DNA of 32,000 nucleotides, taken from Trichlorobacter lovleyi SZ (lineage in GTDB: Bacteria > Desulfobacterota > Desulfuromonadia > Geobacterales > Pseudopelobacteraceae). Made by a program: the position numbers and the translations under genes. The DNA is taken from positions 2,700,001 through 2,732,000 of the forward strand of contig NC_010814.1 of the NCBI RefSeq assembly GCF_000020385.1. The letters are read 5' to 3'. Below the pieces are notes generated by a model. The model had not been told where the DNA came from and searched no databases. It saw only the letters and a list, made by a program, of their open reading frames with translations. Shown piece by piece: positions 1-32,000 of the stretch. Within the stretch, counting starts at the first letter, position 1; the number at the start of each line of letters is the position of its first letter.

Positions 1-530
1 CGATCATTTTCCAGAACGACCTGCGCCGCGCCCTGCTGATGCTGGGCAAGCGCCAGCAGCAGACAGCGGATCAACCGGCGGAGGACGGGGCGGTGGATGA
101 GGTGCTGCGGGCACTGGCCGACCTGGCCAGCCGCCAGATCGGCGCCCTGATTGTGGTGGTCAGACAGCAGCCGATTGAACACCTGATCCAGGTGGGAACC
201 GACATCGACGCCAAGGTCACCAGTGAACTGCTCAATTCCATCTTCCTGCCCTACTCGCCGATCCACGACGGTGCCGTGATCCTGCACAAGAGCAAGATCA
301 CCCGTGCCGGCTGCCTGTTGCCCCTTTCCCACAATCCTGACATCTCGAAAAGCTTCGGCACCCGTCACCGGGCAGCCCTGGGACTTTCAGAGCTTTCCGA
401 TGCCCTGGTGCTGGTGGTTTCGGAGGAGACCGGCAAGATCTCGGCGGTCCATGACAGCAAGATCACCTACGACATCGACCAGAGCGACCTGAAAAAGCTG
501 TTAAAAAAGGCCATGGCGCACCATGGCTGA
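1..530 (+). CDS. cdaA: Diadenylate cyclase (c-di-AMP synthase) CdaA/DacA family, C-terminal part; 5' end lies outside the window
   Basis: Frame is open from position 3 (IIFQNDLRRALLMLGK...), so Met39 of the ORF track is internal. DAC-domain motifs DGAVIL, GTRHRAALGLSE and LVLVVSEETGKIS are present. Stop TGA 528-530. Lies directly upstream of glmM, the conserved cdaA-glmM arrangement. Confidence 0.85.
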   Translation, partial: IIFQNDLRRALLMLGKRQQQTADQPAEDGAVDEVLRALADLASRQIGALIVVVRQQPIEHLIQVGTDIDAKVTSELLNSIFLPYSPIHDGAVILHKSKITRAGCLLPLSHNPDISKSFGTRHRAALGLSELSDALVLVVSEETGKISAVHDSKITYDIDQSDLKKLLKKAMAHHG

Positions 531-554
531 GGAGCATAAAGGAGTGTATTATCT

Positions 555-1913
555 ATGAAAAAACTGTTCGGCACCGACGGCGTCCGCGGCGTTGCCAATA
601 TCCACCCCATGACCACGGAAACCGCCATGCAGCTGGGACGGGCCGCCGCCTATATCTTCAAGAGCAGCAGCCGGCGCCGCCATAGAATCGTGATCGGCAA
701 GGACACCCGCCTTTCCGGCTACATGCTGGAAAGCGCCCTGGTGGCAGGGATCTGCTCCATGGGGGTAGACGTGCTGCTGGTGGGGCCGCTGCCCACCCCC
801 GGCATTGCCAACATCACCAAATCGATGCGGGCTGACGCCGGTGTCGTGATCTCCGCCTCCCACAACCCGTTTCAGGATAACGGGATCAAGTTCTTCTCCG
901 GCGACGGTTTTAAACTGCCGGATGAGATCGAACTGAAGATGGAAAAACTGCTGGACTCAAAGAAGATCGAGGCGTTACGACCCACCGCCACCGAGGTGGG
1001 CAAGGCATTCCGGATTGATGATGCGGCCGGACGCTACATTGTGTTCCTTAAAAACAGCTTCCCCCCGGAGCTGGACCTGGCCGGTCTCAAGATCGTGCTG
1101 GACTGCGGCAACGGTGCCGCTTACAAGGTGGCGCCGGCAGTATTTGAAGAGCTGGGGGCCGAGGTGATCCCGCTGGGAGTCAAGCCCAACGGCACCAACA
1201 TCAATGCCGGCTGCGGCTCGTTGCACCCGGAGGTGATCAGCGAGGCGGTCAAACAGCACCGGGCTGATATCGGCATTGCCCTGGATGGTGATGCTGACCG
1301 GGTGATTGTCTGCGATGAATTCGGCAATGAGGTCAACGGCGATCAGATCATGGCGATCTGCGCCACCGACATGATTGCCCGTAAACAGCTGAAAAAGAAG
1401 ACCCTGGTGGCCACGGTCATGAGCAACATGGGTCTGGATATCGCCCTGCGCAAGGTGGGCGGCAAGATCATCAAGACCGCCGTAGGCGACCGTTATGTAG
1501 TGGAGGAGATGCGCAAAGGAGGGTATAATCTGGGGGGTGAGCAGTCCGGGCACCTGATCTTTCTGGACAACAACACCACCGGTGACGGCGTGTTGGCGGC
1601 ACTGCAGTTGCTGGCCGTGATGCGGCGCCGGGAAAAACCGCTCTCGGAGCTGGCAGAGGTGATGATCCCGCTGCCCCAGGTGCTGGTCAACGTACGGGTC
1701 AGGGAACGCCAGGATATCATGACCATCCCCCCGGTTGCCGTTGCCATCAAAGGAGTTGAGGAAAAACTGGGCAATGAAGGCAGGGTCCTGATCCGCTACT
1801 CCGGAACCGAGCCGCTGCTGCGGATCATGCTGGAAGGGCAGGACAAATACGAAATAACCGGATGGGCCAACGAGATCGCCGATCTGGTCAGGCAGCAGAT
1901 AGGAGAGAAGTAG
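555..1913 (+). CDS. glmM: Phosphoglucosamine mutase
   Basis: 452 aa. N-terminal FGTDGVRG and active-site serine loop SASHNP. Full-length alpha-D-phosphohexomutase architecture. AAGGAG-type RBS at about 538-544. Confidence 0.95.
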
Positions 1914-1914
1914 C

Positions 1915-2634
1915 ATGGCAAAGCTGGGCTTGAATGTTGATCATATCGCCACGGTCCGTCAGGCCCGCGGCGGCAGTGAACCTGATCCGGTGACCGCTGC
2001 AGCTATCGGTGAACTGGCCGGGGCCGAAGGGATCACGATCCATCTGCGGGAGGACCGCCGCCATATCCAGGACCGCGACCTTGAGATCCTGCGCAGGACC
2101 GTACAGACCAAACTGAACCTTGAAATGGCCGCCACCGACGAGATGGTGGGGATCGCCTGCCGGATCAGGCCGGAACAGTGCACCCTGGTGCCGGAAAAAC
2201 GTCAGGAGCTGACCACTGAAGGCGGCCTGGATGTACTGGGCAACCTGGCCGGCATCACCAGAGCAACCAGCAGTCTGCGCGAGGCAGGGATTGTGGTCAG
2301 TCTGTTTGTTGATCCAACCGTTGAGCAGATCAGGGCCTCAAAGGAAAGTGGTGCCGATGCGATTGAGATCCATACCGGCCGCTATGCGGAGGCCCGCAGT
2401 GAAAAGTCCCGCCACCATGAACTGGCTGCGATCCGGGAGGCAATCAGGCTGGGCAATGAGCTGGGGTTGACCGTGCATGCCGGGCATGGCCTGAATTACG
2501 TCAACATCCTCCCCCTGACCGGACTGGCCGGCATTGAAGAGTTCAATATCGGCCACAGCATCATCTCCCGTGCCATGCTGGTGGGCCTTGACCGGGCGGT
2601 GCGCGAGATGGTGACGCTGATCCGCCGGCCATGA
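1915..2634 (+). CDS. pdxJ: Pyridoxine 5'-phosphate synthase
   Basis: 239 aa. [23 protein letters not shown]-terminus and HLREDRRHI motif typical of PdxJ. ATG is 1 nt after the glmM stop. Confidence 0.93.
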
Positions 2635-3011
2635 TCCTCGGCATCGGCATAGACACGGTTGAAATCAGCCGCTTCCAGCGCTTTCTGGATGAAGACAACC
2701 AGGCCTTGCTGAACCGTCTCTTTGCCCCGGCCGAGCAGGAATACTGCCGCCCCAGGAAACAGGCTGCCTCCTGCCTGGCCGCCCGCTTTGCCGCCAAGGA
2801 GGCCTTTGTCAAGGCACTGGGGACCGGGCTGCGGGACGGCATCTGCTGGACCGAGATAGCAGTCGGCAACGATCAGCTGGGCAAACCGTTCCTGAAACTG
2901 TCAGGACGCGCCCTGCAGCTGTTTTCGGAACAGGGGGCTGCATCCGCACACCTGTCACTGTCCCATGATGGTGGCCATGCGGTTGCGCAGGTCATACTGG
3001 AGGCGCCATGA
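2631..3011 (+). CDS. acpS: Holo-[acyl-carrier-protein] synthase (4'-phosphopantetheinyl transferase)
   Basis: 126 aa. [15 protein letters not shown]-terminus and [12 protein letters not shown] motif. ATGA start/stop overlap with pdxJ, matching the pdxJ-acpS order known from E. coli. Confidence 0.9.
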
Positions 3012-4582
3012 AGATCGTCACCGCCCATACCATGCAGGAGCTGGACCGTCGCGCCATTAACGAATACGGTATTCCCGGCCGTGACCTGATGGAACAGGCC
3101 GGACAGGGCTGTGCCGAGCATATCCTGGCCGCCTATGGTACCCGGAGGAGCAAACGGGTCGTGATCCTGGCCGGCAAAGGCAACAATGGCGGCGACGGGT
3201 ATGTGATTGCCCGCTGCCTGCTGGAAAAAGAGTGGCAGGTGCTGGTGATCGTGCTGGCTGATCGGGACAGCATCCACGGTGATGCTGAAACCAATCTGGT
3301 GCGGCTCCCGGAGGAGATCGTAAGTTTTTGTCCCGGCGACGGGGAACTGACCGAGAAACATGCCGACGACATCCAGCAGGCCGATGTGCTGGTGGATGCG
3401 CTGCTGGGGACCGGTCTGCGCAGTGACCTGACCGGGGTCTATCTAGAGGCGGTGGAACTGATCAACACGGCGCCGGGCAAAGTGGTGGCGGTGGATATTC
3501 CCACCGGTATCCACGGCACCACCGGCCGGATTCTGGGAAAGACCGTCCATGCCAACATGACGGTCACCTTCGGGATCGCCAAGCTGGGCCACGTGCTCTA
3601 CCCGGCTGCCGAGCATGTAGGCAGACTGGTCATCGTGGATATCGGCATTCCGCCCCAGCTGATGCAAGAGGCGGTAGGCTATGACTTTTTGAACGAAAAA
3701 CTGATGGCCCCGCTGGTGAAACGCCGTGACCGCCAGGCCCACAAGGGAACCTACGGCCACTGTCTGATCATTGCCGGATCAACCGGCAAGACCGGCGCAG
3801 CCGCCCTGGCAGCAAACAGTGCCGTCCGGACCGGTTCCGGCCTGGTGACGCTTGCCGTACCGGAAAGCCTCAATCAGATCCTTGAGGTGAAGACCACCGA
3901 GGCGATGACCCTGCCGCTGCCCGATGCCGGCAGCGGACACCTGACGACCCACGCCATTGCCCTGCTTGAAAAGTACCTGCCGGGCAAAAACGCCCTGGCG
4001 ATCGGTCCGGGGATCGACCGCCGCCCTGCCGGTGTCACGGTGGTACAGAACCTGGTGGAGAATATTGCTCTTCCGATGGTGATTGATGCCGATGGCCTGA
4101 ATGCCCTGGCCGAAGACACGACGGTGCTGCACCGCAGGCGTTCCCAGAACATTGTCCTGACCCCCCACCCCGGTGAGATGTCCCGCCTGCTGGGCTCTTC
4201 CATCCCTGATGTGGCTGCCATCCGCATCTCGGTTGCCCAGGAGTTTGCCCGTACCTTCGGGGTGTATGTCGTCCTGAAAGGGGCCCGGACCATCATTGCC
4301 GCGCCCAACGGCATGGCTGCCATCAACGGCAGCGGCAACCCCGGCATGGCAAGCGGCGGCATGGGGGATGTACTGACCGGCATTATCGTATCGCTGCTGG
4401 GCCAGGGCTACTCAACCTGGAACGCCTGCCGCCTGGGGGTATTCATCCACGGCCTGGCCGGTGACCTGGTGGCCATGGAACAGGGCGAAATCGGCATGAC
4501 CGCCACCGACCTGATGGCCCGGATTCCGCTGGCGCTCAACCGGCTCCTGAACCTTCCCGCTAACTATCATCAACCCGTTTAA
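3008..4582 (+). CDS. nnr: Bifunctional NAD(P)H-hydrate repair enzyme (YjeF_N epimerase fused to ADP-dependent dehydratase)
   Basis: 524 aa. N-terminal YjeF_N region (GKGNNGGDGYV) and C-terminal carbohydrate-kinase-like dehydratase region (HKGTYGH, GNPGMASGGMGDVLTG). ATGA overlap with acpS. Confidence 0.9.
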   Translation: MKIVTAHTMQELDRRAINEYGIPGRDLMEQAGQGCAEHILAAYGTRRSKRVVILAGKGNNGGDGYVIARCLLEKEWQVLVIVLADRDSIHGDAETNLVRLPEEIVSFCPGDGELTEKHADDIQQADVLVDALLGTGLRSDLTGVYLEAVELINTAPGKVVAVDIPTGIHGTTGRILGKTVHANMTVTFGIAKLGHVLYPAAEHVGRLVIVDIGIPPQLMQEAVGYDFLNEKLMAPLVKRRDRQAHKGTYGHCLIIAGSTGKTGAAALAANSAVRTGSGLVTLAVPESLNQILEVKTTEAMTLPLPDAGSGHLTTHAIALLEKYLPGKNALAIGPGIDRRPAGVTVVQNLVENIALPMVIDADGLNALAEDTTVLHRRRSQNIVLTPHPGEMSRLLGSSIPDVAAIRISVAQEFARTFGVYVVLKGARTIIAAPNGMAAINGSGNPGMASGGMGDVLTGIIVSLLGQGYSTWNACRLGVFIHGLAGDLVAMEQGEIGMTATDLMARIPLALNRLLNLPANYHQPV

Positions 4583-4597
4583 ATCAAGGAGCGACCC

Positions 4598-5047
4598 ATG
4601 AAAACTGTTGCCGAGATCATGACCAAAGAGGTGCTCACCGTAGGTACCGAAACCACCATCCGCGAACTGGCCGAGCTGTTCGTCACCCACCGGATCAGTT
4701 CACTCCCGGTAGTTGATGCCGCAGGAGCCCTGATCGGTATCGTGACTGAATCAGACCTGGTTGAGCAGAGCAAAAGTGTGCACCTGCCGACCGTGATCAG
4801 CCTGTTTGACTGGGTGATCTACCTTGAGTCAGAAAAGACCCTGGAAAAGGAGCTGAAGAAAATGGGGGGCAGAACCGTTGCCGACATCTATCAGCCGGAG
4901 GCGGTCTCCATCGCCCCGACTGCCTCTCTCAGCGAGGCTGCCGACCTGATGAGCGCCCATCACACCAACGCCGTACCGGTACTTGAAAACGGCAGGCTGG
5001 TGGGGATCGTGGCACGCATCGACATCATCCGCACCCTGCTGGTGTAG
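4598..5047 (+). CDS. CBS-domain pair protein
   Basis: 149 aa. Two CBS-like modules (IMTKEVLTV...LPVVD..GALIGIVTESDL and ...AVPVLENGRLVGIVARIDI). AAGGAG RBS just upstream. Confidence 0.75.
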   Translation: MKTVAEIMTKEVLTVGTETTIRELAELFVTHRISSLPVVDAAGALIGIVTESDLVEQSKSVHLPTVISLFDWVIYLESEKTLEKELKKMGGRTVADIYQPEAVSIAPTASLSEAADLMSAHHTNAVPVLENGRLVGIVARIDIIRTLLV

Positions 5048-5055
5048 GAAAAACC

Positions 5056-5586
5056 ATGCCCTGTCCTGCAACGTCGCTGGTGGTTGAAACCGGCTCCCCC
5101 GAACAGACCGAGGCAGTGGGAACCAGTCTGGGCAGGCTGCTTGAGCCAGGTGACGTGGTGACCCTGTCCGGAGAACTGGGGGGCGGCAAGACCTGTTTCG
5201 TGCGCGGCGTGGTCGCATCGCTGGCGCCTGCCGGCAAAGAGCTGGTGGCCTCCCCCACCTTTGCCATCCTCAATGAATATCCGGGGCAGCCGCCGGTGCT
5301 GCACTACGACTGCTACCGTCTGCGCGGCAGTGACGATGCCGTGGAATTAGGGATTGAAGAACAGCTCTGCGGAGACACTGTCTGTCTGATTGAGTGGCCG
5401 GAACGGATAGCAGCCGTCCTGCCGGATGACCGGCTTGAAGTCCTGTTTGAATATGCCGGTGACACCCGGCGCTGTATCACCTTTTTGTCCCATGGTTGCC
5501 GTGGGGCCAAACTGCTGGCGCAGCTTGCTGCCATCGCTGATTCCTGTAAAAAACCCTTGTCTGAGGAACAGCGTTCTGCTATGTAA
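5056..5586 (+). CDS. tsaE: tRNA threonylcarbamoyladenosine (t6A) biosynthesis ATPase TsaE (YjeE)
   Basis: 176 aa. P-loop GELGGGKT, SPTFAI and HYDCYRL motifs characteristic of TsaE. C-terminal extension relative to minimal TsaE. Confidence 0.85.
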   Translation: MPCPATSLVVETGSPEQTEAVGTSLGRLLEPGDVVTLSGELGGGKTCFVRGVVASLAPAGKELVASPTFAILNEYPGQPPVLHYDCYRLRGSDDAVELGIEEQLCGDTVCLIEWPERIAAVLPDDRLEVLFEYAGDTRRCITFLSHGCRGAKLLAQLAAIADSCKKPLSEEQRSAM

Positions 5587-5628
5587 TAGCCCTTTCATCT
5601 TTGAACTGTTCTGCGAAGGAGCAACAGT

Positions 5629-6843
5629 ATGGCACTGGTAGTCCAGAAATATGGAGGTACCTCGGTCGGCACCACGGACCGAATCAAGAATGTCGCCAAG
5701 CGGATCATCAAGACCTATGAGGCCGGTAATGAGGTGGTGGTGGTGGTTTCCGCCATGTCAGGCGAGACCAACAAACTGGTGGCGCTGGCCAATGACATGG
5801 TGGATATCCCTGACAACCGCGAATACGACGTGGTGGTTGCCACCGGAGAGCAGGTCACCATCGGCCTGCTGTCAATGTACCTGAAGTCACTGGGCTACAA
5901 GGCTAAATCCTATATGGGCTGGCAGGTGCCGATCATTACCGACAGCACCTTTTCCAAGGCCCGGATCGAAAGCATTGACGACACCAGGATGCGCGCCGAC
6001 CTGAAAGCCGGCAATATTGTGGTGGTGGCCGGTTTCCAGGGCATGGACAAGGACGGCAATCTGACCACCCTCGGCCGCGGCGGTTCCGATACCTCGGCGG
6101 TGGCGCTTGCAGCGGCCCTCAAGGCTGATGTCTGCGAGATCTACACCGATGTTGACGGTGTCTACACCACCGACCCCAACGTCTGCAAAGAGGCCCGCAA
6201 GGTTGAGAAGGTTTCCTACGACGAGATGCTGGAGCTGGCCAGCCTTGGTGCAAAGGTGCTGCAGATCCGCTCGGTTGAGTTTGCCAAAAAATTTAATGTG
6301 GACATCCATGTCCGCTCTAGTCTGAATGAAAACACCGGTACCATGGTTACCAGGGAGGATAAGGATATGGAAGGGATTCTCGTTTCCGGGGTTGCGTACG
6401 ACAAGAATGAAGCCAAGATTGCCGTACTGGGAGTACCGGACAAACCGGGCATTGCAGCACAGATTCTCACCCCGCTCTCTGATGCGGCTATTTCAGTCGA
6501 CATGATCGTGCAGAACGTCAGCCATGACGGCCTGACCGACTTTACCTTCACCGTCACCAAGGCCGACCTGAAGAAGGCCCTGCTGATCACCAACGAGGCT
6601 GCCAAAGAGATTCAGGCCCAGGAGGTTCAGTCTGACGAGAACATCAGCAAGATCTCCATTGTCGGCCTGGGCATGCGCAGCCACGCCGGTGTTGCCACCC
6701 GTATGTTTTCGGTGCTGGCCAAGAACAACATCAACATCGGCATGATTTCCACCTCCGAGATCAAGGTTTCCGTGGTGATCGACGAAAAATACACCGAGCT
6801 GGCCGTACGGGTGCTGCACGAAGAGTTCGGCCTGCAGGGATAA
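5629..6843 (+). CDS. lysC: Aspartate kinase with C-terminal ACT domains
   Basis: 404 aa. VVQKYGGTSVG N-terminus, GRGGSDT motif and two ACT-like regions at the C-terminus. AAGGAG RBS upstream. Confidence 0.93.
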   Translation: MALVVQKYGGTSVGTTDRIKNVAKRIIKTYEAGNEVVVVVSAMSGETNKLVALANDMVDIPDNREYDVVVATGEQVTIGLLSMYLKSLGYKAKSYMGWQVPIITDSTFSKARIESIDDTRMRADLKAGNIVVVAGFQGMDKDGNLTTLGRGGSDTSAVALAAALKADVCEIYTDVDGVYTTDPNVCKEARKVEKVSYDEMLELASLGAKVLQIRSVEFAKKFNVDIHVRSSLNENTGTMVTREDKDMEGILVSGVAYDKNEAKIAVLGVPDKPGIAAQILTPLSDAAISVDMIVQNVSHDGLTDFTFTVTKADLKKALLITNEAAKEIQAQEVQSDENISKISIVGLGMRSHAGVATRMFSVLAKNNINIGMISTSEIKVSVVIDEKYTELAVRVLHEEFGLQG

Positions 6844-6861
6844 TTCAGCTTTTCACGGCAA

Positions 6862-6903
6862 CAGAAATGGGGATACCGATCGGGTATCCCCATTTCTGTT
6901 TTT
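6862..6903 (+). terminator. Rho-independent terminator downstream of lysC
   Basis: Perfect 16-bp stem CAGAAATGGGGATACC (6862-6877) / GGTATCCCCATTTCTG (6883-6898) with a 5-nt loop. It is followed by TTTTT (6899-6903). Confidence 0.8.
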
Positions 6904-6989
6904 GGCCCCTTTTACCCTTCTTGCCTGTGCTGGATAACATGGTATGCTTAACCATCGCAGGCAGATCATGCAGCACATAGGATACCGGT

Positions 6990-8189
6990 ATGGCAACCAG
7001 CCACAAAACAACATCCCCGGCCAGGCAGACCGGCGCGGATGCAGAACAGGCCCGCATTGCCCGGAATGAGTTTCTCACCAACATGAGCCACGAGATCCGC
7101 ACGCCGATGAACGGCGTGATCGGCATGGCACAGCTGTTGCGGACCACGCCGCTGGACGCCGTCCAGAAGGAGTACCTCGACTGCCTGGAAGTCTCAGCCA
7201 AGAGTCTGATGTACCTGATTAACGACATCATTGACTTCTCCAAGATTGAAGACGGCCAGGTTGAGCTGGAAGAGGTTGACTTCAGCCTGCGCGCCACCAT
7301 CAACAACATCATCAAGACCCAGCATGCCGACCTGCATATCAAAGGACTGGACCTGCTGATCGACATCCCCCATACCGTACCCGACGCCCTCAGGGGTGAT
7401 CAGCTGCATACCAAGCAGATCATTCTCAACCTGCTGGGCAATGCCATCAAATACACCGTACAAGGGACCATCAGGCTGGCGGTCAGCGTTATCGAGCAGC
7501 AGGAGGATCAGATCCTGCTGCTGCTGAGCATCAACGACACCGGCGTCGGCATTGACGAAGAAAATCTGGCCAAGCTGTTTGCACCGCTGCTCCAGACCAG
7601 CTCACCGGCAAACCAGAAACTGGGAGCAAAGGGGTTGGGACTTTCGATCAGCAGGCGGCTGGTTGAGCTGATGGGCGGCAGAATCTGGGCTGAAAGCAAC
7701 GTTGGTGTCGGCAGCAGCTTCCACCTGGCACTACCCTTTATCGTGGCACGCAGAACTGCTGCATCCGATACCGAGGAGGAACAGGACGTCATCTCTTCTC
7801 AGTGGCAAGGTCCGGCCTTACAGATCCTGCTGGCTGAAGACAACGCCATTAACCAGAAATTTGCAGTCACCATCCTTGAACGGATGGGGCACCGGGTCAC
7901 CAGCACCAACAACGGCAAGGAAGCAGTGCAACTCTGGAAACAAGGAACGTTTGATCTGATTCTGATGGATATCCAGATGCCGTTGCAGGACGGAAAGGCC
8001 GCAACAGCCGCCATCAGAAAAGCGGAAGACGGCACTGACCGGCATATACCGATCATTGCCCTGACCGCCCACGCCCTGCAGGAAGAAAAGCTGCAACTGC
8101 TCAGCTCAGGCTTTGACGGCTATGTTCCCAAACCGATGGAGATCAGCGTGCTGACCAGCGAGATGTACAAGGTACTCAGACAGCCTTGA
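6990..8189 (+). CDS. Hybrid sensor histidine kinase/response regulator (HisKA-HATPase_c-REC) without a recognisable sensor or TM region
   Basis: 399 aa. H-box [15 protein letters not shown] starts about 27 aa from the N-terminus. N-box [10 protein letters not shown]-boxes NDTGVGI and [17 protein letters not shown]-terminal receiver [11 protein letters not shown]...LILMDIQMP...KPM. Confidence 0.85.
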
Positions 8190-8198
8190 CAGCTTGCA

Positions 8199-11100
8199 CT
8201 ACCCCTCCCCGTGCAGCACAAACACCCCCCAGTAAAACGGGTTGGGATACTTCTTGCGCATCTGCTCCCGGGCCAGTTTCAGGGCCAGGGCATGGGGCTT
8301 GCCCTGTTTGAGATAGCCGTAGAAGAGCGTGACATACTCCACCGCCGGTTCCGAGGCCACCTCCCACAGACTGACCACCACGCTGCCCGCACCGGCCGAC
8401 TGGAAGGCCCGGGCAAAGTTGGCCACCCCTTCCCCCTCCACCTCTTTCCCCACCCCGGTCACACAGGCAGACAGCATCACCAGCTCGGCATTCAGCTTCA
8501 GATCAAGCACCTCACTCAAGGTAAGAAAGCCATCGCTTCCACTCCGCTTGTCCCGTTGACTCAACAGGATGAACGGCTCGTTCACCTCCTGAATCATGCC
8601 CGGCAGCGAGGCATGGGTGGCAAAATGCAGATAGCGGTACCCCCCCAGCGGGGATTGTCTCAGCATTGATTCTGTGGCCTGTGATCCCAGCAGGATGTCC
8701 GGCGGTTGAATCGCCGTACCCAGCAGGGCTGCAATCCGGCGCACCTCAGCCTCAGTCTCCGGCAGCGGGGGAAACAGAACCGGTTGCCCGTACTGTTTCG
8801 GCACAACTGACAGACCACGGAAGCCCTGCTGGTTTCCTGCTGTTGTCCCGAAGTCGGGATTGCCAAGGGCAAACAGGCTGCGGGTCGGCTGCCCACCCGG
8901 CAAGGCACGTTTCAAGGCCAACAGGCTGGCAGACTGGTAGTAGGAGACCGCATAGCGATCTCCCAGATAGCCGGCCTCTTTGATAGAGGCAGTGCCAGGC
9001 AGCGCCAGGATCTCAAACGGCAAAGTGCCAAGGATACCATCCGGCACGATGATCAGCCGATCTGTTGGACGTGCATCGGACAGCCCTTCGGCCAGCAGCA
9101 GCCGGTACAGTTCTGCAGCCTGCGGTTGCGAGAAGTCCTGTTGATGGCGGTTAGTAAGCGGCTCCAGGAAGTTCTTAATCTTTTCTTCCAGCGCAGCCCT
9201 CTTCAGCGGTATCCGCACCACCCGCTGCACACCACCTTTCCTGACCACAAACAGGTAACCGGCATCCTCACCCAGGGCATAGGCCAGCAGCAGTTCATTG
9301 GCTGCCAGCGGCAACTGTTCAGCCGCAACCGGGCGGGGATAGTTGATGGCTGCGTAGAGGGGGAACTCCCGCTGCAGCCGGGCGATCAGGCGTTCAAAAC
9401 GCTGATGCAGGGCCTGACGTTGCTGCTGATACTGGCTATAGGATGCTGCCCCACCACGCACGGCCTGATCACGACCGGCATCCAGGGCAGCCAGCTGCTG
9501 GCGCAGTTGCAGTTCCTCTTCACGTAACACAGCAGGCAGGCTGTTTGACGCCACAGAACTGCGCCCACTTTCGGCCACCCGCTCAATCAGGGTCCTGGCC
9601 TTGCTTGCCTCGGCAAAATAAAAGGCGGCAGCTGCATTACCGCCTCCATAGTTCCGCAGCTCCGGCACAATCGGATCGCCACGCAGGGCCTGCTCAGCAA
9701 CGCTGGCGGTCAGGGCGCGATAGGTGCGAAACCGTCCGCCACCGCCCCCTGCGGTCAGAAATGAGCCTCGTTCAGCGACTGAAGAACGCAGTTCCTCCAG
9801 CAGCTGATAGGATTTCAGCAGATGCCGGCTTGCCCCGGCATACTCACCACGCCCCAGCAAGGCGCGACCGGTCTGCATCTCATGTTCAGCCACCACCTGC
9901 TCACCTGCCAGAGCCGCCGGAGTCTGTTGCTGCAGTAATGCCAGGGCCTGATCATAGCGGCCGGTCTGCAGATAGACCTCAACCAGACCGGGATGTCGCA
10001 AGTTGACCCCGCTTTTATCAATCTGCAGCCGCCGGCGTTCATTCAGCAGTTGTTCTGCCGTACCTGGATCACCGTTAAAGAGATAGGCAGCGGCAAGGTT
10101 ACTCAACCCCAGGGCGATATCGAGCTTATTGCCGATACTACGCTTCAGTTCAAGGGCCTGCTGATGCCAGCGGATCGCTTCGTCATAGCGTTTGGTTTGA
10201 TAATACACCATGGCAATGTTGTTCAGATTGGTGGCCATCTCCTGTCTTGCGCCGATCTCCCGGTTGATCCGCAACGCATCCTGATAGCTCGCAAGGGCCC
10301 GGTCCTGCTGCCCCAGCGCCGCATACAGATCACCGATGTTATTGCCTGCCGTGGCCAACATCCCCTTGCGACCCAACTCTTGGGCCAGAATCAGGGCCTG
10401 CTGGTAGTAGCTCCGCGCCTGTTCATACTGACCGGACCCCTTATACACCACTCCAATATTATTAAGTATATTTGCCTGTTGGCGTTTATCTCCCAGACGT
10501 TTGGCAACCCGCAGTGCCTCATCAAAAGCAGCCAGGGCAGCGGGGATCCTGTGCAGATCAAACTCGTTCAGCCCTTTGCGGTTCAGGCTTGAGCAAAGAT
10601 CCTCCTCCAGATTGGCGCGACGCTGGATAGCAATGGCCTCCTCATAGTAACCCGCGGCCTGGTTGTAATTGCCTGACATGTTGCTGGCCTGGCCCAGGGT
10701 TGCCAAGGCATTTGAAATTCCCGCATTGTTCCGCAGCCGGCGGTTGATGCCAAGCGACTCCTGCAGATCGCGGATCGCCTCCGGATAACGCCCCAGCACG
10801 GTCTTGACCGTTCCGGTATGAAACAGCAGCAGGGCTGTCTCATCAGCCTTGCGAATCTGGCGATACAGCTTCAGAGATTCTTCCAGAAAAGGCAAGGCGC
10901 GTTGATGCTGCTCCAGCCCTTTGTACAACAGTGCACCAAGGTTCAGCAGATCATTGGCCAGATCCTCGGGATTGTTGCGTTGTCTGCTCAACTGCAGTGC
11001 CTGTTCGTAATAGCTGCGTGCCCTCTCATTCTGATCAAGGGCATCATAGACCACCCCCAGTCCGTTCAGGTTGGCCCAACGGCAGTCAACATCATAGCCG

Positions 11101-11276
11101 CACAGGGCAAGGGAGCGTTCAAACAGCCTGATCGCCTCGGGATAGCGCTTGACTTCAGTGGCCTTACTCCCCTCTTCCCAGAGGTTTTCCGCCTCGTTCT
11201 TACCGGCAAAGCCGGACGAACAGAAGTTGAACAGCAGCAGCAGGGAAAGAACGGGTATGACAACGCGACGGGTCAT
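8199..11276 (-). CDS. Secreted TPR-repeat protein with C-terminal CHAT (caspase-fold, clan CD) protease domain
   Basis: 1025 aa. Signal-peptide-like N-terminus MTRRVVIPVLSLLLLFNFCSSGFAG. Long array of TPR-like repeats (recurrent A..Y.EALxL). C-terminal CHAT signatures LIIVPDGILGTLPFE, HFATHA (His codon 8613-8615) and LVMLSACVTG (Cys codon 8463-8465). Confidence 0.85.
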   Translation of the reverse strand: MTRRVVIPVLSLLLLFNFCSSGFAGKNEAENLWEEGSKATEVKRYPEAIRLFERSLALCGYDVDCRWANLNGLGVVYDALDQNERARSYYEQALQLSRQRNNPEDLANDLLNLGALLYKGLEQHQRALPFLEESLKLYRQIRKADETALLLFHTGTVKTVLGRYPEAIRDLQESLGINRRLRNNAGISNALATLGQASNMSGNYNQAAGYYEEAIAIQRRANLEEDLCSSLNRKGLNEFDLHRIPAALAAFDEALRVAKRLGDKRQQANILNNIGVVYKGSGQYEQARSYYQQALILAQELGRKGMLATAGNNIGDLYAALGQQDRALASYQDALRINREIGARQEMATNLNNIAMVYYQTKRYDEAIRWHQQALELKRSIGNKLDIALGLSNLAAAYLFNGDPGTAEQLLNERRRLQIDKSGVNLRHPGLVEVYLQTGRYDQALALLQQQTPAALAGEQVVAEHEMQTGRALLGRGEYAGASRHLLKSYQLLEELRSSVAERGSFLTAGGGGGRFRTYRALTASVAEQALRGDPIVPELRNYGGGNAAAAFYFAEASKARTLIERVAESGRSSVASNSLPAVLREEELQLRQQLAALDAGRDQAVRGGAASYSQYQQQRQALHQRFERLIARLQREFPLYAAINYPRPVAAEQLPLAANELLLAYALGEDAGYLFVVRKGGVQRVVRIPLKRAALEEKIKNFLEPLTNRHQQDFSQPQAAELYRLLLAEGLSDARPTDRLIIVPDGILGTLPFEILALPGTASIKEAGYLGDRYAVSYYQSASLLALKRALPGGQPTRSLFALGNPDFGTTAGNQQGFRGLSVVPKQYGQPVLFPPLPETEAEVRRIAALLGTAIQPPDILLGSQATESMLRQSPLGGYRYLHFATHASLPGMIQEVNEPFILLSQRDKRSGSDGFLTLSEVLDLKLNAELVMLSACVTGVGKEVEGEGVANFARAFQSAGAGSVVVSLWEVASEPAVEYVTLFYGYLKQGKPHALALKLAREQMRKKYPNPFYWGVFVLHGEG

Positions 11277-11327
11277 GCAGTTACCCCCTGATGAAAAGCC
11301 TGTCTCAGACCTTGCAAGATGTCACCA

Positions 11328-14153
11328 TCACCGTACCTTCCCCACAGGGAACCCCTGCCCACTGATGGAGACCGTGGGAAACTGGGCACGTTTGAAAATC
11401 TTCTCTGCCAGATTCGGCACCTCATCCTCCACATAGGCGGCCAGATCGGTGGTTTTTATATAGCCGCTCCGCCCTTTGTCAGCCTTGCCCTGCAATCCCT
11501 GCACCAGAGTCCAGGTAAACAGCCCATGGCCCTGATAGCCCTCCAAGGCCTCCTGGACAGAGGTAGAGGCAGAAAGGATGGTGGAACCCACCGCACGGGA
11601 CAGCACCTTCATGGCGGTATCCTCACTCATACCGCGGGTCAGAAGGGCGGTCTGCATGGCCTGCCCCAGCTGACCGGCGTTGCAGGTATCGATCACGATC
11701 AGCTTCTTGGTGGAGGGTATGTTGGCCACCAGCTCTTTCAGCGCAGTCTGGGACAAGGCATCACTCTTCAGCTTTTGCGTACTGAGTGCACCAACATTGG
11801 AGGTAATCAGAAAATATTCACCTTCGTCAACCGTGCCGTGGCTGGCAATGTAGAGGATGAACAGGTCATCAGGATTGATGGCCTGGTAGCGTTGCAGGGC
11901 GCCGACAATCGCATCCCGGCTGGTGGCTTCCCGGGTAGTCAACGGGGTAACCCTGACCTCTTCAAACAGGCTGCTGGCCGCCGTGCGCAGGGTCTCGGCA
12001 AACAGATCGGCATCGGCCACGGCGTACTTGAGTTGCAACTTCGGATTACGGAATTCCTGTACACCGATCACCAGGGCATGCAGGGTTGGCTTGCGAATTG
12101 CAGAAAAACTGGCCTGCACCTGATGAACCGCCTCATTGCTCTGCATCGAGTTGTCGGCATTGAAGGCAATGGCCCGAATGGTGTTGCTGCCGGGGGAAAG
12201 CTTGAGGGTATAACTGCGATAGGTTGCATCGCCCCCCTCCTTCTGCACCGCCTTAAGCGAGCGGCTGCTGTCCAGCACGACGGCTGAGCCGTTCAGGAAC
12301 AGCCGCACATCACCAACACCGCCGCCCTGTTCCTCAAGCTTCAGAGTCAGTTTGAATGTCTCGTTGGCAGAACTGACAGCTGTCTGGACGATGCTGGCCC
12401 TGGGAGGCTGTTTGACATCGGCCAGGGTGCGGTACCCCTGCAACGAACCGCCGGCCAGGGCCAGCTTGACCAGGTCGGGTCGAAAGAAGGTCTCGCGGTA
12501 ATTCTCGATGCCATAGATGTTGCTGCCGACACGGACGTTTAGGTACTTATCGCCGTTGGCAGAGGCGTTGTAGTAGCCATCCGGGGTGATAATAATCCAT
12601 TCGCCATCTTCAAAGGTGTACAGATCAGCCAGCTGTTGTTTGGTTTTCCTGCTGCGCAGCTCAAGCTTGTGCCCTGTATCGTGCGTATAAAAATCACCCG
12701 TATTCCTGGTCAGAAAAATCATCCCCTGCAGCTGTCGGTAACGTTGCAGCTCCTGATAGCCGTCCTTCATGAACTCCGGGGGAACCTTGCGGTACAACTC
12801 GTGCGGGTCGAGCACCTCCCAGTCACCCCCCCCCAGGCCGCCGACCTTGGTCCCCTTCAAGCGTGACCGGGTGGTCACATTCTGTTGCTTCAGGGTGGCG
12901 GTCTCCAGATCCCACAGGTGAAACTTCAGCACGGCCTCTTTACGAGAGGCTGACCACTCCTCATGCCAGTTGAGTAGCCGGTTGCCGGAACACAACGAGC
13001 TTCTGAAACCGGCCGGCCTGACCCCAAAGCTCCTGACCAGCTCACCGGTCTGCGTCTGCCAGACCCGTACCCTGCCGTCATTAAACCCAACCCCCAGCAG
13101 TCCGTTGGCAGCAAGCGCATAGGGCCTCGCGTCATAGTTCAGTGATACATGCAGGTTCTCAAAAAGCAGTTTTCTCTCTGTGTACATGCCGTTTTTCAAC
13201 GGGGTGAGCAGCACCAGTTCCATGCGGGCTGCCTGGGGGGTATCGGTTCTATAGACATAGCCGACCAGCAGCCTGCCATCAGGTTCAAATCTGAAAAAGA
13301 GCTGTTCATCCCCGAAACCACCGATCACTTTTGTCTCTTTTATCAGCTCCCGCGGCGTATAGCTGAACACCGGCTGACCGGTTGCCAGATCGTACAGCTG
13401 TATGGCGCTTGAAGACCTCCCCCCCTGATAGGCCACCAGTTTTCCATCCGGTGAAAGCTTGAACTTAGCGCCATGAGAAATGGTTGGAATGACCAGCGAA
13501 CCTTTCCTGCGAACATTCAGGCTATCGTCATACAACACATAGCTAACAGTGCCATCCGGACCTGTGCCCTTGTGGAATACGCCGTAATAGCCGAACCCCA
13601 GATCGGTAACGCCATTGTTCTGGGTATAGATCTCATAGTCTTTATAGCGATTGATCTCTGGCAGGACCAGTTCTGAACCATCCTTCATGCTGTAGATTTT
13701 TATACCGAAAGAACCGTTAAACAGGTACTGACCGTCCTTACCGATGGCCGGATTCTGTAAAAACACGGGGCCTGCAAATCTGGGCAAGGTAATCGAACGC
13801 AGCTTTTTCCCATACAGATCATAGAGTTCGGCTGTTTTTTGATATAGAACCATGAAGGTGCTGTCATCGACAAAATAGATATTCGAGGCACGACCATATT
13901 CCGTTTGCAGCTTGATGGTCCTGATCTCCCGGCCGCTGGCCACCTCCCAGGTCTTCAGGTACCCCTCTGCCTCCTTGCTGACCAGATGACTGGCGCCCGG
14001 ATTGATGGCAACGAATTCGACGAGACCGGCATGCCCGGTTTGGGCAAAAACCTCCTGTTTGTCGGACGCCCATAAAGCCCCCGGCAACGTCCCCAGCATA
14101 AAGCAAAACACCACCGCAGTCAGCATCCAGATGGTTTGAAAGCTGCGCGCCAT
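11328..14153 (-). CDS. Secreted beta-propeller / Ig-like / peptidase C14 (caspase/orthocaspase-type) multidomain protein
   Basis: Start reassigned to ATG at 14153, preceded by GGAGGAG. This gives 941 aa beginning with the signal peptide MARSFQTIWMLTAVVFCFMLGTLPGALWA. The N-terminal two-thirds has repeated beta-strand-rich WD40/TolB-like segments (RVWQTQTGELVRSF, LSPDGKLVAY). An Ig-like segment follows (FKLTLKLEEQGGGVGDVRLFLNG). The C-terminal ~255 aa (about 11331-12095) is a caspase p20-like domain with HALVIGV, ASHG (His codon 11838-11840) and VIDTCNAG (Cys codon 11682-11684). Confidence 0.85.
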   Translation of the reverse strand: MARSFQTIWMLTAVVFCFMLGTLPGALWASDKQEVFAQTGHAGLVEFVAINPGASHLVSKEAEGYLKTWEVASGREIRTIKLQTEYGRASNIYFVDDSTFMVLYQKTAELYDLYGKKLRSITLPRFAGPVFLQNPAIGKDGQYLFNGSFGIKIYSMKDGSELVLPEINRYKDYEIYTQNNGVTDLGFGYYGVFHKGTGPDGTVSYVLYDDSLNVRRKGSLVIPTISHGAKFKLSPDGKLVAYQGGRSSSAIQLYDLATGQPVFSYTPRELIKETKVIGGFGDEQLFFRFEPDGRLLVGYVYRTDTPQAARMELVLLTPLKNGMYTERKLLFENLHVSLNYDARPYALAANGLLGVGFNDGRVRVWQTQTGELVRSFGVRPAGFRSSLCSGNRLLNWHEEWSASRKEAVLKFHLWDLETATLKQQNVTTRSRLKGTKVGGLGGGDWEVLDPHELYRKVPPEFMKDGYQELQRYRQLQGMIFLTRNTGDFYTHDTGHKLELRSRKTKQQLADLYTFEDGEWIIITPDGYYNASANGDKYLNVRVGSNIYGIENYRETFFRPDLVKLALAGGSLQGYRTLADVKQPPRASIVQTAVSSANETFKLTLKLEEQGGGVGDVRLFLNGSAVVLDSSRSLKAVQKEGGDATYRSYTLKLSPGSNTIRAIAFNADNSMQSNEAVHQVQASFSAIRKPTLHALVIGVQEFRNPKLQLKYAVADADLFAETLRTAASSLFEEVRVTPLTTREATSRDAIVGALQRYQAINPDDLFILYIASHGTVDEGEYFLITSNVGALSTQKLKSDALSQTALKELVANIPSTKKLIVIDTCNAGQLGQAMQTALLTRGMSEDTAMKVLSRAVGSTILSASTSVQEALEGYQGHGLFTWTLVQGLQGKADKGRSGYIKTTDLAAYVEDEVPNLAEKIFKRAQFPTVSISGQGFPVGKVR

Positions 14154-14179
14154 AGACTCCTCCAGTCGACACATCAAGT

Positions 14180-14482
14180 TCAACGTACCAGCCGCCATAA
14201 AATGCTGCCAACCACAATCACAAACGTTACCAACAGGGCCGCCACCACAAACCGGTGCGGAACAAATCCGGGATGCTGGCCACCACCTGCGGGAGTACCC
14301 CCGGCAGGAGATTTTCGGCGTCGCATACCCTGCAACAGTGCAGTTGTCAGGCCGCCGAACAAAAGGCTGAAGGCGAGAAAAAAAGCTGCACTGCCAGGCT
14401 GTTCTGCAGTGAACACAAGACCGGAAGTCACCAGGCTGAAGATGGTACAGCATGCGAAGACAACCAGCATGGCAATGCGCAT
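14180..14482 (-). CDS. Small predicted integral membrane protein (three hydrophobic helices), first gene of the caspase/CHAT operon
   Basis: 100 aa from ATG 14482, with AAGGGG 6 nt upstream. Three about 20-aa hydrophobic stretches are separated by a basic Gly/Pro-rich loop (MRRRKSPAGGTPAGGG). Ends 26 nt before the caspase gene start. No family recognised, so coding status rests on ORF, RBS and hydrophobicity only. Confidence 0.5.
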   Translation of the reverse strand: MRIAMLVVFACCTIFSLVTSGLVFTAEQPGSAAFFLAFSLLFGGLTTALLQGMRRRKSPAGGTPAGGGQHPGFVPHRFVVAALLVTFVIVVGSILWRLVR

Positions 14483-14623
14483 GACCATCCCCTTTCTTTA
14501 CACCGCATGAACTGCTCACCATGATAGCACAATCCTGGTGGTTTTCAGGGTTGGCTTGCAGATCTATCTGTTGCTGGTATAGTCGATGCTGCAATCTCAC
14601 ACAACAACACACGAGGATTCAAT

Positions 14624-15124
14624 ATGCAGACTGCCCGACTTGTCTGTTGCCTGTTGTCAATCATGCTGGCCGCATCTGGCCTGTCCCGGTCGGTAGCCGC
14701 CGCCGAACTGCCGGAAACGTGCCGTTTGCAACCGGTGAATGGCCGTTGCAAGGCGATGATAGAAAAATTCAGGTTTGATCAGGCCTGCGGGAAATGCGTT
14801 GCCTATTTTTACGACGGTTGTGGCCCGGTGGTACCTTTTGACAGCCTGGACGCCTGCCGGCAACTGTGTGAAGCAGCACAACCCGCACTGAAAAAGCGCG
14901 CCTCCGGCCTGTACTATGACCCGGTTGAGGATGACCCGCGTTATGCCGAGGTCTTCAGGAAGATTGATGCTGAGGTTCAAGAGGCACTTACCGGCCATCC
15001 GCAGCGGGGCAGCATGGGGTTCGTGCATCTGGTCTGGGAGACAAAGAAACGGATCTTGCTGCAGAAATACGGAATTGACTGGAAGACACCGGCGGAACTG
15101 AACCCGCAGGTCATGTTCGATTAG
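14624..15124 (+). CDS. Secreted protein with N-terminal BPTI/Kunitz-type protease inhibitor domain and an uncharacterised C-terminal domain
   Basis: 166 aa. GAGGA RBS 6 nt upstream. Signal peptide MQTARLVCCLLSIMLAASGLSRSVAAA. Cys spacing C33-x8-C42-x15-C58-x7-C66-x11-C78-x3-C82 (nt about 14720-14869) compares with the canonical Kunitz x8/x15/x7/x12/x3. Local matches to BPTI: GRCKAMIEKFRFD vs GPCKARIIRYFYN, YFYDGCG vs FVYGGCR, DACRQLC vs EDCMRTC. Confidence 0.7.
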   Translation: MQTARLVCCLLSIMLAASGLSRSVAAAELPETCRLQPVNGRCKAMIEKFRFDQACGKCVAYFYDGCGPVVPFDSLDACRQLCEAAQPALKKRASGLYYDPVEDDPRYAEVFRKIDAEVQEALTGHPQRGSMGFVHLVWETKKRILLQKYGIDWKTPAELNPQVMFD

Positions 15125-16359
15125 CCGGCAGCAGGGCTGTCATGCAGCGCCTTGACAACCGCTGCAACAACAGGGTCCCATTCCCCGGGTTCGGACTGGC
15201 GGAACAGCCGCATGTTCGGATACCAGCAGCACTGTTCCCCTGACAACCCCCAGCGCCAGTCCGGCGCAAACGGCACCAGCAGCCAGGTGGGCTTACCCAG
15301 TACGCCTGCCAGATGGGCCACAGCCGTATCAATGGTGATCACCAGATCAAGCCGCTCCAGCAAAGCCGCGGTATCGGCAAAATCCTGCACCAGCATGGTC
15401 AGGTCAACCATTGGCAGAGCAGGTTTTTCAACCGGCTCCCCCACCTGCAGAGACACCCACAGGGTACCGGTACAGGAGGCCAATTGTGCAAGCAGTGCGG
15501 CAGGCAGGCTGCGCCCCGGATCCGGATAGCGTTTGCCGGACCAACAGAGTCCAATCCGTTTGCTGACGTTGTCACCGGGCAGTACGCTCTGCCAGAACGG
15601 CAGCCGCGCGGCAGGCGTGGTCAGATACGGCACAACAGCCGGAATAGTCTCAAGGGTACTGCCCAGCAGGTACGGCAAGGACAGCAACGGCAGCTGGTAA
15701 TCAAAGTCAGTCAGATCCCGGCCGAACGGCAGTACCGTGATACCGGCGCCAAGGCTCTGCATCAGCGGGACCAGAGGAGGATGGCACTCGAACAGCACCT
15801 CTGCCCCCCGCTCCACCAGCAGCGGCAGATAGCGGCAGAACTGCAGGGTATCGCCAAAGCCCTGCTCGGCATAGATCAGGATGGTCTTGGCGGAGAGATC
15901 ACCACCAGACCAGCGGGGCTGGGAAAACTCACGCACCGGTGAGGTAAAGCGCCGTTTTTTCCAACGCCACTCATACTCTCTGAATCCGGCAGTGTAATTG
16001 CCTTGCAGCAACAGCAGCAGGGCATAATTCCAATGGGCCTCAGCATGATTCGGAGAGGCCTTCAACACCTTTGCGCATTCAACCAGGGCCTGCTGCACCT
16101 CTCCCTGCATCTGCAGACAGGTGGACAGGGCCACCCGGCTGTCATGCAACGAAGGGGCAAGTTGCAACGCCTGCTGATAACTTTTGACCGCCTGATCGAT
16201 AAAACCGAGTTCCAGCAACGTGTTGCCGCGGTTGTTCCAGAGCAGCGCCAGGGTGGGCCAGCGTCCGACCGCCTCATCGTACAGGGACAGGGCTTCATCA
16301 TAACGCCCGGCCTCGTGCAACGCTGCGCCTTCACGCATTATCTTTTCCAGCTCACCCAT
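15121..16359 (-). CDS. TPR-repeat protein with C-terminal glycosyltransferase family 9 (heptosyltransferase-like) domain
   Basis: 412 aa. N-terminal TPR repeats. C-terminal region with AEQGFGDTLQFCRYLPLL and ITIDTAVAHLAG motifs typical of the TPR+GT9-like family. AGGGG RBS. Starts 13 nt after the valS stop. Confidence 0.75.
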   Translation of the reverse strand: MGELEKIMREGAALHEAGRYDEALSLYDEAVGRWPTLALLWNNRGNTLLELGFIDQAVKSYQQALQLAPSLHDSRVALSTCLQMQGEVQQALVECAKVLKASPNHAEAHWNYALLLLLQGNYTAGFREYEWRWKKRRFTSPVREFSQPRWSGGDLSAKTILIYAEQGFGDTLQFCRYLPLLVERGAEVLFECHPPLVPLMQSLGAGITVLPFGRDLTDFDYQLPLLSLPYLLGSTLETIPAVVPYLTTPAARLPFWQSVLPGDNVSKRIGLCWSGKRYPDPGRSLPAALLAQLASCTGTLWVSLQVGEPVEKPALPMVDLTMLVQDFADTAALLERLDLVITIDTAVAHLAGVLGKPTWLLVPFAPDWRWGLSGEQCCWYPNMRLFRQSEPGEWDPVVAAVVKALHDSPAAG

Positions 16360-16372
16360 CGGCTACCCCTGG

Positions 16373-19066
16373 CTACTTCAGATTTCTGATCTTCTCCAGG
16401 CTTTCTTCCAGTACCGCCTTCTTTGCAGTAACGTCTGCCAGCTTGGCCTTTTCCTTGGCAACAATGTCAGCCGGAGCCCGGTCAACAAAGCTGGGATTCT
16501 CCAGTTTTTTCGAGAACTGCTCGATCTCTTTATCCAGCTTGGCGATCTCCTTCAGGAGCCGCTTCTCCTCTTCAGCCACATCCACCAGCCCCTTCAGCGG
16601 GACAAAGACCTGAAACCTGCCGGCCGGCTGCACAGAGGCATCTTCCGGCTTTTCCAGGTTACGCCCGATGGTCAGATCGGCCACCCGGGCCATGCTCCTG
16701 ATCTTTGATTCAAACAGTCGCGCCAGATCCTCGGCCTGCTGGGAACCTGTTGAAAGGATAACCGTAATTTCACGGGATGGAGGGACTTCCATCTCACCAC
16801 GAATGGTACGGATCGCCGAGATGACCTCCATCACCTGCTCCATCCGGCCGGCTGCGTCTTCAAACTGCCAGTCTTCACGGGGTTGCGGATAAGGGGCCAA
16901 CATGATGGATGGAGGCCAGTCGCCGCCTGATCCACGCAGATTGCAGCGGTCGCCCTTGGGCAGGGTCTGCCAGATCTCCTCAGTAATAAACGGCATGATC
17001 GGATGCAGCAGACGCAGCAGGTGTTCCAGCACGCTCCAGAGCACATACTGGGTAGTGCGGCGGCGCAGCGGATCATCACCGTACAGCTCCTGCTTGGACA
17101 GCTCCAGGTACCAGTCGCAGAACTCGCTCCAGGTAAACTGGTACAGCGTCATGGCTGCCTCGTTAAAACGGTACTCGTCAAGAGCCTGGTTGGTTGCACG
17201 GGCGGTTTCATTCAGACGGTGCAGGATCCATTCATCGGACTCGGTCAACCGCAGGTCTTCAAAAACCAGTTGATCCGGCTCAAAACCTTCCAGATTCATC
17301 ATGGTAAAGCGGGCCGCATTCCAGACCTTGTTGCAGAAATTGCGGTAACCGGAGATCCGCTCTTCAGCCAGCTTGATATCCCGACCCTGGGCGGCAAAAG
17401 CAGCCAGCGTAAAACGGAAGGCATCGGTACCGTACTGGTCGATCACCGTCAGCGGATCAATCACATTCCCCTTTGACTTGGACATCTTCTGGCCGTGGGC
17501 ATCCCGTACTAGGGCATGGATATAGACATCCTTGAACGGCACCTCATCCATGAAGTGCAGTCCCATCATCATCATGCGGGCTACCCAGAAGAAGAGGATG
17601 TCAAAGCCGGTCACCAGGGTTGCGGTGGGATAAAACCTTTTCAGCTCAGCGGTCTGATCAGGCCAGCCCATGGTGGAGAACGGCCAGAGTGCCGAAGAGA
17701 ACCAGGTGTCCAGCACGTCGGTTTCCTGGCGGAGTTCGTCACTGCCACACTGGCTGCAACTGGTCGGGTCTTCCATGGAAACGGTTATCTTGCCACAATG
17801 ATCGCAGAACCAGGCCGGGATACGGTGTCCCCACCAGATCTGACGCGAGATACACCAGTCCCGAATGTTCTCCATCCAGTCGTAATAGGTGTTTTCCCAC
17901 TGTTTGGGCAGGATGCGGGTACGACCATCCTTGACCGCCTGCAGCGCACGCTCGGCCAGCGGGCCAACCTTGACGTACCACTGCAGGGAGAGGTACGGCT
18001 CCACCACGGTCTTGCAACGGTAGCAGCCCCCCACCGACAGACCGTGATCGTCGATCTTCTCCAGCAGCCCTGCAACCTCAAGGTCCTCCACAATCCTGGT
18101 GCGGGCCTTGAAACGATCCAATCCTTCGTACTGATGTCCGGCAGCATTGATAATGCCCGACTCATCAAAGACATTGATCTTGTCCAGACCGTGGCGTGCC
18201 CCCACCTCAAAGTCGTTGAAATCATGGGCCGGGGTGATCTTGACCACACCGGTGCCGAACTCGCGGTCCACATACTCATCCGCAACCACCGGAATCTCAC
18301 GGTTCACCAGCGGCAGCAGCACCTTGGCGCCATGCAGATCGGCGTAGCGTTCATCTTCCGGATGCACCGCCACGGCGGTATCCCCCAGCATGGTCTCGGG
18401 CCGGGTGGTGGCCACGGTCAGGAAGCGGCCCGGCTGCCCCACCACCGGATAGCGGATATGCCAGAGGTGCCCCTTTTTCTCTTCATGCTCCACCTCGATA
18501 TCGGAAAGGGCGGTATGGCAGCGGGGACACCAGTTGATCAGGCGGTTATCGCGGTAGATCAACCCGTCCTCGTACAGTTTGACAAAGACCGTGCGCACCG
18601 CCTTGGACAGACCGGCATCCATGGTAAAGCGTTCCCGTTCCCAGTCACAGGAGGCACCCAGCCGCTTCAGTTGTCCAATGATCTGGCCACCCGACTCGGC
18701 CTTCCATTGCCAGACCCGCTCGATAAACGCCTCGCGCCCCAGATCATGACGATCCTTGCCTTCTGCAGCCAGTTGCCGCTCCACCACGTTCTGGGTGGCG
18801 ATACCGGCATGGTCGGTACCGGGCATCCAGAGCACGCTGTGACCGGTCATCCGCTTCCAGCGACAGAGGATATCCTGCAGGGTATTGTTGAGGGCATGCC
18901 CCATATGCAGGGCACCGGTGACGTTGGGCGGTGGGATGACAATACTGTAAGGTCTGCGGGGAGAGGCTTCATCAGCATGAAAATAGCCCTTTTCAGCCCA
19001 CTCGCCGTACCATTTTTTCTCTACCTCATGGGGTTCGTACCCCTTGGCCAGTTCCTTGTTGGACAT
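16373..19066 (-). CDS. valS: Valine--tRNA ligase
   Basis: Class I signatures PPPNVTGALHMGHA (HIGH) and KMSKSKGN (KMSKS). C-terminal coiled-coil arm. I prefer ATG at 19066 (GGGAA 6 nt upstream) over the GTG at 19069 used by the ORF track. Confidence 0.95.
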   Translation of the reverse strand: MSNKELAKGYEPHEVEKKWYGEWAEKGYFHADEASPRRPYSIVIPPPNVTGALHMGHALNNTLQDILCRWKRMTGHSVLWMPGTDHAGIATQNVVERQLAAEGKDRHDLGREAFIERVWQWKAESGGQIIGQLKRLGASCDWERERFTMDAGLSKAVRTVFVKLYEDGLIYRDNRLINWCPRCHTALSDIEVEHEEKKGHLWHIRYPVVGQPGRFLTVATTRPETMLGDTAVAVHPEDERYADLHGAKVLLPLVNREIPVVADEYVDREFGTGVVKITPAHDFNDFEVGARHGLDKINVFDESGIINAAGHQYEGLDRFKARTRIVEDLEVAGLLEKIDDHGLSVGGCYRCKTVVEPYLSLQWYVKVGPLAERALQAVKDGRTRILPKQWENTYYDWMENIRDWCISRQIWWGHRIPAWFCDHCGKITVSMEDPTSCSQCGSDELRQETDVLDTWFSSALWPFSTMGWPDQTAELKRFYPTATLVTGFDILFFWVARMMMMGLHFMDEVPFKDVYIHALVRDAHGQKMSKSKGNVIDPLTVIDQYGTDAFRFTLAAFAAQGRDIKLAEERISGYRNFCNKVWNAARFTMMNLEGFEPDQLVFEDLRLTESDEWILHRLNETARATNQALDEYRFNEAAMTLYQFTWSEFCDWYLELSKQELYGDDPLRRRTTQYVLWSVLEHLLRLLHPIMPFITEEIWQTLPKGDRCNLRGSGGDWPPSIMLAPYPQPREDWQFEDAAGRMEQVMEVISAIRTIRGEMEVPPSREITVILSTGSQQAEDLARLFESKIRSMARVADLTIGRNLEKPEDASVQPAGRFQVFVPLKGLVDVAEEEKRLLKEIAKLDKEIEQFSKKLENPSFVDRAPADIVAKEKAKLADVTAKKAVLEESLEKIRNLK

Positions 19067-19186
19067 CACGACTTCCCTGCCTTTACATGTTTTTACAGCG
19101 GATTGTGTTTATATACCGATGCAGCTGCCCCGGTCAAGGTTCTGCTCAAGCACGGTTCGCCAAGCAATTTTCATTAAAATTACCAT

Positions 19187-19215
19187 TGACCAACTAATCC
19201 GCAAATTGTTATCTT
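19187..19215 (+). promoter_or_regulatory. Candidate sigma70-type promoter upstream of the first precursor gene
   Basis: TTGACC (19187-19192), 17-nt spacer, TATCTT (19210-19215), about 65 nt upstream of ATG 19279. Pattern match only. Confidence 0.3.
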
Positions 19216-19278
19216 GACCATTAAGCTGGTAATTACACATCACGGCGTCTGGCAAAACAACAAAGAAAGGATTTTACC

Positions 19279-19608
19279 ATGCAGCATCACTCCATGCGCA
19301 ACCTGTTGGCCGGTCTCAGTATCACCACACTCATTGCCGGTATGGCATCAGTCTCAGCTGCCGAGACGGCGCCGGCAGCTCCTGCAGAAAACGGAAAGCC
19401 GGCCACAGAGTCGGGCCCCAGCGGCTGCGGCGGCATGAAAAAGTGCCCCAAGTGTGCTAAACATACAAGCGATGGTGCCAGTGGCTGCGGTGGGGCCATG
19501 AAGCAGCCGCAAGCAGAGCAACCTGCCCCGCCCAAAGGGGCCAGCGGCTGCGGTGGAGCATCCGGCTGCGGTGGCGGAACAAAGCCTGCCACGCCTCCCA
19601 AGCAATAA
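19279..19608 (+). CDS. sbtA: Cys-type precursor peptide of the SbtA (thio(seleno)oxazole RiPP / GeoRSP) family
   Basis: 109 aa. AAAGGA RBS 7 nt upstream. Hydrophobic signal-like leader MRNLLAGLSITTLIAGMASVSAAE. Low-complexity Pro/Ala/Gly/Lys-rich core with four S-G-C-G-G motifs (Cys50, 70, 91, 97) plus CPKC. Paralogous to the Sec-containing gene at 19848-20189 and upstream of an rSAM/SPASM enzyme. Confidence 0.8.
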   Translation: MQHHSMRNLLAGLSITTLIAGMASVSAAETAPAAPAENGKPATESGPSGCGGMKKCPKCAKHTSDGASGCGGAMKQPQAEQPAPPKGASGCGGASGCGGGTKPATPPKQ

Positions 19609-19676
19609 ATCGAACATGACGATTTGACAACCGAACTACTATTGCTAAAATCACTTGCAGGCGGTGTAGCCACCGC

Positions 19677-19828
19677 CCTAACAGGGCTGTAAAAAACGTA
19701 ATGAGGAAGGCCGGATACCAGACGCACGGAACACAGTGACTGAGACATAACAACCAGTTAGTCGAAGGAGCGAGTACCGCGCAACGCCGTAGACAGCCTC
19801 CGGAATAGTTTTTCAAAGCCCTGTTAAA
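19677..19828 (+). repeat. Copy A of a ~150-nt noncoding repeat with a long closing inverted repeat (REP/MITE-like or structured RNA)
   Basis: Gap-free 125-nt core (19692-19816) aligns by hand to 26316-26440 with 19 mismatches. TAACAGGGCT (19679-19688) is complementary to AGCCCTGTTA (19817-19826), and the helix extends to about 19 bp with 2 mismatches. Confidence 0.65.
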
Positions 19829-19847
19829 TCCACGCAGGAGGTTTGCT

Positions 19848-20189
19848 ATGGAGAAGGACCGGTTGAAGTCCATCCTGGCAGGAATGGGCATCGCCAGCCT
19901 CGTTGCAGGCATGGCGGTTGTTCCGTTCAACGCTCAGGGCGCGAGTGGTTGAGGCGGCAAGGAGGGTGCCGGGAGCACCCCGAAGAAGGAAGCCGGCACA
20001 AGTGGCTGAGGCGGTAAGAGCGGCGCCGGGAGCGCCGAGACCCCCAAAGACAAAGATGGCAAGCAGACCCCGGATGACAAGAAACCTGCAGAGAGCAAGC
20101 CTGCAGAAAAACCGGCTCCAAAGCCGGGCGGCAGCGGCTGAGGTTCAAGTGGTTGAGGCGGCTCAACCGGCGCCGGGAGCGCCAAGTAA
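19848..20189 (+). CDS. sbtA: Selenocysteine-type SbtA-family precursor peptide with four in-frame UGA (Sec) codons
   Basis: ATG 19848 with AGGAGG (19836-19841) 6 nt upstream. In-frame TGA at 19950, 20007, 20139 and 20154; TAA stop at 20187-20189. Translation with U for TGA: MEKDRLKSILAGMGIASLVAGMAVVPFNAQGASGUGGKEGAGSTPKKEAGTSGUGGKSGAGSAETPKDKDGKQTPDDKKPAESKPAEKPAPKPGGSGUGSSGUGGSTGAGSAK (113 aa). Each U occupies the Cys position of the SGCGG motif of the upstream paralogue. The leaders are homologous, and hairpins follow each UGA. Confidence 0.8.
19964..19980 (+). promoter_or_regulatory. SECIS-like hairpin 1
   Basis: GGGTGC-CGGGA-GCACCC (6-bp stem, 5-nt loop). It begins 11 nt after UGA-1 (19950-19952). 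Confidence 0.55.
20021..20037 (+). promoter_or_regulatory. SECIS-like hairpin 2
   Basis: CGGCGC-CGGGA-GCGCCG. It begins 11 nt after UGA-2 (20007-20009). Same loop as hairpin 1; the stem sequence differs but base pairing is preserved. Confidence 0.55.
20151..20168 (+). promoter_or_regulatory. SECIS-like hairpin 3 (candidate)
   Basis: GGTTGA-GGCGGC-TCAACC (6-bp stem, 6-nt loop). It begins 9 nt after UGA-3 (20139-20141), and its 5' arm contains UGA-4. Different loop from the other three, so less certain. Confidence 0.4.
20169..20183 (+). promoter_or_regulatory. SECIS-like hairpin 4
   Basis: GGCGC-CGGGA-GCGCC. It begins 12 nt after UGA-4 (20154-20156), with the same loop and register as hairpins 1 and 2. 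Confidence 0.55.
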
Positions 20190-20345
20190 AAGATCACGAT
20201 AGTTGTATGACCGGGCGGCAGGGTACACTCATCTCTGTCGCCCGTTGCTTAGACCAACCACCTATTTTTCAGGAGGCCCGCCATTTTCCCCACGACCCGA
20301 AAACTGCTGGGACAGGATGCCTGGAATCGTCTGATCGGCAAATCC

Positions 20346-21842
20346 TTGCATGAGCTTGATCCGGAAACCGTGCCCGCCCAGCTGGAAAAGGTGGCCGGCC
20401 TGACCCACCCGGAATGGTTGCCGGATCTGGCCCGGCTGGAGCTGGGCTGTCACCGGGCCATGAATATTCCGCTGCCCCAGCCAGAAGAGCTGCAGACCCT
20501 GACCATCAACCCCTCATTGCAACTGCTACCGGTTCCCTGGACACATCTGCTGACCCTGCTGACCTTTGGCAAAAAGCAGGATATGGAACGGGTTGAGCCG
20601 GGTGAAGAACTGGTGCTGATCTGGTCTGATCCGACAAACAGGAATCTGCGATTTGAAACGGCCCTGCCGGACCACCTGCTGGCATTGAAGATGGTGACCG
20701 AAGGGATAACCCCGGAGGAGGCGGCACAACAGGCAAACCAGCCGATTGCACTGTTCGATGCCGTGCTGTGGGATGCTGTGCGCAAAGGGGTCCTGCTGGC
20801 ACCGCTGTCGCGTCTGCGCCGTACCCCGGCGATTGCATCACAGGCGGTTGATAATCGTTTCGTTGCAGCCGAGGTGTTCACCCTGCAATGGCATCTGACC
20901 CAGAGTTGCGACCTGTCCTGCAAGCATTGTTACGACCGCAGCCAACGGGCAGCCTTCCCGTTTGACCGCGCCGTCACATTGATGCAGGAGCTGCGCGATT
21001 TCTGCTGGAGCCGCTTTGTACGACCCCAGGTTTCATTCAGCGGCGGCAATCCACTCCTGCATCCGGATTTCTACCGGATCTATCAGGCGGCAGCTGACCA
21101 CGGCCTGATGACCGCCATCCTCGGGAACGCCACCGAACGCAGCAACATTGAACGGCTAATGGCGATCCAGCGTCCGGTCTACTATCAGGTCAGTCTTGAA
21201 GGGCTGGAAGAACATAACGACAGCATCCGGGGAGAAGGCAACTTCAAACGGACGATTGCATTTCTTGAAATGTTGACTGAGCTGGGGGTGCCCAACATGG
21301 TGATGCTGACCCTGACCAGGAACAATCTTGATCAGGTGATCCCGTTGGCTGCAGTTCTGGAGGGTATTACCGGCGGATTGACCTTCAACCGCCTGGCCCT
21401 GTTCGGTGAGGGGGCGCGGCTGGCGCTGCCCACCCGTGAGGAATACAAGGCATTTCTTGAGCAGTATGTGGCAGCCATGCCGACCCACCCGGTGCTGGCA
21501 CTGAAAGACAGTCTGCTCAACGTAATCTACGATGACCGGGGCGAACCGTTGTTCGGCGGCTGCGCCGGATTCGGCTGCGGTGCCGCTTTCAACTTCATTG
21601 CCATCCTCTCCGATGGTGAGGTGCATGCCTGCCGAAAATTTCCTTCTCCCATCGGCAACATCCTGAAGCAGAGCCTTGAGGAGGTCTACAACGCTGAAAC
21701 GGCAGCACGTTATCGGGATGGTTCAACCGCCTGTCACGGCTGCAAACTGAAACCGGTCTGCGGTGGCTGCCTGGCGGTAACCGCCAGTTTTGGCCATGAT
21801 CCCCTGACCAGCAAAGACCCTTACTGCTTCAGGACAAAGTGA
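20346..21842 (+). CDS. sbtM: Radical SAM/SPASM peptide maturase of the SbtM (thio(seleno)oxazole modification) family
   Basis: CxxxCxxC cluster motif CDLSCKHC (nt 20907-20930). C-terminal SPASM-type Cys-rich region (GCAGFGCGAA..., CRKF, CHGCKLKPVCGGC). About 165-aa N-terminal extension precedes the rSAM core. Immediately follows two SG[C/U]GG precursor genes. The ORF-track start is a TTG at 20346; the true start may be upstream (see findings). Confidence 0.88.
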   Translation: MHELDPETVPAQLEKVAGLTHPEWLPDLARLELGCHRAMNIPLPQPEELQTLTINPSLQLLPVPWTHLLTLLTFGKKQDMERVEPGEELVLIWSDPTNRNLRFETALPDHLLALKMVTEGITPEEAAQQANQPIALFDAVLWDAVRKGVLLAPLSRLRRTPAIASQAVDNRFVAAEVFTLQWHLTQSCDLSCKHCYDRSQRAAFPFDRAVTLMQELRDFCWSRFVRPQVSFSGGNPLLHPDFYRIYQAAADHGLMTAILGNATERSNIERLMAIQRPVYYQVSLEGLEEHNDSIRGEGNFKRTIAFLEMLTELGVPNMVMLTLTRNNLDQVIPLAAVLEGITGGLTFNRLALFGEGARLALPTREEYKAFLEQYVAAMPTHPVLALKDSLLNVIYDDRGEPLFGGCAGFGCGAAFNFIAILSDGEVHACRKFPSPIGNILKQSLEEVYNAETAARYRDGSTACHGCKLKPVCGGCLAVTASFGHDPLTSKDPYCFRTK

Positions 21843-23032
21843 TCCACCACCCAGGCTGCAAAGGGGAAGCTGCAGGTAAAGGCCGGCGACACGGCATTCA
21901 GCACATGGATGCTGTGCCGGTCTCCTTCCACCACAAAATCCTGCACCAGCTCTTTGGTAGCGGTATTCAGTAGCTGGGCGCGGATACCCGGCTTGCTCCA
22001 CTGGTTGAAACCGGCGGTATTGATCTGCTTCACCATTTTCGTGGCCAGACCGGTAAAATAGCTACGGTCGTACTTCTTTAACTCAGACAGCGCCAGAGAA
22101 CGAAAGCCGAAGTTATCCCCCAGAAACAGGCGCGACTCCCAGCCGAGTATCTCCAGTAGTTCCCCGAGCCGGAAATGCTCCAGACCGGCATAGTTCTGGC
22201 GCCAGAAGGCCGGTATGGCAGTGGGGCCGATCTTGATCGTCCCATCCACCGTCACCGTATAATGAACCCCCAGAAACGGATTCTTCAGATTGGGCACCGG
22301 ATAGATGTTGGTGCGGATCGGTTTGTCCGTACCGGTGTATTTCAGGTAGATCCCCTTGAACGGGATAATGGTGTAGTGCTGTGAAAAACCGTAGTCACGG
22401 GCAACGGTATCGGCATACAGACCGGCGGCATTGATGGTCAGACCGGCCTCCAGCACCAGACCACCGGTTGTCAGAATGGCCGCATCCCCCTGACGTTTCA
22501 GATATCCCTGGCCAAACAGAAAACGGACACCGGCCGCCTCAAGATCGTCTTTCAGGGCATGACAGACCTGGCCCGGATCAACCGTGGCCGTAGTGGGGGA
22601 ATAGAGGGCGATCCCGGTGGTCTTTGCGTTGGGATCGATCTCGGCCAGCTCCTGTTCGTCGATGATCCGCACATCCACGCCGTTCCGCTCACCGCGACGC
22701 TGCAGTTCCTGCACCCCTTCAATCTCATTCAGATCCGAGGCGACAACGACCTTGTGGCACCGGTTGATTGCCAGGCCGCGGCCTGTAACGTAGTCGGTCA
22801 TCATCCGGTTGCCTTCACGGGTAAAACGGGCCTTCAATGAATCAGCCGAATAGTAGAACCCGGCATGCAGTACCCCGCTGTTGCGGCCACTGCCGTGAAA
22901 GGCCACGTCTGCTTCCTTGTCGATCACCAGGATGTCGGCCGCAGGAAAACGGTTCTTCAGCTCACGGGCCAGGGCCAGGCCGATAATCCCGGCCCCGATG
23001 ATCAGGTAATCGCAACGTTGCTGGTTGCTCAC
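21821..23032 (-). CDS. lhgO: FAD-dependent L-2-hydroxyglutarate oxidase/dehydrogenase family
   Basis: 403 aa from GTG. Dinucleotide-binding [15 protein letters not shown]. Colinear similarity (from memory) to E. coli LhgO/YgaF: [46 protein letters not shown]. Confidence 0.85.
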
Positions 23033-23616
23033 AGTTGCACCGGATACTGTCTGGAAAGTTTGAGAAAGTTATCCAGCAGCTCCATGCCGCCTTCGGTCAG
23101 GATCGATTCAGGGTGGAACTGCACCCCCCAGACCGGCAGGTCGCGGTGACGCAAGCCCATGATCTCGCCGTTATCCACCCAGGCGGTCATTTCCAGACAG
23201 TCCGGCAGGGTTGCACGTTCAACCACCAGCGAATGGTAACGGGTGGCATTGAACGGGTTGGGCAAACCGCTGAACAGCTCCTTGCCGTCATGGTGGATCG
23301 GTGAGGTCTTGCCGTGCATCAGGGAGACACTGCGCACCACTTTGCCGCCAAAGGCAGCGCCGATGGACTGATGCCCCAGACAGACCCCCAACAGCGGTAT
23401 CTTTCCGGCGTACTCCTTGATAGCCGCCACCGAGATACCCGCCTCTTCCGGAGAACAGGGGCCGGGCGAAACCACGATCCGGTCAGGCCGTAGCCCGGCA
23501 ATATCGGCAACGCTGATTTCATCATTGCGCACCACCTTCACCTCCTCACCCAGCTGTGCCAGGTACTGGACAATATTGAAGGTAAACGAGTCATAATTAT
23601 CGATCATTAAAAGCAT
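23029..23616 (-). CDS. trpG: Anthranilate/aminodeoxychorismate synthase glutamine amidotransferase component II
   Basis: Start set to ATG 23616 (GGAG 6 nt upstream) rather than GTG 23628. [19 protein letters not shown], catalytic GVCLGHQ and FHPES motifs of class-I GATase TrpG/PabA. Confidence 0.85.
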
Positions 23617-23650
23617 GGCAGACTCCACTATCTAGTAAACTGATAATACA

Positions 23651-25939
23651 CTAACTCCGGACCCGAAATCCTGATTTTTTCAGGGCGCTCAGATCAAGGC
23701 CGCCTGTTGTACTCTTTGGTTCCTGTTTTGGCTGGGCAGCAGGAGATGCGGCTTTACGCACCGCTGCACCGCCGGGCTCAGACTCTTTGATGGATAAGGC
23801 GATCCGCTTGCGCTGCGGATCAGCAGACAGCACCTTGACCTTGACCACCTGCCCCACCTGTACCGCATCATTGGGGTCCTTGATAAAACGGTTGGCCAGG
23901 TGGCTGACATGCACCAGACCGTCCTGATGCACCCCGATATCCACAAAGGCGCCAAAGGCGGTTACATTGGTCACCACCCCCTGCAGGATCATCCCTTCCT
24001 GCAGGTCACTGATCTCACGGATATCATCCCTGAAATCAGCGGTCTGGAACTGCTGGCGCGGGTCACGGCCCGGCTTTTTCAGTTCCTCCAGAATATCCCG
24101 CAGGGTCGGCAATCCAACCTGATCACTGACGTACTTCTTCAGGTCGATCTTTTCTGCCAAGGCAGGAGTTTTGGCCAGCTCTTCGAGGGAGACTCCCAGA
24201 TCTTTGGCCATCTGTTCCACCAACGGGTAGCGTTCCGGGTGGACTGCAGAGTTATCCAGGGGATGTTTCCCGCCACGGATACGCAGGAATCCGGCAGCCT
24301 GTTCAAAGGCCTTGGCACCAAAACGGGAGACCTTCAGCAGACCTTTGCGGGAACTGAACGGACCGTTTTCATCACGATGCCGGGCGATGGCCTTACCCAG
24401 GGCAGGCCCTACCCCGGCCACATAGGACAACAACGCCCAGGAGGCGGTGTTGAGATCCACCCCCACGTAGTTAACCCCGGATTCCACCACCTCATCCAGA
24501 CTCTTCTTCAACATGGCCTGATTGACATCGTGCTGATACTGCCCCACGCCGATGCTCTTGGGGTCGACCTTGACCAGCTCTGCCAGCGGGTCCTGCAGAC
24601 GGCGGGCAATGGAGATCGCACCCCGCACAGTCAGGTCCAGCTCAGGAAACTCCTCCCGGGCAATCTCCGAGGCAGAATAGATACTGGCCCCGGCCTCACT
24701 GACCATCACCACCGGCAGATGTTTACCCGCCTTGGCCAGGGTCTCTTTGGTGAACAGTTCCATCTCCCGCCCGGCAGTGCCGTTACCGATGGCGATCATC
24801 TCAATTCCGTGGGCCTCCACCAGCCGCAGCAGGTCTGCTCTGGCCTGATCCACCCGACCGGCGCCGGTGTGGGGATAGATGGTGACATGCTCCAGAAACC
24901 TGCCGGTCTGATCCACCGCTGCCAGCTTGGAACCGGCCCGCAGACCTGGATCGATCCCCAGCACCCGCCTGCCCCCGGCAGGTGGGGCCAGCAGCAGGTT
25001 CTTCAGGTTTTTTGCGAAAATGGCAATGGCCGCCTCATCAGCCAGATCCTTGGCCTGTAACCGCAGTTCAACTTCAATGGAAGTGGCGATCAAACGTTTG
25101 TAGGCATCCTCAGCCACCGATTCCAGCCAGGGTTTGAAGACACTCTCGCCCTTGATCAGACGATGCTTGAGGCCAGCCAGAATCTCGGCCTGGGGCACCT
25201 GCAGGGAAAGCCGCAGCACCTCTTCCTTTTCACCCCGTCGCATAGCCAGCATCCGGTGGGAAGGGATCTCCTTCAGCGGTTCCTGATAATCATAGTACAT
25301 CTCAAACTTGGTGACCTGCTCCTTCTTGTCCGATGCAACCTTGGTGACCATGACCCCCTGTTCCCAGGTCAGGCGGCGCACCATGGCCCGGCAATCGGCA
25401 TCATCAGCCAACCGCTCGGCCAGGATATGCCCGGCCCCTTCCAGGGCAGTCTCAGGTGTGGGGACCTCCTTTTCATGATCAACAAACGGGGCTGCTGCCT
25501 CCAGGGCGCTGCCGCTGGTCAACTCCTGGGCTGCCATCAGATCGGCCAGCGGTTCAAGTCCCCGTTCCTTGGCAATGGTGGCCTTGGTACGACGCTTGGG
25601 TTTGTACGGCAGATAGAGATCTTCCAGTTCGGTCTTCTGGCGGGTCGCCTCGATACGGGCCTGCAGTTCAGGGGTCAGCTTACCCTGTTCATCAATCGAG
25701 GCCAGAATGGTCTGACGCCGGGCCTCCAGTTCCGTGAAATAGGCCAGCCGTTCCTCAATCGTACGGATCTGCACCTCATCCAGCTCGCCGGTCTGCTCCT
25801 TGCGGTAACGGGCTATAAAGGGGACCGTGGCCCCTTCCTGCAGCAGGTTGACGGTGTTGCTGATCTGACCCTGCCTGAGCCCGGTCTCTTCGGTAATGAT
25901 TTTTTCTATCGCTGCAAGCTGTTGCTGATTCAATGCCAT
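23651..25939 (-). CDS. tex: Tex-like transcription accessory protein (YqgF/RNaseH-like, HhH and C-terminal S1 domains)
   Basis: 762 aa. N-terminal TVPFIARYRKE motif, central RuvX/YqgF-like GIDPG...IAIGNGTA, and C-terminal S1 domain GMILQGVVTNVTAFGAFVDIG. Confidence 0.92.
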   Translation of the reverse strand: MALNQQQLAAIEKIITEETGLRQGQISNTVNLLQEGATVPFIARYRKEQTGELDEVQIRTIEERLAYFTELEARRQTILASIDEQGKLTPELQARIEATRQKTELEDLYLPYKPKRRTKATIAKERGLEPLADLMAAQELTSGSALEAAAPFVDHEKEVPTPETALEGAGHILAERLADDADCRAMVRRLTWEQGVMVTKVASDKKEQVTKFEMYYDYQEPLKEIPSHRMLAMRRGEKEEVLRLSLQVPQAEILAGLKHRLIKGESVFKPWLESVAEDAYKRLIATSIEVELRLQAKDLADEAAIAIFAKNLKNLLLAPPAGGRRVLGIDPGLRAGSKLAAVDQTGRFLEHVTIYPHTGAGRVDQARADLLRLVEAHGIEMIAIGNGTAGREMELFTKETLAKAGKHLPVVMVSEAGASIYSASEIAREEFPELDLTVRGAISIARRLQDPLAELVKVDPKSIGVGQYQHDVNQAMLKKSLDEVVESGVNYVGVDLNTASWALLSYVAGVGPALGKAIARHRDENGPFSSRKGLLKVSRFGAKAFEQAAGFLRIRGGKHPLDNSAVHPERYPLVEQMAKDLGVSLEELAKTPALAEKIDLKKYVSDQVGLPTLRDILEELKKPGRDPRQQFQTADFRDDIREISDLQEGMILQGVVTNVTAFGAFVDIGVHQDGLVHVSHLANRFIKDPNDAVQVGQVVKVKVLSADPQRKRIALSIKESEPGGAAVRKAASPAAQPKQEPKSTTGGLDLSALKKSGFRVRS

Positions 25940-26047
25940 ACTGGATAATTCCTTAACACTGGGTAGAAGGGATCAACTGAAAAGGTAATAAGCCTATCTA
26001 TTCAGGTGACAACGGCGTACTGTGAACAGATCAGACAAGGAGAAACC

Positions 26048-26305
26048 ATGATTATCAAAACAGGAGCCGTCGTCATTCATCCCGGAGCAGCTGCATGGGG
26101 CGTTGGTAAAATAACCGAGGTGGCAGCCCTGAAGGCAACCATTCAGTTCAGTGACGGCATCATCAGGAAGATCGCCTCTTCCCATTATGCCAGCCTGCGC
26201 CCCGGTGATCCGGCCGACTTTGTAGCCTTGGTGGAAAGCGCACCGGTTGAAAAGGTCCGCGCCCCCCCCAAACGGACAAAGAAAGTTAAAGAGCTGGCGG
26301 CCTAG
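26048..26305 (+). CDS. Small DUF3553-like protein
   Basis: 85 aa from ATG 26048 (AAGGAG 5 nt upstream; the ORF-track start at 26006 lacks an RBS). The motif VIHPGAAAWGVGKITEV...IQFSDG resembles the HP..WG.G core of DUF3553 proteins (recollection). Basic C-terminal tail. Confidence 0.5.
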   Translation: MIIKTGAVVIHPGAAAWGVGKITEVAALKATIQFSDGIIRKIASSHYASLRPGDPADFVALVESAPVEKVRAPPKRTKKVKELAA

Positions 26306-26452
26306 CAGGCTGCTGAAAAACGTCATGAGGAAGCACGGCTACAAGGCGCACGGCGCACAGCGACTGAGACATAACAGATAGTTAGGCGAAGGAGCGAGCA
26401 CCGCGCAACGTAGTAGACGGGCTCCGTAATAGTTTTTCAACAACCTGCTAGA
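26301..26452 (+). repeat. Copy B of the ~150-nt noncoding repeat
   Basis: Core 26316-26440 matches 19692-19816. The closing helix CTAGCAGGCTGCTGAAAAAC (26302-26321) pairs with 26432-26451 at 18 of 20 positions. Its left end overlaps the TAG stop (26303-26305) of the upstream gene. Confidence 0.65.
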
Positions 26453-26600
26453 CAGAAGCCGCCAGACACGATCAATATTCCGGTTCCAGTTCGAGGACGC
26501 TGTCAAGGCCGCGAGGGATTCGGTGACACAGGCGTACACGCAATACGTTGAGGAACCGAAGACGAACCAACGAAGAGAGAGCCTTGAAATGGAAGCAGAA

Positions 26601-26879
26601 TTACCAGCGTTTGGTGACCTCGATCAGATGATAGCCGAACTGTGTCCTGACCGGTCCCAGCACCTTGCCGATCTCACCGGAAAAGACCACCTCGTCAAAC
26701 TCCTTGACCATCTGACCGGGACCGAATGCCCCCAGGTCACCACCCCGCATCCGGGAGGGACAGGATGAGTTGAGCTTGGCCACCTCGCCGAAGTCGGCGC
26801 CGCCCTCTATCTCTGTCTTCAGTTTCAGACATTCCGCTTCGGTTGAAACCAGGATGTGTCGTGCCGTTGCTGTTGCCAT
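26601..26879 (-). CDS. ppiC: Parvulin-type peptidyl-prolyl cis-trans isomerase
   Basis: 92 aa. ARHILV, GGDLGAFGPGQMVKEFD and TQFGYHLIEV motifs of PpiC/Par10. AAGGAG RBS 7 nt upstream. Confidence 0.85.
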   Translation of the reverse strand: MATATARHILVSTEAECLKLKTEIEGGADFGEVAKLNSSCPSRMRGGDLGAFGPGQMVKEFDEVVFSGEIGKVLGPVRTQFGYHLIEVTKRW

Positions 26880-26913
26880 GGTGTCGCTCCTTATCGTTAA
26901 ACTTTGGTAGTTT

Positions 26914-28389
26914 TTACTTCAGCCCACGCTCTGCAATTTCGATGGCCCGGCGGACTGCCATCGCCTTGTTAACTGTTTCCTGCCATTCAGCAGCCGGGTC
27001 GGAATCGGCAACAACACCGCCTCCGGCCTGGAGGTGCACCATACCGTCCTTAATCACCAGCGTGCGGATGGCAATCGCCAGATCCATGTTGCCGGAGAAG
27101 GAAAAGTAGCCTACCGCGCCACCGTAAATCTCACGCCGCACCGGCTCCAGCTCGTCGATGATCTCCATGGCCCGCACCTTGGGAGCGCCGGACAGAGTAC
27201 CGGCCGGGAAGGTGGCCCGCACCAGATCAAAGGCATCCCTGCCTTCCGCCAGCTCGCCATAGACGTTGGAGACGATATGCATGACATGGGAGTAACGCTC
27301 GATCACCATCAGCTCTGAGACGGTCACCGTGCCGGTGGCACAGACCCGCCCCAGGTCGTTGCGTCCCAGGTCCACCAGCATGACATGCTCGGCCCGTTCC
27401 TTGGGGTCGGCCAACAGCTCCTCTGCCAGTGTGGCATCTTCTTCCGGTGTTGCACCACGCGGCCTGGTTCCGGCAATCGGCCGCAACTCCGCCCGTGTTC
27501 CCTCCTTGCGCACCATGACCTCGGGTGAAGCACCGGCTATCACGGTGCCGTCCAGACGCAGAAAGAACATGTAAGGCGAGGGGTTCAAGGTGCGCAATAC
27601 CCGGTAGATATCAAAGGGGTCCGCTGAAAGCGTGCCGCTGAAACGCTGTGACGGGACAACCTGGATAATGTCGCCGGCACGCACGTATTCCTTGGCCTTC
27701 TCAACCGCCGCCTCATACTCTTCACGGCTTATATTGGAACGGAGTTCAGCAGGTTTGACCGCTTCCGGTGCTCCGGCAGGCGGCAACGGCCCGCGCAGCT
27801 TGTGAATTATCCCCTCAATCCGGGCCAGCGCCTCTGCATAGGCATCCTCGGCAGAGACCGTGCCGCCAAGATGGGCGTTGGAGACCACCTTGATCTTCTG
27901 ACTGACGTTATCGAAGATGATCAGGGTATCGGTAACCAGGAAATAGGCATCGTAGGCATCAATCAACGCCGGTTTCTGCGTTGGCAGGTGCTCGAAATGA
28001 CGCACCATGTCGTAGCCAAGGTACCCCACTGCGCCACCAAAGAACCGGGGCAACCCCGGCACCTCAACCGGCGTGAAACGGCTTAGCAGAGCACGGATAC
28101 TATCCAGAGGATCAGCGACTGTTTGACTGGTAATGACACCATGCTCAATGGTTTCAACTGTTTTACCCTTGGTACGGACGACAAGTGAGGGGCTGGAGCC
28201 GAGAAAGGTATAGCGTGCCCACTTCTCTCCACCTTCGATACTCTCCAGCAGAAACGAGTAACAGTCGTCATCAATCTTGCGAAAGGCAGTTACCGGTGTG
28301 TCCATATCAGCCATAATCTCACGATAGACCGGCACCAGGTTGCCCTTTTGCGCCAGCTGACAAAAGTCTTTAAAATCAGGAAATACCAT
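26914..28389 (-). CDS. trpE: Anthranilate synthase component I
   Basis: Start set to ATG 28389 (GGAGA 5 nt upstream), 491 aa. FLLESIEGGEKWARYTFLG N-terminal regulatory motif. C-terminal chorismate-binding core (GTLSGAPKVRAMEII, GGAVGY, LQAGGGVVADS). Confidence 0.9.
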   Translation of the reverse strand: MVFPDFKDFCQLAQKGNLVPVYREIMADMDTPVTAFRKIDDDCYSFLLESIEGGEKWARYTFLGSSPSLVVRTKGKTVETIEHGVITSQTVADPLDSIRALLSRFTPVEVPGLPRFFGGAVGYLGYDMVRHFEHLPTQKPALIDAYDAYFLVTDTLIIFDNVSQKIKVVSNAHLGGTVSAEDAYAEALARIEGIIHKLRGPLPPAGAPEAVKPAELRSNISREEYEAAVEKAKEYVRAGDIIQVVPSQRFSGTLSADPFDIYRVLRTLNPSPYMFFLRLDGTVIAGASPEVMVRKEGTRAELRPIAGTRPRGATPEEDATLAEELLADPKERAEHVMLVDLGRNDLGRVCATGTVTVSELMVIERYSHVMHIVSNVYGELAEGRDAFDLVRATFPAGTLSGAPKVRAMEIIDELEPVRREIYGGAVGYFSFSGNMDLAIAIRTLVIKDGMVHLQAGGGVVADSDPAAEWQETVNKAMAVRRAIEIAERGLK

Positions 28390-28481
28390 GCTATCTCCAA
28401 GCGTTGAAATGATTTTTGAAGCTATCACAGGGGGTATTTCGTGTCAATCGTGCACCATCCTCTTTTCATTATAAAGAGTTG

Positions 28482-28490
28482 TGCTATACT
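28482..28490 (+). promoter_or_regulatory. Candidate extended -10 promoter element for cheV
   Basis: TGcTATACT (TG 28482-28483, -10 hexamer 28485-28490) about 32 nt upstream of ATG 28522. No good -35. Pattern match only. Confidence 0.3.
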
Positions 28491-28521
28491 CTCCTGACAA
28501 AATCCACGGCAGGAGTTCGCC

Positions 28522-29460
28522 ATGAAACAGACCAACATCCTTCTTGAAAGCGACACCAACGAACTGGAGATCGTGGAGTTCCGCGTTGACGAACTGGACT
28601 CCCACGGCAATCTGGTCCCCTGCCATTACGGTGTCAACGTTGCAAAAGTACGTGAGATCATCCGCCTGCCCAAGCTGACCAAGGCCCTCAACACCTCTGA
28701 TGCGGTTGAAGGGATGATCAAGCTGCGGGAAAAGGTGATCCCGATCCTGAACCTCTCCAAGATCCTGAACAAATATACCGGCGACCTGCTTTCAGACCGG
28801 GTCATCGTACTTGAGTTCAACAACGTCATGGTCGGCGTCCTGGTGCACTCAGTCTCCCGCATCTACCGTATCTCCTGGAAAAATGTCGAGGCCCCCTCCT
28901 CGGCCGTCTATTCTGATCAGGTCACCGGCCTGGTCAAGATGGATGACCGGATCATCTTGGTGCTTGATTTTGAAAAGATCGTGGCTGAATTCTGTGCCTC
29001 CAGCGCCCTGCAGCCGCTGGCCCCTGAACAACTGCTTGAAGGCGCCGGTATTGACCGCAGCAGCAAGAGCATCCTGGTTGCCGATGACTCCCCGTTTATC
29101 CGCCACACCATGTGCAGCGCCCTGCGGGGTGCCGGCTACAATGTTGAAGAGGCGGTCAACGGTGCCGAGGCCTGGGAAAAGATCCAGAACAAAATGCAGC
29201 AGTGCTCAAGCGATGGCGTTTCATTCCGTTCACGGATGCAGCTCCTGATCACCGATGTGGAGATGCCCCAGATGGACGGCCTGCACCTGACGTCGCTGGT
29301 ACGCAAGGAAGACAGCCTGAAGGATCTGCCGATCATCATCTTCTCGTCACTGGCATCGGAAGACAACATCCGTAAATGGCATGACCTGGGCGCCCAACAG
29401 ATTCTGACCAAGCCGGACCTGCCAAATCTGGTCAAATACGCTGACGAATTTACCGCCTGA
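28522..29460 (+). CDS. cheV: Chemotaxis coupling protein CheV (CheW-like domain fused to receiver domain)
   Basis: 312 aa. N-terminal CheW-like region (ELEIVEFRV, YGVNVAKVREII). C-terminal REC (ILVADDSPFIRH..., ITDVEMPQMDG, TKPD). AGGAG RBS 6 nt upstream. Confidence 0.85.
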   Translation: MKQTNILLESDTNELEIVEFRVDELDSHGNLVPCHYGVNVAKVREIIRLPKLTKALNTSDAVEGMIKLREKVIPILNLSKILNKYTGDLLSDRVIVLEFNNVMVGVLVHSVSRIYRISWKNVEAPSSAVYSDQVTGLVKMDDRIILVLDFEKIVAEFCASSALQPLAPEQLLEGAGIDRSSKSILVADDSPFIRHTMCSALRGAGYNVEEAVNGAEAWEKIQNKMQQCSSDGVSFRSRMQLLITDVEMPQMDGLHLTSLVRKEDSLKDLPIIIFSSLASEDNIRKWHDLGAQQILTKPDLPNLVKYADEFTA

Positions 29461-29489
29461 TCAGACAGCATCAATCAGTGCATCACCAC

Positions 29490-29519
29490 CAGGGGCCCTT
29501 TGCGGCCCCTGTTCTTTTT
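29490..29519 (+). terminator. Rho-independent terminator downstream of cheV
   Basis: Stem CAGGGGCC (29490-29497) / GGCCCCTG (29504-29511) with a 6-nt loop, followed by the T-rich tract TTCTTTTT. Confidence 0.7.
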
Positions 29520-29523
29520 CCTG

Positions 29524-29552
29524 TTGACATCCCCCGCTGTTTCTGGTTAAGT
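29524..29552 (+). promoter_or_regulatory. Candidate sigma70 promoter for pyruvate carboxylase
   Basis: Consensus -35 TTGACA (29524-29529), 17-nt spacer, -10 TTAAGT (29547-29552). It would give a ~100-nt AT-rich leader. Pattern match only. Confidence 0.4.
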
Positions 29553-29657
29553 GCCGCCACCGTAAACGCCATAACTATTCAAAATAACTAAATTTTTTAA
29601 GCATAACTAAAAATCATTGAACGAACCTTTACTACCATCAAAAACAGGAGAACACGC

Positions 29658-32000
29658 ATGAAGAAAATCAACAAGTTCAGAAAGGTCATGGCCGCCAACC
29701 GCGGCGAGATCGCCATCCGGATCTTCCGGGCCTGTACCGAGCTGGGGATCAGCACGGTGGCGCTCTATTCCGAAGAGGACAAACTCTCCCTGCACCGCTA
29801 CAAGGCAGATGAGGCCTATCTGATCGGCAAAGGCAAGGCGCCGATTGACGCCTACCTGGGGATTGACGAGATCATCGCACTGGCACTGAAGGCCGATGTA
29901 GACGCGATCCACCCCGGCTACGGTTTTCTGGCGGAAAATGCTGAATTTGCCGAGAAATGCGAGGCAGCCGGTATCACCTTTATCGGTCCCACGGCTGAAA
30001 TGCAGCGTGCCCTGGGAGACAAGGTGGCAGGCCGCAAGGCTGCCATGTCTGCAGAAGTGCCGGTCGTGCCGGGCACCGAAGACCCGATTGAGAAAGAAGA
30101 AGAGGCGCTGAAGTTTGCCAAGGACTCCGGCTATCCGATCATCATCAAGGCGGCAGCCGGTGGCGGCGGCCGCGGTATGCGGGTGGCCCGCAACAAGAAA
30201 GAGCTGCTGGAAGGGCTGGTTGCTGCCCGCAGTGAGGCCAAGGCCGCCTTTGGCAACGCCACCGTCTTTCTGGAGCGCTACATCGAGAACCCCAAGCATA
30301 TCGAAGTGCAGGTCATGGGTGACAACTACGGCAATCTGGTGCATTTTTTCGAGCGTGACTGCTCGATCCAGCGCCGCCACCAGAAGGTGGTTGAGTTCGC
30401 GCCGTCACTCTGCCTGACCCAGCAGCAGCGGGAAGAGATCTGCACCGCCGCCCTGAAGATCGCCGGTCAGGTCAAATACCGAAACGCCGGTACGGTCGAG
30501 TTCCTGGTGGATCAGGAGGGCAGTTTCTACTTCATTGAGATGAACCCCCGCATCCAGGTCGAGCATACCGTCACCGAGATGATCACCGGCCGCAACCTGG
30601 TGCAGAATCAGATCCTGGTGGCCCAGGGCTACAAGCTGTCCGACCCGGAGATCAACATCCCGTCCCAGAGCGCCATTGATATGCGCGGCTATGCCATCCA
30701 GTGCCGGATCACCACCGAAGATCCCTCCAACAACTTTGCCCCGGACTTCGGCACCCTGACCACCTACCGTTCCGCTGCCGGCGCAGGTATCCGTCTGGAT
30801 GCGGGCAACGCCTTTACCGGCGCCCAGATCACCCCCCATTACGACTCACTGCTGGTCAAGGTCAGCTCCTGGGGTCTCAACTTCAAGGATGCCGCCTCGA
30901 TCATGCACCGCGCCCTGCAGGAGTTCCGGGTCCGTGGTGTCAAGACCAACATCGGCTTTCTGGAGAACGTGATCACCCACTCGGTCTTCCTGAACGGCAA
31001 GTGCGACACCTCCTTTATCGAGAAGCACCCCGAGCTGCTGCAGTTCCGCGAGAAGAAAGACCGTGCCAGCAAAGTGCTCTCCTTCCTGGGGGACGTGATC
31101 GTCAACGGCTCACCCGGCATTGTCAAACCGCTGAAATCGGCCGACCTGATTGAAGCAAAAGTACCGGAAATCGATTACACCCAGCCCCGCCCCTCCGGCT
31201 CCCGTGACCTGTTCATGAAACTGGGTGCCGAAGGGCTTTCCAAGTGGATTCTGGAGCAGAAAAAGCTGTTGATCACCGATACCACCATGCGGGATGCCCA
31301 CCAGTCCAACCTGGCCACCCGGGTACGGACCCATGACCTGCTCAAGATCGCCGAGCCCACCTCCTACCTGGGGGCCGATCTGTTCTCTCTGGAATGTTGG
31401 GGCGGCGCCACCTTTGACGTCTCGATGCGCTTCCTGCGTGAAGATCCCTGGCAGCGGCTGCACAAGCTTTCCGAAGCGATCCCCAACATCCTGTTCCAGA
31501 TGCTGCTGCGCGGCTCCAACGCCGTGGGTTACACCAACTATCCGGACAACGTGGTACAGAAGTTCGTGGAAGAGGCAGCCAACTCCGGCGTCGACATATT
31601 CCGGGTCTTTGACTCCCTGAACTGGACCACCGGCATGCAGGTGGCCATGGAGGCGGTCCGCAAGTCCGGCAAGATCTGCGAGGCGGCCATCTGCTACACC
31701 GGCGACATCACCGATCCCAAGCGGGACAAGTATCCGCTGGAATACTACGTCAACATGGCCAAAGAACTGGAGAAGATGGGCGCTCATATCCTGGCCATCA
31801 AGGATATGGCCGGCCTGTTGAAGCCGCTGGCCGCCTACAAGCTGGTCAAGGCCCTGAAAGAAAACATCGGCATCCCGGTCCACCTGCACACCCACGACAC
31901 TTCATCCAACGGCTCCGCCATGCTGCTGAAGGCCAGCGAGGCCGGGGTGGATATCGTGGATGCCGCCCTCTCCTCCCTGTCCGGCCTGACCGCCCAGCCC
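29658..32000 (+). CDS. pyc: Pyruvate carboxylase (single-chain; biotin carboxylase and carboxyltransferase domains visible), 3' end outside the window
   Basis: ATG 29658 with AGGAG 7 nt upstream. The frame is open for 781 codons to the window edge, so it is absent from the ORF track. MKKINKFRKVMAANRGEIAIRIFRACTELGI, IIKAAAGGGGRGMR, EMNPRIQVEHTVTE (biotin carboxylase), then LLITDTTMRDAHQS...FSLECWGGATFD...HLHTHDTS (carboxyltransferase). The minus-strand ORFs in this span are antisense shadows. Confidence 0.95.
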   Translation, partial: MKKINKFRKVMAANRGEIAIRIFRACTELGISTVALYSEEDKLSLHRYKADEAYLIGKGKAPIDAYLGIDEIIALALKADVDAIHPGYGFLAENAEFAEKCEAAGITFIGPTAEMQRALGDKVAGRKAAMSAEVPVVPGTEDPIEKEEEALKFAKDSGYPIIIKAAAGGGGRGMRVARNKKELLEGLVAARSEAKAAFGNATVFLERYIENPKHIEVQVMGDNYGNLVHFFERDCSIQRRHQKVVEFAPSLCLTQQQREEICTAALKIAGQVKYRNAGTVEFLVDQEGSFYFIEMNPRIQVEHTVTEMITGRNLVQNQILVAQGYKLSDPEINIPSQSAIDMRGYAIQCRITTEDPSNNFAPDFGTLTTYRSAAGAGIRLDAGNAFTGAQITPHYDSLLVKVSSWGLNFKDAASIMHRALQEFRVRGVKTNIGFLENVITHSVFLNGKCDTSFIEKHPELLQFREKKDRASKVLSFLGDVIVNGSPGIVKPLKSADLIEAKVPEIDYTQPRPSGSRDLFMKLGAEGLSKWILEQKKLLITDTTMRDAHQSNLATRVRTHDLLKIAEPTSYLGADLFSLECWGGATFDVSMRFLREDPWQRLHKLSEAIPNILFQMLLRGSNAVGYTNYPDNVVQKFVEEAANSGVDIFRVFDSLNWTTGMQVAMEAVRKSGKICEAAICYTGDITDPKRDKYPLEYYVNMAKELEKMGAHILAIKDMAGLLKPLAAYKLVKALKENIGIPVHLHTHDTSSNGSAMLLKASEAGVDIVDAALSSLSGLTAQP

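Follow-up and report, generated by a model that had tools for sequence, protein, structure and literature searches.

The 32,000-nt stretch of Trichlorobacter lovleyi SZ DNA analysed here (the window) encodes a genuine Kunitz/BPTI-type domain in a protein that is probably exported. The gene is a member of an already annotated prokaryotic Kunitz clade, and in its product the Kunitz domain is fused to an unnamed helical domain. The protein may inhibit Lys/Arg-specific proteases of the periplasm in a substrate-like manner, with trypsin-like serine proteases as the favoured target, a reading to which we give an even chance. The gene lies divergent from a cluster encoding two predicted exported proteases of the C14 and CHAT families. 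The idea that it serves as the brake of these neighbours is weakened by a comparison of loci. The features of the locus are collected in Table 1.

Table 1. Features of the Kunitz locus in window coordinates.
Feature	Position	Strand	Details
Hybrid histidine kinase/response regulator	6990..8189	+	HisKA, HATPase_c, Response_reg; far edge of variable block
Exported TPR + CHAT protein (predicted)	8199..11276	-	1025 aa; PF12770 CHAT E 1.6e-59, TPR_12 E 1.3e-59
Exported beta-propeller (WD40-like) + Peptidase_C14 protein (predicted)	11328..14171	-	947 aa from MARSFQT...; motifs SHG, DTCNAG
Small predicted multi-pass membrane protein	14180..14488	-	102 aa; first divergent gene; ORF
Promoter-like block, Kunitz gene	14556..14583	+	TTGCAG (14556-14561), 16-nt spacer, extended -10 TGgTATAGT (-10 hexamer 14578-14583)
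Shine-Dalgarno-like GAGGA	14613-14617	+	6 nt before Kunitz gene ATG; read from sequence
Kunitz + orphan-domain gene	14624..15124	+	166 aa, stop codon included; ORF list and sequence
Predicted Sec signal peptide	14624..14704	+	residues 1-27: MQTAR, hydrophobic core, SVAAA-E; by inspection
Kunitz/BPTI domain	14717..14872	+	residues 32-83; PF00014; C33, C42, C58, C66, C78, C82
Lys43 codon AAG, predicted P1	14750..14752	+	loop G40-R41-C42-K43-A44-M45-I46
Linker	14873..14905	+	residues 84-94; pLDDT dips to 67 (AF2)
Orphan C-terminal helical domain	14906..15121	+	residues 95-166 (72 aa)
TPR + GT9-like glycosyltransferase	15121..16359	-	convergent; stop codon overlaps Kunitz stop; context, not module

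The initial annotation had assigned the Kunitz family from the cysteine pattern and proposed an HMM search and a comparison with the structure of BPTI as checks. Both bear the assignment out. Residues 32-83 cover the PF00014 profile from end to end (positions 1-53 of 53) at E 6.4e-9, and the 36.3 bits exceed the gathering score of 21. The AF2 model of the domain has strands at residues 46-52 and 57-63 and a helix at 75-83, with pLDDT values of 82-86, and Foldseek superposes it on APPI, BPTI and TFPI with TM scores of 0.76-0.82 and an rmsd of 1.5-1.8 A. A sequence search of the PDB found boophilin (3e-13) and APPI (2e-9), and the identity to metazoan inhibitors solved in complex with trypsin, mesotrypsin or factor XIa is 35-42%. 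The HMM match and the fold superposition together rule out a chance cysteine pattern in a 166-aa protein, and this candidate explanation was rejected. The search for homologues of the fusion protein returned 87, all with PF00014; the full-length ones number about 70 and are 48-92% identical. The cysteine spacing of 8-15-7-11-3 reported initially is confirmed in the window protein and is the same in all 70 homologues. The six cysteines would form disulfides in the order 1-6, 2-4 and 3-5, a topology implied by the fold superposition and the cysteine alignment. Two apparent oddities of the domain look different in the wider family. The extra cysteine, C55, is present, but it is a lineage-specific feature, with seven cysteines in only 2 of the 70 homologues. 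The C4-C5 loop is indeed one residue shorter, yet this is not peculiar to the window protein; it is a hallmark of the prokaryotic Kunitz clade.

The reactive loop is that of a canonical inhibitor. The window segment GRCKAMIEKFRF aligns with GPCRAMISRWYF of APPI, GPCKAIMKRFFF of TFPI-K1 and GICKALIPRFYF of boophilin. Lys43 directly follows the second cysteine and is equivalent in the alignment to K15 of BPTI and R15 of APPI. G-R-C42-K43-A-M-I stands against G-P-C14-K15-A-R-I in BPTI and G-P-C-R-A-M-I in APPI, so that the primed side, A-M-I, is the same as in APPI. Of 70 homologues, 69 have Lys at P1 and one has Met, and the loop C-K-A-(M/L) is almost invariant across the fusion family. The assignment of P1-P1' as Lys-Ala is supported accordingly by the alignment. 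The near-invariant P1 Lys and loop, together with the invariant cysteine spacing, point to purifying selection on the reactive site.

Bacterial Kunitz domains had been described at the outset as rare. This does not hold, since the prokaryotic clade comprises at least 413 clusters at 90% identity. Many of them come from cultured Bacteroidota, and many already carry the NCBI name 'BPTI/Kunitz domain-containing protein'. The clade occurs in Bacteroidota, Marinimicrobia, Campylobacterales, Syntrophaceae, Gammaproteobacteria and ammonia-oxidising archaea, and its signature is a GGCGGVVPF-type motif with an 11-residue C4-C5 loop. In other lineages of the clade P1 is varied (K, R, Y, E, F). The architecture of a Kunitz domain followed by the C-terminal domain was found in Geobacterales only, except for one fragmentary match in a MAG labelled Anaeromyxobacter (L023).

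The second, C-terminal domain that the initial annotation had postulated and could not name folds confidently on its own in AF2 (pLDDT 93.4, pTM 0.81). Its motifs are DPxEDDPRY and W..KK.IL..KYGIDW(K/R)(T/S)PAELNP...FD-COOH. The linker before it varies in length among homologues; in the 179-aa clade it can have about 15 additional residues. Profiles of Pfam, NCBIfam, PHROG and PADLOC gave no match to the domain, a Pfam search with eight diverse carriers at E<=10 returned noise only, and Foldseek found nothing significant in the PDB or BFVD (best E 0.87 and 0.44). The domain is nonetheless present in at least 1,743 representative protein clusters (E<=1e-3) of many phyla, alone or fused to other domains, and 10 positions are invariant across fusion and non-fusion proteins. 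DUF1963 (YwqG-like) is the sole recurrent neighbour of genes with the C-terminal domain only (6 loci), and no protease recurs beside these genes among the loci examined. The module thus represents a sizeable family, with a confident predicted fold, outside every domain library examined, and it merits a family entry.

The reading frame proposed for a secreted 166-aa product stands, and its N-terminus resembles a signal peptide on inspection. In the AF2 model the N-terminus is helical up to a stretch of low confidence (residues 18-26), and an equivalent hydrophobic N-terminus is found in all homologues of the fusion, which is consistent with export. The promoter-like block upstream is the sole conserved block in an alignment of the upstream regions of the window, Trichlorobacter thiogenes (L001) and a Geobacter locus (L004), and the upstream region of a further locus, L008, matches it partially. 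This block may be the promoter of the Kunitz gene. A generic promoter and terminator scan gave two weak promoter-like matches and no terminators; the conserved TTGCAG/TGgTATAGT block fell below its threshold.

On the other side of this region, the divergent spacer is 135 nt (14489-14623) and not the 141 nt given initially, if the 102-aa membrane ORF is taken as the first gene. This ORF has no Pfam family. It is kept in T. thiogenes (L001, 9557..9955) and is absent from the other Geobacter loci. In the 179-aa clade a small membrane protein is encoded 3' of the fusion gene; it was considered as a homologue of the 102-aa ORF and rejected, with about 23% identity and no common motif. The protease neighbours, described initially as secreted, are a WD40-C14 protein and a TPR-CHAT protein whose His/Cys dyads are intact, and inspection shows signal-peptide-like N-termini on both, as on the Kunitz protein. 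The WD40-C14 protein matches PF00656 at residues 698-935 (E 8e-16) and also has WD40-type matches. As a single sequence, its C14 domain found no caspase-family match in the PDB. A profile of eight C14 domains from the cluster gave MALT1 as the best match (E 6e-17), followed by metacaspases. Two aspartates are invariant in these domains and align with Asp365 and Asp462 of MALT1, which we take to be the S1-pocket aspartates that bind basic P1 residues. T. thiogenes and Geobacter metagenome loci have a TPR-CHAT orthologue in the corresponding place. The histidine kinase gene has a counterpart in T. thiogenes and L008 and is missing at the empty site L092, and its membership of the module is uncertain. 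The TPR-GT9 gene stays beside the ValRS gene (16373..19069) with or without the Kunitz gene.

The position of the Kunitz gene led to the proposal that it encodes a dedicated periplasmic inhibitor of the divergent exported C14 protease, and perhaps of the CHAT protease. Lys43 would fill the acidic S1 pocket, and the proteases would stay silent until a signal releases them. We consider this unlikely, although part of the evidence speaks for it. In every locus of the Geobacter/Trichlorobacter clade with enough flank (the window, L001/L010, L004-L009, L011, L013, L016 and L101-L104), the Kunitz gene divergently adjoins at least one C14 gene, despite C14 architectures as different as WD40-C14, C14-FGE-sulfatase, PDZ-thioredoxin-WD40-C14, PDZ-S41-C14 and plain C14. 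Two empty sites, L092 and L090 of Trichlorobacter ammonificans, have neither the Kunitz gene nor the protease cluster, and occupied sites have both, in a sample that is small and phylogenetically non-independent. This constant company of a Lys/Arg-type C14 gene and the joint loss at two sites favour a cognate brake, as do the signal-peptide-like N-termini of all three proteins, the retained C14 dyad and the two MALT1-aligned aspartates. Non-caspase C14 enzymes are known to cleave after Arg/Lys (PMC5756287), and the Kunitz protein FhKT1 inhibits cysteine and not serine proteases (PMC5016662); both precedents count for the proposal. However, the adjacency recurs only in one syntenic block (AspK/HisKA ... 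C14/CHAT - Kunitz - TPR-GT9 - ValRS) and is not conserved independently of it. Because the housekeeping flanks (ValRS, TPR-GT9, AspK) are syntenic too, the adjacency is not independent evidence. Seen from the C14 side, a metagenome scan with a single C14 domain as query gave 42 evaluable loci whose C14 domain is 66-95% identical. A Kunitz gene is present at just 4 of them and absent from the other 38, which have 66-87% identical C14 domains; close C14 homologues thus do not usually carry the inhibitor gene. An inhibitor-like gene was sought upstream of the C14 loci without Kunitz, and none was found. The more distant fusion clade (six loci, L017-L019 and L094-L096) has no C14 or CHAT neighbour, nor have the sampled Kunitz-only genes of other phyla. 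The survey of other genomes suggested in the initial annotation thus finds the adjacency in the Geobacter/Trichlorobacter block and not at the other loci. The conserved promoter-like element of the Kunitz gene's own also weighs against a dedicated brake. P1 Lys, which would suit the MALT1-aligned aspartates of C14, is also the generic residue of trypsin inhibitors. No Kunitz protein is known to us to inhibit a clan CD peptidase, nor did the literature searches bring one to light, which counts against the proposal as well. A related view is that the Geobacter/Trichlorobacter fusion is a cross-class, substrate-like inhibitor of exported clan-CD cysteine proteases (C14 orthocaspase-type, CHAT or both) delivered by its C-terminal domain, whose invariant ...NPxVxFD-COOH tail might dock, for example, on their TPR or WD40 modules. 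We hold it to be distinctly unlikely.

The Kunitz domain could also be a non-inhibitory scaffold, a binding, adhesion or toxin-like module beside a C-terminal domain with the main function. Animal Kunitz folds do serve non-protease targets, as the dendrotoxins and the C5 domain of collagen VI illustrate, and dendrotoxin, calcicludine and mambaquaretin are among the Foldseek matches of the window domain. The C-terminal domain, with its 10 invariant positions, is the more strongly conserved and has a much wider distribution, and the varied P1 in other lineages of the prokaryotic clade would also suit a scaffold. Against it, the fusion family hardly varies in its P1 Lys or its canonical loop, and the loop is closest to those of true inhibitors (APPI, TFPI-K1, boophilin D1) and not of toxins, which makes a scaffold quite improbable. 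That an animal Kunitz domain was recently acquired by horizontal transfer, as a one-off without a bacterial function, is scarcely credible. The best PDB identities are to metazoan proteins, but the domain falls into a clade confined to prokaryotes, which has a distinctive signature and spans several phyla, and the fusion family has diverged to 48% identity with the reactive loop kept. A recent animal-to-bacterium transfer was rejected on the ground of this clade membership.

The preferred reading of the Kunitz fusion remains that of an inhibitor of Lys/Arg-specific proteases. It would be a Sec-exported, disulfide-bonded, two-domain protein of the periplasm or cell surface, with a canonical (Laskowski-type) Kunitz inhibitor as its N-terminal domain. 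The rigid loop G40-R41-C42-K43-A44-M45 would place Lys43 in the S1 pocket of an endopeptidase with Lys/Arg specificity, and the enzyme would be blocked by a pseudo-substrate that it hydrolyses only very slowly. The C-terminal helical module may localise the inhibitor or tether it to a partner. Trypsin-like targets could be exogenous, the inhibitor then having a protective role like that of ecotin, or could be products of other regions of the genome. The full-length PF00014 match, the fold superposition and the identity to solved inhibitors argue for this reading, as do the near-universal P1 Lys, the signal-peptide-like N-termini, and a promoter-like element and ribosome-binding site of the gene's own. 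The shape of the 40s loop, VVPF with a one-residue deletion where eukaryotic Kunitz domains have GNxNNF, argues against it. No serine protease gene is present in the window or recurrent near any Kunitz homologue, so a positive genomic pointer to such a target is missing. Characterised Kunitz domains with P1 Lys or Arg are overwhelmingly inhibitors of trypsin-like S1 proteases, and a periplasmic inhibitor directed against exogenous proteases has a precedent in E. coli ecotin. At L018 a Kunitz orthologue lies in a same-strand cluster with a serpin; no protease occurs within the 8-kb contig, the left edge of which is cut. This juxtaposition of two families of serine-protease inhibitors, the six distant-clade loci without C14/CHAT and the scarcity of Kunitz genes at C14 loci make trypsin-like serine proteases a somewhat more likely target than the neighbouring proteases.

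Searches of the literature for bacterial Kunitz proteins, for Kunitz with Geobacter and for Kunitz with orthocaspase found nothing relevant, and no published inhibition assay for any prokaryotic Kunitz protein was found. If the protein is an active inhibitor, it would be a bacterial BPTI/Kunitz protein amenable to experiment, with an orthologue in the cultured T. thiogenes ATCC BAA-34, and would give a first handle on the function of hundreds of annotated prokaryotic Kunitz proteins. Little is known about the regulation and role of bacterial caspase-family proteases (PMC3501461, PMC5756287). The less likely pairing with C14/CHAT, if true, would show how bacteria restrain such proteases when exported. 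If the fusion were a clan-CD inhibitor delivered by its C-terminal domain, no Kunitz-caspase-family inhibitor pair would precede it, and a domain of more than 1,700 clusters would gain its first assigned function.

Among known systems, the window protein resembles APPI, BPTI and TFPI (PF00014, MEROPS I2) in fold, in the order of the six cysteines and in the canonical loop; P2'-P3' Met-Ile is identical to that of APPI, while P1 is Lys and P1' Ala. It differs from them in the shorter C4-C5 loop with VVPF in place of GNxNNF and in being bacterial, exported by a predicted signal peptide and fused to an unrelated helical domain. The single-domain prokaryotic Kunitz proteins, for example those of Maribacter sp. 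HTCC2170, Allomuricauda, Costertonia, Saprospiraceae, Campylobacterales MAGs and Nitrosopumilus, share the GCG(G/P)VVPF signature and the 11-residue loop. They are exported or lipoprotein-like and mostly have P1 Lys, but they consist of a single domain of 78-100 aa or occur in other fusions (ankyrin, a large unknown protein). FhKT1 of Fasciola hepatica, a Kunitz inhibitor of cathepsin L (PMC5016662, PMC7692546), is the sole precedent found for the cross-class inhibition that the pairing with C14/CHAT needs. It is eukaryotic, and its targets belong to clan CA (papain-like) and not to clan CD (C14/CHAT). The plant serpin AtSerpin1 reportedly inhibits AtMC9, an Arg/Lys-specific C14 enzyme (metacaspase). 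Serpins have a different fold and a suicide mechanism, and the window contains none. Ecotin, a substrate-like inhibitor that a bacterium exports through Sec, has no target protease encoded beside it and presumably shields the cell envelope from exogenous trypsin-fold proteases. It belongs to an unrelated fold and family (I11), is a dimer and has a Met P1 and broad specificity. As a functional analogy for the Kunitz fusion, ecotin is the one we favour.

We are confident that the gene divergent from the C14 cluster encodes a protein of two domains, one of them a bona fide Kunitz inhibitor domain. It is predicted to be exported, since its N-terminus (MQTAR, a hydrophobic stretch, SVAAA/E) looks by inspection like a Sec signal peptide. 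PF00014 (Pfam) covers residues 32-83 at all 53 profile positions (E 6.4e-9; 36.3 bits, curated cut-off 21 bits). An AlphaFold2 model from 32 homologues (mean pLDDT 81.7; 82-86 in the Kunitz part) has the hairpin (46-52/57-63) and C-terminal helix (75-83) expected of the fold. Foldseek superposes it on APPI, BPTI, TFPI, textilinin and ShPI-1, with TM values (normalised to the target) of 0.76-0.82 and an rmsd of 1.5-1.8 A, at 42% identity or less. The nearest solved proteins by sequence are boophilin domain 1 (E 3e-13), TFPI and APPI (E 2e-9). The reactive loop G40-R41-C42-K43-A44-M45-I46 aligns position by position with GPCRAMI of APPI and GPCKARI of BPTI, and P1-P1' is therefore Lys43-Ala44. 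Profile match, superposition and loop alignment bear out the Kunitz domain with Lys-Ala at P1-P1' proposed in the initial annotation.

The domain is strongly conserved. A database search found 87 homologues, all of Geobacteraceae-type origin and all with PF00014; about 70 are full length (48-92% identity). Cysteine spacing is 8-15-7-11-3 in all 70 full-length proteins, and P1 is Lys in 69 and Met in one. A seventh cysteine occurs in only two of the 70, so C55 is a local peculiarity. C33, P37, G40, C42, A44, C58, Y61, G65, C66, G67, F72, C78 and C82 are invariant. We are confident that the reactive loop is under purifying selection; conservation of this kind points to a functioning inhibitor, not to a scaffold that has decayed or taken on another use.

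The promoter-like block upstream of the gene resembles a promoter of the sigma-70 type whose -10 is extended. At the other end, the overlap with the TPR-GT9 stop codon is about 4 nt (15121-15124) and is shared by T. thiogenes; a scan of the window found no terminator-like hairpin between the two genes. The mechanical ORF of the C14 gene (11328-14612, -) extends 147 codons upstream of the likely start and overlaps the conserved membrane ORF; the start is most likely at 14171 (MARSFQT...).

Features of the window and of the L018 cluster (a Geobacteraceae MAG)
Feature	Position	Strand	Remark
TPR-CHAT	8199..11276	-	right of hybrid HisKA-RR
WD40-like-C14	11328..14171	-	
Membrane ORF, 102 aa	14180..14488	-	between C14 and Kunitz genes
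Promoter-like block TTGCAG, 16 nt, TGgTATAGT	14556-14583	+	sole conserved block in upstream regions of related loci
RBS GAGGA	6 nt 5' of Kunitz gene ATG	+	from sequence
Kunitz fusion gene	14624..15124	+	ORF, 166-aa product
C-terminal domain, residues 95-166	14906-15121	+	independent module
TPR/GT9-like gene	15121..16359	-	convergent to Kunitz gene; stop codons overlap
109-aa secreted protein	19279-19608	+	repeated A-S-G-C-G-G motifs
Radical SAM/SPASM gene	20346..21842		after 109-aa gene
L018 cluster genes	1276-2469 (+), 2527-3132, 3164-3703		

Bacterial Kunitz proteins are numerous, and the rarity assumed in the initial annotation does not hold. A profile of prokaryotic Kunitz domains matched at least 413 clusters at 90% identity in a limited, word-based search. 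Most are single-domain proteins of 78-100 aa, exported or lipoprotein-like, and cultured Bacteroidota are the source of many (Maribacter sp. HTCC2170, Allomuricauda, Costertonia aggregata, Larkinella harenae). Many are already annotated by NCBI/UniProt, as 'BPTI/Kunitz domain-containing protein', and the identification is likewise public for close homologues: the one in T. thiogenes, an orthologue at 87% identity, bears the name 'trypsin inhibitor domain-containing protein'. Some records (P0029, P0470) carry the label 'proteinase inhibitor I4 serpin', a mis-annotation, as these proteins have PF00014 and no serpin domain. A C4-C5 interval one residue shorter, together with GCG(G/P)VVPF, is common to Kunitz genes of a Gammaproteobacteria MAG, Marinimicrobia, Campylobacterales, Syntrophaceae, several Bacteroidota and ammonia-oxidising archaea. 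By these sequence features and the number of clusters, the window's domain is a member of a prokaryote-specific clade, and a recent import from animals is very unlikely. Literature searches found no publication characterising any prokaryotic Kunitz protein. Other architectures also occur. Geomobilimonas luticola (L017) has a 351-aa ankyrin-repeat protein with a C-terminal Kunitz domain (14784-15839, +) and a second small Kunitz protein (16810-17247, +) a few kb from its fusion gene. Proteins of 554-586 aa in delta-proteobacterial and Syntrophaceae MAGs contain an internal Kunitz domain (L054:8891-10651, L058:8969-10633), and L094 has a second Kunitz gene, with a WD40 protein and a radical SAM enzyme nearby.

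The C-terminal part is one member of a large family undescribed in any library examined, a new if modest recognition. Pfam, NCBIfam, PHROG and PADLOC contain no family for it, and neither PDB nor BFVD gave a significant structural match. Modelled alone from a diverse alignment (pLDDT 93.4, pTM 0.81), it forms two long antiparallel helices, short helices and an ordered tail. Among 1.84 billion representative proteins, 1,743 clusters match a profile of the domain at E<=1e-3, and 927 do so at E<=1e-10. Its hosts include Bacteroidota, Planctomycetota, Verrucomicrobiota, Clostridia and Cyanobacteria. The domain, seen also at loci L020-L089, either makes up a whole protein of about 70-80 aa that lacks a signal peptide or follows varied N-terminal regions; it lies almost always at the extreme C-terminus and ends ...PAE(L/M)NPxxx(F/Y)D. 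The exported Geobacter proteins have G-F-V-H at the position of the G-x-C-H that most cytoplasmic members share. Its sole recurrent neighbour in other phyla is DUF1963 (YwqG-like), beside domain-only proteins at six loci of Bacteroidales and Clostridia (L041:10229-10894 (+), L050, L053, L057, L062, L071), an arrangement that we take to resemble immunity-protein gene arrays. Fusion to a Kunitz domain is rare and restricted to Geobacterales, apart from one fragmentary match in a MAG labelled Anaeromyxobacter (L023); this restricted architecture is also new, and modest.

The gene order of the window is PGM, PdxJ, YjeF, CBS, TsaE, AspK, hybrid HisKA-RR, the CHAT and C14 genes, Kunitz (+), TPR-GT9 (-) and ValRS (-). 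The same layout is present in T. thiogenes and all Geobacter/Trichlorobacter-clade loci with enough flank (L001/L010, L004-L009, L011, L013, L016, L101-L104), where the Kunitz gene and a cluster with at least one C14 gene, and usually CHAT too, are divergent in every case. Clusters hold up to four C14 genes, of differing architecture (WD40-C14, C14-FGE-sulfatase, PDZ-thioredoxin-WD40-C14, PDZ-Peptidase_S41-C14, plain C14). One encodes an 801-aa chain joining PDZ, Peptidase_S41 (a serine protease) and Peptidase_C14 upstream of Kunitz (L016:1336-3741, -). At an empty site (L092; TPR-GT9 72% identical), ValRS/TPR-GT9 adjoins AspK directly, and Trichlorobacter ammonificans (L090) has a similar layout; at both sites the Kunitz gene is missing along with the protease cluster.

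Defence-type genes replace ValRS beside the TPR-GT9 homologue in T. ammonificans (JetC/JetD-like Wadjet genes, flanking it; L090:1-9800) and another Geobacterales genome (TerB, BrxC/BrxD-like, DEAD helicase, BrnA, PIN, HicB, Fic, RhuM; L093:350-9740), which suggests that this gene borders a variable region. The 109-aa protein has no Pfam match; related loci have faint PF27804 GSU1558_StbA-like matches at the equivalent position downstream of ValRS. It may form a peptide-maturation pair with the radical SAM/SPASM enzyme.

The Kunitz fusion protein would most likely inhibit a Lys/Arg-specific endopeptidase of the periplasm or cell surface in the standard substrate-like manner, with the orphan domain probably giving localisation or partner binding. 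A non-inhibitory use of the Kunitz scaffold is improbable, given the near-invariant binding-loop positions and P1 Lys. The neighbouring C14/CHAT proteases are a possible but rather unlikely target. Adjacency and joint absence speak for them, as does the fact that both have N-termini resembling signal peptides and keep the His/Cys motifs intact (SHG...DTCNAG; FATHA...LSACVTG). The best match to a profile built from eight C14 domains of the clusters is MALT1 paracaspase (E 6e-17), followed by metacaspases and Geobacter GSU0716. Two invariant Asp align with those of MALT1 'PLVDV' and 'LDMC', presumably Asp365 and Asp462 of the Arg-binding S1 pocket. Characterised non-caspase C14 enzymes cut after Arg/Lys (PMC5756287), and a P1-Lys inhibitor is thus chemically compatible with C14.

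The distribution data, however, do not favour a Kunitz brake on these caspase-family proteases. Adjacency among close relatives has little independent weight because synteny extends equally to the housekeeping flanks. When metagenomes were scanned with the C14 catalytic domain of the window, 79 loci matched (66-95% identity), and 42 of them were evaluable, having 1.2 kb or more of sequence upstream of their C14 gene. Of these, just four have a Kunitz gene (L101-L104, 90-95% identity), and these also have TPR-GT9/ValRS; in the other 38 (up to 87%) there is neither a Kunitz ORF nor one for the C-terminal domain, nor any other inhibitor-like gene that recurs. A distant fusion clade (Geomobilimonas luticola L017, L018, L019, L094-L096; mostly 179-aa forms, one of 168 aa, 52-57% identity) is located elsewhere in the genome, with no C14/CHAT detectable at these loci; small TPR proteins and a small membrane protein unrelated to the window's accompany it. 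No protease adjoins the Kunitz-only genes of other phyla at the loci sampled. Of the recurrent neighbourhood in other genomes on which the initial annotation made the cognate pair depend, only half is borne out: it is found again, yet always in a single syntenic locus of a single bacterial family.

Trypsin-type serine proteases whose genes do not lie next door have about an even chance of being the target; the window itself contains no serine protease gene. The same-strand cluster of L018 comprises TPR, a serpin (PF00079, E 9e-115), a YdjM-like membrane protein, the Kunitz fusion and a small membrane protein, placing two unrelated protease-inhibitor families side by side. T. thiogenes also has YdjM, there flanked by the CHAT and C14 genes. 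The serpin co-cluster points toward the trypsin-type target, which by analogy would mean a protective role like that of ecotin.

Follow-up and report, generated by a model that had tools for sequence, protein, structure and literature searches.

The SbtA/SbtM system, represented in NCBIfam by TIGR04081 and TIGR04082, was reportedly described by Haft and Basu in 2011. In vitro, maturases of the SbtM family oxidize a Gly-Cys or Gly-Sec unit by 4 H to a 5-thio(seleno)oxazole, and the conversion of Cys- and SeCys-peptides proceeds with the loss of 4 Da (PMC9204691; PMC11002830); a minimal synthetic peptide serves as a substrate (PMC9204691). Lewis et al. (2021, Biochemistry 60:3347) is the paper cited for the SbtA/SbtM thio(seleno)oxazole RiPP system. 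The Bandarian perspective gives the final products and functions of such systems as unknown (PMC9204691). The same heterocycle is found in the bufferins; these peptides, equipped with Sec signal peptides, build up in the periplasm, and their KD for Cu(I) is near 7e-20 M.

A preliminary description of the window, by which we mean the whole stretch of 32,000 nucleotides analysed here, had proposed two precursor genes (genes 1 and 2) followed by a radical SAM/SPASM maturase gene (gene 3), and had referred to a reported in vitro conversion of Cys/Sec to thio(seleno)oxazole by SbtM. Direct reading and translation bore out all three genes (Table 1), and the work referred to exists (PMC9204691, PMC11002830). 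The product of gene 3 scored 681 bits against TIGR04082, the equivalog-level model 'thio(seleno)oxazole modification radical SAM maturase SbtM' (cut-off 350), with the next family at 154, which places it in SbtM and not in another radical SAM family. No anaerobic sulfatase maturase model was present among the 25 best NCBIfam matches listed for gene 3, and the closest database protein, 94% identical, bears the NCBI name of Trichlorobacter lovleyi SbtM. The proposed family call also stood for gene 2 (39.2 against the TIGR04081 cut-off of 30.5). Gene 1 scored 21.9, below the cut-off; its family membership therefore rests on context and motif, not on the curated model.

In 69 of 80 related loci taken from other genomes (designated by L numbers below), a precursor is likewise followed by a maturase, and this recurrence, together with the conserved hairpins downstream of TGA codons, argues that the locus is not a product of chance. 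From its sequence, we assign it to the thio(seleno)oxazole (SbtA/SbtM) system, with two precursor genes ahead of sbtM. The family is already curated and characterized in vitro, and the locus is a copy of a described gene set, with which it shares the SG-U-G motif, a SECIS directly after the UGA and the gene order. It differs in several respects: the literature gives 'at least two SeCys' (PMC9204691), whereas gene 2 has four; upstream lies a second precursor, all-Cys and with a CPxC motif, that the curated model misses; sbtM apparently starts with ATT; and a MITE is situated in the 5'UTR.

Table 1. Features of the sbtA/sbtM locus, in positions of the window
Feature	Position	Strand	Basis or remark
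Weak sigma-70-like promoter candidate, TTGACC-18-TATCTT	19186..19215	+	Consensus scan 9/12; upstream of gene 1
Gene 1, Cys-type SbtA-like precursor, 109 aa	19279..19608	+	Translation; motif; orthologues L004, L010, L086, L087
Strong sigma-70-like promoter of gene 2, TTGACA-16-TAAAAT, TG-extended	19624..19651	+	Consensus scan 11/12
Short hairpin GGCGGTG-tagc-CACCGCC, near predicted gene 2 transcript 5' end	19660..19677	+	Fold
MITE-like insertion, 144 nt, gene 2 5'UTR	19681..19824	+	17-nt terminal inverted repeats, TA/TA flanks
Gene 2 Shine-Dalgarno AGGAGG	19836..19841	+	Direct reading; conserved in alignment A2
Gene 2, Sec-type SbtA precursor, 113 aa, U35/U54/U98/U103	19848..20189	+	TIGR04081
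SECIS-type hairpin of UGA1, GGGUGC-CGGGA-GCACCC	19964..19980	+	14 nt after UGA at 19950
SECIS-type hairpin of UGA2, CGGCGC-CGGGA-GCGCCG	20021..20037	+	14 nt after UGA at 20007; z = -2.1
Candidate SECIS of UGA3, GGUUGAG-GCGG-CUCAACC	20151..20168	+	11-12 nt after UGA at 20139; 57-nt fold z = -2.0
SECIS-type hairpin of UGA4, GGCGC-CGGGA-GCGCC	20169..20183	+	15 nt after UGA at 20154; ~30 nt after UGA3
Terminator/attenuator-like hairpin, 12-bp stem, between sbtA and sbtM	20212..20244	+	Fold; conserved
sbtM Shine-Dalgarno AGGAGG	20271..20276	+	6 nt before ATT 20283
sbtM, 519 aa, ATT start	20283..21842	+	TIGR04082; Pfam; start-codon conservation
SbtM N-terminal PME-like domain (DUF2063 + RRE fold), ~ residues 1-178	20283-20816	+	Predicted structure
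SbtM radical SAM CxxxCxxC, C209/C213/C216	20907-20930	+	Pfam domains
SbtM SPASM domain, ~ residues 432-488	21576-21746	+	Pfam domains

The two precursors and selenocysteine decoding

Translation of gene 1 yields the four S-G-C-G-G motifs claimed for it, at Cys50, Cys70, Cys91 and Cys97 (codons at 19426, 19486, 19549 and 19567). The product also carries C56-P-K-C59 (Cys codons 19444 and 19453), which had not been stressed before; M-x-x-C-P-x-C is conserved, and GCGGM-x-KCP-x-C is invariant in alignment A8 of the gene 1 orthologues. The products of genes 1 and 2 are paralogous (34% over 82 aa, E 1e-9, by BLASTP with U read as C), and the description of their common hydrophobic N-terminus, followed by two isolated motifs and a C-terminal tandem pair, proved accurate. 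The Cys-only subfamily with the conserved CPxC is very small, comprising about four real clusters among 1.84 billion representatives. All-Cys precursors stand alone in seven other loci.

One possible hypothesis for the low score of gene 1 is that it encodes an unrelated small secreted Cys-rich (CPxC) protein, a mere neighbour that is not a substrate of SbtM. Its own promoter candidate, of which TTGACC/TTGATC and TATCTTGA are common to the window and L004, would fit this explanation, which we nevertheless regard as highly improbable. Gene 1 and gene 2 agree in their N-terminal segment, their motif (SG-C-GG in gene 1) and their two-plus-tandem layout, and Cys peptides are modified by SbtM in vitro (PMC9204691, PMC11002830). 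Furthermore, its few relatives all adjoin sbt genes: they lie upstream of sbtM in the window, L004, L010 and L087, the gene 1-type protein of L087 being the sole precursor in front of SbtM, and the relative in L086 is found beside a truncated SbtA call on a short contig that stops before any sbtM.

The four in-frame TGA codons reported for gene 2 were confirmed by translation, in the order S-G-U-G-G, S-G-U-G-G, S-G-U-G-S and S-G-U-G-G, and the first TAA or TAG in the frame is at 20187. Gene 2 orthologues lie directly upstream of SbtM in most related loci. Across these loci, 89% of 133 distinct UGA contexts had a hairpin of 5 bp or more that began 14-18 nt beyond the codon, compared with 17% of homologous Cys codons and 17% of shuffles, and folding energy differed between Sec and Cys contexts (p = 3e-7). 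The SECIS consensus structure shows compensatory changes in four of its six stem pairs, and the covariation includes a Gly codon whose third position varies synonymously together with the first position of an Ala/Thr codon. These comparative data indicate that the four UGAs of gene 2 are selenocysteine codons, each served by a SECIS-type hairpin, that of UGA3 being a candidate; the latter is the least secure of the four because its equivalent is weak in the orthologue L010. No selA, selB, selC or selD gene lies within the window.

Public gene calls shorten gene 2, either to 34 aa at the first UGA (PF27804, GSU1558_StbA-like) or to 97 aa at the third. Could the gene indeed end at the third TGA, giving a 97-aa product with two Sec and leaving the C-terminal tandem pair untranslated? 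It is so called in two of the five loci of the species that were returned (the two NCBI assemblies), UGA3 and UGA4 are merely 15 nt apart, and the poor conservation of the UGA3 hairpin in L010 could be read in the same way. We think that this is unlikely. The motif and SECIS hairpin belonging to UGA4 occupy the conserved C-terminal Sec position of L001-L005 and L010, and both would be pointless if translation ended five codons before. In addition, UGA3 is followed by a hairpin of 7-8 bp, with UGA4 inside its 5' arm, the frame remains open to the TAA with the conserved ending GAGSAK, and the Cys paralogue has the same tandem pair.

Expression signals and the maturase

The promoter of gene 2 is conserved in eight related loci, plus L086, with an unchanged ATTTGAC and a TA-rich hexamer that resembles a -10 box. 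The short hairpin near the predicted transcript 5' end has counterparts of different sequence at the homologous position in several loci, as judged by eye from alignment A2 (clearly in L002-L005), and may act as an mRNA 5' stabilizer or a regulator site. The MITE-like element that follows folds as a single long hairpin (z = -4.4), has a second copy in the window at ~26306-26448, and is missing from the seven other aligned loci and from L086. Filled and empty sites occur among strains of the same species, and the insertion could impair gene 2 expression in T. lovleyi. The hairpin between sbtA and sbtM (GGCGGCAGG...CCTGCCGCC in alignment A6) shows a compensatory G-to-A/C-to-T pair in L003 and L005; a T-rich tract follows it in L002, L003, L005 and L010, and the T-run is degraded in the window.

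The radical SAM and SPASM domains claimed for gene 3 were found (PF04055 and PF13186), but its proposed start, the TTG at 20346, lies too far downstream. Alignment with the SbtM profile begins at profile position 24, opposite residue 5 of the TTG-initiated frame, and the in-frame peptide IFPTTRKLLGQ upstream of this codon is conserved. At the aligned start codon, L003 and L005 have an ATG and L002 has an ATC, and the window shares its ATT with L001, L004 and L010; a Shine-Dalgarno-like G/A-rich stretch, AGGAGG in the window, precedes the codon in every case. For these reasons sbtM is best placed at 20283-21842, and on sequence comparison its start is most likely the ATT, giving the 519-aa product; one public gene call in the same species also has an SbtM of 519 aa.

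The N-terminal domain of SbtM was modelled with a pLDDT of 90.6. It had only three significant PDB matches, all of them partner proteins of MNIO enzymes: 3DEE/NGO1945 (E 5e-7, TM 0.67) and two TglI entries. 3DEE is a type-1 MNIO partner with DUF2063 and RRE domains, from systems that install 5-thiooxazoles. A Pfam search with the domain returned nothing even at E = 10, and a profile built from it did not retrieve 3DEE by sequence. The model suggests a relationship to the DUF2063/PME partner proteins at the level of fold only.

Proposed export, pathway and role

All 76 precursor ORFs have an N-terminus resembling an export signal, with one to three or more K/R and then 18 or more uncharged residues in a row (median 24), as called by heuristics and comparative patterns over this set. 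A small-x-small site is found in 40 of the 76, and a lipobox-like motif ending in Cys in 32, at about residues 17-34 and commonly near residue 29. In the window, signal peptides are predicted at about residues 1-27 of gene 1 (VSA|AE) and 1-31 of gene 2 (AQG|AS). We conclude fairly firmly from these patterns that the SbtA N-terminus is a predicted export signal rather than a RiPP leader. A 27-residue HMM recognizes it across phyla, and its conservation is above that of ordinary signal peptides; being unusually conserved, it may double as a recognition leader.

Within the window, the preliminary description was right that neither a protease nor a transporter nor a selenium gene adjoins the locus. 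The 80 related loci have no conserved protease, ABC exporter or immunity gene; apart from SbtA and SbtM, no neighbour is conserved in more than 16 of them. This bears on the alternative of a classical RiPP, in which SbtM would bind an N-terminal leader of ~30 residues, an unlinked protease would remove it, and the product would be a small, diffusible 'selenobiotic' or 'selenobacteriocin' with an antibiotic or signalling role. Such names are in use, as the JGI and older NCBI family name 'selenobiotic family peptide radical SAM maturase' and as the 'selenobacteriocin' label in a 2026 selenoproteome review, and both the predicted RRE-like subdomain of SbtM and an N-terminus conserved enough for a dedicated HMM would accord with it. 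The missing conserved partners argue against it, however, as does the fixed position of the lipobox, which a pure recognition leader does not explain. Unlike those of bacteriocins, the precursor cores are long and repetitive, rich in Lys and Pro, and of variable length, and a minimal peptide is modified in vitro (PMC9204691). We therefore find a classical RiPP improbable.

The reading that we consider likely is that SbtA is modified in the cytoplasm and exported through Sec to give a periplasmic thio/seleno-oxazole polypeptide, probably one that binds soft metals, its function being inferred. The steps are given here in order of falling confidence. The N-terminal domain of SbtM, with the two-part fold (helical DUF2063-like and RRE-like) of the MNIO partner proteins, would bind the precursor. 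Still in the cytoplasm, each SG(C/U)G site would then be modified as SbtM abstracts H from the C-beta of Cys or Sec in two SAM-dependent rounds. If the N-terminus is an export signal (in the window of the signal-peptidase-I type, in many lineages elsewhere of the lipoprotein type), the general Sec pathway would carry the modified polypeptide out and general signal peptidases would trim it; since these would suffice, no dedicated protease or transporter need be linked. The mature products would be flexible, Pro/Lys/Ala/Gly-rich periplasmic chains of ~80 residues (with predicted cleavage behind residue 27 of the 109 in gene 1 and behind residue 31 of the 113 in gene 2) with four thiolate or selenolate oxazoles each, to which the Cys paralogue would contribute an additional CPxC, and they would act as soft-metal (Cu(I)-type) binders. 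The strong conserved sbtA promoter, the terminator-like hairpin after sbtA and the ATT start of sbtM would together provide much precursor and little enzyme. Finally, the Cys paralogue may sustain the function under selenium scarcity.

One could envision the same biosynthesis and export serving another role, such as a periplasmic redox buffer or antioxidant, selenium storage or detoxification, or an electron shuttle. Selenolates are strong reductants, the CPxC of the Cys paralogue is also a redox motif, the related loci come mainly from lineages of anaerobes that respire metals and sulfur (Geobacterales, Desulfobacterales, Thermodesulfovibrionales and Syntrophales), and no metal-homeostasis gene is linked. 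On the other hand, the only characterized peptides listed with this heterocycle in the literature consulted are described as copper binders, and because all-Cys precursors are common, a selenium-specific role is disfavoured. A role other than metal binding thus seems to us the less likely one, if still worth weighing.

Comparison of SbtA/SbtM with known systems

The best structural matches of the whole SbtM AlphaFold model (pLDDT 89.7) are the RRE-containing radical SAM/SPASM RiPP maturases CteB (5WGG), SuiB (5V1Q), SkfB (6EFN) and PqqE (6C8V), with E values of 1e-13 to 1e-10 and a sequence identity of 16-20%. As in these enzymes, an N-terminal peptide-binding domain precedes the radical SAM barrel and a SPASM domain with auxiliary clusters. 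Maturases of this type form thioether or C-C crosslinks, not heterocycles, and the N-terminal domain of SbtM is predicted to resemble the MNIO partners more than a plain PqqD-type RRE. A parallel with the anaerobic sulfatase-maturing enzymes (anSME), which are also radical SAM/SPASM enzymes, was drawn by the discoverers of SbtM, with Cys side-chain oxidation, C-beta H-abstraction and a thioaldehyde-like intermediate (PMC9204691). The anSME product is formylglycine, whereas SbtM leaves a retained thio/seleno-oxazole, and unlike anSME it has no sulfatase gene as a neighbour in the window. RiPP-lipoproteins of the DybA type are modified in the cytoplasm and then enter the general lipoprotein pathway by way of a lipobox signal peptide (PMC13056109), as the lipobox-bearing SbtA-like precursors of other lineages might; both precursors in the window have signal-peptidase-I-type sites without a lipobox, and the modifying enzyme and chemistry of SbtA/SbtM are different.

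The remaining comparison is with the bufferins and captophorins, the MNIO (DUF692) plus DUF2063 partner systems BufABC, oxazolin, fontiphorin and gonophorin. Bufferins are made by an O2-dependent MNIO and a separate partner, whereas SbtM is an O2-independent radical SAM/SPASM enzyme fused to a partner-like domain, one without a sequence-level DUF2063 signal. SbtA uses selenocysteine, its copper binding is putative, and the window holds no DUF692 or DoxX gene, unlike bufferin systems. The two nevertheless have in common a 5-thiooxazole made from Cys (absorbing at ~305 nm in bufferins, where the Cys lies in Gly/Lys-rich repeats), Sec signal peptides on the precursors (predicted in SbtA) and, at the level of predicted fold, a partner like 3DEE and TglI; the bufferin product is a periplasmic metal-binding polypeptide. 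By analogy, these likenesses suggest that SbtA/SbtM may be an O2-independent counterpart of the MNIO-made, copper-binding bufferins and captophorins.

Family assignment and gene models of the sbt locus

Reading of the region from 19100 to 22100 together with its translation confirmed three open reading frames. The preliminary description had attributed four S-G-C-G-G motifs to gene 1, the Cys-type precursor, and four S-G-U-G-(G/S) motifs to gene 2, the Sec-type precursor, and both were seen. The gene 1 product also contains an additional C-P-K-C sequence, and the gene 2 frame carries four TGA codons (UGA1 to UGA4, encoding U35, U54, U98 and U103), each flanked by Ser-Gly and Gly, before it closes at a TAA codon. 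The common hydrophobic N-terminus and the layout of two single motifs and a C-terminal tandem pair were likewise evident in both translations, and the two proteins are 34% identical over 82 residues (E 1e-9, U read as C).

Gene 3, described as a radical SAM/SPASM enzyme, matched Pfam PF04055 and PF13186. Its score against the NCBIfam model TIGR04082, "thio(seleno)oxazole modification radical SAM maturase SbtM", was 681.2 bits (cut-off 350), and the second-best NCBIfam family, whose own cut-off is 400, gave 154 bits. One could envision that the enzyme belongs instead to a different radical SAM family, such as the anaerobic sulfatase maturases (anSME) with unrelated neighbours. The TIGR04082 score argues against such a placement, as does the finding that no anSME model was among the 25 best NCBIfam families listed for gene 3; no sulfatase gene was found in the window. 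The closest database relative (94% identity) is named by NCBI as SbtM of Trichlorobacter lovleyi.

Membership of the precursors in the SbtA family held for gene 2, which scored 39.2 against the TIGR04081 cut-off of 30.5 (an N-terminal model of 27 residues), but not for gene 1, which at 21.9 lay below this curated cut-off. Because of its motif, layout and context, we treat gene 1 as a divergent Cys-type paralogue and not as a curated SbtA member. The SbtA/SbtM assignment itself was upheld by the scores of genes 3 and 2 and by the published chemistry of the family (PMC9204691; PMC11002830), which supports the earlier interpretation and makes the system an already known one. The locus had, therefore, been correctly identified, and its novelty is low. 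It adds nothing new to the catalogue, as SbtA and SbtM are curated and in-vitro work has already characterised the enzyme of the relative with 94% identity. The SbtM that was assayed is said to have originated from G. lovleyi.

For comparison, 80 loci with SbtM relatives (L001 to L080) were gathered from species-representative genomes, where the total of matching stretches is at least 577. The loci collected belong to Geobacterales, Desulfobacterales, Syntrophales, Nitrospirota/Thermodesulfovibrionales and one Acidobacteria MAG. T. lovleyi is not among them, and loci of the window's own species (L081 to L085) were instead collected through gene 1.

The end of gene 3 stood as first described (20346 to 21842), but its TTG start did not, as homologous sequence extends upstream of it. 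The TIGR04082 alignment of this short frame spans profile positions 24 to 516 of 516, and conservation extends to IFPTTRKLLGQ, the in-frame peptide that precedes the TTG; sequence P0010 opens with MFPTTRKLLGQ. In the intergenic alignment, the codon at the proposed start position is ATT in the window and in L001, L004 and L010, ATG in L003 and L005, and ATC in L002, and a G/A-rich stretch resembling a Shine-Dalgarno sequence lies 6–8 nt before it in each locus. Public gene calls of the species disagree on the length of SbtM (498, 511 or 519 aa). On the basis of the profile offset, the conserved upstream peptide, the aligned start codons and the one 519-aa call, sbtM appears to begin with a non-canonical ATT codon.

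Features of the sbt locus and other parts of the window
Feature	Position	Strand	Remark
TPR/CHAT and caspase-like gene cluster	8199-16359	mostly −	four genes, upstream of valS
553-aa ORF	17516-19177	+	antisense to valS
Gene 1, Cys-type precursor	19279-19608		109 aa
Gene 2 promoter, predicted	19624-19651		TTGACA-16-TAAAAT; near-consensus; −35 invariant in 8 loci
Promoter and short hairpin behind it	19624-19677		
MITE-like insertion	19681-19824		144 nt
Gene 2, Sec-type precursor	19848-20189		TAA at 20187
TGA codons of gene 2	19950, 20007, 20139, 20154		UGA1 to UGA4
Truncated gene 2 calls	19848-19952 / 19848-20141		public annotation; 10570-10674 / 10570-10863 in L081-L085
Terminator-/attenuator-like hairpin, sbtA-sbtM gap	20212-20244		conserved; 9-12 bp across loci
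AGGAGG before sbtM	20271-20276		
sbtM, apparent extent	20283-21842		ATT start
Second MITE-like copy	~26306-26448		
ORF at right window end	29607-30380	−	
ORF at right window end	30701-31153	+	
ORF at right window end	31110-31895	−	

Expression signals and selenocysteine codons

The predicted promoter of gene 2 is followed by a short hairpin, and by eye a hairpin of differing sequence occupies this place in several other loci. The hairpin in the sbtA-sbtM gap shows one compensatory base-pair change across loci, and the T-rich tract behind it, present in L002, L003, L005 and L010, is degraded in the window. The combination of a strong promoter, an attenuator and a weak start codon suggests an expression design that would yield much precursor and little enzyme.

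The gene 2 leader of about 195 nt might be taken for a riboswitch. Rfam, however, gave nothing at gathering thresholds and, up to E 10, just two matches to insect lncRNA models, neither of them significant (E 0.34 and 6.2). Among the aligned loci, the window alone has 144 extra nucleotides between the promoter-proximal hairpin and the ribosome-binding site. This insertion has 17-nt inverted termini (15 of 17 identical) with TA on either flank, and folds as a single long hairpin (z = −4.4). The element recurs once more in the window, with 85% identity to the first copy, where a DUF3553-like gene and a rotamase gene flank it; this second copy is missing from the own-species strain L085, which has an empty site near 17025, and the filled site shows a duplicated TAG. 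An element of this kind is also found in L081 (17038–17162). The inverted repeats, the TA flanks and the absence from related loci rule out a riboswitch, and the insertion is a MITE-like mobile element.

A hairpin was found behind all four UGAs of gene 2, each of them in SG-U-G context: GGGUGC-CGGGA-GCACCC after UGA1, CGGCGC-CGGGA-GCGCCG after UGA2, GGUUGAG-GCGG-CUCAACC after UGA3 and GGCGC-CGGGA-GCGCC after UGA4. When 133 distinct UGA contexts from the SbtA-like ORFs of the 80 loci were compared, 89% had a hairpin of at least 5 bp starting 14–18 nt past the UGA, as against 17% of homologous Cys codons and 17% of shuffled sequence; this is the unselected measure of hairpin occurrence. Downstream folding energy was also lower in Sec than in Cys contexts (p = 3e-7). 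Hairpins of two types recur. The internal type has the loop CGGGA or AGGUG. The C-terminal type, GUAGCGC-GGUC-GCGCUAC, has the stop codon inside its span, and its GGUC loop is the apical loop of the E. coli fdhF SECIS. Compensatory changes were observed at four of six stem pairs in an alignment of 38 first-UGA contexts, which were picked by eye from 64 and are, hence, somewhat selected. In this SECIS-type stem, a synonymous third position in a Gly codon and the first base of an Ala/Thr codon covary, a pattern that selection at the protein level cannot explain. The "G-A-G-S" peptide after each U is thus largely a protein-level shadow of the SECIS.

UGA3 appears to be the least secure of the four with respect to Sec decoding. 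Its hairpin is poorly kept in L010, and one public annotation ends at this codon. In favour of read-through, however, a conserved C-terminal Sec site with its SECIS lies five codons downstream, and the tandem pair that spans UGA3 and UGA4 is matched by the same pair in the Cys paralogue. Neither selA, selB, selD nor tRNA-Sec was found within the 32-kb window.

Public gene calls for the species end gene 2 at UGA1 (34 aa) or at UGA3 (97 aa), and both are truncations; the 34-aa fragment carries the new Pfam family PF27804, "GSU1558_StbA-like". Current gene calls thus cut the Sec precursor short, do not recognise that the Cys paralogue belongs to the family and disagree on the start of sbtM, all of which bears on selenoproteome counts and on the design of expression constructs. 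The value of the analysis lies in these corrected gene models and in a testable hypothesis on the biology of the family.

Neighbouring genes, precursor types and probable export

SbtA-like ORFs were present in 69 of the 80 loci, mostly directly upstream of the maturase, and the window has this order as well. The ORF lies downstream of the maturase or on the opposite strand in L046, L050, L051, L060, L064 and L065. Clustering of all ORFs of the 80 loci revealed no conserved neighbour besides SbtA and SbtM, only lineage-specific synteny, and no protease, transporter, metal or selenium gene was conserved across these loci. The next most frequent cluster (16 of 80) resembles the trpG/pabA-like gene of the window by size and position alone.

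The sbt genes of the window are flanked by valS on one side and by lhgO, trpG, tex and trpE on the other. Past trpG the flank is variable, with the own-species strains L082, L083 and L084 diverging beyond about 14400: L082 and L084 have a 929-aa unannotated gene and an ODP/lactamase_B-like gene where tex stood, and L083 has a Transposase_mut gene and a NACHT-like gene in its place. The cluster upstream of valS encodes a 1025-aa TPR/CHAT protein, a caspase-like protein of about 941–1094 aa (Peptidase_C14) with faint beta-propeller matches, a 166-aa Kunitz/BPTI-domain protein and a 412-aa TPR protein, and looks like a conflict or signalling module unrelated to sbt. The 553-aa frame antisense to valS is almost certainly spurious, an open frame in a GC-rich gene. 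For none of the three ORFs at the right window end (150–261 aa) did NCBIfam give a match at E <= 1e-5.

When 1.84 billion cluster representatives were searched with a profile of the Cys paralogue, only three real relatives emerged, and a word-indexed search also returned three. The long repeat proteins P0124 and P0126 from the profile search were rejected as low-complexity repeat translations. Wherever context exists, the Cys paralogue adjoins sbt genes; it stands ahead of the Sec precursor in the window, L004, L010 and the further locus L086, and is the sole precursor in front of SbtM in L087. A G-G-M-x-x-C-P-x-C sequence is conserved in it. Other types of all-Cys precursor occur alone in seven loci and two Sec precursors occur together in three, and thus the Cys and Sec forms would seem to be interchangeable substrates. 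That the Cys/Sec pair provides a selenium-independent back-up is speculation.

The N-terminus of SbtA could be a RiPP leader or an export signal. In all 76 precursor ORFs, one to three or more Lys/Arg residues precede a run of 18 or more uncharged residues (median 24). A small-x-small site follows in 40 of the 76, with predicted cleavage in the window between VSA and AE (gene 1) and between AQG and AS (gene 2), and a lipobox-like motif ending in Cys (at about residues 17–34, commonly about 29) is found in 32. Within L025 to L080, many precursors of Desulfobacterales, Nitrospirota and Syntrophales have the lipobox L-x-G-C, with its Cys mostly near residue 29, together with motifs of the kind S-S-U-S-G or T-S-C-S-G (for example, L027 1823, L029 3566 and L074 1429); these are predicted to be selenooxazole or thiooxazole lipoproteins. 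RiPPs are known to travel through the Sec pathway, as bufferins do, and through the lipoprotein pathway, as in the case of DybA (PMC13056109), and published work on SbtM reports modification of a minimal synthetic peptide in vitro (PMC9204691). From these precedents, the precursor patterns, the modification of a minimal peptide and the lack of a conserved protease or transporter, we conclude that the N-terminus probably acts primarily as an export signal. Given its unusual conservation, it may also take part in recognition by SbtM. The precursors, as judged from their sequences, look like exported proteins, and in many lineages lipoproteins, and not like leader-cleaved antibiotics.

SbtM architecture and comparison with bufferins

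According to published work on the family (PMC9204691; PMC11002830), SbtM abstracts a C-beta hydrogen in a SAM-dependent reaction in which Gly-Cys or Gly-SeCys loses four H, and an aromatic thio(seleno)oxazole with absorbance at about 304 nm results. The Fe/S content of the enzyme is sufficient for three clusters, and the authors call the final natural product and its function unknown. Because the SbtM of the window is 94% identical to the T. lovleyi protein, we infer that it carries out the same −4 Da conversion of Gly-Cys and Gly-Sec. Among 79 homologues, C209, C213 and C216 (CxxxCxxC) are nearly invariant, and C427, C432, C450, C484, C487, C493, C496 and C515 are invariant.

The 519-aa protein was modelled with AlphaFold from a 79-sequence alignment (pLDDT 89.7), and the model was nearest in structure to the RiPP maturases CteB, SuiB, SkfB and PqqE. 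The N-terminal 180 residues, which were also modelled separately (pLDDT 90.6), gave only three significant PDB matches, 3DEE (E 5e-7, TM 0.67/0.61, 194 columns) and two entries of TglI. Both 3DEE (NGO1945 of N. gonorrhoeae) and TglI are partner proteins of MNIO (DUF692) enzymes, and 3DEE is a DUF2063+RRE partner of "PME type 1", whose MNIOs make the 5-thiooxazoles of oxazolin, gonophorin, fontiphorin and bufferins. No Pfam family, DUF2063 included, matched the SbtM N-domain even at E = 10, and a profile of 18 N-domains produced only chance matches to PDB sequences (E above 0.6). The predicted kinship, therefore, holds at the fold level only: the substrate-binding domain of SbtM would have the fold of the partner proteins of O2-dependent, copper-protective thiooxazole systems. 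A similar absence of sequence-level signal has been reported for "PME type 2" partners (PMC12452194). The secondary literature consulted that treats both SbtM and MNIO systems does not note the likeness between the SbtM N-domain and the MNIO partners.

We propose that SbtM docks SbtA via its PME-like domain and converts every SG(C/U)G site in the cytoplasm. The modified and still flexible chain would leave through the Sec machinery, and signal peptidase I would remove about 27–31 residues. The chains that reach the periplasm would be about 80 residues long, with a high content of Lys, Pro and Ala, and each would bear four oxazoles in thiolate or selenolate form. The bufferin heterocycle, which is the same as that of Sbt, has a KD for Cu(I) near 7e-20 M, and bufferins protect against copper. 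By analogy, and in view of the conserved G-G-M-x-x-C-P-x-C of the Cys paralogue, soft-metal binding is our preferred function for the Sbt products, albeit one to which we give slightly less than an even chance. The main alternative is that the products serve in periplasmic redox or selenium handling.

On a further-reaching view, Sbt might be the radical-SAM equivalent, in anaerobes, of the bufferin/captophorin system of metal defence, a reading that, taken as a whole, we consider somewhat less likely than not. A peptide-binding module of DUF2063/RRE fold would be fused to a radical SAM/SPASM catalyst, so that the same 5-thio-oxazole, and here also a 5-seleno-oxazole, could be installed without O2. 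In Geobacterales the carriers would be polypeptides exported by Sec, and in lineages of Desulfobacterota and Nitrospirota they would be lipoproteins; their task in the periplasm would be to sequester soft metals, Cu(I) or others. The species of the window would keep, next to each other, a four-Sec form that depends on selenium and a Cys/CPxC form that does not. If this is true, then anaerobes reach the same metal-binding heterocycle by a separate enzymatic path, which selenium upgrades, and selenooxazole lipoproteins would be a new kind of selenoprotein.

Bufferin and captophorin clusters include an MNIO enzyme, whereas the MNIO (DUF692) model found no match in the 20 flanking ORFs scanned and the three sbt proteins, and the locus is, thus, not a member of those systems but only a functional analogue. 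Their DUF2063+RRE partner may have a counterpart in the N-domain of SbtM, whose predicted fold resembles it but whose sequence gave no match.

Follow-up and report, generated by a model that had tools for sequence, protein, structure and literature searches.

Evidence for four selenocysteine codons in the sbtA precursor gene adjoining sbtM at a Trichlorobacter lovleyi locus

Within the 32-kb stretch of DNA analysed here (the window), we identified a frame of 113 codons that runs from an ATG to a TAA, is preceded by a Shine-Dalgarno sequence and contains four in-frame TGA codons (Table 1). A first-pass annotation made from the letters alone had proposed this hidden frame, its distance from the AGGAGG and the four TGA codons in their S-G-x-G-G/S contexts; every coordinate was confirmed in the sequence, and the contexts were borne out by sequence and translation (AGT-GGT-TGA-GGC-GGC, AGT-GGC-TGA-GGC-GGT, AGC-GGC-TGA-GGT-TCA and AGT-GGT-TGA-GGC-GGC for TGA1 to TGA4). 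The translation thus read contains four S-G-U-G modification motifs, U being selenocysteine (Sec). The frame, which we refer to as sbtA, is followed 93 nt downstream and on the same strand by sbtM, and a Cys-only paralogue lies upstream. The other neighbours are valS, a gene for an L-2-hydroxyglutarate-oxidase-like flavoprotein, and trpG.

Table 1. Coordinates of the genes, codons and RNA elements at the sbtA/sbtM locus (positions within the window).
Feature	Coordinates	Strand	Basis and remarks
Cys-only SbtA-like paralogue, 109 aa	19279..19608	+	ORF; four S-G-C-G-G, one C-P-K-C, signal-peptide-like N-terminus
Putative sigma-70-like promoter for sbtA, TTGACA-16 nt-TAAAAT, TG-extended	19624..19651	+	11/12 matches; predicted function
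Small hairpin GGCGGUG-UAGC-CACCGCC at 5' end of predicted transcript	19660..19677	+	Fold; putative stabilising role
Rod-like palindromic repeat, ~150 nt, in sbtA 5' leader, outside the Sec system	19677..19827	+	Fold, comparison
Shine-Dalgarno AGGAGG	19836..19841	+	6 nt before ATG 19848; relatives keep (C)AGGAGG or GGAGG
sbtA, 113-codon precursor, Sec (UGA) codons 35/54/98/103	19848..20189	+	Translation, TIGR04081, orthologues; TAA at 20187-20189
Predicted Sec-type (general secretion) signal peptide, residues 1-31	19848..19940	+	K/R n-region, hydrophobic core, A-Q-G/A cleavage motif (cut between G and A)
UGA1 = Sec35	19950..19952	+	Sequence/translation; covariance-model match 19950-19985, 50.5 bits
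bSECIS hairpin 1, GGGUGC-CGGGA-GCACCC	19964..19980	+	6 bp, 5-nt loop, -9.6 kcal/mol
UGA2 = Sec54	20007..20009	+	Sequence/translation; covariance-model match 20007-20042, 43.3 bits
bSECIS hairpin 2, CGGCGC-CGGGA-GCGCCG	20021..20037	+	Fold, -10.2 kcal/mol
UGA3 = Sec98	20139..20141	+	No canonical hairpin of its own; no covariance-model match
Alternative local hairpin GGUUGAG-GCGG-CUCAACC, candidate SECIS for UGA3	20151..20168	+	Fold, 7 bp, -11.1 kcal/mol
UGA4 = Sec103	20154..20156	+	Sequence/translation; covariance-model match 20154-20189, 44.7 bits
bSECIS hairpin 3, GGCGC-CGGGA-GCGCC	20169..20183	+	Fold, -7.8 (5-bp core) to -9.3 kcal/mol; serves UGA4, possibly UGA3
12-bp hairpin between sbtA and sbtM, then UUGCUU	20212..20244	+	Fold; uncalled by terminator scan
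sbtM, radical SAM/SPASM thio(seleno)oxazole maturase, 519 aa	20283..21842	+	TIGR04082; AGGAGG at 20271-20276

The most likely start of sbtM is the ATT at 20283. The mechanically called ORF begins at TTG 20346, from which the product scores 681 bits against TIGR04082 (the SbtM maturase family; cut-off 350 bits) over model positions 24–516; from the ATT the score is 694.8 bits and the match spans the model end to end (1–516 of 516). SbtM versions of 519 residues are also present in databases. The translation contains a CxxxCxxC motif (C-D-L-S-C-K-H-C) and C-terminal SPASM Cys clusters, PF04055 and PF13186 are recorded for the product, and 498/498 residues are identical to ACD96255.1 (Glov_2541, T. 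lovleyi SZ).

With U replaced by C, the sbtA peptide scored 39.2 bits against TIGR04081, the NCBIfam family of SbtA thio(seleno)oxazole RiPP precursors (cut-off 30.5), the match covering residues 1–25. The 34 residues preceding the first TGA are identical to Glov_2540, a stub that UniRef names “Selenobiotic family radical SAM modification target peptide” and for which precomputed annotation gives PF27804; in a local Pfam search, neither the sbtA peptide nor the Cys paralogue matched. Region 19848–20189 is therefore very probably sbtA, encoding the ribosomal precursor of a thio(seleno)oxazole peptide whose partner SbtM is encoded directly downstream. This gene is already known, as SbtA (Glov_2540) beside the radical-SAM SbtM of Trichlorobacter (Geobacter) lovleyi; the window comes from strain SZ or one almost identical to it, and the locus is apparently that of the model SbtA/SbtM system, in the organism of the published biochemistry. 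The system reportedly also goes under the names “selenobiotic” and “selenobacteriocin” family, and is said to be treated by Haft & Basu in 2011 and Lewis et al. in 2021. A sequence search with the U-to-C peptide returned three relatives only, with no full-length Sec version.

The standard genetic code applies here because TGA is the ordinary stop of 10 of the 23 genes in the window; the same stop-codon usage rules out a code in which TGA specifies Trp or Gly. Among 80 related loci, a regular expression for the leader recovered 59 precursors from 53 loci with zero to four in-frame TGA codons at G-x-G motifs, and the covariance model described below added further loci. The first-pass annotation had proposed aligning orthologues to see whether TGA and TGC alternate. 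Across dozens of genomes that share the TGA layout the TGA columns are conserved and are sometimes occupied by TGC (L005, L047, L064 and P0121), and two versions are entirely Cys (L029 and L074).

A search for SECIS elements downstream of the UGA codons, likewise proposed, yielded hairpins conforming to the published bSECIS model (loop of 3–9 nt, stem of 4–16 bp, G in the first two loop positions, 16–37 nt from UGA to loop, and a free energy of -7.5 kcal/mol or lower) at UGA1, UGA2 and UGA4. All three carry the 5-nt loop CGGGA on a stem of 5–6 bp, 17 nt from the UGA, within every published constraint. The 15-nt sequence GGYGCCGGGAGCRCC occurs three times in the window versus 0.04 expected, each copy beginning exactly 15 nt after a TGA, and hairpin 1 has a U-A pair at a position where hairpins 2 and 3 have C-G. 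A covariance model of the element gave three strong matches in the window, exactly at these three codons, and 90 matches in 656 kb, nearly all of them just upstream of sbtM and including loci outside the set from which it was built. A weak match (E = 0.12) inside the gene for aspartate kinase, at 5730–5775, was attributed to chance, its TGA being out of frame. Rfam, at both gathering and permissive thresholds, returned no SECIS or other relevant match.

Among the relatives, a model-fitting hairpin follows 97 of 122 TGA sites, versus 1 of 30 motif-Cys sites (Fisher p = 3e-15) and 293 of 3719 other codons (p = 3e-77). Where the UGA sits 5–6 codons before the stop the hairpin is placed in the 3'UTR, so it is a feature of the RNA and not of the peptide. 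The stem also covaries: one position pairs as C-G at 24 sites and as U-A at 15, the outer pair, which played no part in site selection, occurs as G-C at 19 and as C-G at 11, and the covariation score (0.356 vs 0.173 for shuffles) collapses in slid registers. Because the covariation alignment was chosen for in-register pairing, the percent-paired figure is biased, whereas the pair-type counts and the site-enrichment counts are unbiased. Some Nitrospirota precursors contain upstream UGA codons lacking a visible hairpin. The window itself contains none of selA, selB, selC and selD, and ARAGORN found no tRNA in it, hence no tRNA-Sec. Geobacter species are known Sec users; a literature search on the Sec machinery and selenoproteins of G. 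lovleyi found nothing useful.

These observations bear on two alternative readings of the region. That UGA1 is a true stop, the gene being the 34-residue Glov_2540 peptide followed by non-coding sequence, agrees with all automatic gene calls, public ones and our ORF listing included, which end at 19952, and with the use of TGA as a normal stop in the genome. We consider it very unlikely, however, since more than 40 genomes keep 170–246 nt past the first TGA free of TAA and TAG, ending just after a conserved S-G-U-G-G; TGA alternates with TGC, the hairpins are specific to TGA sites, and the 34-residue product would be a signal peptide only, with no G-C/U-G site for SbtM. Still more improbable, to the point that we rejected it on comparison with relatives, is that the true gene is an uninterrupted 99-codon ORF in another frame (19903–20202) or that the region is a decayed pseudogene of the Cys paralogue. 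The 99-codon ORF does exist, with a TTG start, and the paralogue lies 240 nt upstream, but this frame contains 1–5 stops in close relatives (L001–L005 and L012–L026) and lacks a Shine-Dalgarno sequence. A decayed copy would lose motif-placed TGA codons with covarying hairpins, which are kept across Geobacterales, Desulfobacterota and Nitrospirota, and four independent metagenomic assemblies carry identical sbtA sequences. The family HMM match, the adjoining SbtM, the TGA/TGC alternation and the TGA-specific hairpins thus support, at the level of sequence, the original proposal of a real coding gene at 19848–20189 with its four UGA codons recoded as Sec. If so, sequence inspection alone brought to light a truly recoded gene, which automatic calling cuts to 34 residues.

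The upstream paralogue scored 21.9 bits against TIGR04081, under the 30.5 cut-off. Its proposed relationship to the sbtA frame was corroborated by BLASTP (E = 4e-10), which aligned the N-terminal part together with S-G-[C/U]-G-G motifs one and two; the last two motifs correspond by order and twin arrangement only. The claim that the paralogue has TGC at the matching positions stands in part: three of its motifs read AGY-GGC-TGC-GGY-GG, but the fourth reads TCC-GGC-TGC and the last two fall outside the BLASTP alignment. Folding around the paralogue's Cys codons detected no SECIS-like hairpin. The same Cys paralogue is found upstream of sbtA in L005 and L011.

Between the paralogue and sbtA, the arrangement GATTTGACA...TAnnAT of the putative promoter is kept in L001–L005 and L011–L014, and L005 has a hairpin of different sequence at the place of the small hairpin at 19660–19677. 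The 5' leader is strongly structured (z = -4.9 for the fold of 19655–19850). Relatives lack its main element, and the window contains a further copy of it (26301–26440, 84% identical over 141 nt), from which we infer an inserted palindromic repeat; on the same grounds a riboswitch was rejected. This repeat has no Rfam match. The hairpin between sbtA and sbtM may act as a partial terminator or a 3' stabiliser.

The twin codons UGA3 and UGA4 depart from the one-hairpin pattern. UGA3 has no hairpin at the standard distance; hairpin 3 begins 30 nt downstream, with its loop 32 nt from UGA3. The alternative local hairpin holds UGA4 in its 5' arm and places its loop at +19 to +22 nt from UGA3, compared with +20 to +24 for canonical elements; its sequence is not conserved in L011, which folds a different local hairpin. 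The expectation of the first-pass annotation that each Sec needs its own signal is therefore not simply so, there being three canonical hairpins for four UGA codons: UGA3 either shares hairpin 3 or uses the local hairpin that contains UGA4.

A third possibility is partial read-through, in which UGA1 and UGA2 are decoded, UGA3 mostly terminates translation, and the main product is a 97-residue two-Sec peptide with the four-Sec form minor or absent. In its favour are the missing covariance-model match at UGA3, the tight hairpin spacing of the family (start 14–18 nt after the U of the UGA at nearly all sites, hairpin 3 being at +30 from UGA3) and the statement, in the part of a published perspective available to us, of “at least two SeCys” (PMC9204691). 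We regard it as unlikely. The twin S-G-U-G-x-S-G-U-G-G is conserved, together with the reading frame past it, in L011, whose SbtM is 66% identical; the Cys paralogue shows this twin arrangement as S-G-C-G-G-A-S-G-C-G-G, and the twins of L035 and L079, 9 nt apart, have just a single hairpin each. Moreover, the 32-nt distance from UGA3 to the loop of hairpin 3 is still within the 16–37 nt range of the model, and the local 7-bp hairpin sets a G-rich loop at the canonical distance. We prefer the four-Sec reading. How strictly Sec insertion in bacteria depends on the UGA-to-SECIS distance could be probed with these twin UGA codons, a small natural system in which the pair has a single standard hairpin.

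The first-pass annotation described the N-terminal region as a leader homologous to that of the upstream gene; the homology stood, and the anatomy is that of a Sec-type signal peptide, into which the family HMM match falls. An n-region and h-region are present in all 59 homologues. Geobacterales leaders end in A-x-A-type sites, and approximately 18–20 others (counted by eye) carry an L-x-G-C lipobox. Judged by these motifs, the leader looks like a secretion signal, with a lipobox in other lineages. Across the 80 loci, no conserved accessory gene was found besides sbtM, and no transporter or protease.

Based on this anatomy and on the comparison with relatives, we propose the following pathway. 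Transcription would start from the conserved promoter near 19624–19651. UGA35, UGA54 and UGA103 would each be read as Sec via a GGYGC-CGGGA-GCRCC hairpin starting 12 nt after the codon, which would recruit SelB with Sec-tRNA(Sec); UGA98, 15 nt before UGA103, would be decoded through the third hairpin or through the local hairpin with UGA103 in its stem. Cytoplasmic SbtM would then oxidise each Gly-Sec unit, and in the paralogue each Gly-Cys, giving a 5-seleno- or 5-thio-oxazole. If the N-terminal 31 residues act as a signal peptide (in other lineages, as one of the lipoprotein type), the general secretion machinery would export the modified peptide, which is rich in Lys and Pro, with no dedicated transporter or protease. 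By analogy with bufferins alone, its role may be periplasmic soft-metal binding or redox chemistry under anaerobic conditions. We favour an exported metal- or redox-active peptide over an antibiotic because the leader has signal-peptide or lipobox anatomy and no transporter or protease is conserved; by analogy with bufferins, the product would be an exported metal-binding selenooxazole peptide. The export reading bears on the function of the SbtA/SbtM system. The joint proposition that one SECIS can direct Sec at two UGA codons 9–15 nt apart (UGA3/UGA4 and the twins of L011, L035 and L079) and that the product is an exported or lipid-anchored, metal-binding peptide with four selenooxazoles is tentative, and we would sooner bet against it than for it. 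If true, SbtA would parallel the copper-binding bufferins, as an anaerobic system that uses selenium, and would not be a bacteriocin.

Compared with the published SbtA/SbtM system, the locus shares the family HMM match, a 100% identical maturase, the S-G-U-G motif, UGA codons with SECIS elements and the two-gene cassette. In the available portions of the published work, SbtM turns Gly-Cys and Gly-SeCys into a thio(seleno)oxazole, an activity demonstrated in vitro on synthetic peptides, and the precursor peptide is described as “longer than initially proposed... at least two SeCys” (PMC9204691; PMC11002830); the perspective, as far as its available text goes, confines the pair to Geobacter and Desulfobacteria strains (PMC9204691). 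The SbtA family is also catalogued as a selenoprotein with the motif SGUG (PMC13188914). According to these partly available sources, the number of Sec residues thus went from one originally to “at least two”, and to two in a 2026 review; the full reading here gives four. Their available text makes no mention of three hairpins for four UGA codons, a signal-peptide or lipobox leader, or a Cys-only paralogue. Our additions are the four Sec residues, the three canonical hairpins serving four UGA codons, the secretion-signal leader, and the finding that no transporter or protease is conserved beside sbtM. The first-pass annotation had called four Sec in one bacterial peptide exceptional. This holds against the maximum of 2–3 that the 2026 review quotes for any prokaryotic selenoprotein, but within the family multiple Sec residues are normal, with 2–3 typical and four at the upper end.

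The sbtA hairpins resemble classical bacterial SECIS elements (E. coli fdhF type; bSECISearch) in their position within the coding sequence just 3' of the UGA, in their short G/C stem and small apical loop bearing G-G or G-U, and in a spacing of approximately 11–12 nt from the UGA to the minimal helix. They differ in the very short stem (5–6 bp), in occurring three times within 240 nt, in the 3'UTR placement for C-terminal Sec in relatives, and in leaving one sbtA UGA without a hairpin at the standard distance. The family consensus (5–6 bp G/C stem, GG/GU loop, 12–15 nt after the UGA, 3'UTR for C-terminal Sec) could aid annotation. Eukaryotic selenoprotein P, a single secreted polypeptide, likewise carries numerous Sec residues encoded by UGA, and these codons outnumber its SECIS elements; however, its 3'UTR SECIS elements act with SBP2 and eEFSec at long range, its sequence is unrelated and it forms no heterocycle.

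A functional parallel we propose is with bufferins and other MNIO thiooxazole metallophores (bulbicupramide, fontiphorin and oxazolin), which are also ribosomal peptides whose Cys is converted to 5-thiooxazole; their absorbance near 305 nm matches that of the SbtM product. We know of no selenium in bufferins. Bufferins have N-terminal Sec signal peptides and are periplasmic and copper-binding (PMC12538549; PMC12668002), and repeated modification cassettes in one precursor are common to both systems. No DUF692 (MNIO) or DUF2063 gene lies beside sbtA, which places it outside the bufferin family; by analogy, SbtA may be regarded as a working analogue of bufferins and not a member. The two differ in how the heterocycle is made, by an O2-dependent multinuclear non-haem iron enzyme (DUF692) with DUF2063 in bufferins and by an anaerobic radical SAM/SPASM enzyme in the sbt system.

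We confirmed the 113-codon frame of sbtA, which the first-pass annotation had read as the gene of a multi-selenocysteine peptide. An AGGAGG at 19836-41 is spaced 6 nt from ATG 19848, the frame closes at TAA 20187-89, and its four in-frame TGA codons (UGA1 to UGA4, at 19950, 20007, 20139 and 20154) correspond to codons 35, 54, 98 and 103, all within an S-G-x-G-G or S-G-x-G-S context. The frame is missing from the ORF track, where the mechanical list ends it at 19952 after 34 aa. Because TGA serves as the stop codon of 10 of the 23 window genes, including the adjacent radical SAM maturase gene sbtM, we consider the genetic code standard and the recoding gene-specific. The overlapping 99-codon ORF 19903-20202 was rejected as a conserved gene since both alternative frames contain stops in close relatives. 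No selenocysteine (Sec) machinery was identified within the 32-kb window.

With Sec (U) written as C, the sbtA peptide passed NCBIfam TIGR04081 (39.2 bits, cut-off 30.5), and the next gene matched TIGR04082, “thio(seleno)oxazole modification radical SAM maturase SbtM” (681 bits, cut-off 350). SbtM agrees at 498/498 residues with Glov_2541 (ACD96255.1) from Trichlorobacter (Geobacter) lovleyi SZ, and the 34 residues ahead of the first TGA coincide exactly with ACD96254.1, a “hypothetical protein Glov_2540” that UniRef names “Selenobiotic family radical SAM modification target peptide”. Based on these identities, the window belongs to T. lovleyi SZ or a strain nearly identical to it, and sbtA is an already published precursor gene. 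T. lovleyi is reportedly the organism of the Bandarian laboratory's SbtM biochemistry. PMC9204691 attributes to Haft the prediction of a Sec-containing precursor beside sbtM, and this article and PMC11002830 describe the Bandarian laboratory's finding that SbtM takes four hydrogens off Gly-Cys or Gly-SeCys to give a thio(seleno)oxazole. The perspective (PMC9204691) confines the SbtA/SbtM pair to Geobacter and Desulfobacteria strains, and a 2026 review (PMC13188914) has the entry “Selenobacteriocin, TIGR04081, SGUG, 2” Sec. The family and locus are already known; our analysis adds four predicted Sec residues, three canonical SECIS (Sec insertion) hairpins for four UGAs, a putative signal-peptide leader, the Cys paralogue and a family SECIS consensus.

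Starting from the SbtM alignment, we located at least 580 genomic loci and fetched 80 of them, which belong to Geobacterales, other Desulfobacterota, Syntrophales and Nitrospirota. A leader-motif scan of these with TGA read as U recovered 59 precursors in 53 loci, containing zero (n = 6), one (n = 9), two (n = 23), three (n = 18), four (n = 2) or five (n = 1) Sec residues. The four-Sec precursors are sbtA of the window and that of locus L011; the single apparent five-Sec precursor is probably a read-through artefact. The alternation of TGA and TGC that the first-pass annotation had proposed to seek in orthologues was found, with TGC in place of TGA at homologous motifs in L005, L047, L064 and P0121, and the precursors of L029 and L074 are all-Cys. 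In P0121, a public JGI protein entry for an SbtA homologue, two sites appear as S-G-W-G-G; the gene caller evidently took TGA as Trp and so masked the selenocysteines. Most other records end at the first TGA.

Three copies of the motif GGYGCCGGGAGCRCC are present in the window, where 0.04 would be expected; they begin 15 nt past the U of UGA1, UGA2 and UGA4, and each folds into a hairpin of 5-6 bp with the loop CGGGA. These hairpins 1, 2 and 3 (-9.6, -10.2 and -9.3 kcal/mol, with -7.8 for hairpin 3 reduced to its 5-bp core) fit all constraints of the published bSECIS model, with a 5-nt loop, a 5-6 bp stem, 17 nt from UGA to loop, and G at loop positions 2 and 3. Across all loci, a qualifying hairpin (starting 12-20 nt downstream, with at least 5 bp, three or more of them G-C, and a loop of 3-5 nt that has an early G) follows 97/122 TGA sites, compared with 1/30 motif-Cys sites (Fisher p = 3e-15) and 293/3719 other codons of the same genes (p = 3e-77). 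Where Sec lies 5-6 codons before the stop, the hairpin is found past the stop codon, as in (A)UAGYGC-GGUC-GCRCUA(U), which argues that it is an RNA element rather than a peptide requirement. Within coding sequence, pairing is kept while the peptide differs (G-A-G-S-A, G-A-G-S-T, G-T-V-S-T).

The stem clearly covaries. Among 41 distinct constant-spacing sites, one pair is C-G at 24 and U-A at 15, and the outer pair, which was left out of site choice, is G-C at 19, C-G at 11 and U-A at 2. The covariation score was 0.356 against 0.173 after shuffling (0/500 shuffles reached 0.356), and every slid register collapsed. The figure of 96.7% paired is biased, as sites were chosen for in-register pairing; the pair-type counts and the independent 97/122 statistic are unbiased. 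With a covariance model built from the 41 sites, a search of 656 kb on both strands returned 90 hits. Almost all of these sit immediately upstream of an sbtM gene, about ten loci overlooked by the leader scan among them. Off-target hits in the window were two, both weak; a match at 5730-5775 in the aspartate kinase gene (18 bits, E = 0.12) was attributed to chance because its TGA and the gene are in different reading frames. Taken together, these comparisons support the interpretation of sbtA as a probable multi-selenocysteine peptide gene. In the Nitrospirota loci L038, L045, L049 and L056, the upstream in-frame UGAs of multi-Sec precursors lack a detectable local hairpin, and a 3'UTR hairpin (AUAGUGC-GGUC-GCACUAU) is present at the last UGA only, which suggests another SECIS type or longer-range action.

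The first-pass view that every Sec depends on a separate recoding signal is not simply borne out, since UGA3 has neither a standard-distance hairpin nor a covariance-model hit and allows several readings. Hairpin 3 may serve both UGA3 and UGA4: its loop lies 32 nt from UGA3, inside the 16-37 nt model range, and UGA twins spaced 9 nt in L035 and L079 occur without any second hairpin. Alternatively, UGA3 may use a local 7-bp hairpin (GGUUGAG-GCGG-CUCAACC, -11.1 kcal/mol) whose loop falls at +19 to +22, compared with the canonical +20 to +24; UGA4 is inside this stem, and L011 has a different local hairpin at the corresponding place. Substantial termination at codon 98 is a further possibility.

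Coordinates of sequence features in the window and of the Cys-only paralogue in related loci
Feature	Locus	Position	Remarks
Two very large adjacent genes	window	8199-14612	minus strand
Cys-only paralogue	window	19279-19608	conserved
Cys-only paralogue	L005	3097-3438	conserved
Cys-only paralogue	L011	3069-3407	conserved
Predicted promoter and hairpin	window	19624-19677	TTGACA, 16 nt, TAAAAT; 11/12 matches, near-consensus
Rod-like palindromic element	window	19677-19827	~150 nt; in sbtA 5' leader
Palindromic element, second copy	window	26301-26440	84% identical
Hairpin 1	window	19964-19980	after UGA1
Hairpin 2	window	20021-20037	after UGA2
Local 7-bp hairpin	window	20151-20168	candidate for UGA3
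Hairpin 3	window	20169-20183	after UGA4
12-bp hairpin, then UUGCUU	window	20212-20244	between sbtA and sbtM

A small hairpin follows the promoter at the predicted transcript 5' end. Related Geobacter loci have both at corresponding positions upstream of sbtA, an arrangement suggesting that sbtA mRNA would be strongly expressed, stabilised and separate from that of the upstream paralogue. The region 19655-19850 folds at -70 kcal/mol (z = -4.9). The palindromic element is missing at the equivalent position of related loci and so resembles a small dispersed repeat of the MITE or REP kind; its second copy is intergenic between a Tex-like gene and trpE, and a 70-nt stretch also has an 83% match to a Nitrosomonas plasmid. 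The hairpin between sbtA and sbtM, at which a simple terminator scan made no call, may be a leaky terminator or 3' stabiliser raising the precursor-to-enzyme ratio. SbtM most likely starts at the non-canonical ATT 20283 rather than the ORF-list TTG 20346: a perfect AGGAGG lies 6 nt before ATT (region 20271-20348), the conserved L-G-x-x-x-W N-terminus is regained and the TIGR04082 match covers the whole model (1-516 of 516). The lengths of 498, 511 and 519 aa given for SbtM in databases show that annotators disagree. Elsewhere in the window, one of the two very large genes specifies a TPR/histidine-kinase-like protein of 1025 aa, and the product of the other, 1094 aa long, carries a C-terminal “caspase, EACC1-associated type” domain (75 bits, under cut-off). 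The pair may constitute a signalling or defence module unconnected with sbtA.

The kinship of the sbtA leader with the upstream gene held in BLASTP (E = 4e-10), which aligned the N-termini and first two motifs. This 109-aa paralogue contains four S-G-C-G-G motifs and one C-P-x-C motif, has a signal-peptide-like N-terminus of its own, scores under the SbtA HMM cut-off (21.9 bits) and is probably a second SbtM substrate outside current models. The TIGR04081 HMM itself models only the leader region. Every precursor N-terminus has 1-5 Lys/Arg ahead of a hydrophobic core; in Geobacterales precursors, A-x-A-type sites come directly before the first S-G-U-G-G (A-Q-G|A-S-G-U in sbtA), and about 18-20 others have an L-x-G-C lipobox by eye (n = 9 by strict regex). 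From these features we infer that the leader is a Sec-pathway (secretory) or lipoprotein signal peptide and that the modified peptide would be exported via the general pathway. The precursor is the only gene conserved alongside sbtM across the 80 loci, where we found no conserved transporter, protease or immunity gene. Bufferins, a group of periplasmic copper-binding RiPPs, have thiooxazoles and signal peptides, and they share absorbance near 305 nm with the SbtM product (PMC12538549, PMC12668002). By this likeness we favour, with low confidence, a periplasmic soft-metal-binding or redox role over a bacteriocin role; such a peptide would be made in anaerobes by the oxygen-independent enzyme SbtM, as a possible counterpart of the copper-binding bufferins.

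Follow-up and report, generated by a model that had tools for sequence, protein, structure and literature searches.

The SbtA open reading frame at 19848–20189 (+ strand) of the window, the whole 32,000-nt stretch of Trichlorobacter lovleyi SZ DNA that was analysed, contains four in-frame UGAs that are very probably read as selenocysteine (Sec), each with the help of its own short SECIS hairpin. The element takes the form of a UGA, a spacer of 9–12 nt, a GC-rich stem of 5–7 bp and the loop N-G-(G/U)-N-N. In the proposed decoding scheme, SelB·GTP·Sec-tRNASec would bind the hairpin through the C-terminal winged-helix domains of SelB, and the hairpin-bound factor would deliver Sec-tRNA once the ribosome has the UGA in its A site. 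The hairpin lies inside the reading frame in the fixed phase GGY GCN GGN AGC RCC, so that the peptide at this point is forced to be Gly-Ala-Gly-Ser-Thr/Ala. The three canonical units of UGA plus hairpin are duplicated 41-nt cassettes, and a fourth hairpin takes in the latter of two closely spaced UGAs. The scheme extends a known mechanism and does not change it.

The sbtA locus and its four hairpins

The leader of the 19848–20189 frame matches the NCBIfam model TIGR04081 (SbtA) at 39.2 bits (cutoff 30.5, E = 4e-10). On the same strand, 157 nt downstream, begins sbtM (20346–21842), encoding a radical SAM/SPASM maturase that matches TIGR04082 at 681 bits (cutoff 350). SbtM converts Gly-Cys or Gly-Sec to a thio(seleno)oxazole (PMC9204691). 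Read-through translation gives a 113-residue precursor, MEKDRLKSILAGMGIASLVAGMAVVP...SGUGG...SGUGG...SGUGSSGUGGSTGAGSAK, whose core holds four SG-U-G motifs and fits the family requirement of a Gly-(Cys/Sec)-Gly core. By family match and gene neighborhood, the frame is identified as a thio(seleno)oxazole RiPP precursor adjoining its maturase. SbtA/SbtM (TIGR04081/TIGR04082), also listed as ‘selenobacteriocin’, is accepted as a selenoprotein family, and Haft and Basu (2011), as cited in PMC9204691, had noted a SECIS directly downstream of the sbtA UGA when they defined the family.

The four UGAs lie at 19950–19952 (UGA-1, Sec 35), 20007–20009 (UGA-2, Sec 54), 20139–20141 (UGA-3, Sec 98) and 20154–20156 (UGA-4, Sec 103), all on the + strand and in frame; UGA-3 and UGA-4 form a pair five codons apart. 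Public gene calls for sbtA end at residue 34, and this truncation at the UGA limited a protein homology search to three matches. The UGAs align with Cys codons both in Cys-only SbtA peptides and in an adjacent paralogue (19279–19608, + strand), in which all four motif positions are Cys, so that the SG-U-GG context of UGA-1 corresponds to SG-C-GG. The paralogue, which matches TIGR04081 below the cutoff (E = 1e-4), carries the motifs SGCGGMKK, SGCGGAMK and SGCGGASGCGGGTK, shares the paired layout of UGA-3 and UGA-4 (SGCGGASGCGG) and serves as an internal negative control: as the original prediction had noted, no GAGS follows its SGCGG motifs, and it has no SECIS-type hairpin comparable to those of sbtA. 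None of selA, selB, selC and selD was found in the 32-kb window (no tRNA; no sel-gene match among 11 long ORFs scanned).

The original prediction had described hairpins with identical CGGGA loops beginning 11–12 nt after UGA-1, UGA-2 and UGA-4, and rechecking of the coordinates in the window confirmed this. SECIS-1 (19964–19980, + strand; GGGUGC-CGGGA-GCACCC) begins 11 nt after UGA-1, has a folding energy of −9.6 kcal/mol and encodes (E)GAGST; it is the centroid structure in the local fold, and the RNAalifold consensus consists of the same 6 bp. SECIS-2 (20021–20037, + strand; CGGCGC-CGGGA-GCGCCG) begins 11 nt after UGA-2 (−10.2 kcal/mol) and encodes (S)GAGSA, while SECIS-4, or hairpin B (20169–20183, + strand; GGCGC-CGGGA-GCGCC), begins 12 nt after UGA-4 (−7.8 kcal/mol) and encodes (T)GAGSA. 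The predicted U-G-G-x-x-G-A-G-S peptide does occur three times in the read-through translation, as UGGKEGAGS, UGGKSGAGS and UGGSTGAGS. The units are copies of one 41-nt module, 76–83% identical to one another, and the T-to-C and A-to-G changes proposed to compensate each other in the stem are real (U-A to C-G) and are accompanied by a second compensatory change, G-C to C-G, in the outermost pair. UGA-3 is followed by hairpin A (20151–20168, + strand; GGUUGAG-GCGG-CUCAACC), which begins 9 nt after it, with the loop starting at 16 nt, and holds UGA-4 in its 5' arm. The 9-nt spacing and the position of UGA-4 had been predicted correctly; for the stem, 7 bp closed by a 4-nt loop is a better drawing than the 6 bp and 6-nt loop first proposed.

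These dimensions are those of ordinary bacterial elements. Such hairpins have stems of 6–8 bp and a conserved G about 20 nt after the UGA (PMC4605307), and PMC13188914 gives the bSECISearch criteria as a stem of 4–16 bp, a loop of 3–9 nt with G in its first two positions (usually N1-G-[G|U]-N-N2), a minimum free energy of −7.5 kcal/mol or lower and a UGA-to-loop distance of 16–37 nt. Hairpins 1, 2, A and 4 have stems of 6, 6, 7 and 5 bp and loops of 5, 5, 4 and 5 nt; the loop G is present throughout (CGGGA three times, GCGG in hairpin A), the loops start 17, 17, 16 (hairpin A, counted from UGA-3) and 17 nt after the UGA, and the energies are −9.6, −10.2, −10.5 and −7.8 kcal/mol, the last borderline. 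All four thus agree on every count with the bSECIS model as set out in that text, at the short end of its stem and spacing ranges. The mini-hairpins had been called unusually small for SECIS elements, a description that does not hold, since the Escherichia coli fdhF SECIS likewise combines an 11-nt spacer with a stem-loop of 17 nt; as judged from sequence and predicted folding, they are ordinary-sized bacterial SECIS elements, one behind each of the four UGAs.

Folding of the single sequence adds little by itself. In this GC-rich stretch, the hairpin segments show no significant gain in folding energy over dinucleotide shuffles (z = −0.1 to −1.9). The fold of 19940–20195 suggested in the original prediction is misleading in its global form: hairpins 2 and 4, being near-identical palindromes, are wrongly joined to each other (z = −0.47). 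Evidence of more than chance structure comes from the comparative data. A search of Rfam 15 gave no relevant match at E ≤ 10, the sole match being a spurious lncRNA on the other strand, a miss that is not defining because bacterial SECIS are too short and too diverse for such models. A covariance model trained on 82 SbtA hairpins ranked three window hairpins first (SECIS-2 at 24.4 bits, its top match within 37 kb, SECIS-1 at 23.2 bits and SECIS-4 at 21.6 bits), a ranking that is no independent test because these hairpins resemble the training set; the model does not retrieve the E. coli fdhF SECIS and is therefore unfit as a general SECIS detector. A simple UGA-plus-hairpin pattern matched the window 10 times, at 7 distinct UGA sites, against about 2 matches expected from shuffles, the three sbtA sites clustering within 205 nt. 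Intrinsic terminators were ruled out, as no T-run follows any of the hairpins on the + strand.

Hairpins at Sec and Cys sites across the SbtA family

The comparison set comprised 148 SbtM loci from many phyla, 68 from genomes and 80 from metagenomes. Over all loci, hairpins follow about 90% of 195 distinct Sec-UGA sites, whereas the Cys codons of these peptides, 141 in number, have one in about 12% of cases. In the genome loci, a hairpin of −5 kcal/mol or better that starts 6–22 nt downstream is present at 91% of 112 distinct Sec-UGA sites against 13% of 86 Cys codons and 11% of shuffles (p = 7e-25). The metagenome loci, an independent set, show a hairpin at 88% of 83 Sec sites and at 11% of 55 Cys sites (p = 4e-15). 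The GAGS-type peptide is distributed likewise, turning up at 80 of 92 Sec sites and, among Cys sites, at 4 of 80, so that its proposed link to Sec stands: after Cys motifs it is essentially absent. All 82 distinct hairpins have G as the second loop base, followed by G in 52 and by U in 30, and UGA-to-loop distances have modes at 17 nt (44 sites) and 20 nt (31 sites). Flanks of the fetched loci, searched for other selenoprotein genes with SECIS, yielded spurious read-throughs only. Fossil hairpins were seen to persist after Sec-to-Cys replacement.

The constraint is visible in synonymous positions. When sites were picked solely on their peptide motif, the third position of codon 1 proved able to pair with the first position of codon 5 at all 78 (U:A 44, C:G 30, U:G 2, A:U 2). 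This selection avoids the circularity of an earlier stem alignment, which had been pre-selected for at least 4 bp and whose inner-pair counts were consequently circular. Serine in the stem is encoded by AGC (47) or AGU (2) and never by UCN, compared with 54 AGU, 41 AGC and 27 UCN just upstream of the UGAs. RNAalifold returns exactly this 6-bp hairpin, 11 nt after the UGA, with compensatory changes in three of six pairs, so the covariation anticipated among orthologues is present together with conservation of the hairpin across loci. For 22 Sec sites at the C-terminus, the hairpin overlaps the stop codon or follows it, in any frame. The restriction of hairpins to Sec sites, the invariant loop G, the post-stop hairpins and the wobble covariation place the constraint on the RNA, in support of the original prediction of a sequence held as a SECIS, with GAGS arising as its by-product. 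On these comparative sequence data, Gly-Ala-Gly-Ser is best described as the imprint of SECIS hairpins on the SbtA peptide.

The converse, that GAGS is a peptide-level motif (a spacer or a recognition element for SbtM or a protease) from whose GC-rich Gly, Ala and Ser codons a hairpin arises by accident, appears highly improbable. It gains something from the duplicated nature of the cassettes and from synonymous shuffling: with amino acids fixed, only 52% of coding hairpins reach p ≤ 0.05, and with about half individually non-significant, a good part of the stem comes with the peptide motif itself. The motif would nonetheless have to explain why a hairpin is kept over or after the stop at the 22 C-terminal sites, where no peptide is encoded, why synonymous wobble bases covary with their stem partners at all 78 sites, why stem Ser is limited to AGC or AGU, and why neither motif nor hairpin follows Cys, be it in these same peptides or in homologues that have Cys only. 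Equally hard to credit is the idea that the hairpins are generic mRNA elements for pausing, stability or attenuation that act without SelB, with the UGAs serving as stops or being read through in some other way. They are indeed short and GC-rich, like many local structures, and Rfam matched no SECIS family; but they are strictly associated with in-frame UGAs and not with Cys codons, they keep a fixed spacing, and their loops, with an invariant G and then G or U, match the SECIS consensus. Moreover, in-frame SbtA sequence goes on beyond each UGA in many phyla, and the accepted standing of SbtA as a selenoprotein family argues in the same direction.

The close pair UGA-3/UGA-4

The tandem UGAs had been presented as a puzzle for SelB-dependent decoding. 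It is a real question and not a contradiction; hairpin A itself satisfies the SECIS model for UGA-3. Hairpin A (−10.5 kcal/mol, with an extra U-G pair counted) abuts hairpin B, and the minimum free energy structure has both side by side with an ensemble frequency of 0.74. Under synonymous-codon shuffles hairpin A reaches p of about 0.02–0.04, and it is invariant in six Trichlorobacter-clade sequences; the tandem of the Cys paralogue has no consistent equivalent (p = 0.14–1.0). In the favored reading, hairpin A (20151–20168) would recruit SelB to UGA-3, the advancing ribosome would melt it and thereby expose UGA-4, and UGA-4 would be served by the abutting hairpin B, already in place 12 nt downstream. 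Close UGA pairs in other lineages vary: in U-S-S-U pairs (L033, L122, L130) and in L080, the first UGA lacks a hairpin of its own, and in L011, L014 and L043 the first-UGA hairpin is too close to fit the SECIS model. As a general rule, the case for the role of hairpin A is weak.

Two other readings of the pair must be weighed, both of which would leave UGA-3 to hairpin B. Hairpin A may be a collapsible spacer, UGA-3 having no SECIS of its own: when folded it would put UGA-3 about 11–12 nt from hairpin B, and when melted it would leave hairpin B 12 nt from UGA-4. That the two hairpins abut directly suits this geometry, as does the recurrence of a hairpin enclosing the second UGA in independent lineages (the clade of the window, L018, L043/L066/L067, L014 and L011/L078), for which six lineage p-values combined by hand with Fisher's method give about 0.004; with the enclosing hairpin left out, a hand count places the first UGA about 14–17 nt from the canonical loop, the standard distance being 17–20 nt. 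Yet L011 does not fit the arithmetic, the U-S-S-U pairs (L033, L122, L130) and L080 have no such hairpin, and hairpin A alone agrees with the SECIS model in every respect, including a G at the start of the loop 16 nt after UGA-3; as a reading inferred from geometry only, the spacer is unlikely. Alternatively, hairpin A could be incidental or have another role, with UGA-3 decoded at long range through hairpin B, whose loop lies 32 nt away. This distance is within the 16–37 nt bSECIS range, lineages with U-S-S-U or U-x5-U pairs place the loop of a single hairpin about 29–35 nt after the first UGA by our own count, and some Cys-paralogue tandems form a chance hairpin from GGC and GCC codons. Against this, hairpin A depends on the rare Ser codon UCA and on four wobble positions (hence the p of about 0.02–0.04), and it is invariant in all six clade members where the Cys tandem is inconsistent. 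In E. coli spacing experiments, shifts of several codons are reportedly poorly tolerated, which further counts against decoding at long range, and we regard it as quite improbable.

Recruitment of SelB to UGA-3 by hairpin A remains our preferred reading. More broadly, we put forward only tentatively that a two-state RNA device decodes UGAs five codons apart, hairpin A acting either as a first SECIS that the ribosome destroys or as a collapsible spacer for hairpin B. If so, the SbtA family would demonstrate how one short mRNA can support SelB-dependent recoding in rapid series, with as many as four events in 113 codons. The general assumption is that Sec decoding in bacteria is too inefficient for such rapid repeats.

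Significance and relation to known systems

The per-UGA cassette structure and its peptide imprint were not described in the literature searched; new detail lies in the four UGA-SECIS cassettes of a single peptide and in a UGA pair, five codons apart, with the second UGA inside the hairpin of the first. For annotation, the consequence is that gene callers cut SbtA at residue 34 and that a 2026 review credits the family with two Sec where four are encoded here; the rule of a UGA, 11–14 nt and a stem with the loop N-G-K-N-N could recover full-length SbtA peptides. The family is also an unusually clean natural dataset on how an in-frame RNA signal shapes a protein, offering Sec and Cys sites in the same peptides, coding and 3'-UTR placements of the same element, and fossil hairpins. 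Close UGA pairs provide a tractable system for the strictness of UGA-to-SECIS spacing in SelB decoding and could show whether two SelB complexes act back to back.

The window shares with the described SbtA/SbtM system the leader, the SG-U/C-G motif and the adjacent SbtM. The SbtA literature speaks of ‘at least two’ Sec, compared with four, including a pair five codons apart, in the window peptide. The nearest RNA relative is the E. coli fdhF SECIS, which like the SbtA hairpins has an 11-nt spacer, 17 nt from UGA to loop and a loop G followed by G or U. Its sequence, which has the stem core GGU(U)GC/GCACC, was confirmed in E. coli genomes, and many SbtA hairpins nearly copy it (e.g., GGUGC-AGGUG-GCACC and UGGUGC-AGGUU-GCACCA). 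The fdhF element differs in its bulged U and 6-nt loop (AGGUCU), whereas the SbtA stems are unbulged and carry loops of 5 or 3 nt; fdhF also has one UGA where the window SbtA has four. The fdhF SECIS has a lower stem as well.

Some SbtA relatives end in ...SGUG*, ...SGUN* or ...SGUSGTKK*, with the SECIS over or after the stop. ‘UXX-star’ and ‘KCU-star’, named in PMC13188914, are bacterial selenoprotein families with Sec next to the C-terminus, and with Sec this near the stop any such family must place its SECIS over or after the stop codon. The last SECIS of the window differs from these in that it is still coding (STGAGSAK*), 3'-UTR placement being confined to other lineages. Several Sec codons in one short reading frame, as in SbtA, are found in eukaryotic selenoprotein P (SELENOP), according to PMC5727441. 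By comparison with SELENOP, each SbtA UGA has a local hairpin at a fixed 9–12 nt downstream, as SelB-type decoding requires. In SELENOP, distant 3'-UTR SECIS elements act on many UGAs via SBP2 and eEFSec.

Hairpins and gene context of Sec-form sbtA

Re-reading of positions 19500–20700 confirmed the original prediction as an observation: hairpins with the loop CGGGA lie 11–12 nt after UGA-1, UGA-2 and UGA-4, exactly where they had been placed, and a different hairpin lies 9 nt behind UGA-3 and contains UGA-4 in its 5' arm. Hairpin 1 (19964–19980, +; −9.6 kcal/mol) and hairpin 2 (20021–20037, +; −10.2 kcal/mol) each begin 11 nt past their UGA, and hairpin 4, also termed hairpin B (20169–20183, +; −7.8 kcal/mol), begins 12 nt past UGA-4; in all three the loop starts 17 nt after the UGA. 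Hairpin A (20151–20168, +; GGUUGAG-GCGG-CUCAACC; −10.5 kcal/mol) has its loop 16 nt after UGA-3. One 41-nt module, present in three copies, makes up the canonical UGA-hairpin units. Local hairpin segments of this GC-rich sequence folded no better than dinucleotide shuffles (z = −0.1 to −1.9), an Rfam search gave no match, and the proposed fold check, run globally, paired hairpin 2 with hairpin 4 instead of forming separate hairpins. Because the window by itself cannot separate these hairpins from chance, the case for them rests on other loci.

The open reading frame (19848–20189, +) runs from an ATG at 19848 to a TAA at 20187–20189 through in-frame TGAs at 19950, 20007, 20139 and 20154. The 113-residue read-through product (MEKDRL...GAGSAK) would carry selenocysteine (Sec) within SGUGGKEGAGS, SGUGGKSGAGS and SGUGSSGUGGSTGAGS, and the NCBIfam model for the SbtA thio(seleno)oxazole RiPP precursor, TIGR04081, recognises its leader (39.2 bits, cutoff 30.5). 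The next gene, at 20346–21842 (+), encodes the SbtM maturase (TIGR04082, 681 bits), and a paralogue with Cys at 4/4 motif positions lies just upstream (19279–19608, +). Public gene calls on identical sequence (L070–L072) break off at the first UGA, ending the peptide at residue 34. A JGI call in one relative (P0001) renders UGA as Trp (GASGWGG...SSGWGG); the middle site there is Cys, and the GAGS "shadow", the peptide encoded by the hairpin nucleotides, has decayed to SGVVD. Many SbtA leaders end in a lipobox-like L-x-G-C directly before the core (L021–L024, L031, L032, L054, L062, L084–L098 and Chlorobium L052/L055/L059), and this resemblance to a signal peptide or lipoprotein signal suggests that the product may be exported or membrane-anchored.

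Upstream of sbtA, a strong sigma-70-like promoter match (19624–19651; TTGACA, 16 nt, TAAAAT; 11/12 plus extended TG) has a TTGACA box kept across Geobacter and Trichlorobacter relatives. The 5' leader holds a 148-nt insertion (19679–19826) with 19-nt terminal inverted repeats (TAACAGGGCTGTAAAAAAC ... GTTTTTCAAAGCCCTGTTA) and possibly a TA duplication on its flanks. It is missing in all close relatives (L001, L002, L004–L008, L011), whose leaders can otherwise be aligned, and looks like a MITE-type insertion between promoter and ribosome-binding site; no further copies were found in the window or fetched loci. Two very large ORFs at 8199–14612 (−), unrelated to the hairpins, encode a 1025-aa TPR-repeat protein and a 1094-aa protein whose C-terminal domain is caspase-like (EACC1-associated type; 75 bits, under the cutoff of 140). 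Housekeeping neighbours at 16373–19069 (−) and 21821–28428 (−) comprise a long ORF with valyl-tRNA synthetase Pfam domains, L-2-hydroxyglutarate oxidase, trpG/pabA, an S1-domain protein and trpE. Neither sel genes (11 long ORFs scanned) nor tRNA were found in the 32-kb window.

Hairpins at Sec and Cys sites across the family

SbtA-type peptides were located by leader HMM in 68 SbtM loci drawn from genomes of diverse lineages, among them Trichlorobacter, Geobacter, several Desulfobacterota orders, Nitrospirota, Chloroflexota, Omnitrophota and Chlorobium. With sites de-duplicated, 91% of 112 Sec-UGA sites had a hairpin with an energy of at most −5 kcal/mol starting 6–22 nt downstream of the codon, as had 13% of 86 Cys codons from these peptides and 11% of shuffled sequences. 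The corresponding figures in an independent sample of 80 metagenome loci were 88% for 83 new Sec sites and 11% for 55 Cys sites. The contrast is very large and was reproduced in the second set, although the associated p values (Mann-Whitney p = 7e-25 for the first set; p = 4e-15 for the second) overstate the case because the sites are phylogenetically non-independent. Two C-terminal Cys sites still have a SECIS-like hairpin across the stop codon, at residue 88 of a 93-aa peptide in L015 (..QSSCTGTKK*; UAGGGCAGGUUGCCCUG) and residue 92 of a 97-aa peptide in L063 (..KSSCSGSKE*; UAGUGCCGUGCGCACUG); these are probably fossils of recent Sec-to-Cys replacement.

Five results, namely 3' placement, covariation, codon choice, the shadow and the loop bases, point to constraint on the RNA. 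At 22 C-terminal Sec sites (...SGUG*, ...SGUN*, ...SGUS* or ...SGUSGTKK*) the same hairpin type spans or follows the stop codon, irrespective of frame, and no peptide is encoded there. Among 78 sites picked on the peptide motif x-[AT]-[GV]-[SG]-x alone, codon 1 invariably ends in a synonymous base that pairs with the base opening codon 5 (U:A 44, C:G 30, U:G 2, A:U 2); GAGS-Thr accordingly occurs with GGU, GAGS-Ala with GGC. The compensatory stem change first seen in the window extends, free of circular selection, to orthologues, which also keep the hairpin. Ser codons within the stem are AGC 47, AGU 2 and UCN 0; those just upstream of the UGAs are AGU 54, AGC 41 and UCN 27. The shadow motif stands behind 80/92 Sec sites versus 4/80 Cys sites, none of the four with a SECIS-type hairpin; behind Cys motifs a GAGS-type shadow is essentially absent. 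Loop base 2 is G in 82/82 distinct hairpins and base 3 is only G or U. RNAalifold on 18 UGA-anchored sequences returned just one hairpin, of 6 bp and beginning 11 nt past the UGA, with compensatory changes at three pairs; pair counts in the 82-hairpin alignment exceeded both controls, the inner-pair counts being partly circular because hairpins were pre-selected for at least 4 bp. This family comparison supports the reading of hairpins 1, 2 and 4 as SECIS-like elements constrained at the RNA level.

The UGA-3/UGA-4 pair

Hairpin A agrees with the SECIS model relative to UGA-3. Its stem is invariant in 6/6 Trichlorobacter-clade sequences, only the loop varying (GCGG or GUGG), and it uses the rare Ser codon UCA and four wobble positions; synonymous-codon shuffling gave p = 0.02–0.04. 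The equivalent tandem of the Cys paralogue, SGCGGASGCGG, forms no consistent hairpin (p = 0.14–1.0). In the predicted structure hairpins A and B stand next to each other (ensemble frequency 0.74). These features make hairpin A a plausible SECIS for UGA-3, and we favor a sequential model whereby SelB bound to hairpin A would serve UGA-3, the ribosome would then melt hairpin A, and SelB bound to hairpin B would serve UGA-4.

The A-then-B pattern does not hold in all other lineages, which leaves some room for a shared SECIS whereby both UGAs would use hairpin B; in one version of this, hairpin A would be a collapsible spacer. An enclosing hairpin in L018 conforms to the SECIS model (p = 0.007); those of L011, L014 and the L043 group lie too near the first UGA (p = 0.09–0.28). 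The U-S-S-U pairs of L033, L122 and L130 (two genes), with UGAs 3 codons apart in SG-U-S-S-U-GK, and the L080 pair, 6 codons apart, have a single downstream hairpin common to both UGAs and no separate hairpin behind the first. By hand count, most lineages would have the canonical loop ~14–17 nt away from the first UGA if the enclosing hairpin is left out. We consider a shared element less likely than sequential use of hairpins A and B. A UGA resembling a true stop also occurs 1–5 codons past the Sec-UGA, with the hairpin after it, in L019, L044, L089/L098, L097/L100 and L125 (for example ..SGUGGSK-UGA and ..SGUG-UGA); there, hairpin spacing would be what separates Sec from stop.

Relation to known SECIS elements

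The published bacterial SECIS model comprises a loop of 3–9 nt, a stem of 4–16 bp, a G among the first two loop positions (mostly N1-G-[G|U]-N-N2), a UGA-to-loop distance of 16–37 nt and an MFE of −7.5 kcal/mol or lower (PMC13188914), and 4/4 window hairpins agree with it throughout. Bacterial SECIS hairpins are also described as 6–8 bp with a conserved G ~20 nt past the UGA (PMC4605307). The E. coli fdhF element, its sequence confirmed in 5,419 genomes (L069; UGA, 11 nt, GGUUGC-AGGUCU-GCACC), has its spacer and stem core in common with the sbtA hairpins, places its loop at the same distance of 17 nt from the UGA and likewise has G and then G/U in that loop; it differs in its bulge and 6-nt loop. 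The sbtA hairpins are thus of normal size, and their original description as unusually small was mistaken. A covariance model built from SbtA hairpins, as had been proposed, ranked the three canonical window hairpins top in 37 kb (24.4, 23.2 and 21.6 bits; next match 15.2) but failed to recover the fdhF SECIS.

The principle of a SECIS behind the sbtA UGA is already known: Haft and Basu (2011), as cited in PMC9204691, described sbtM beside a peptide-coding gene that has an in-frame stop codon directly followed by a SECIS, and later annotation suggested "at least two" Sec residues (PMC9204691). A 2026 review enters TIGR04081 with the motif SGUG and 2 Sec, and describes bacterial selenoprotein families as having one Sec, rarely 2–3 (PMC13188914). 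Added here are four cassettes in one peptide, the uniformity of the element across the family, its imprint on the peptide and its 3'-UTR position in relatives. Family and mechanism are both known, and the sbtA hairpins are a well-behaved case that adds some detail to them.
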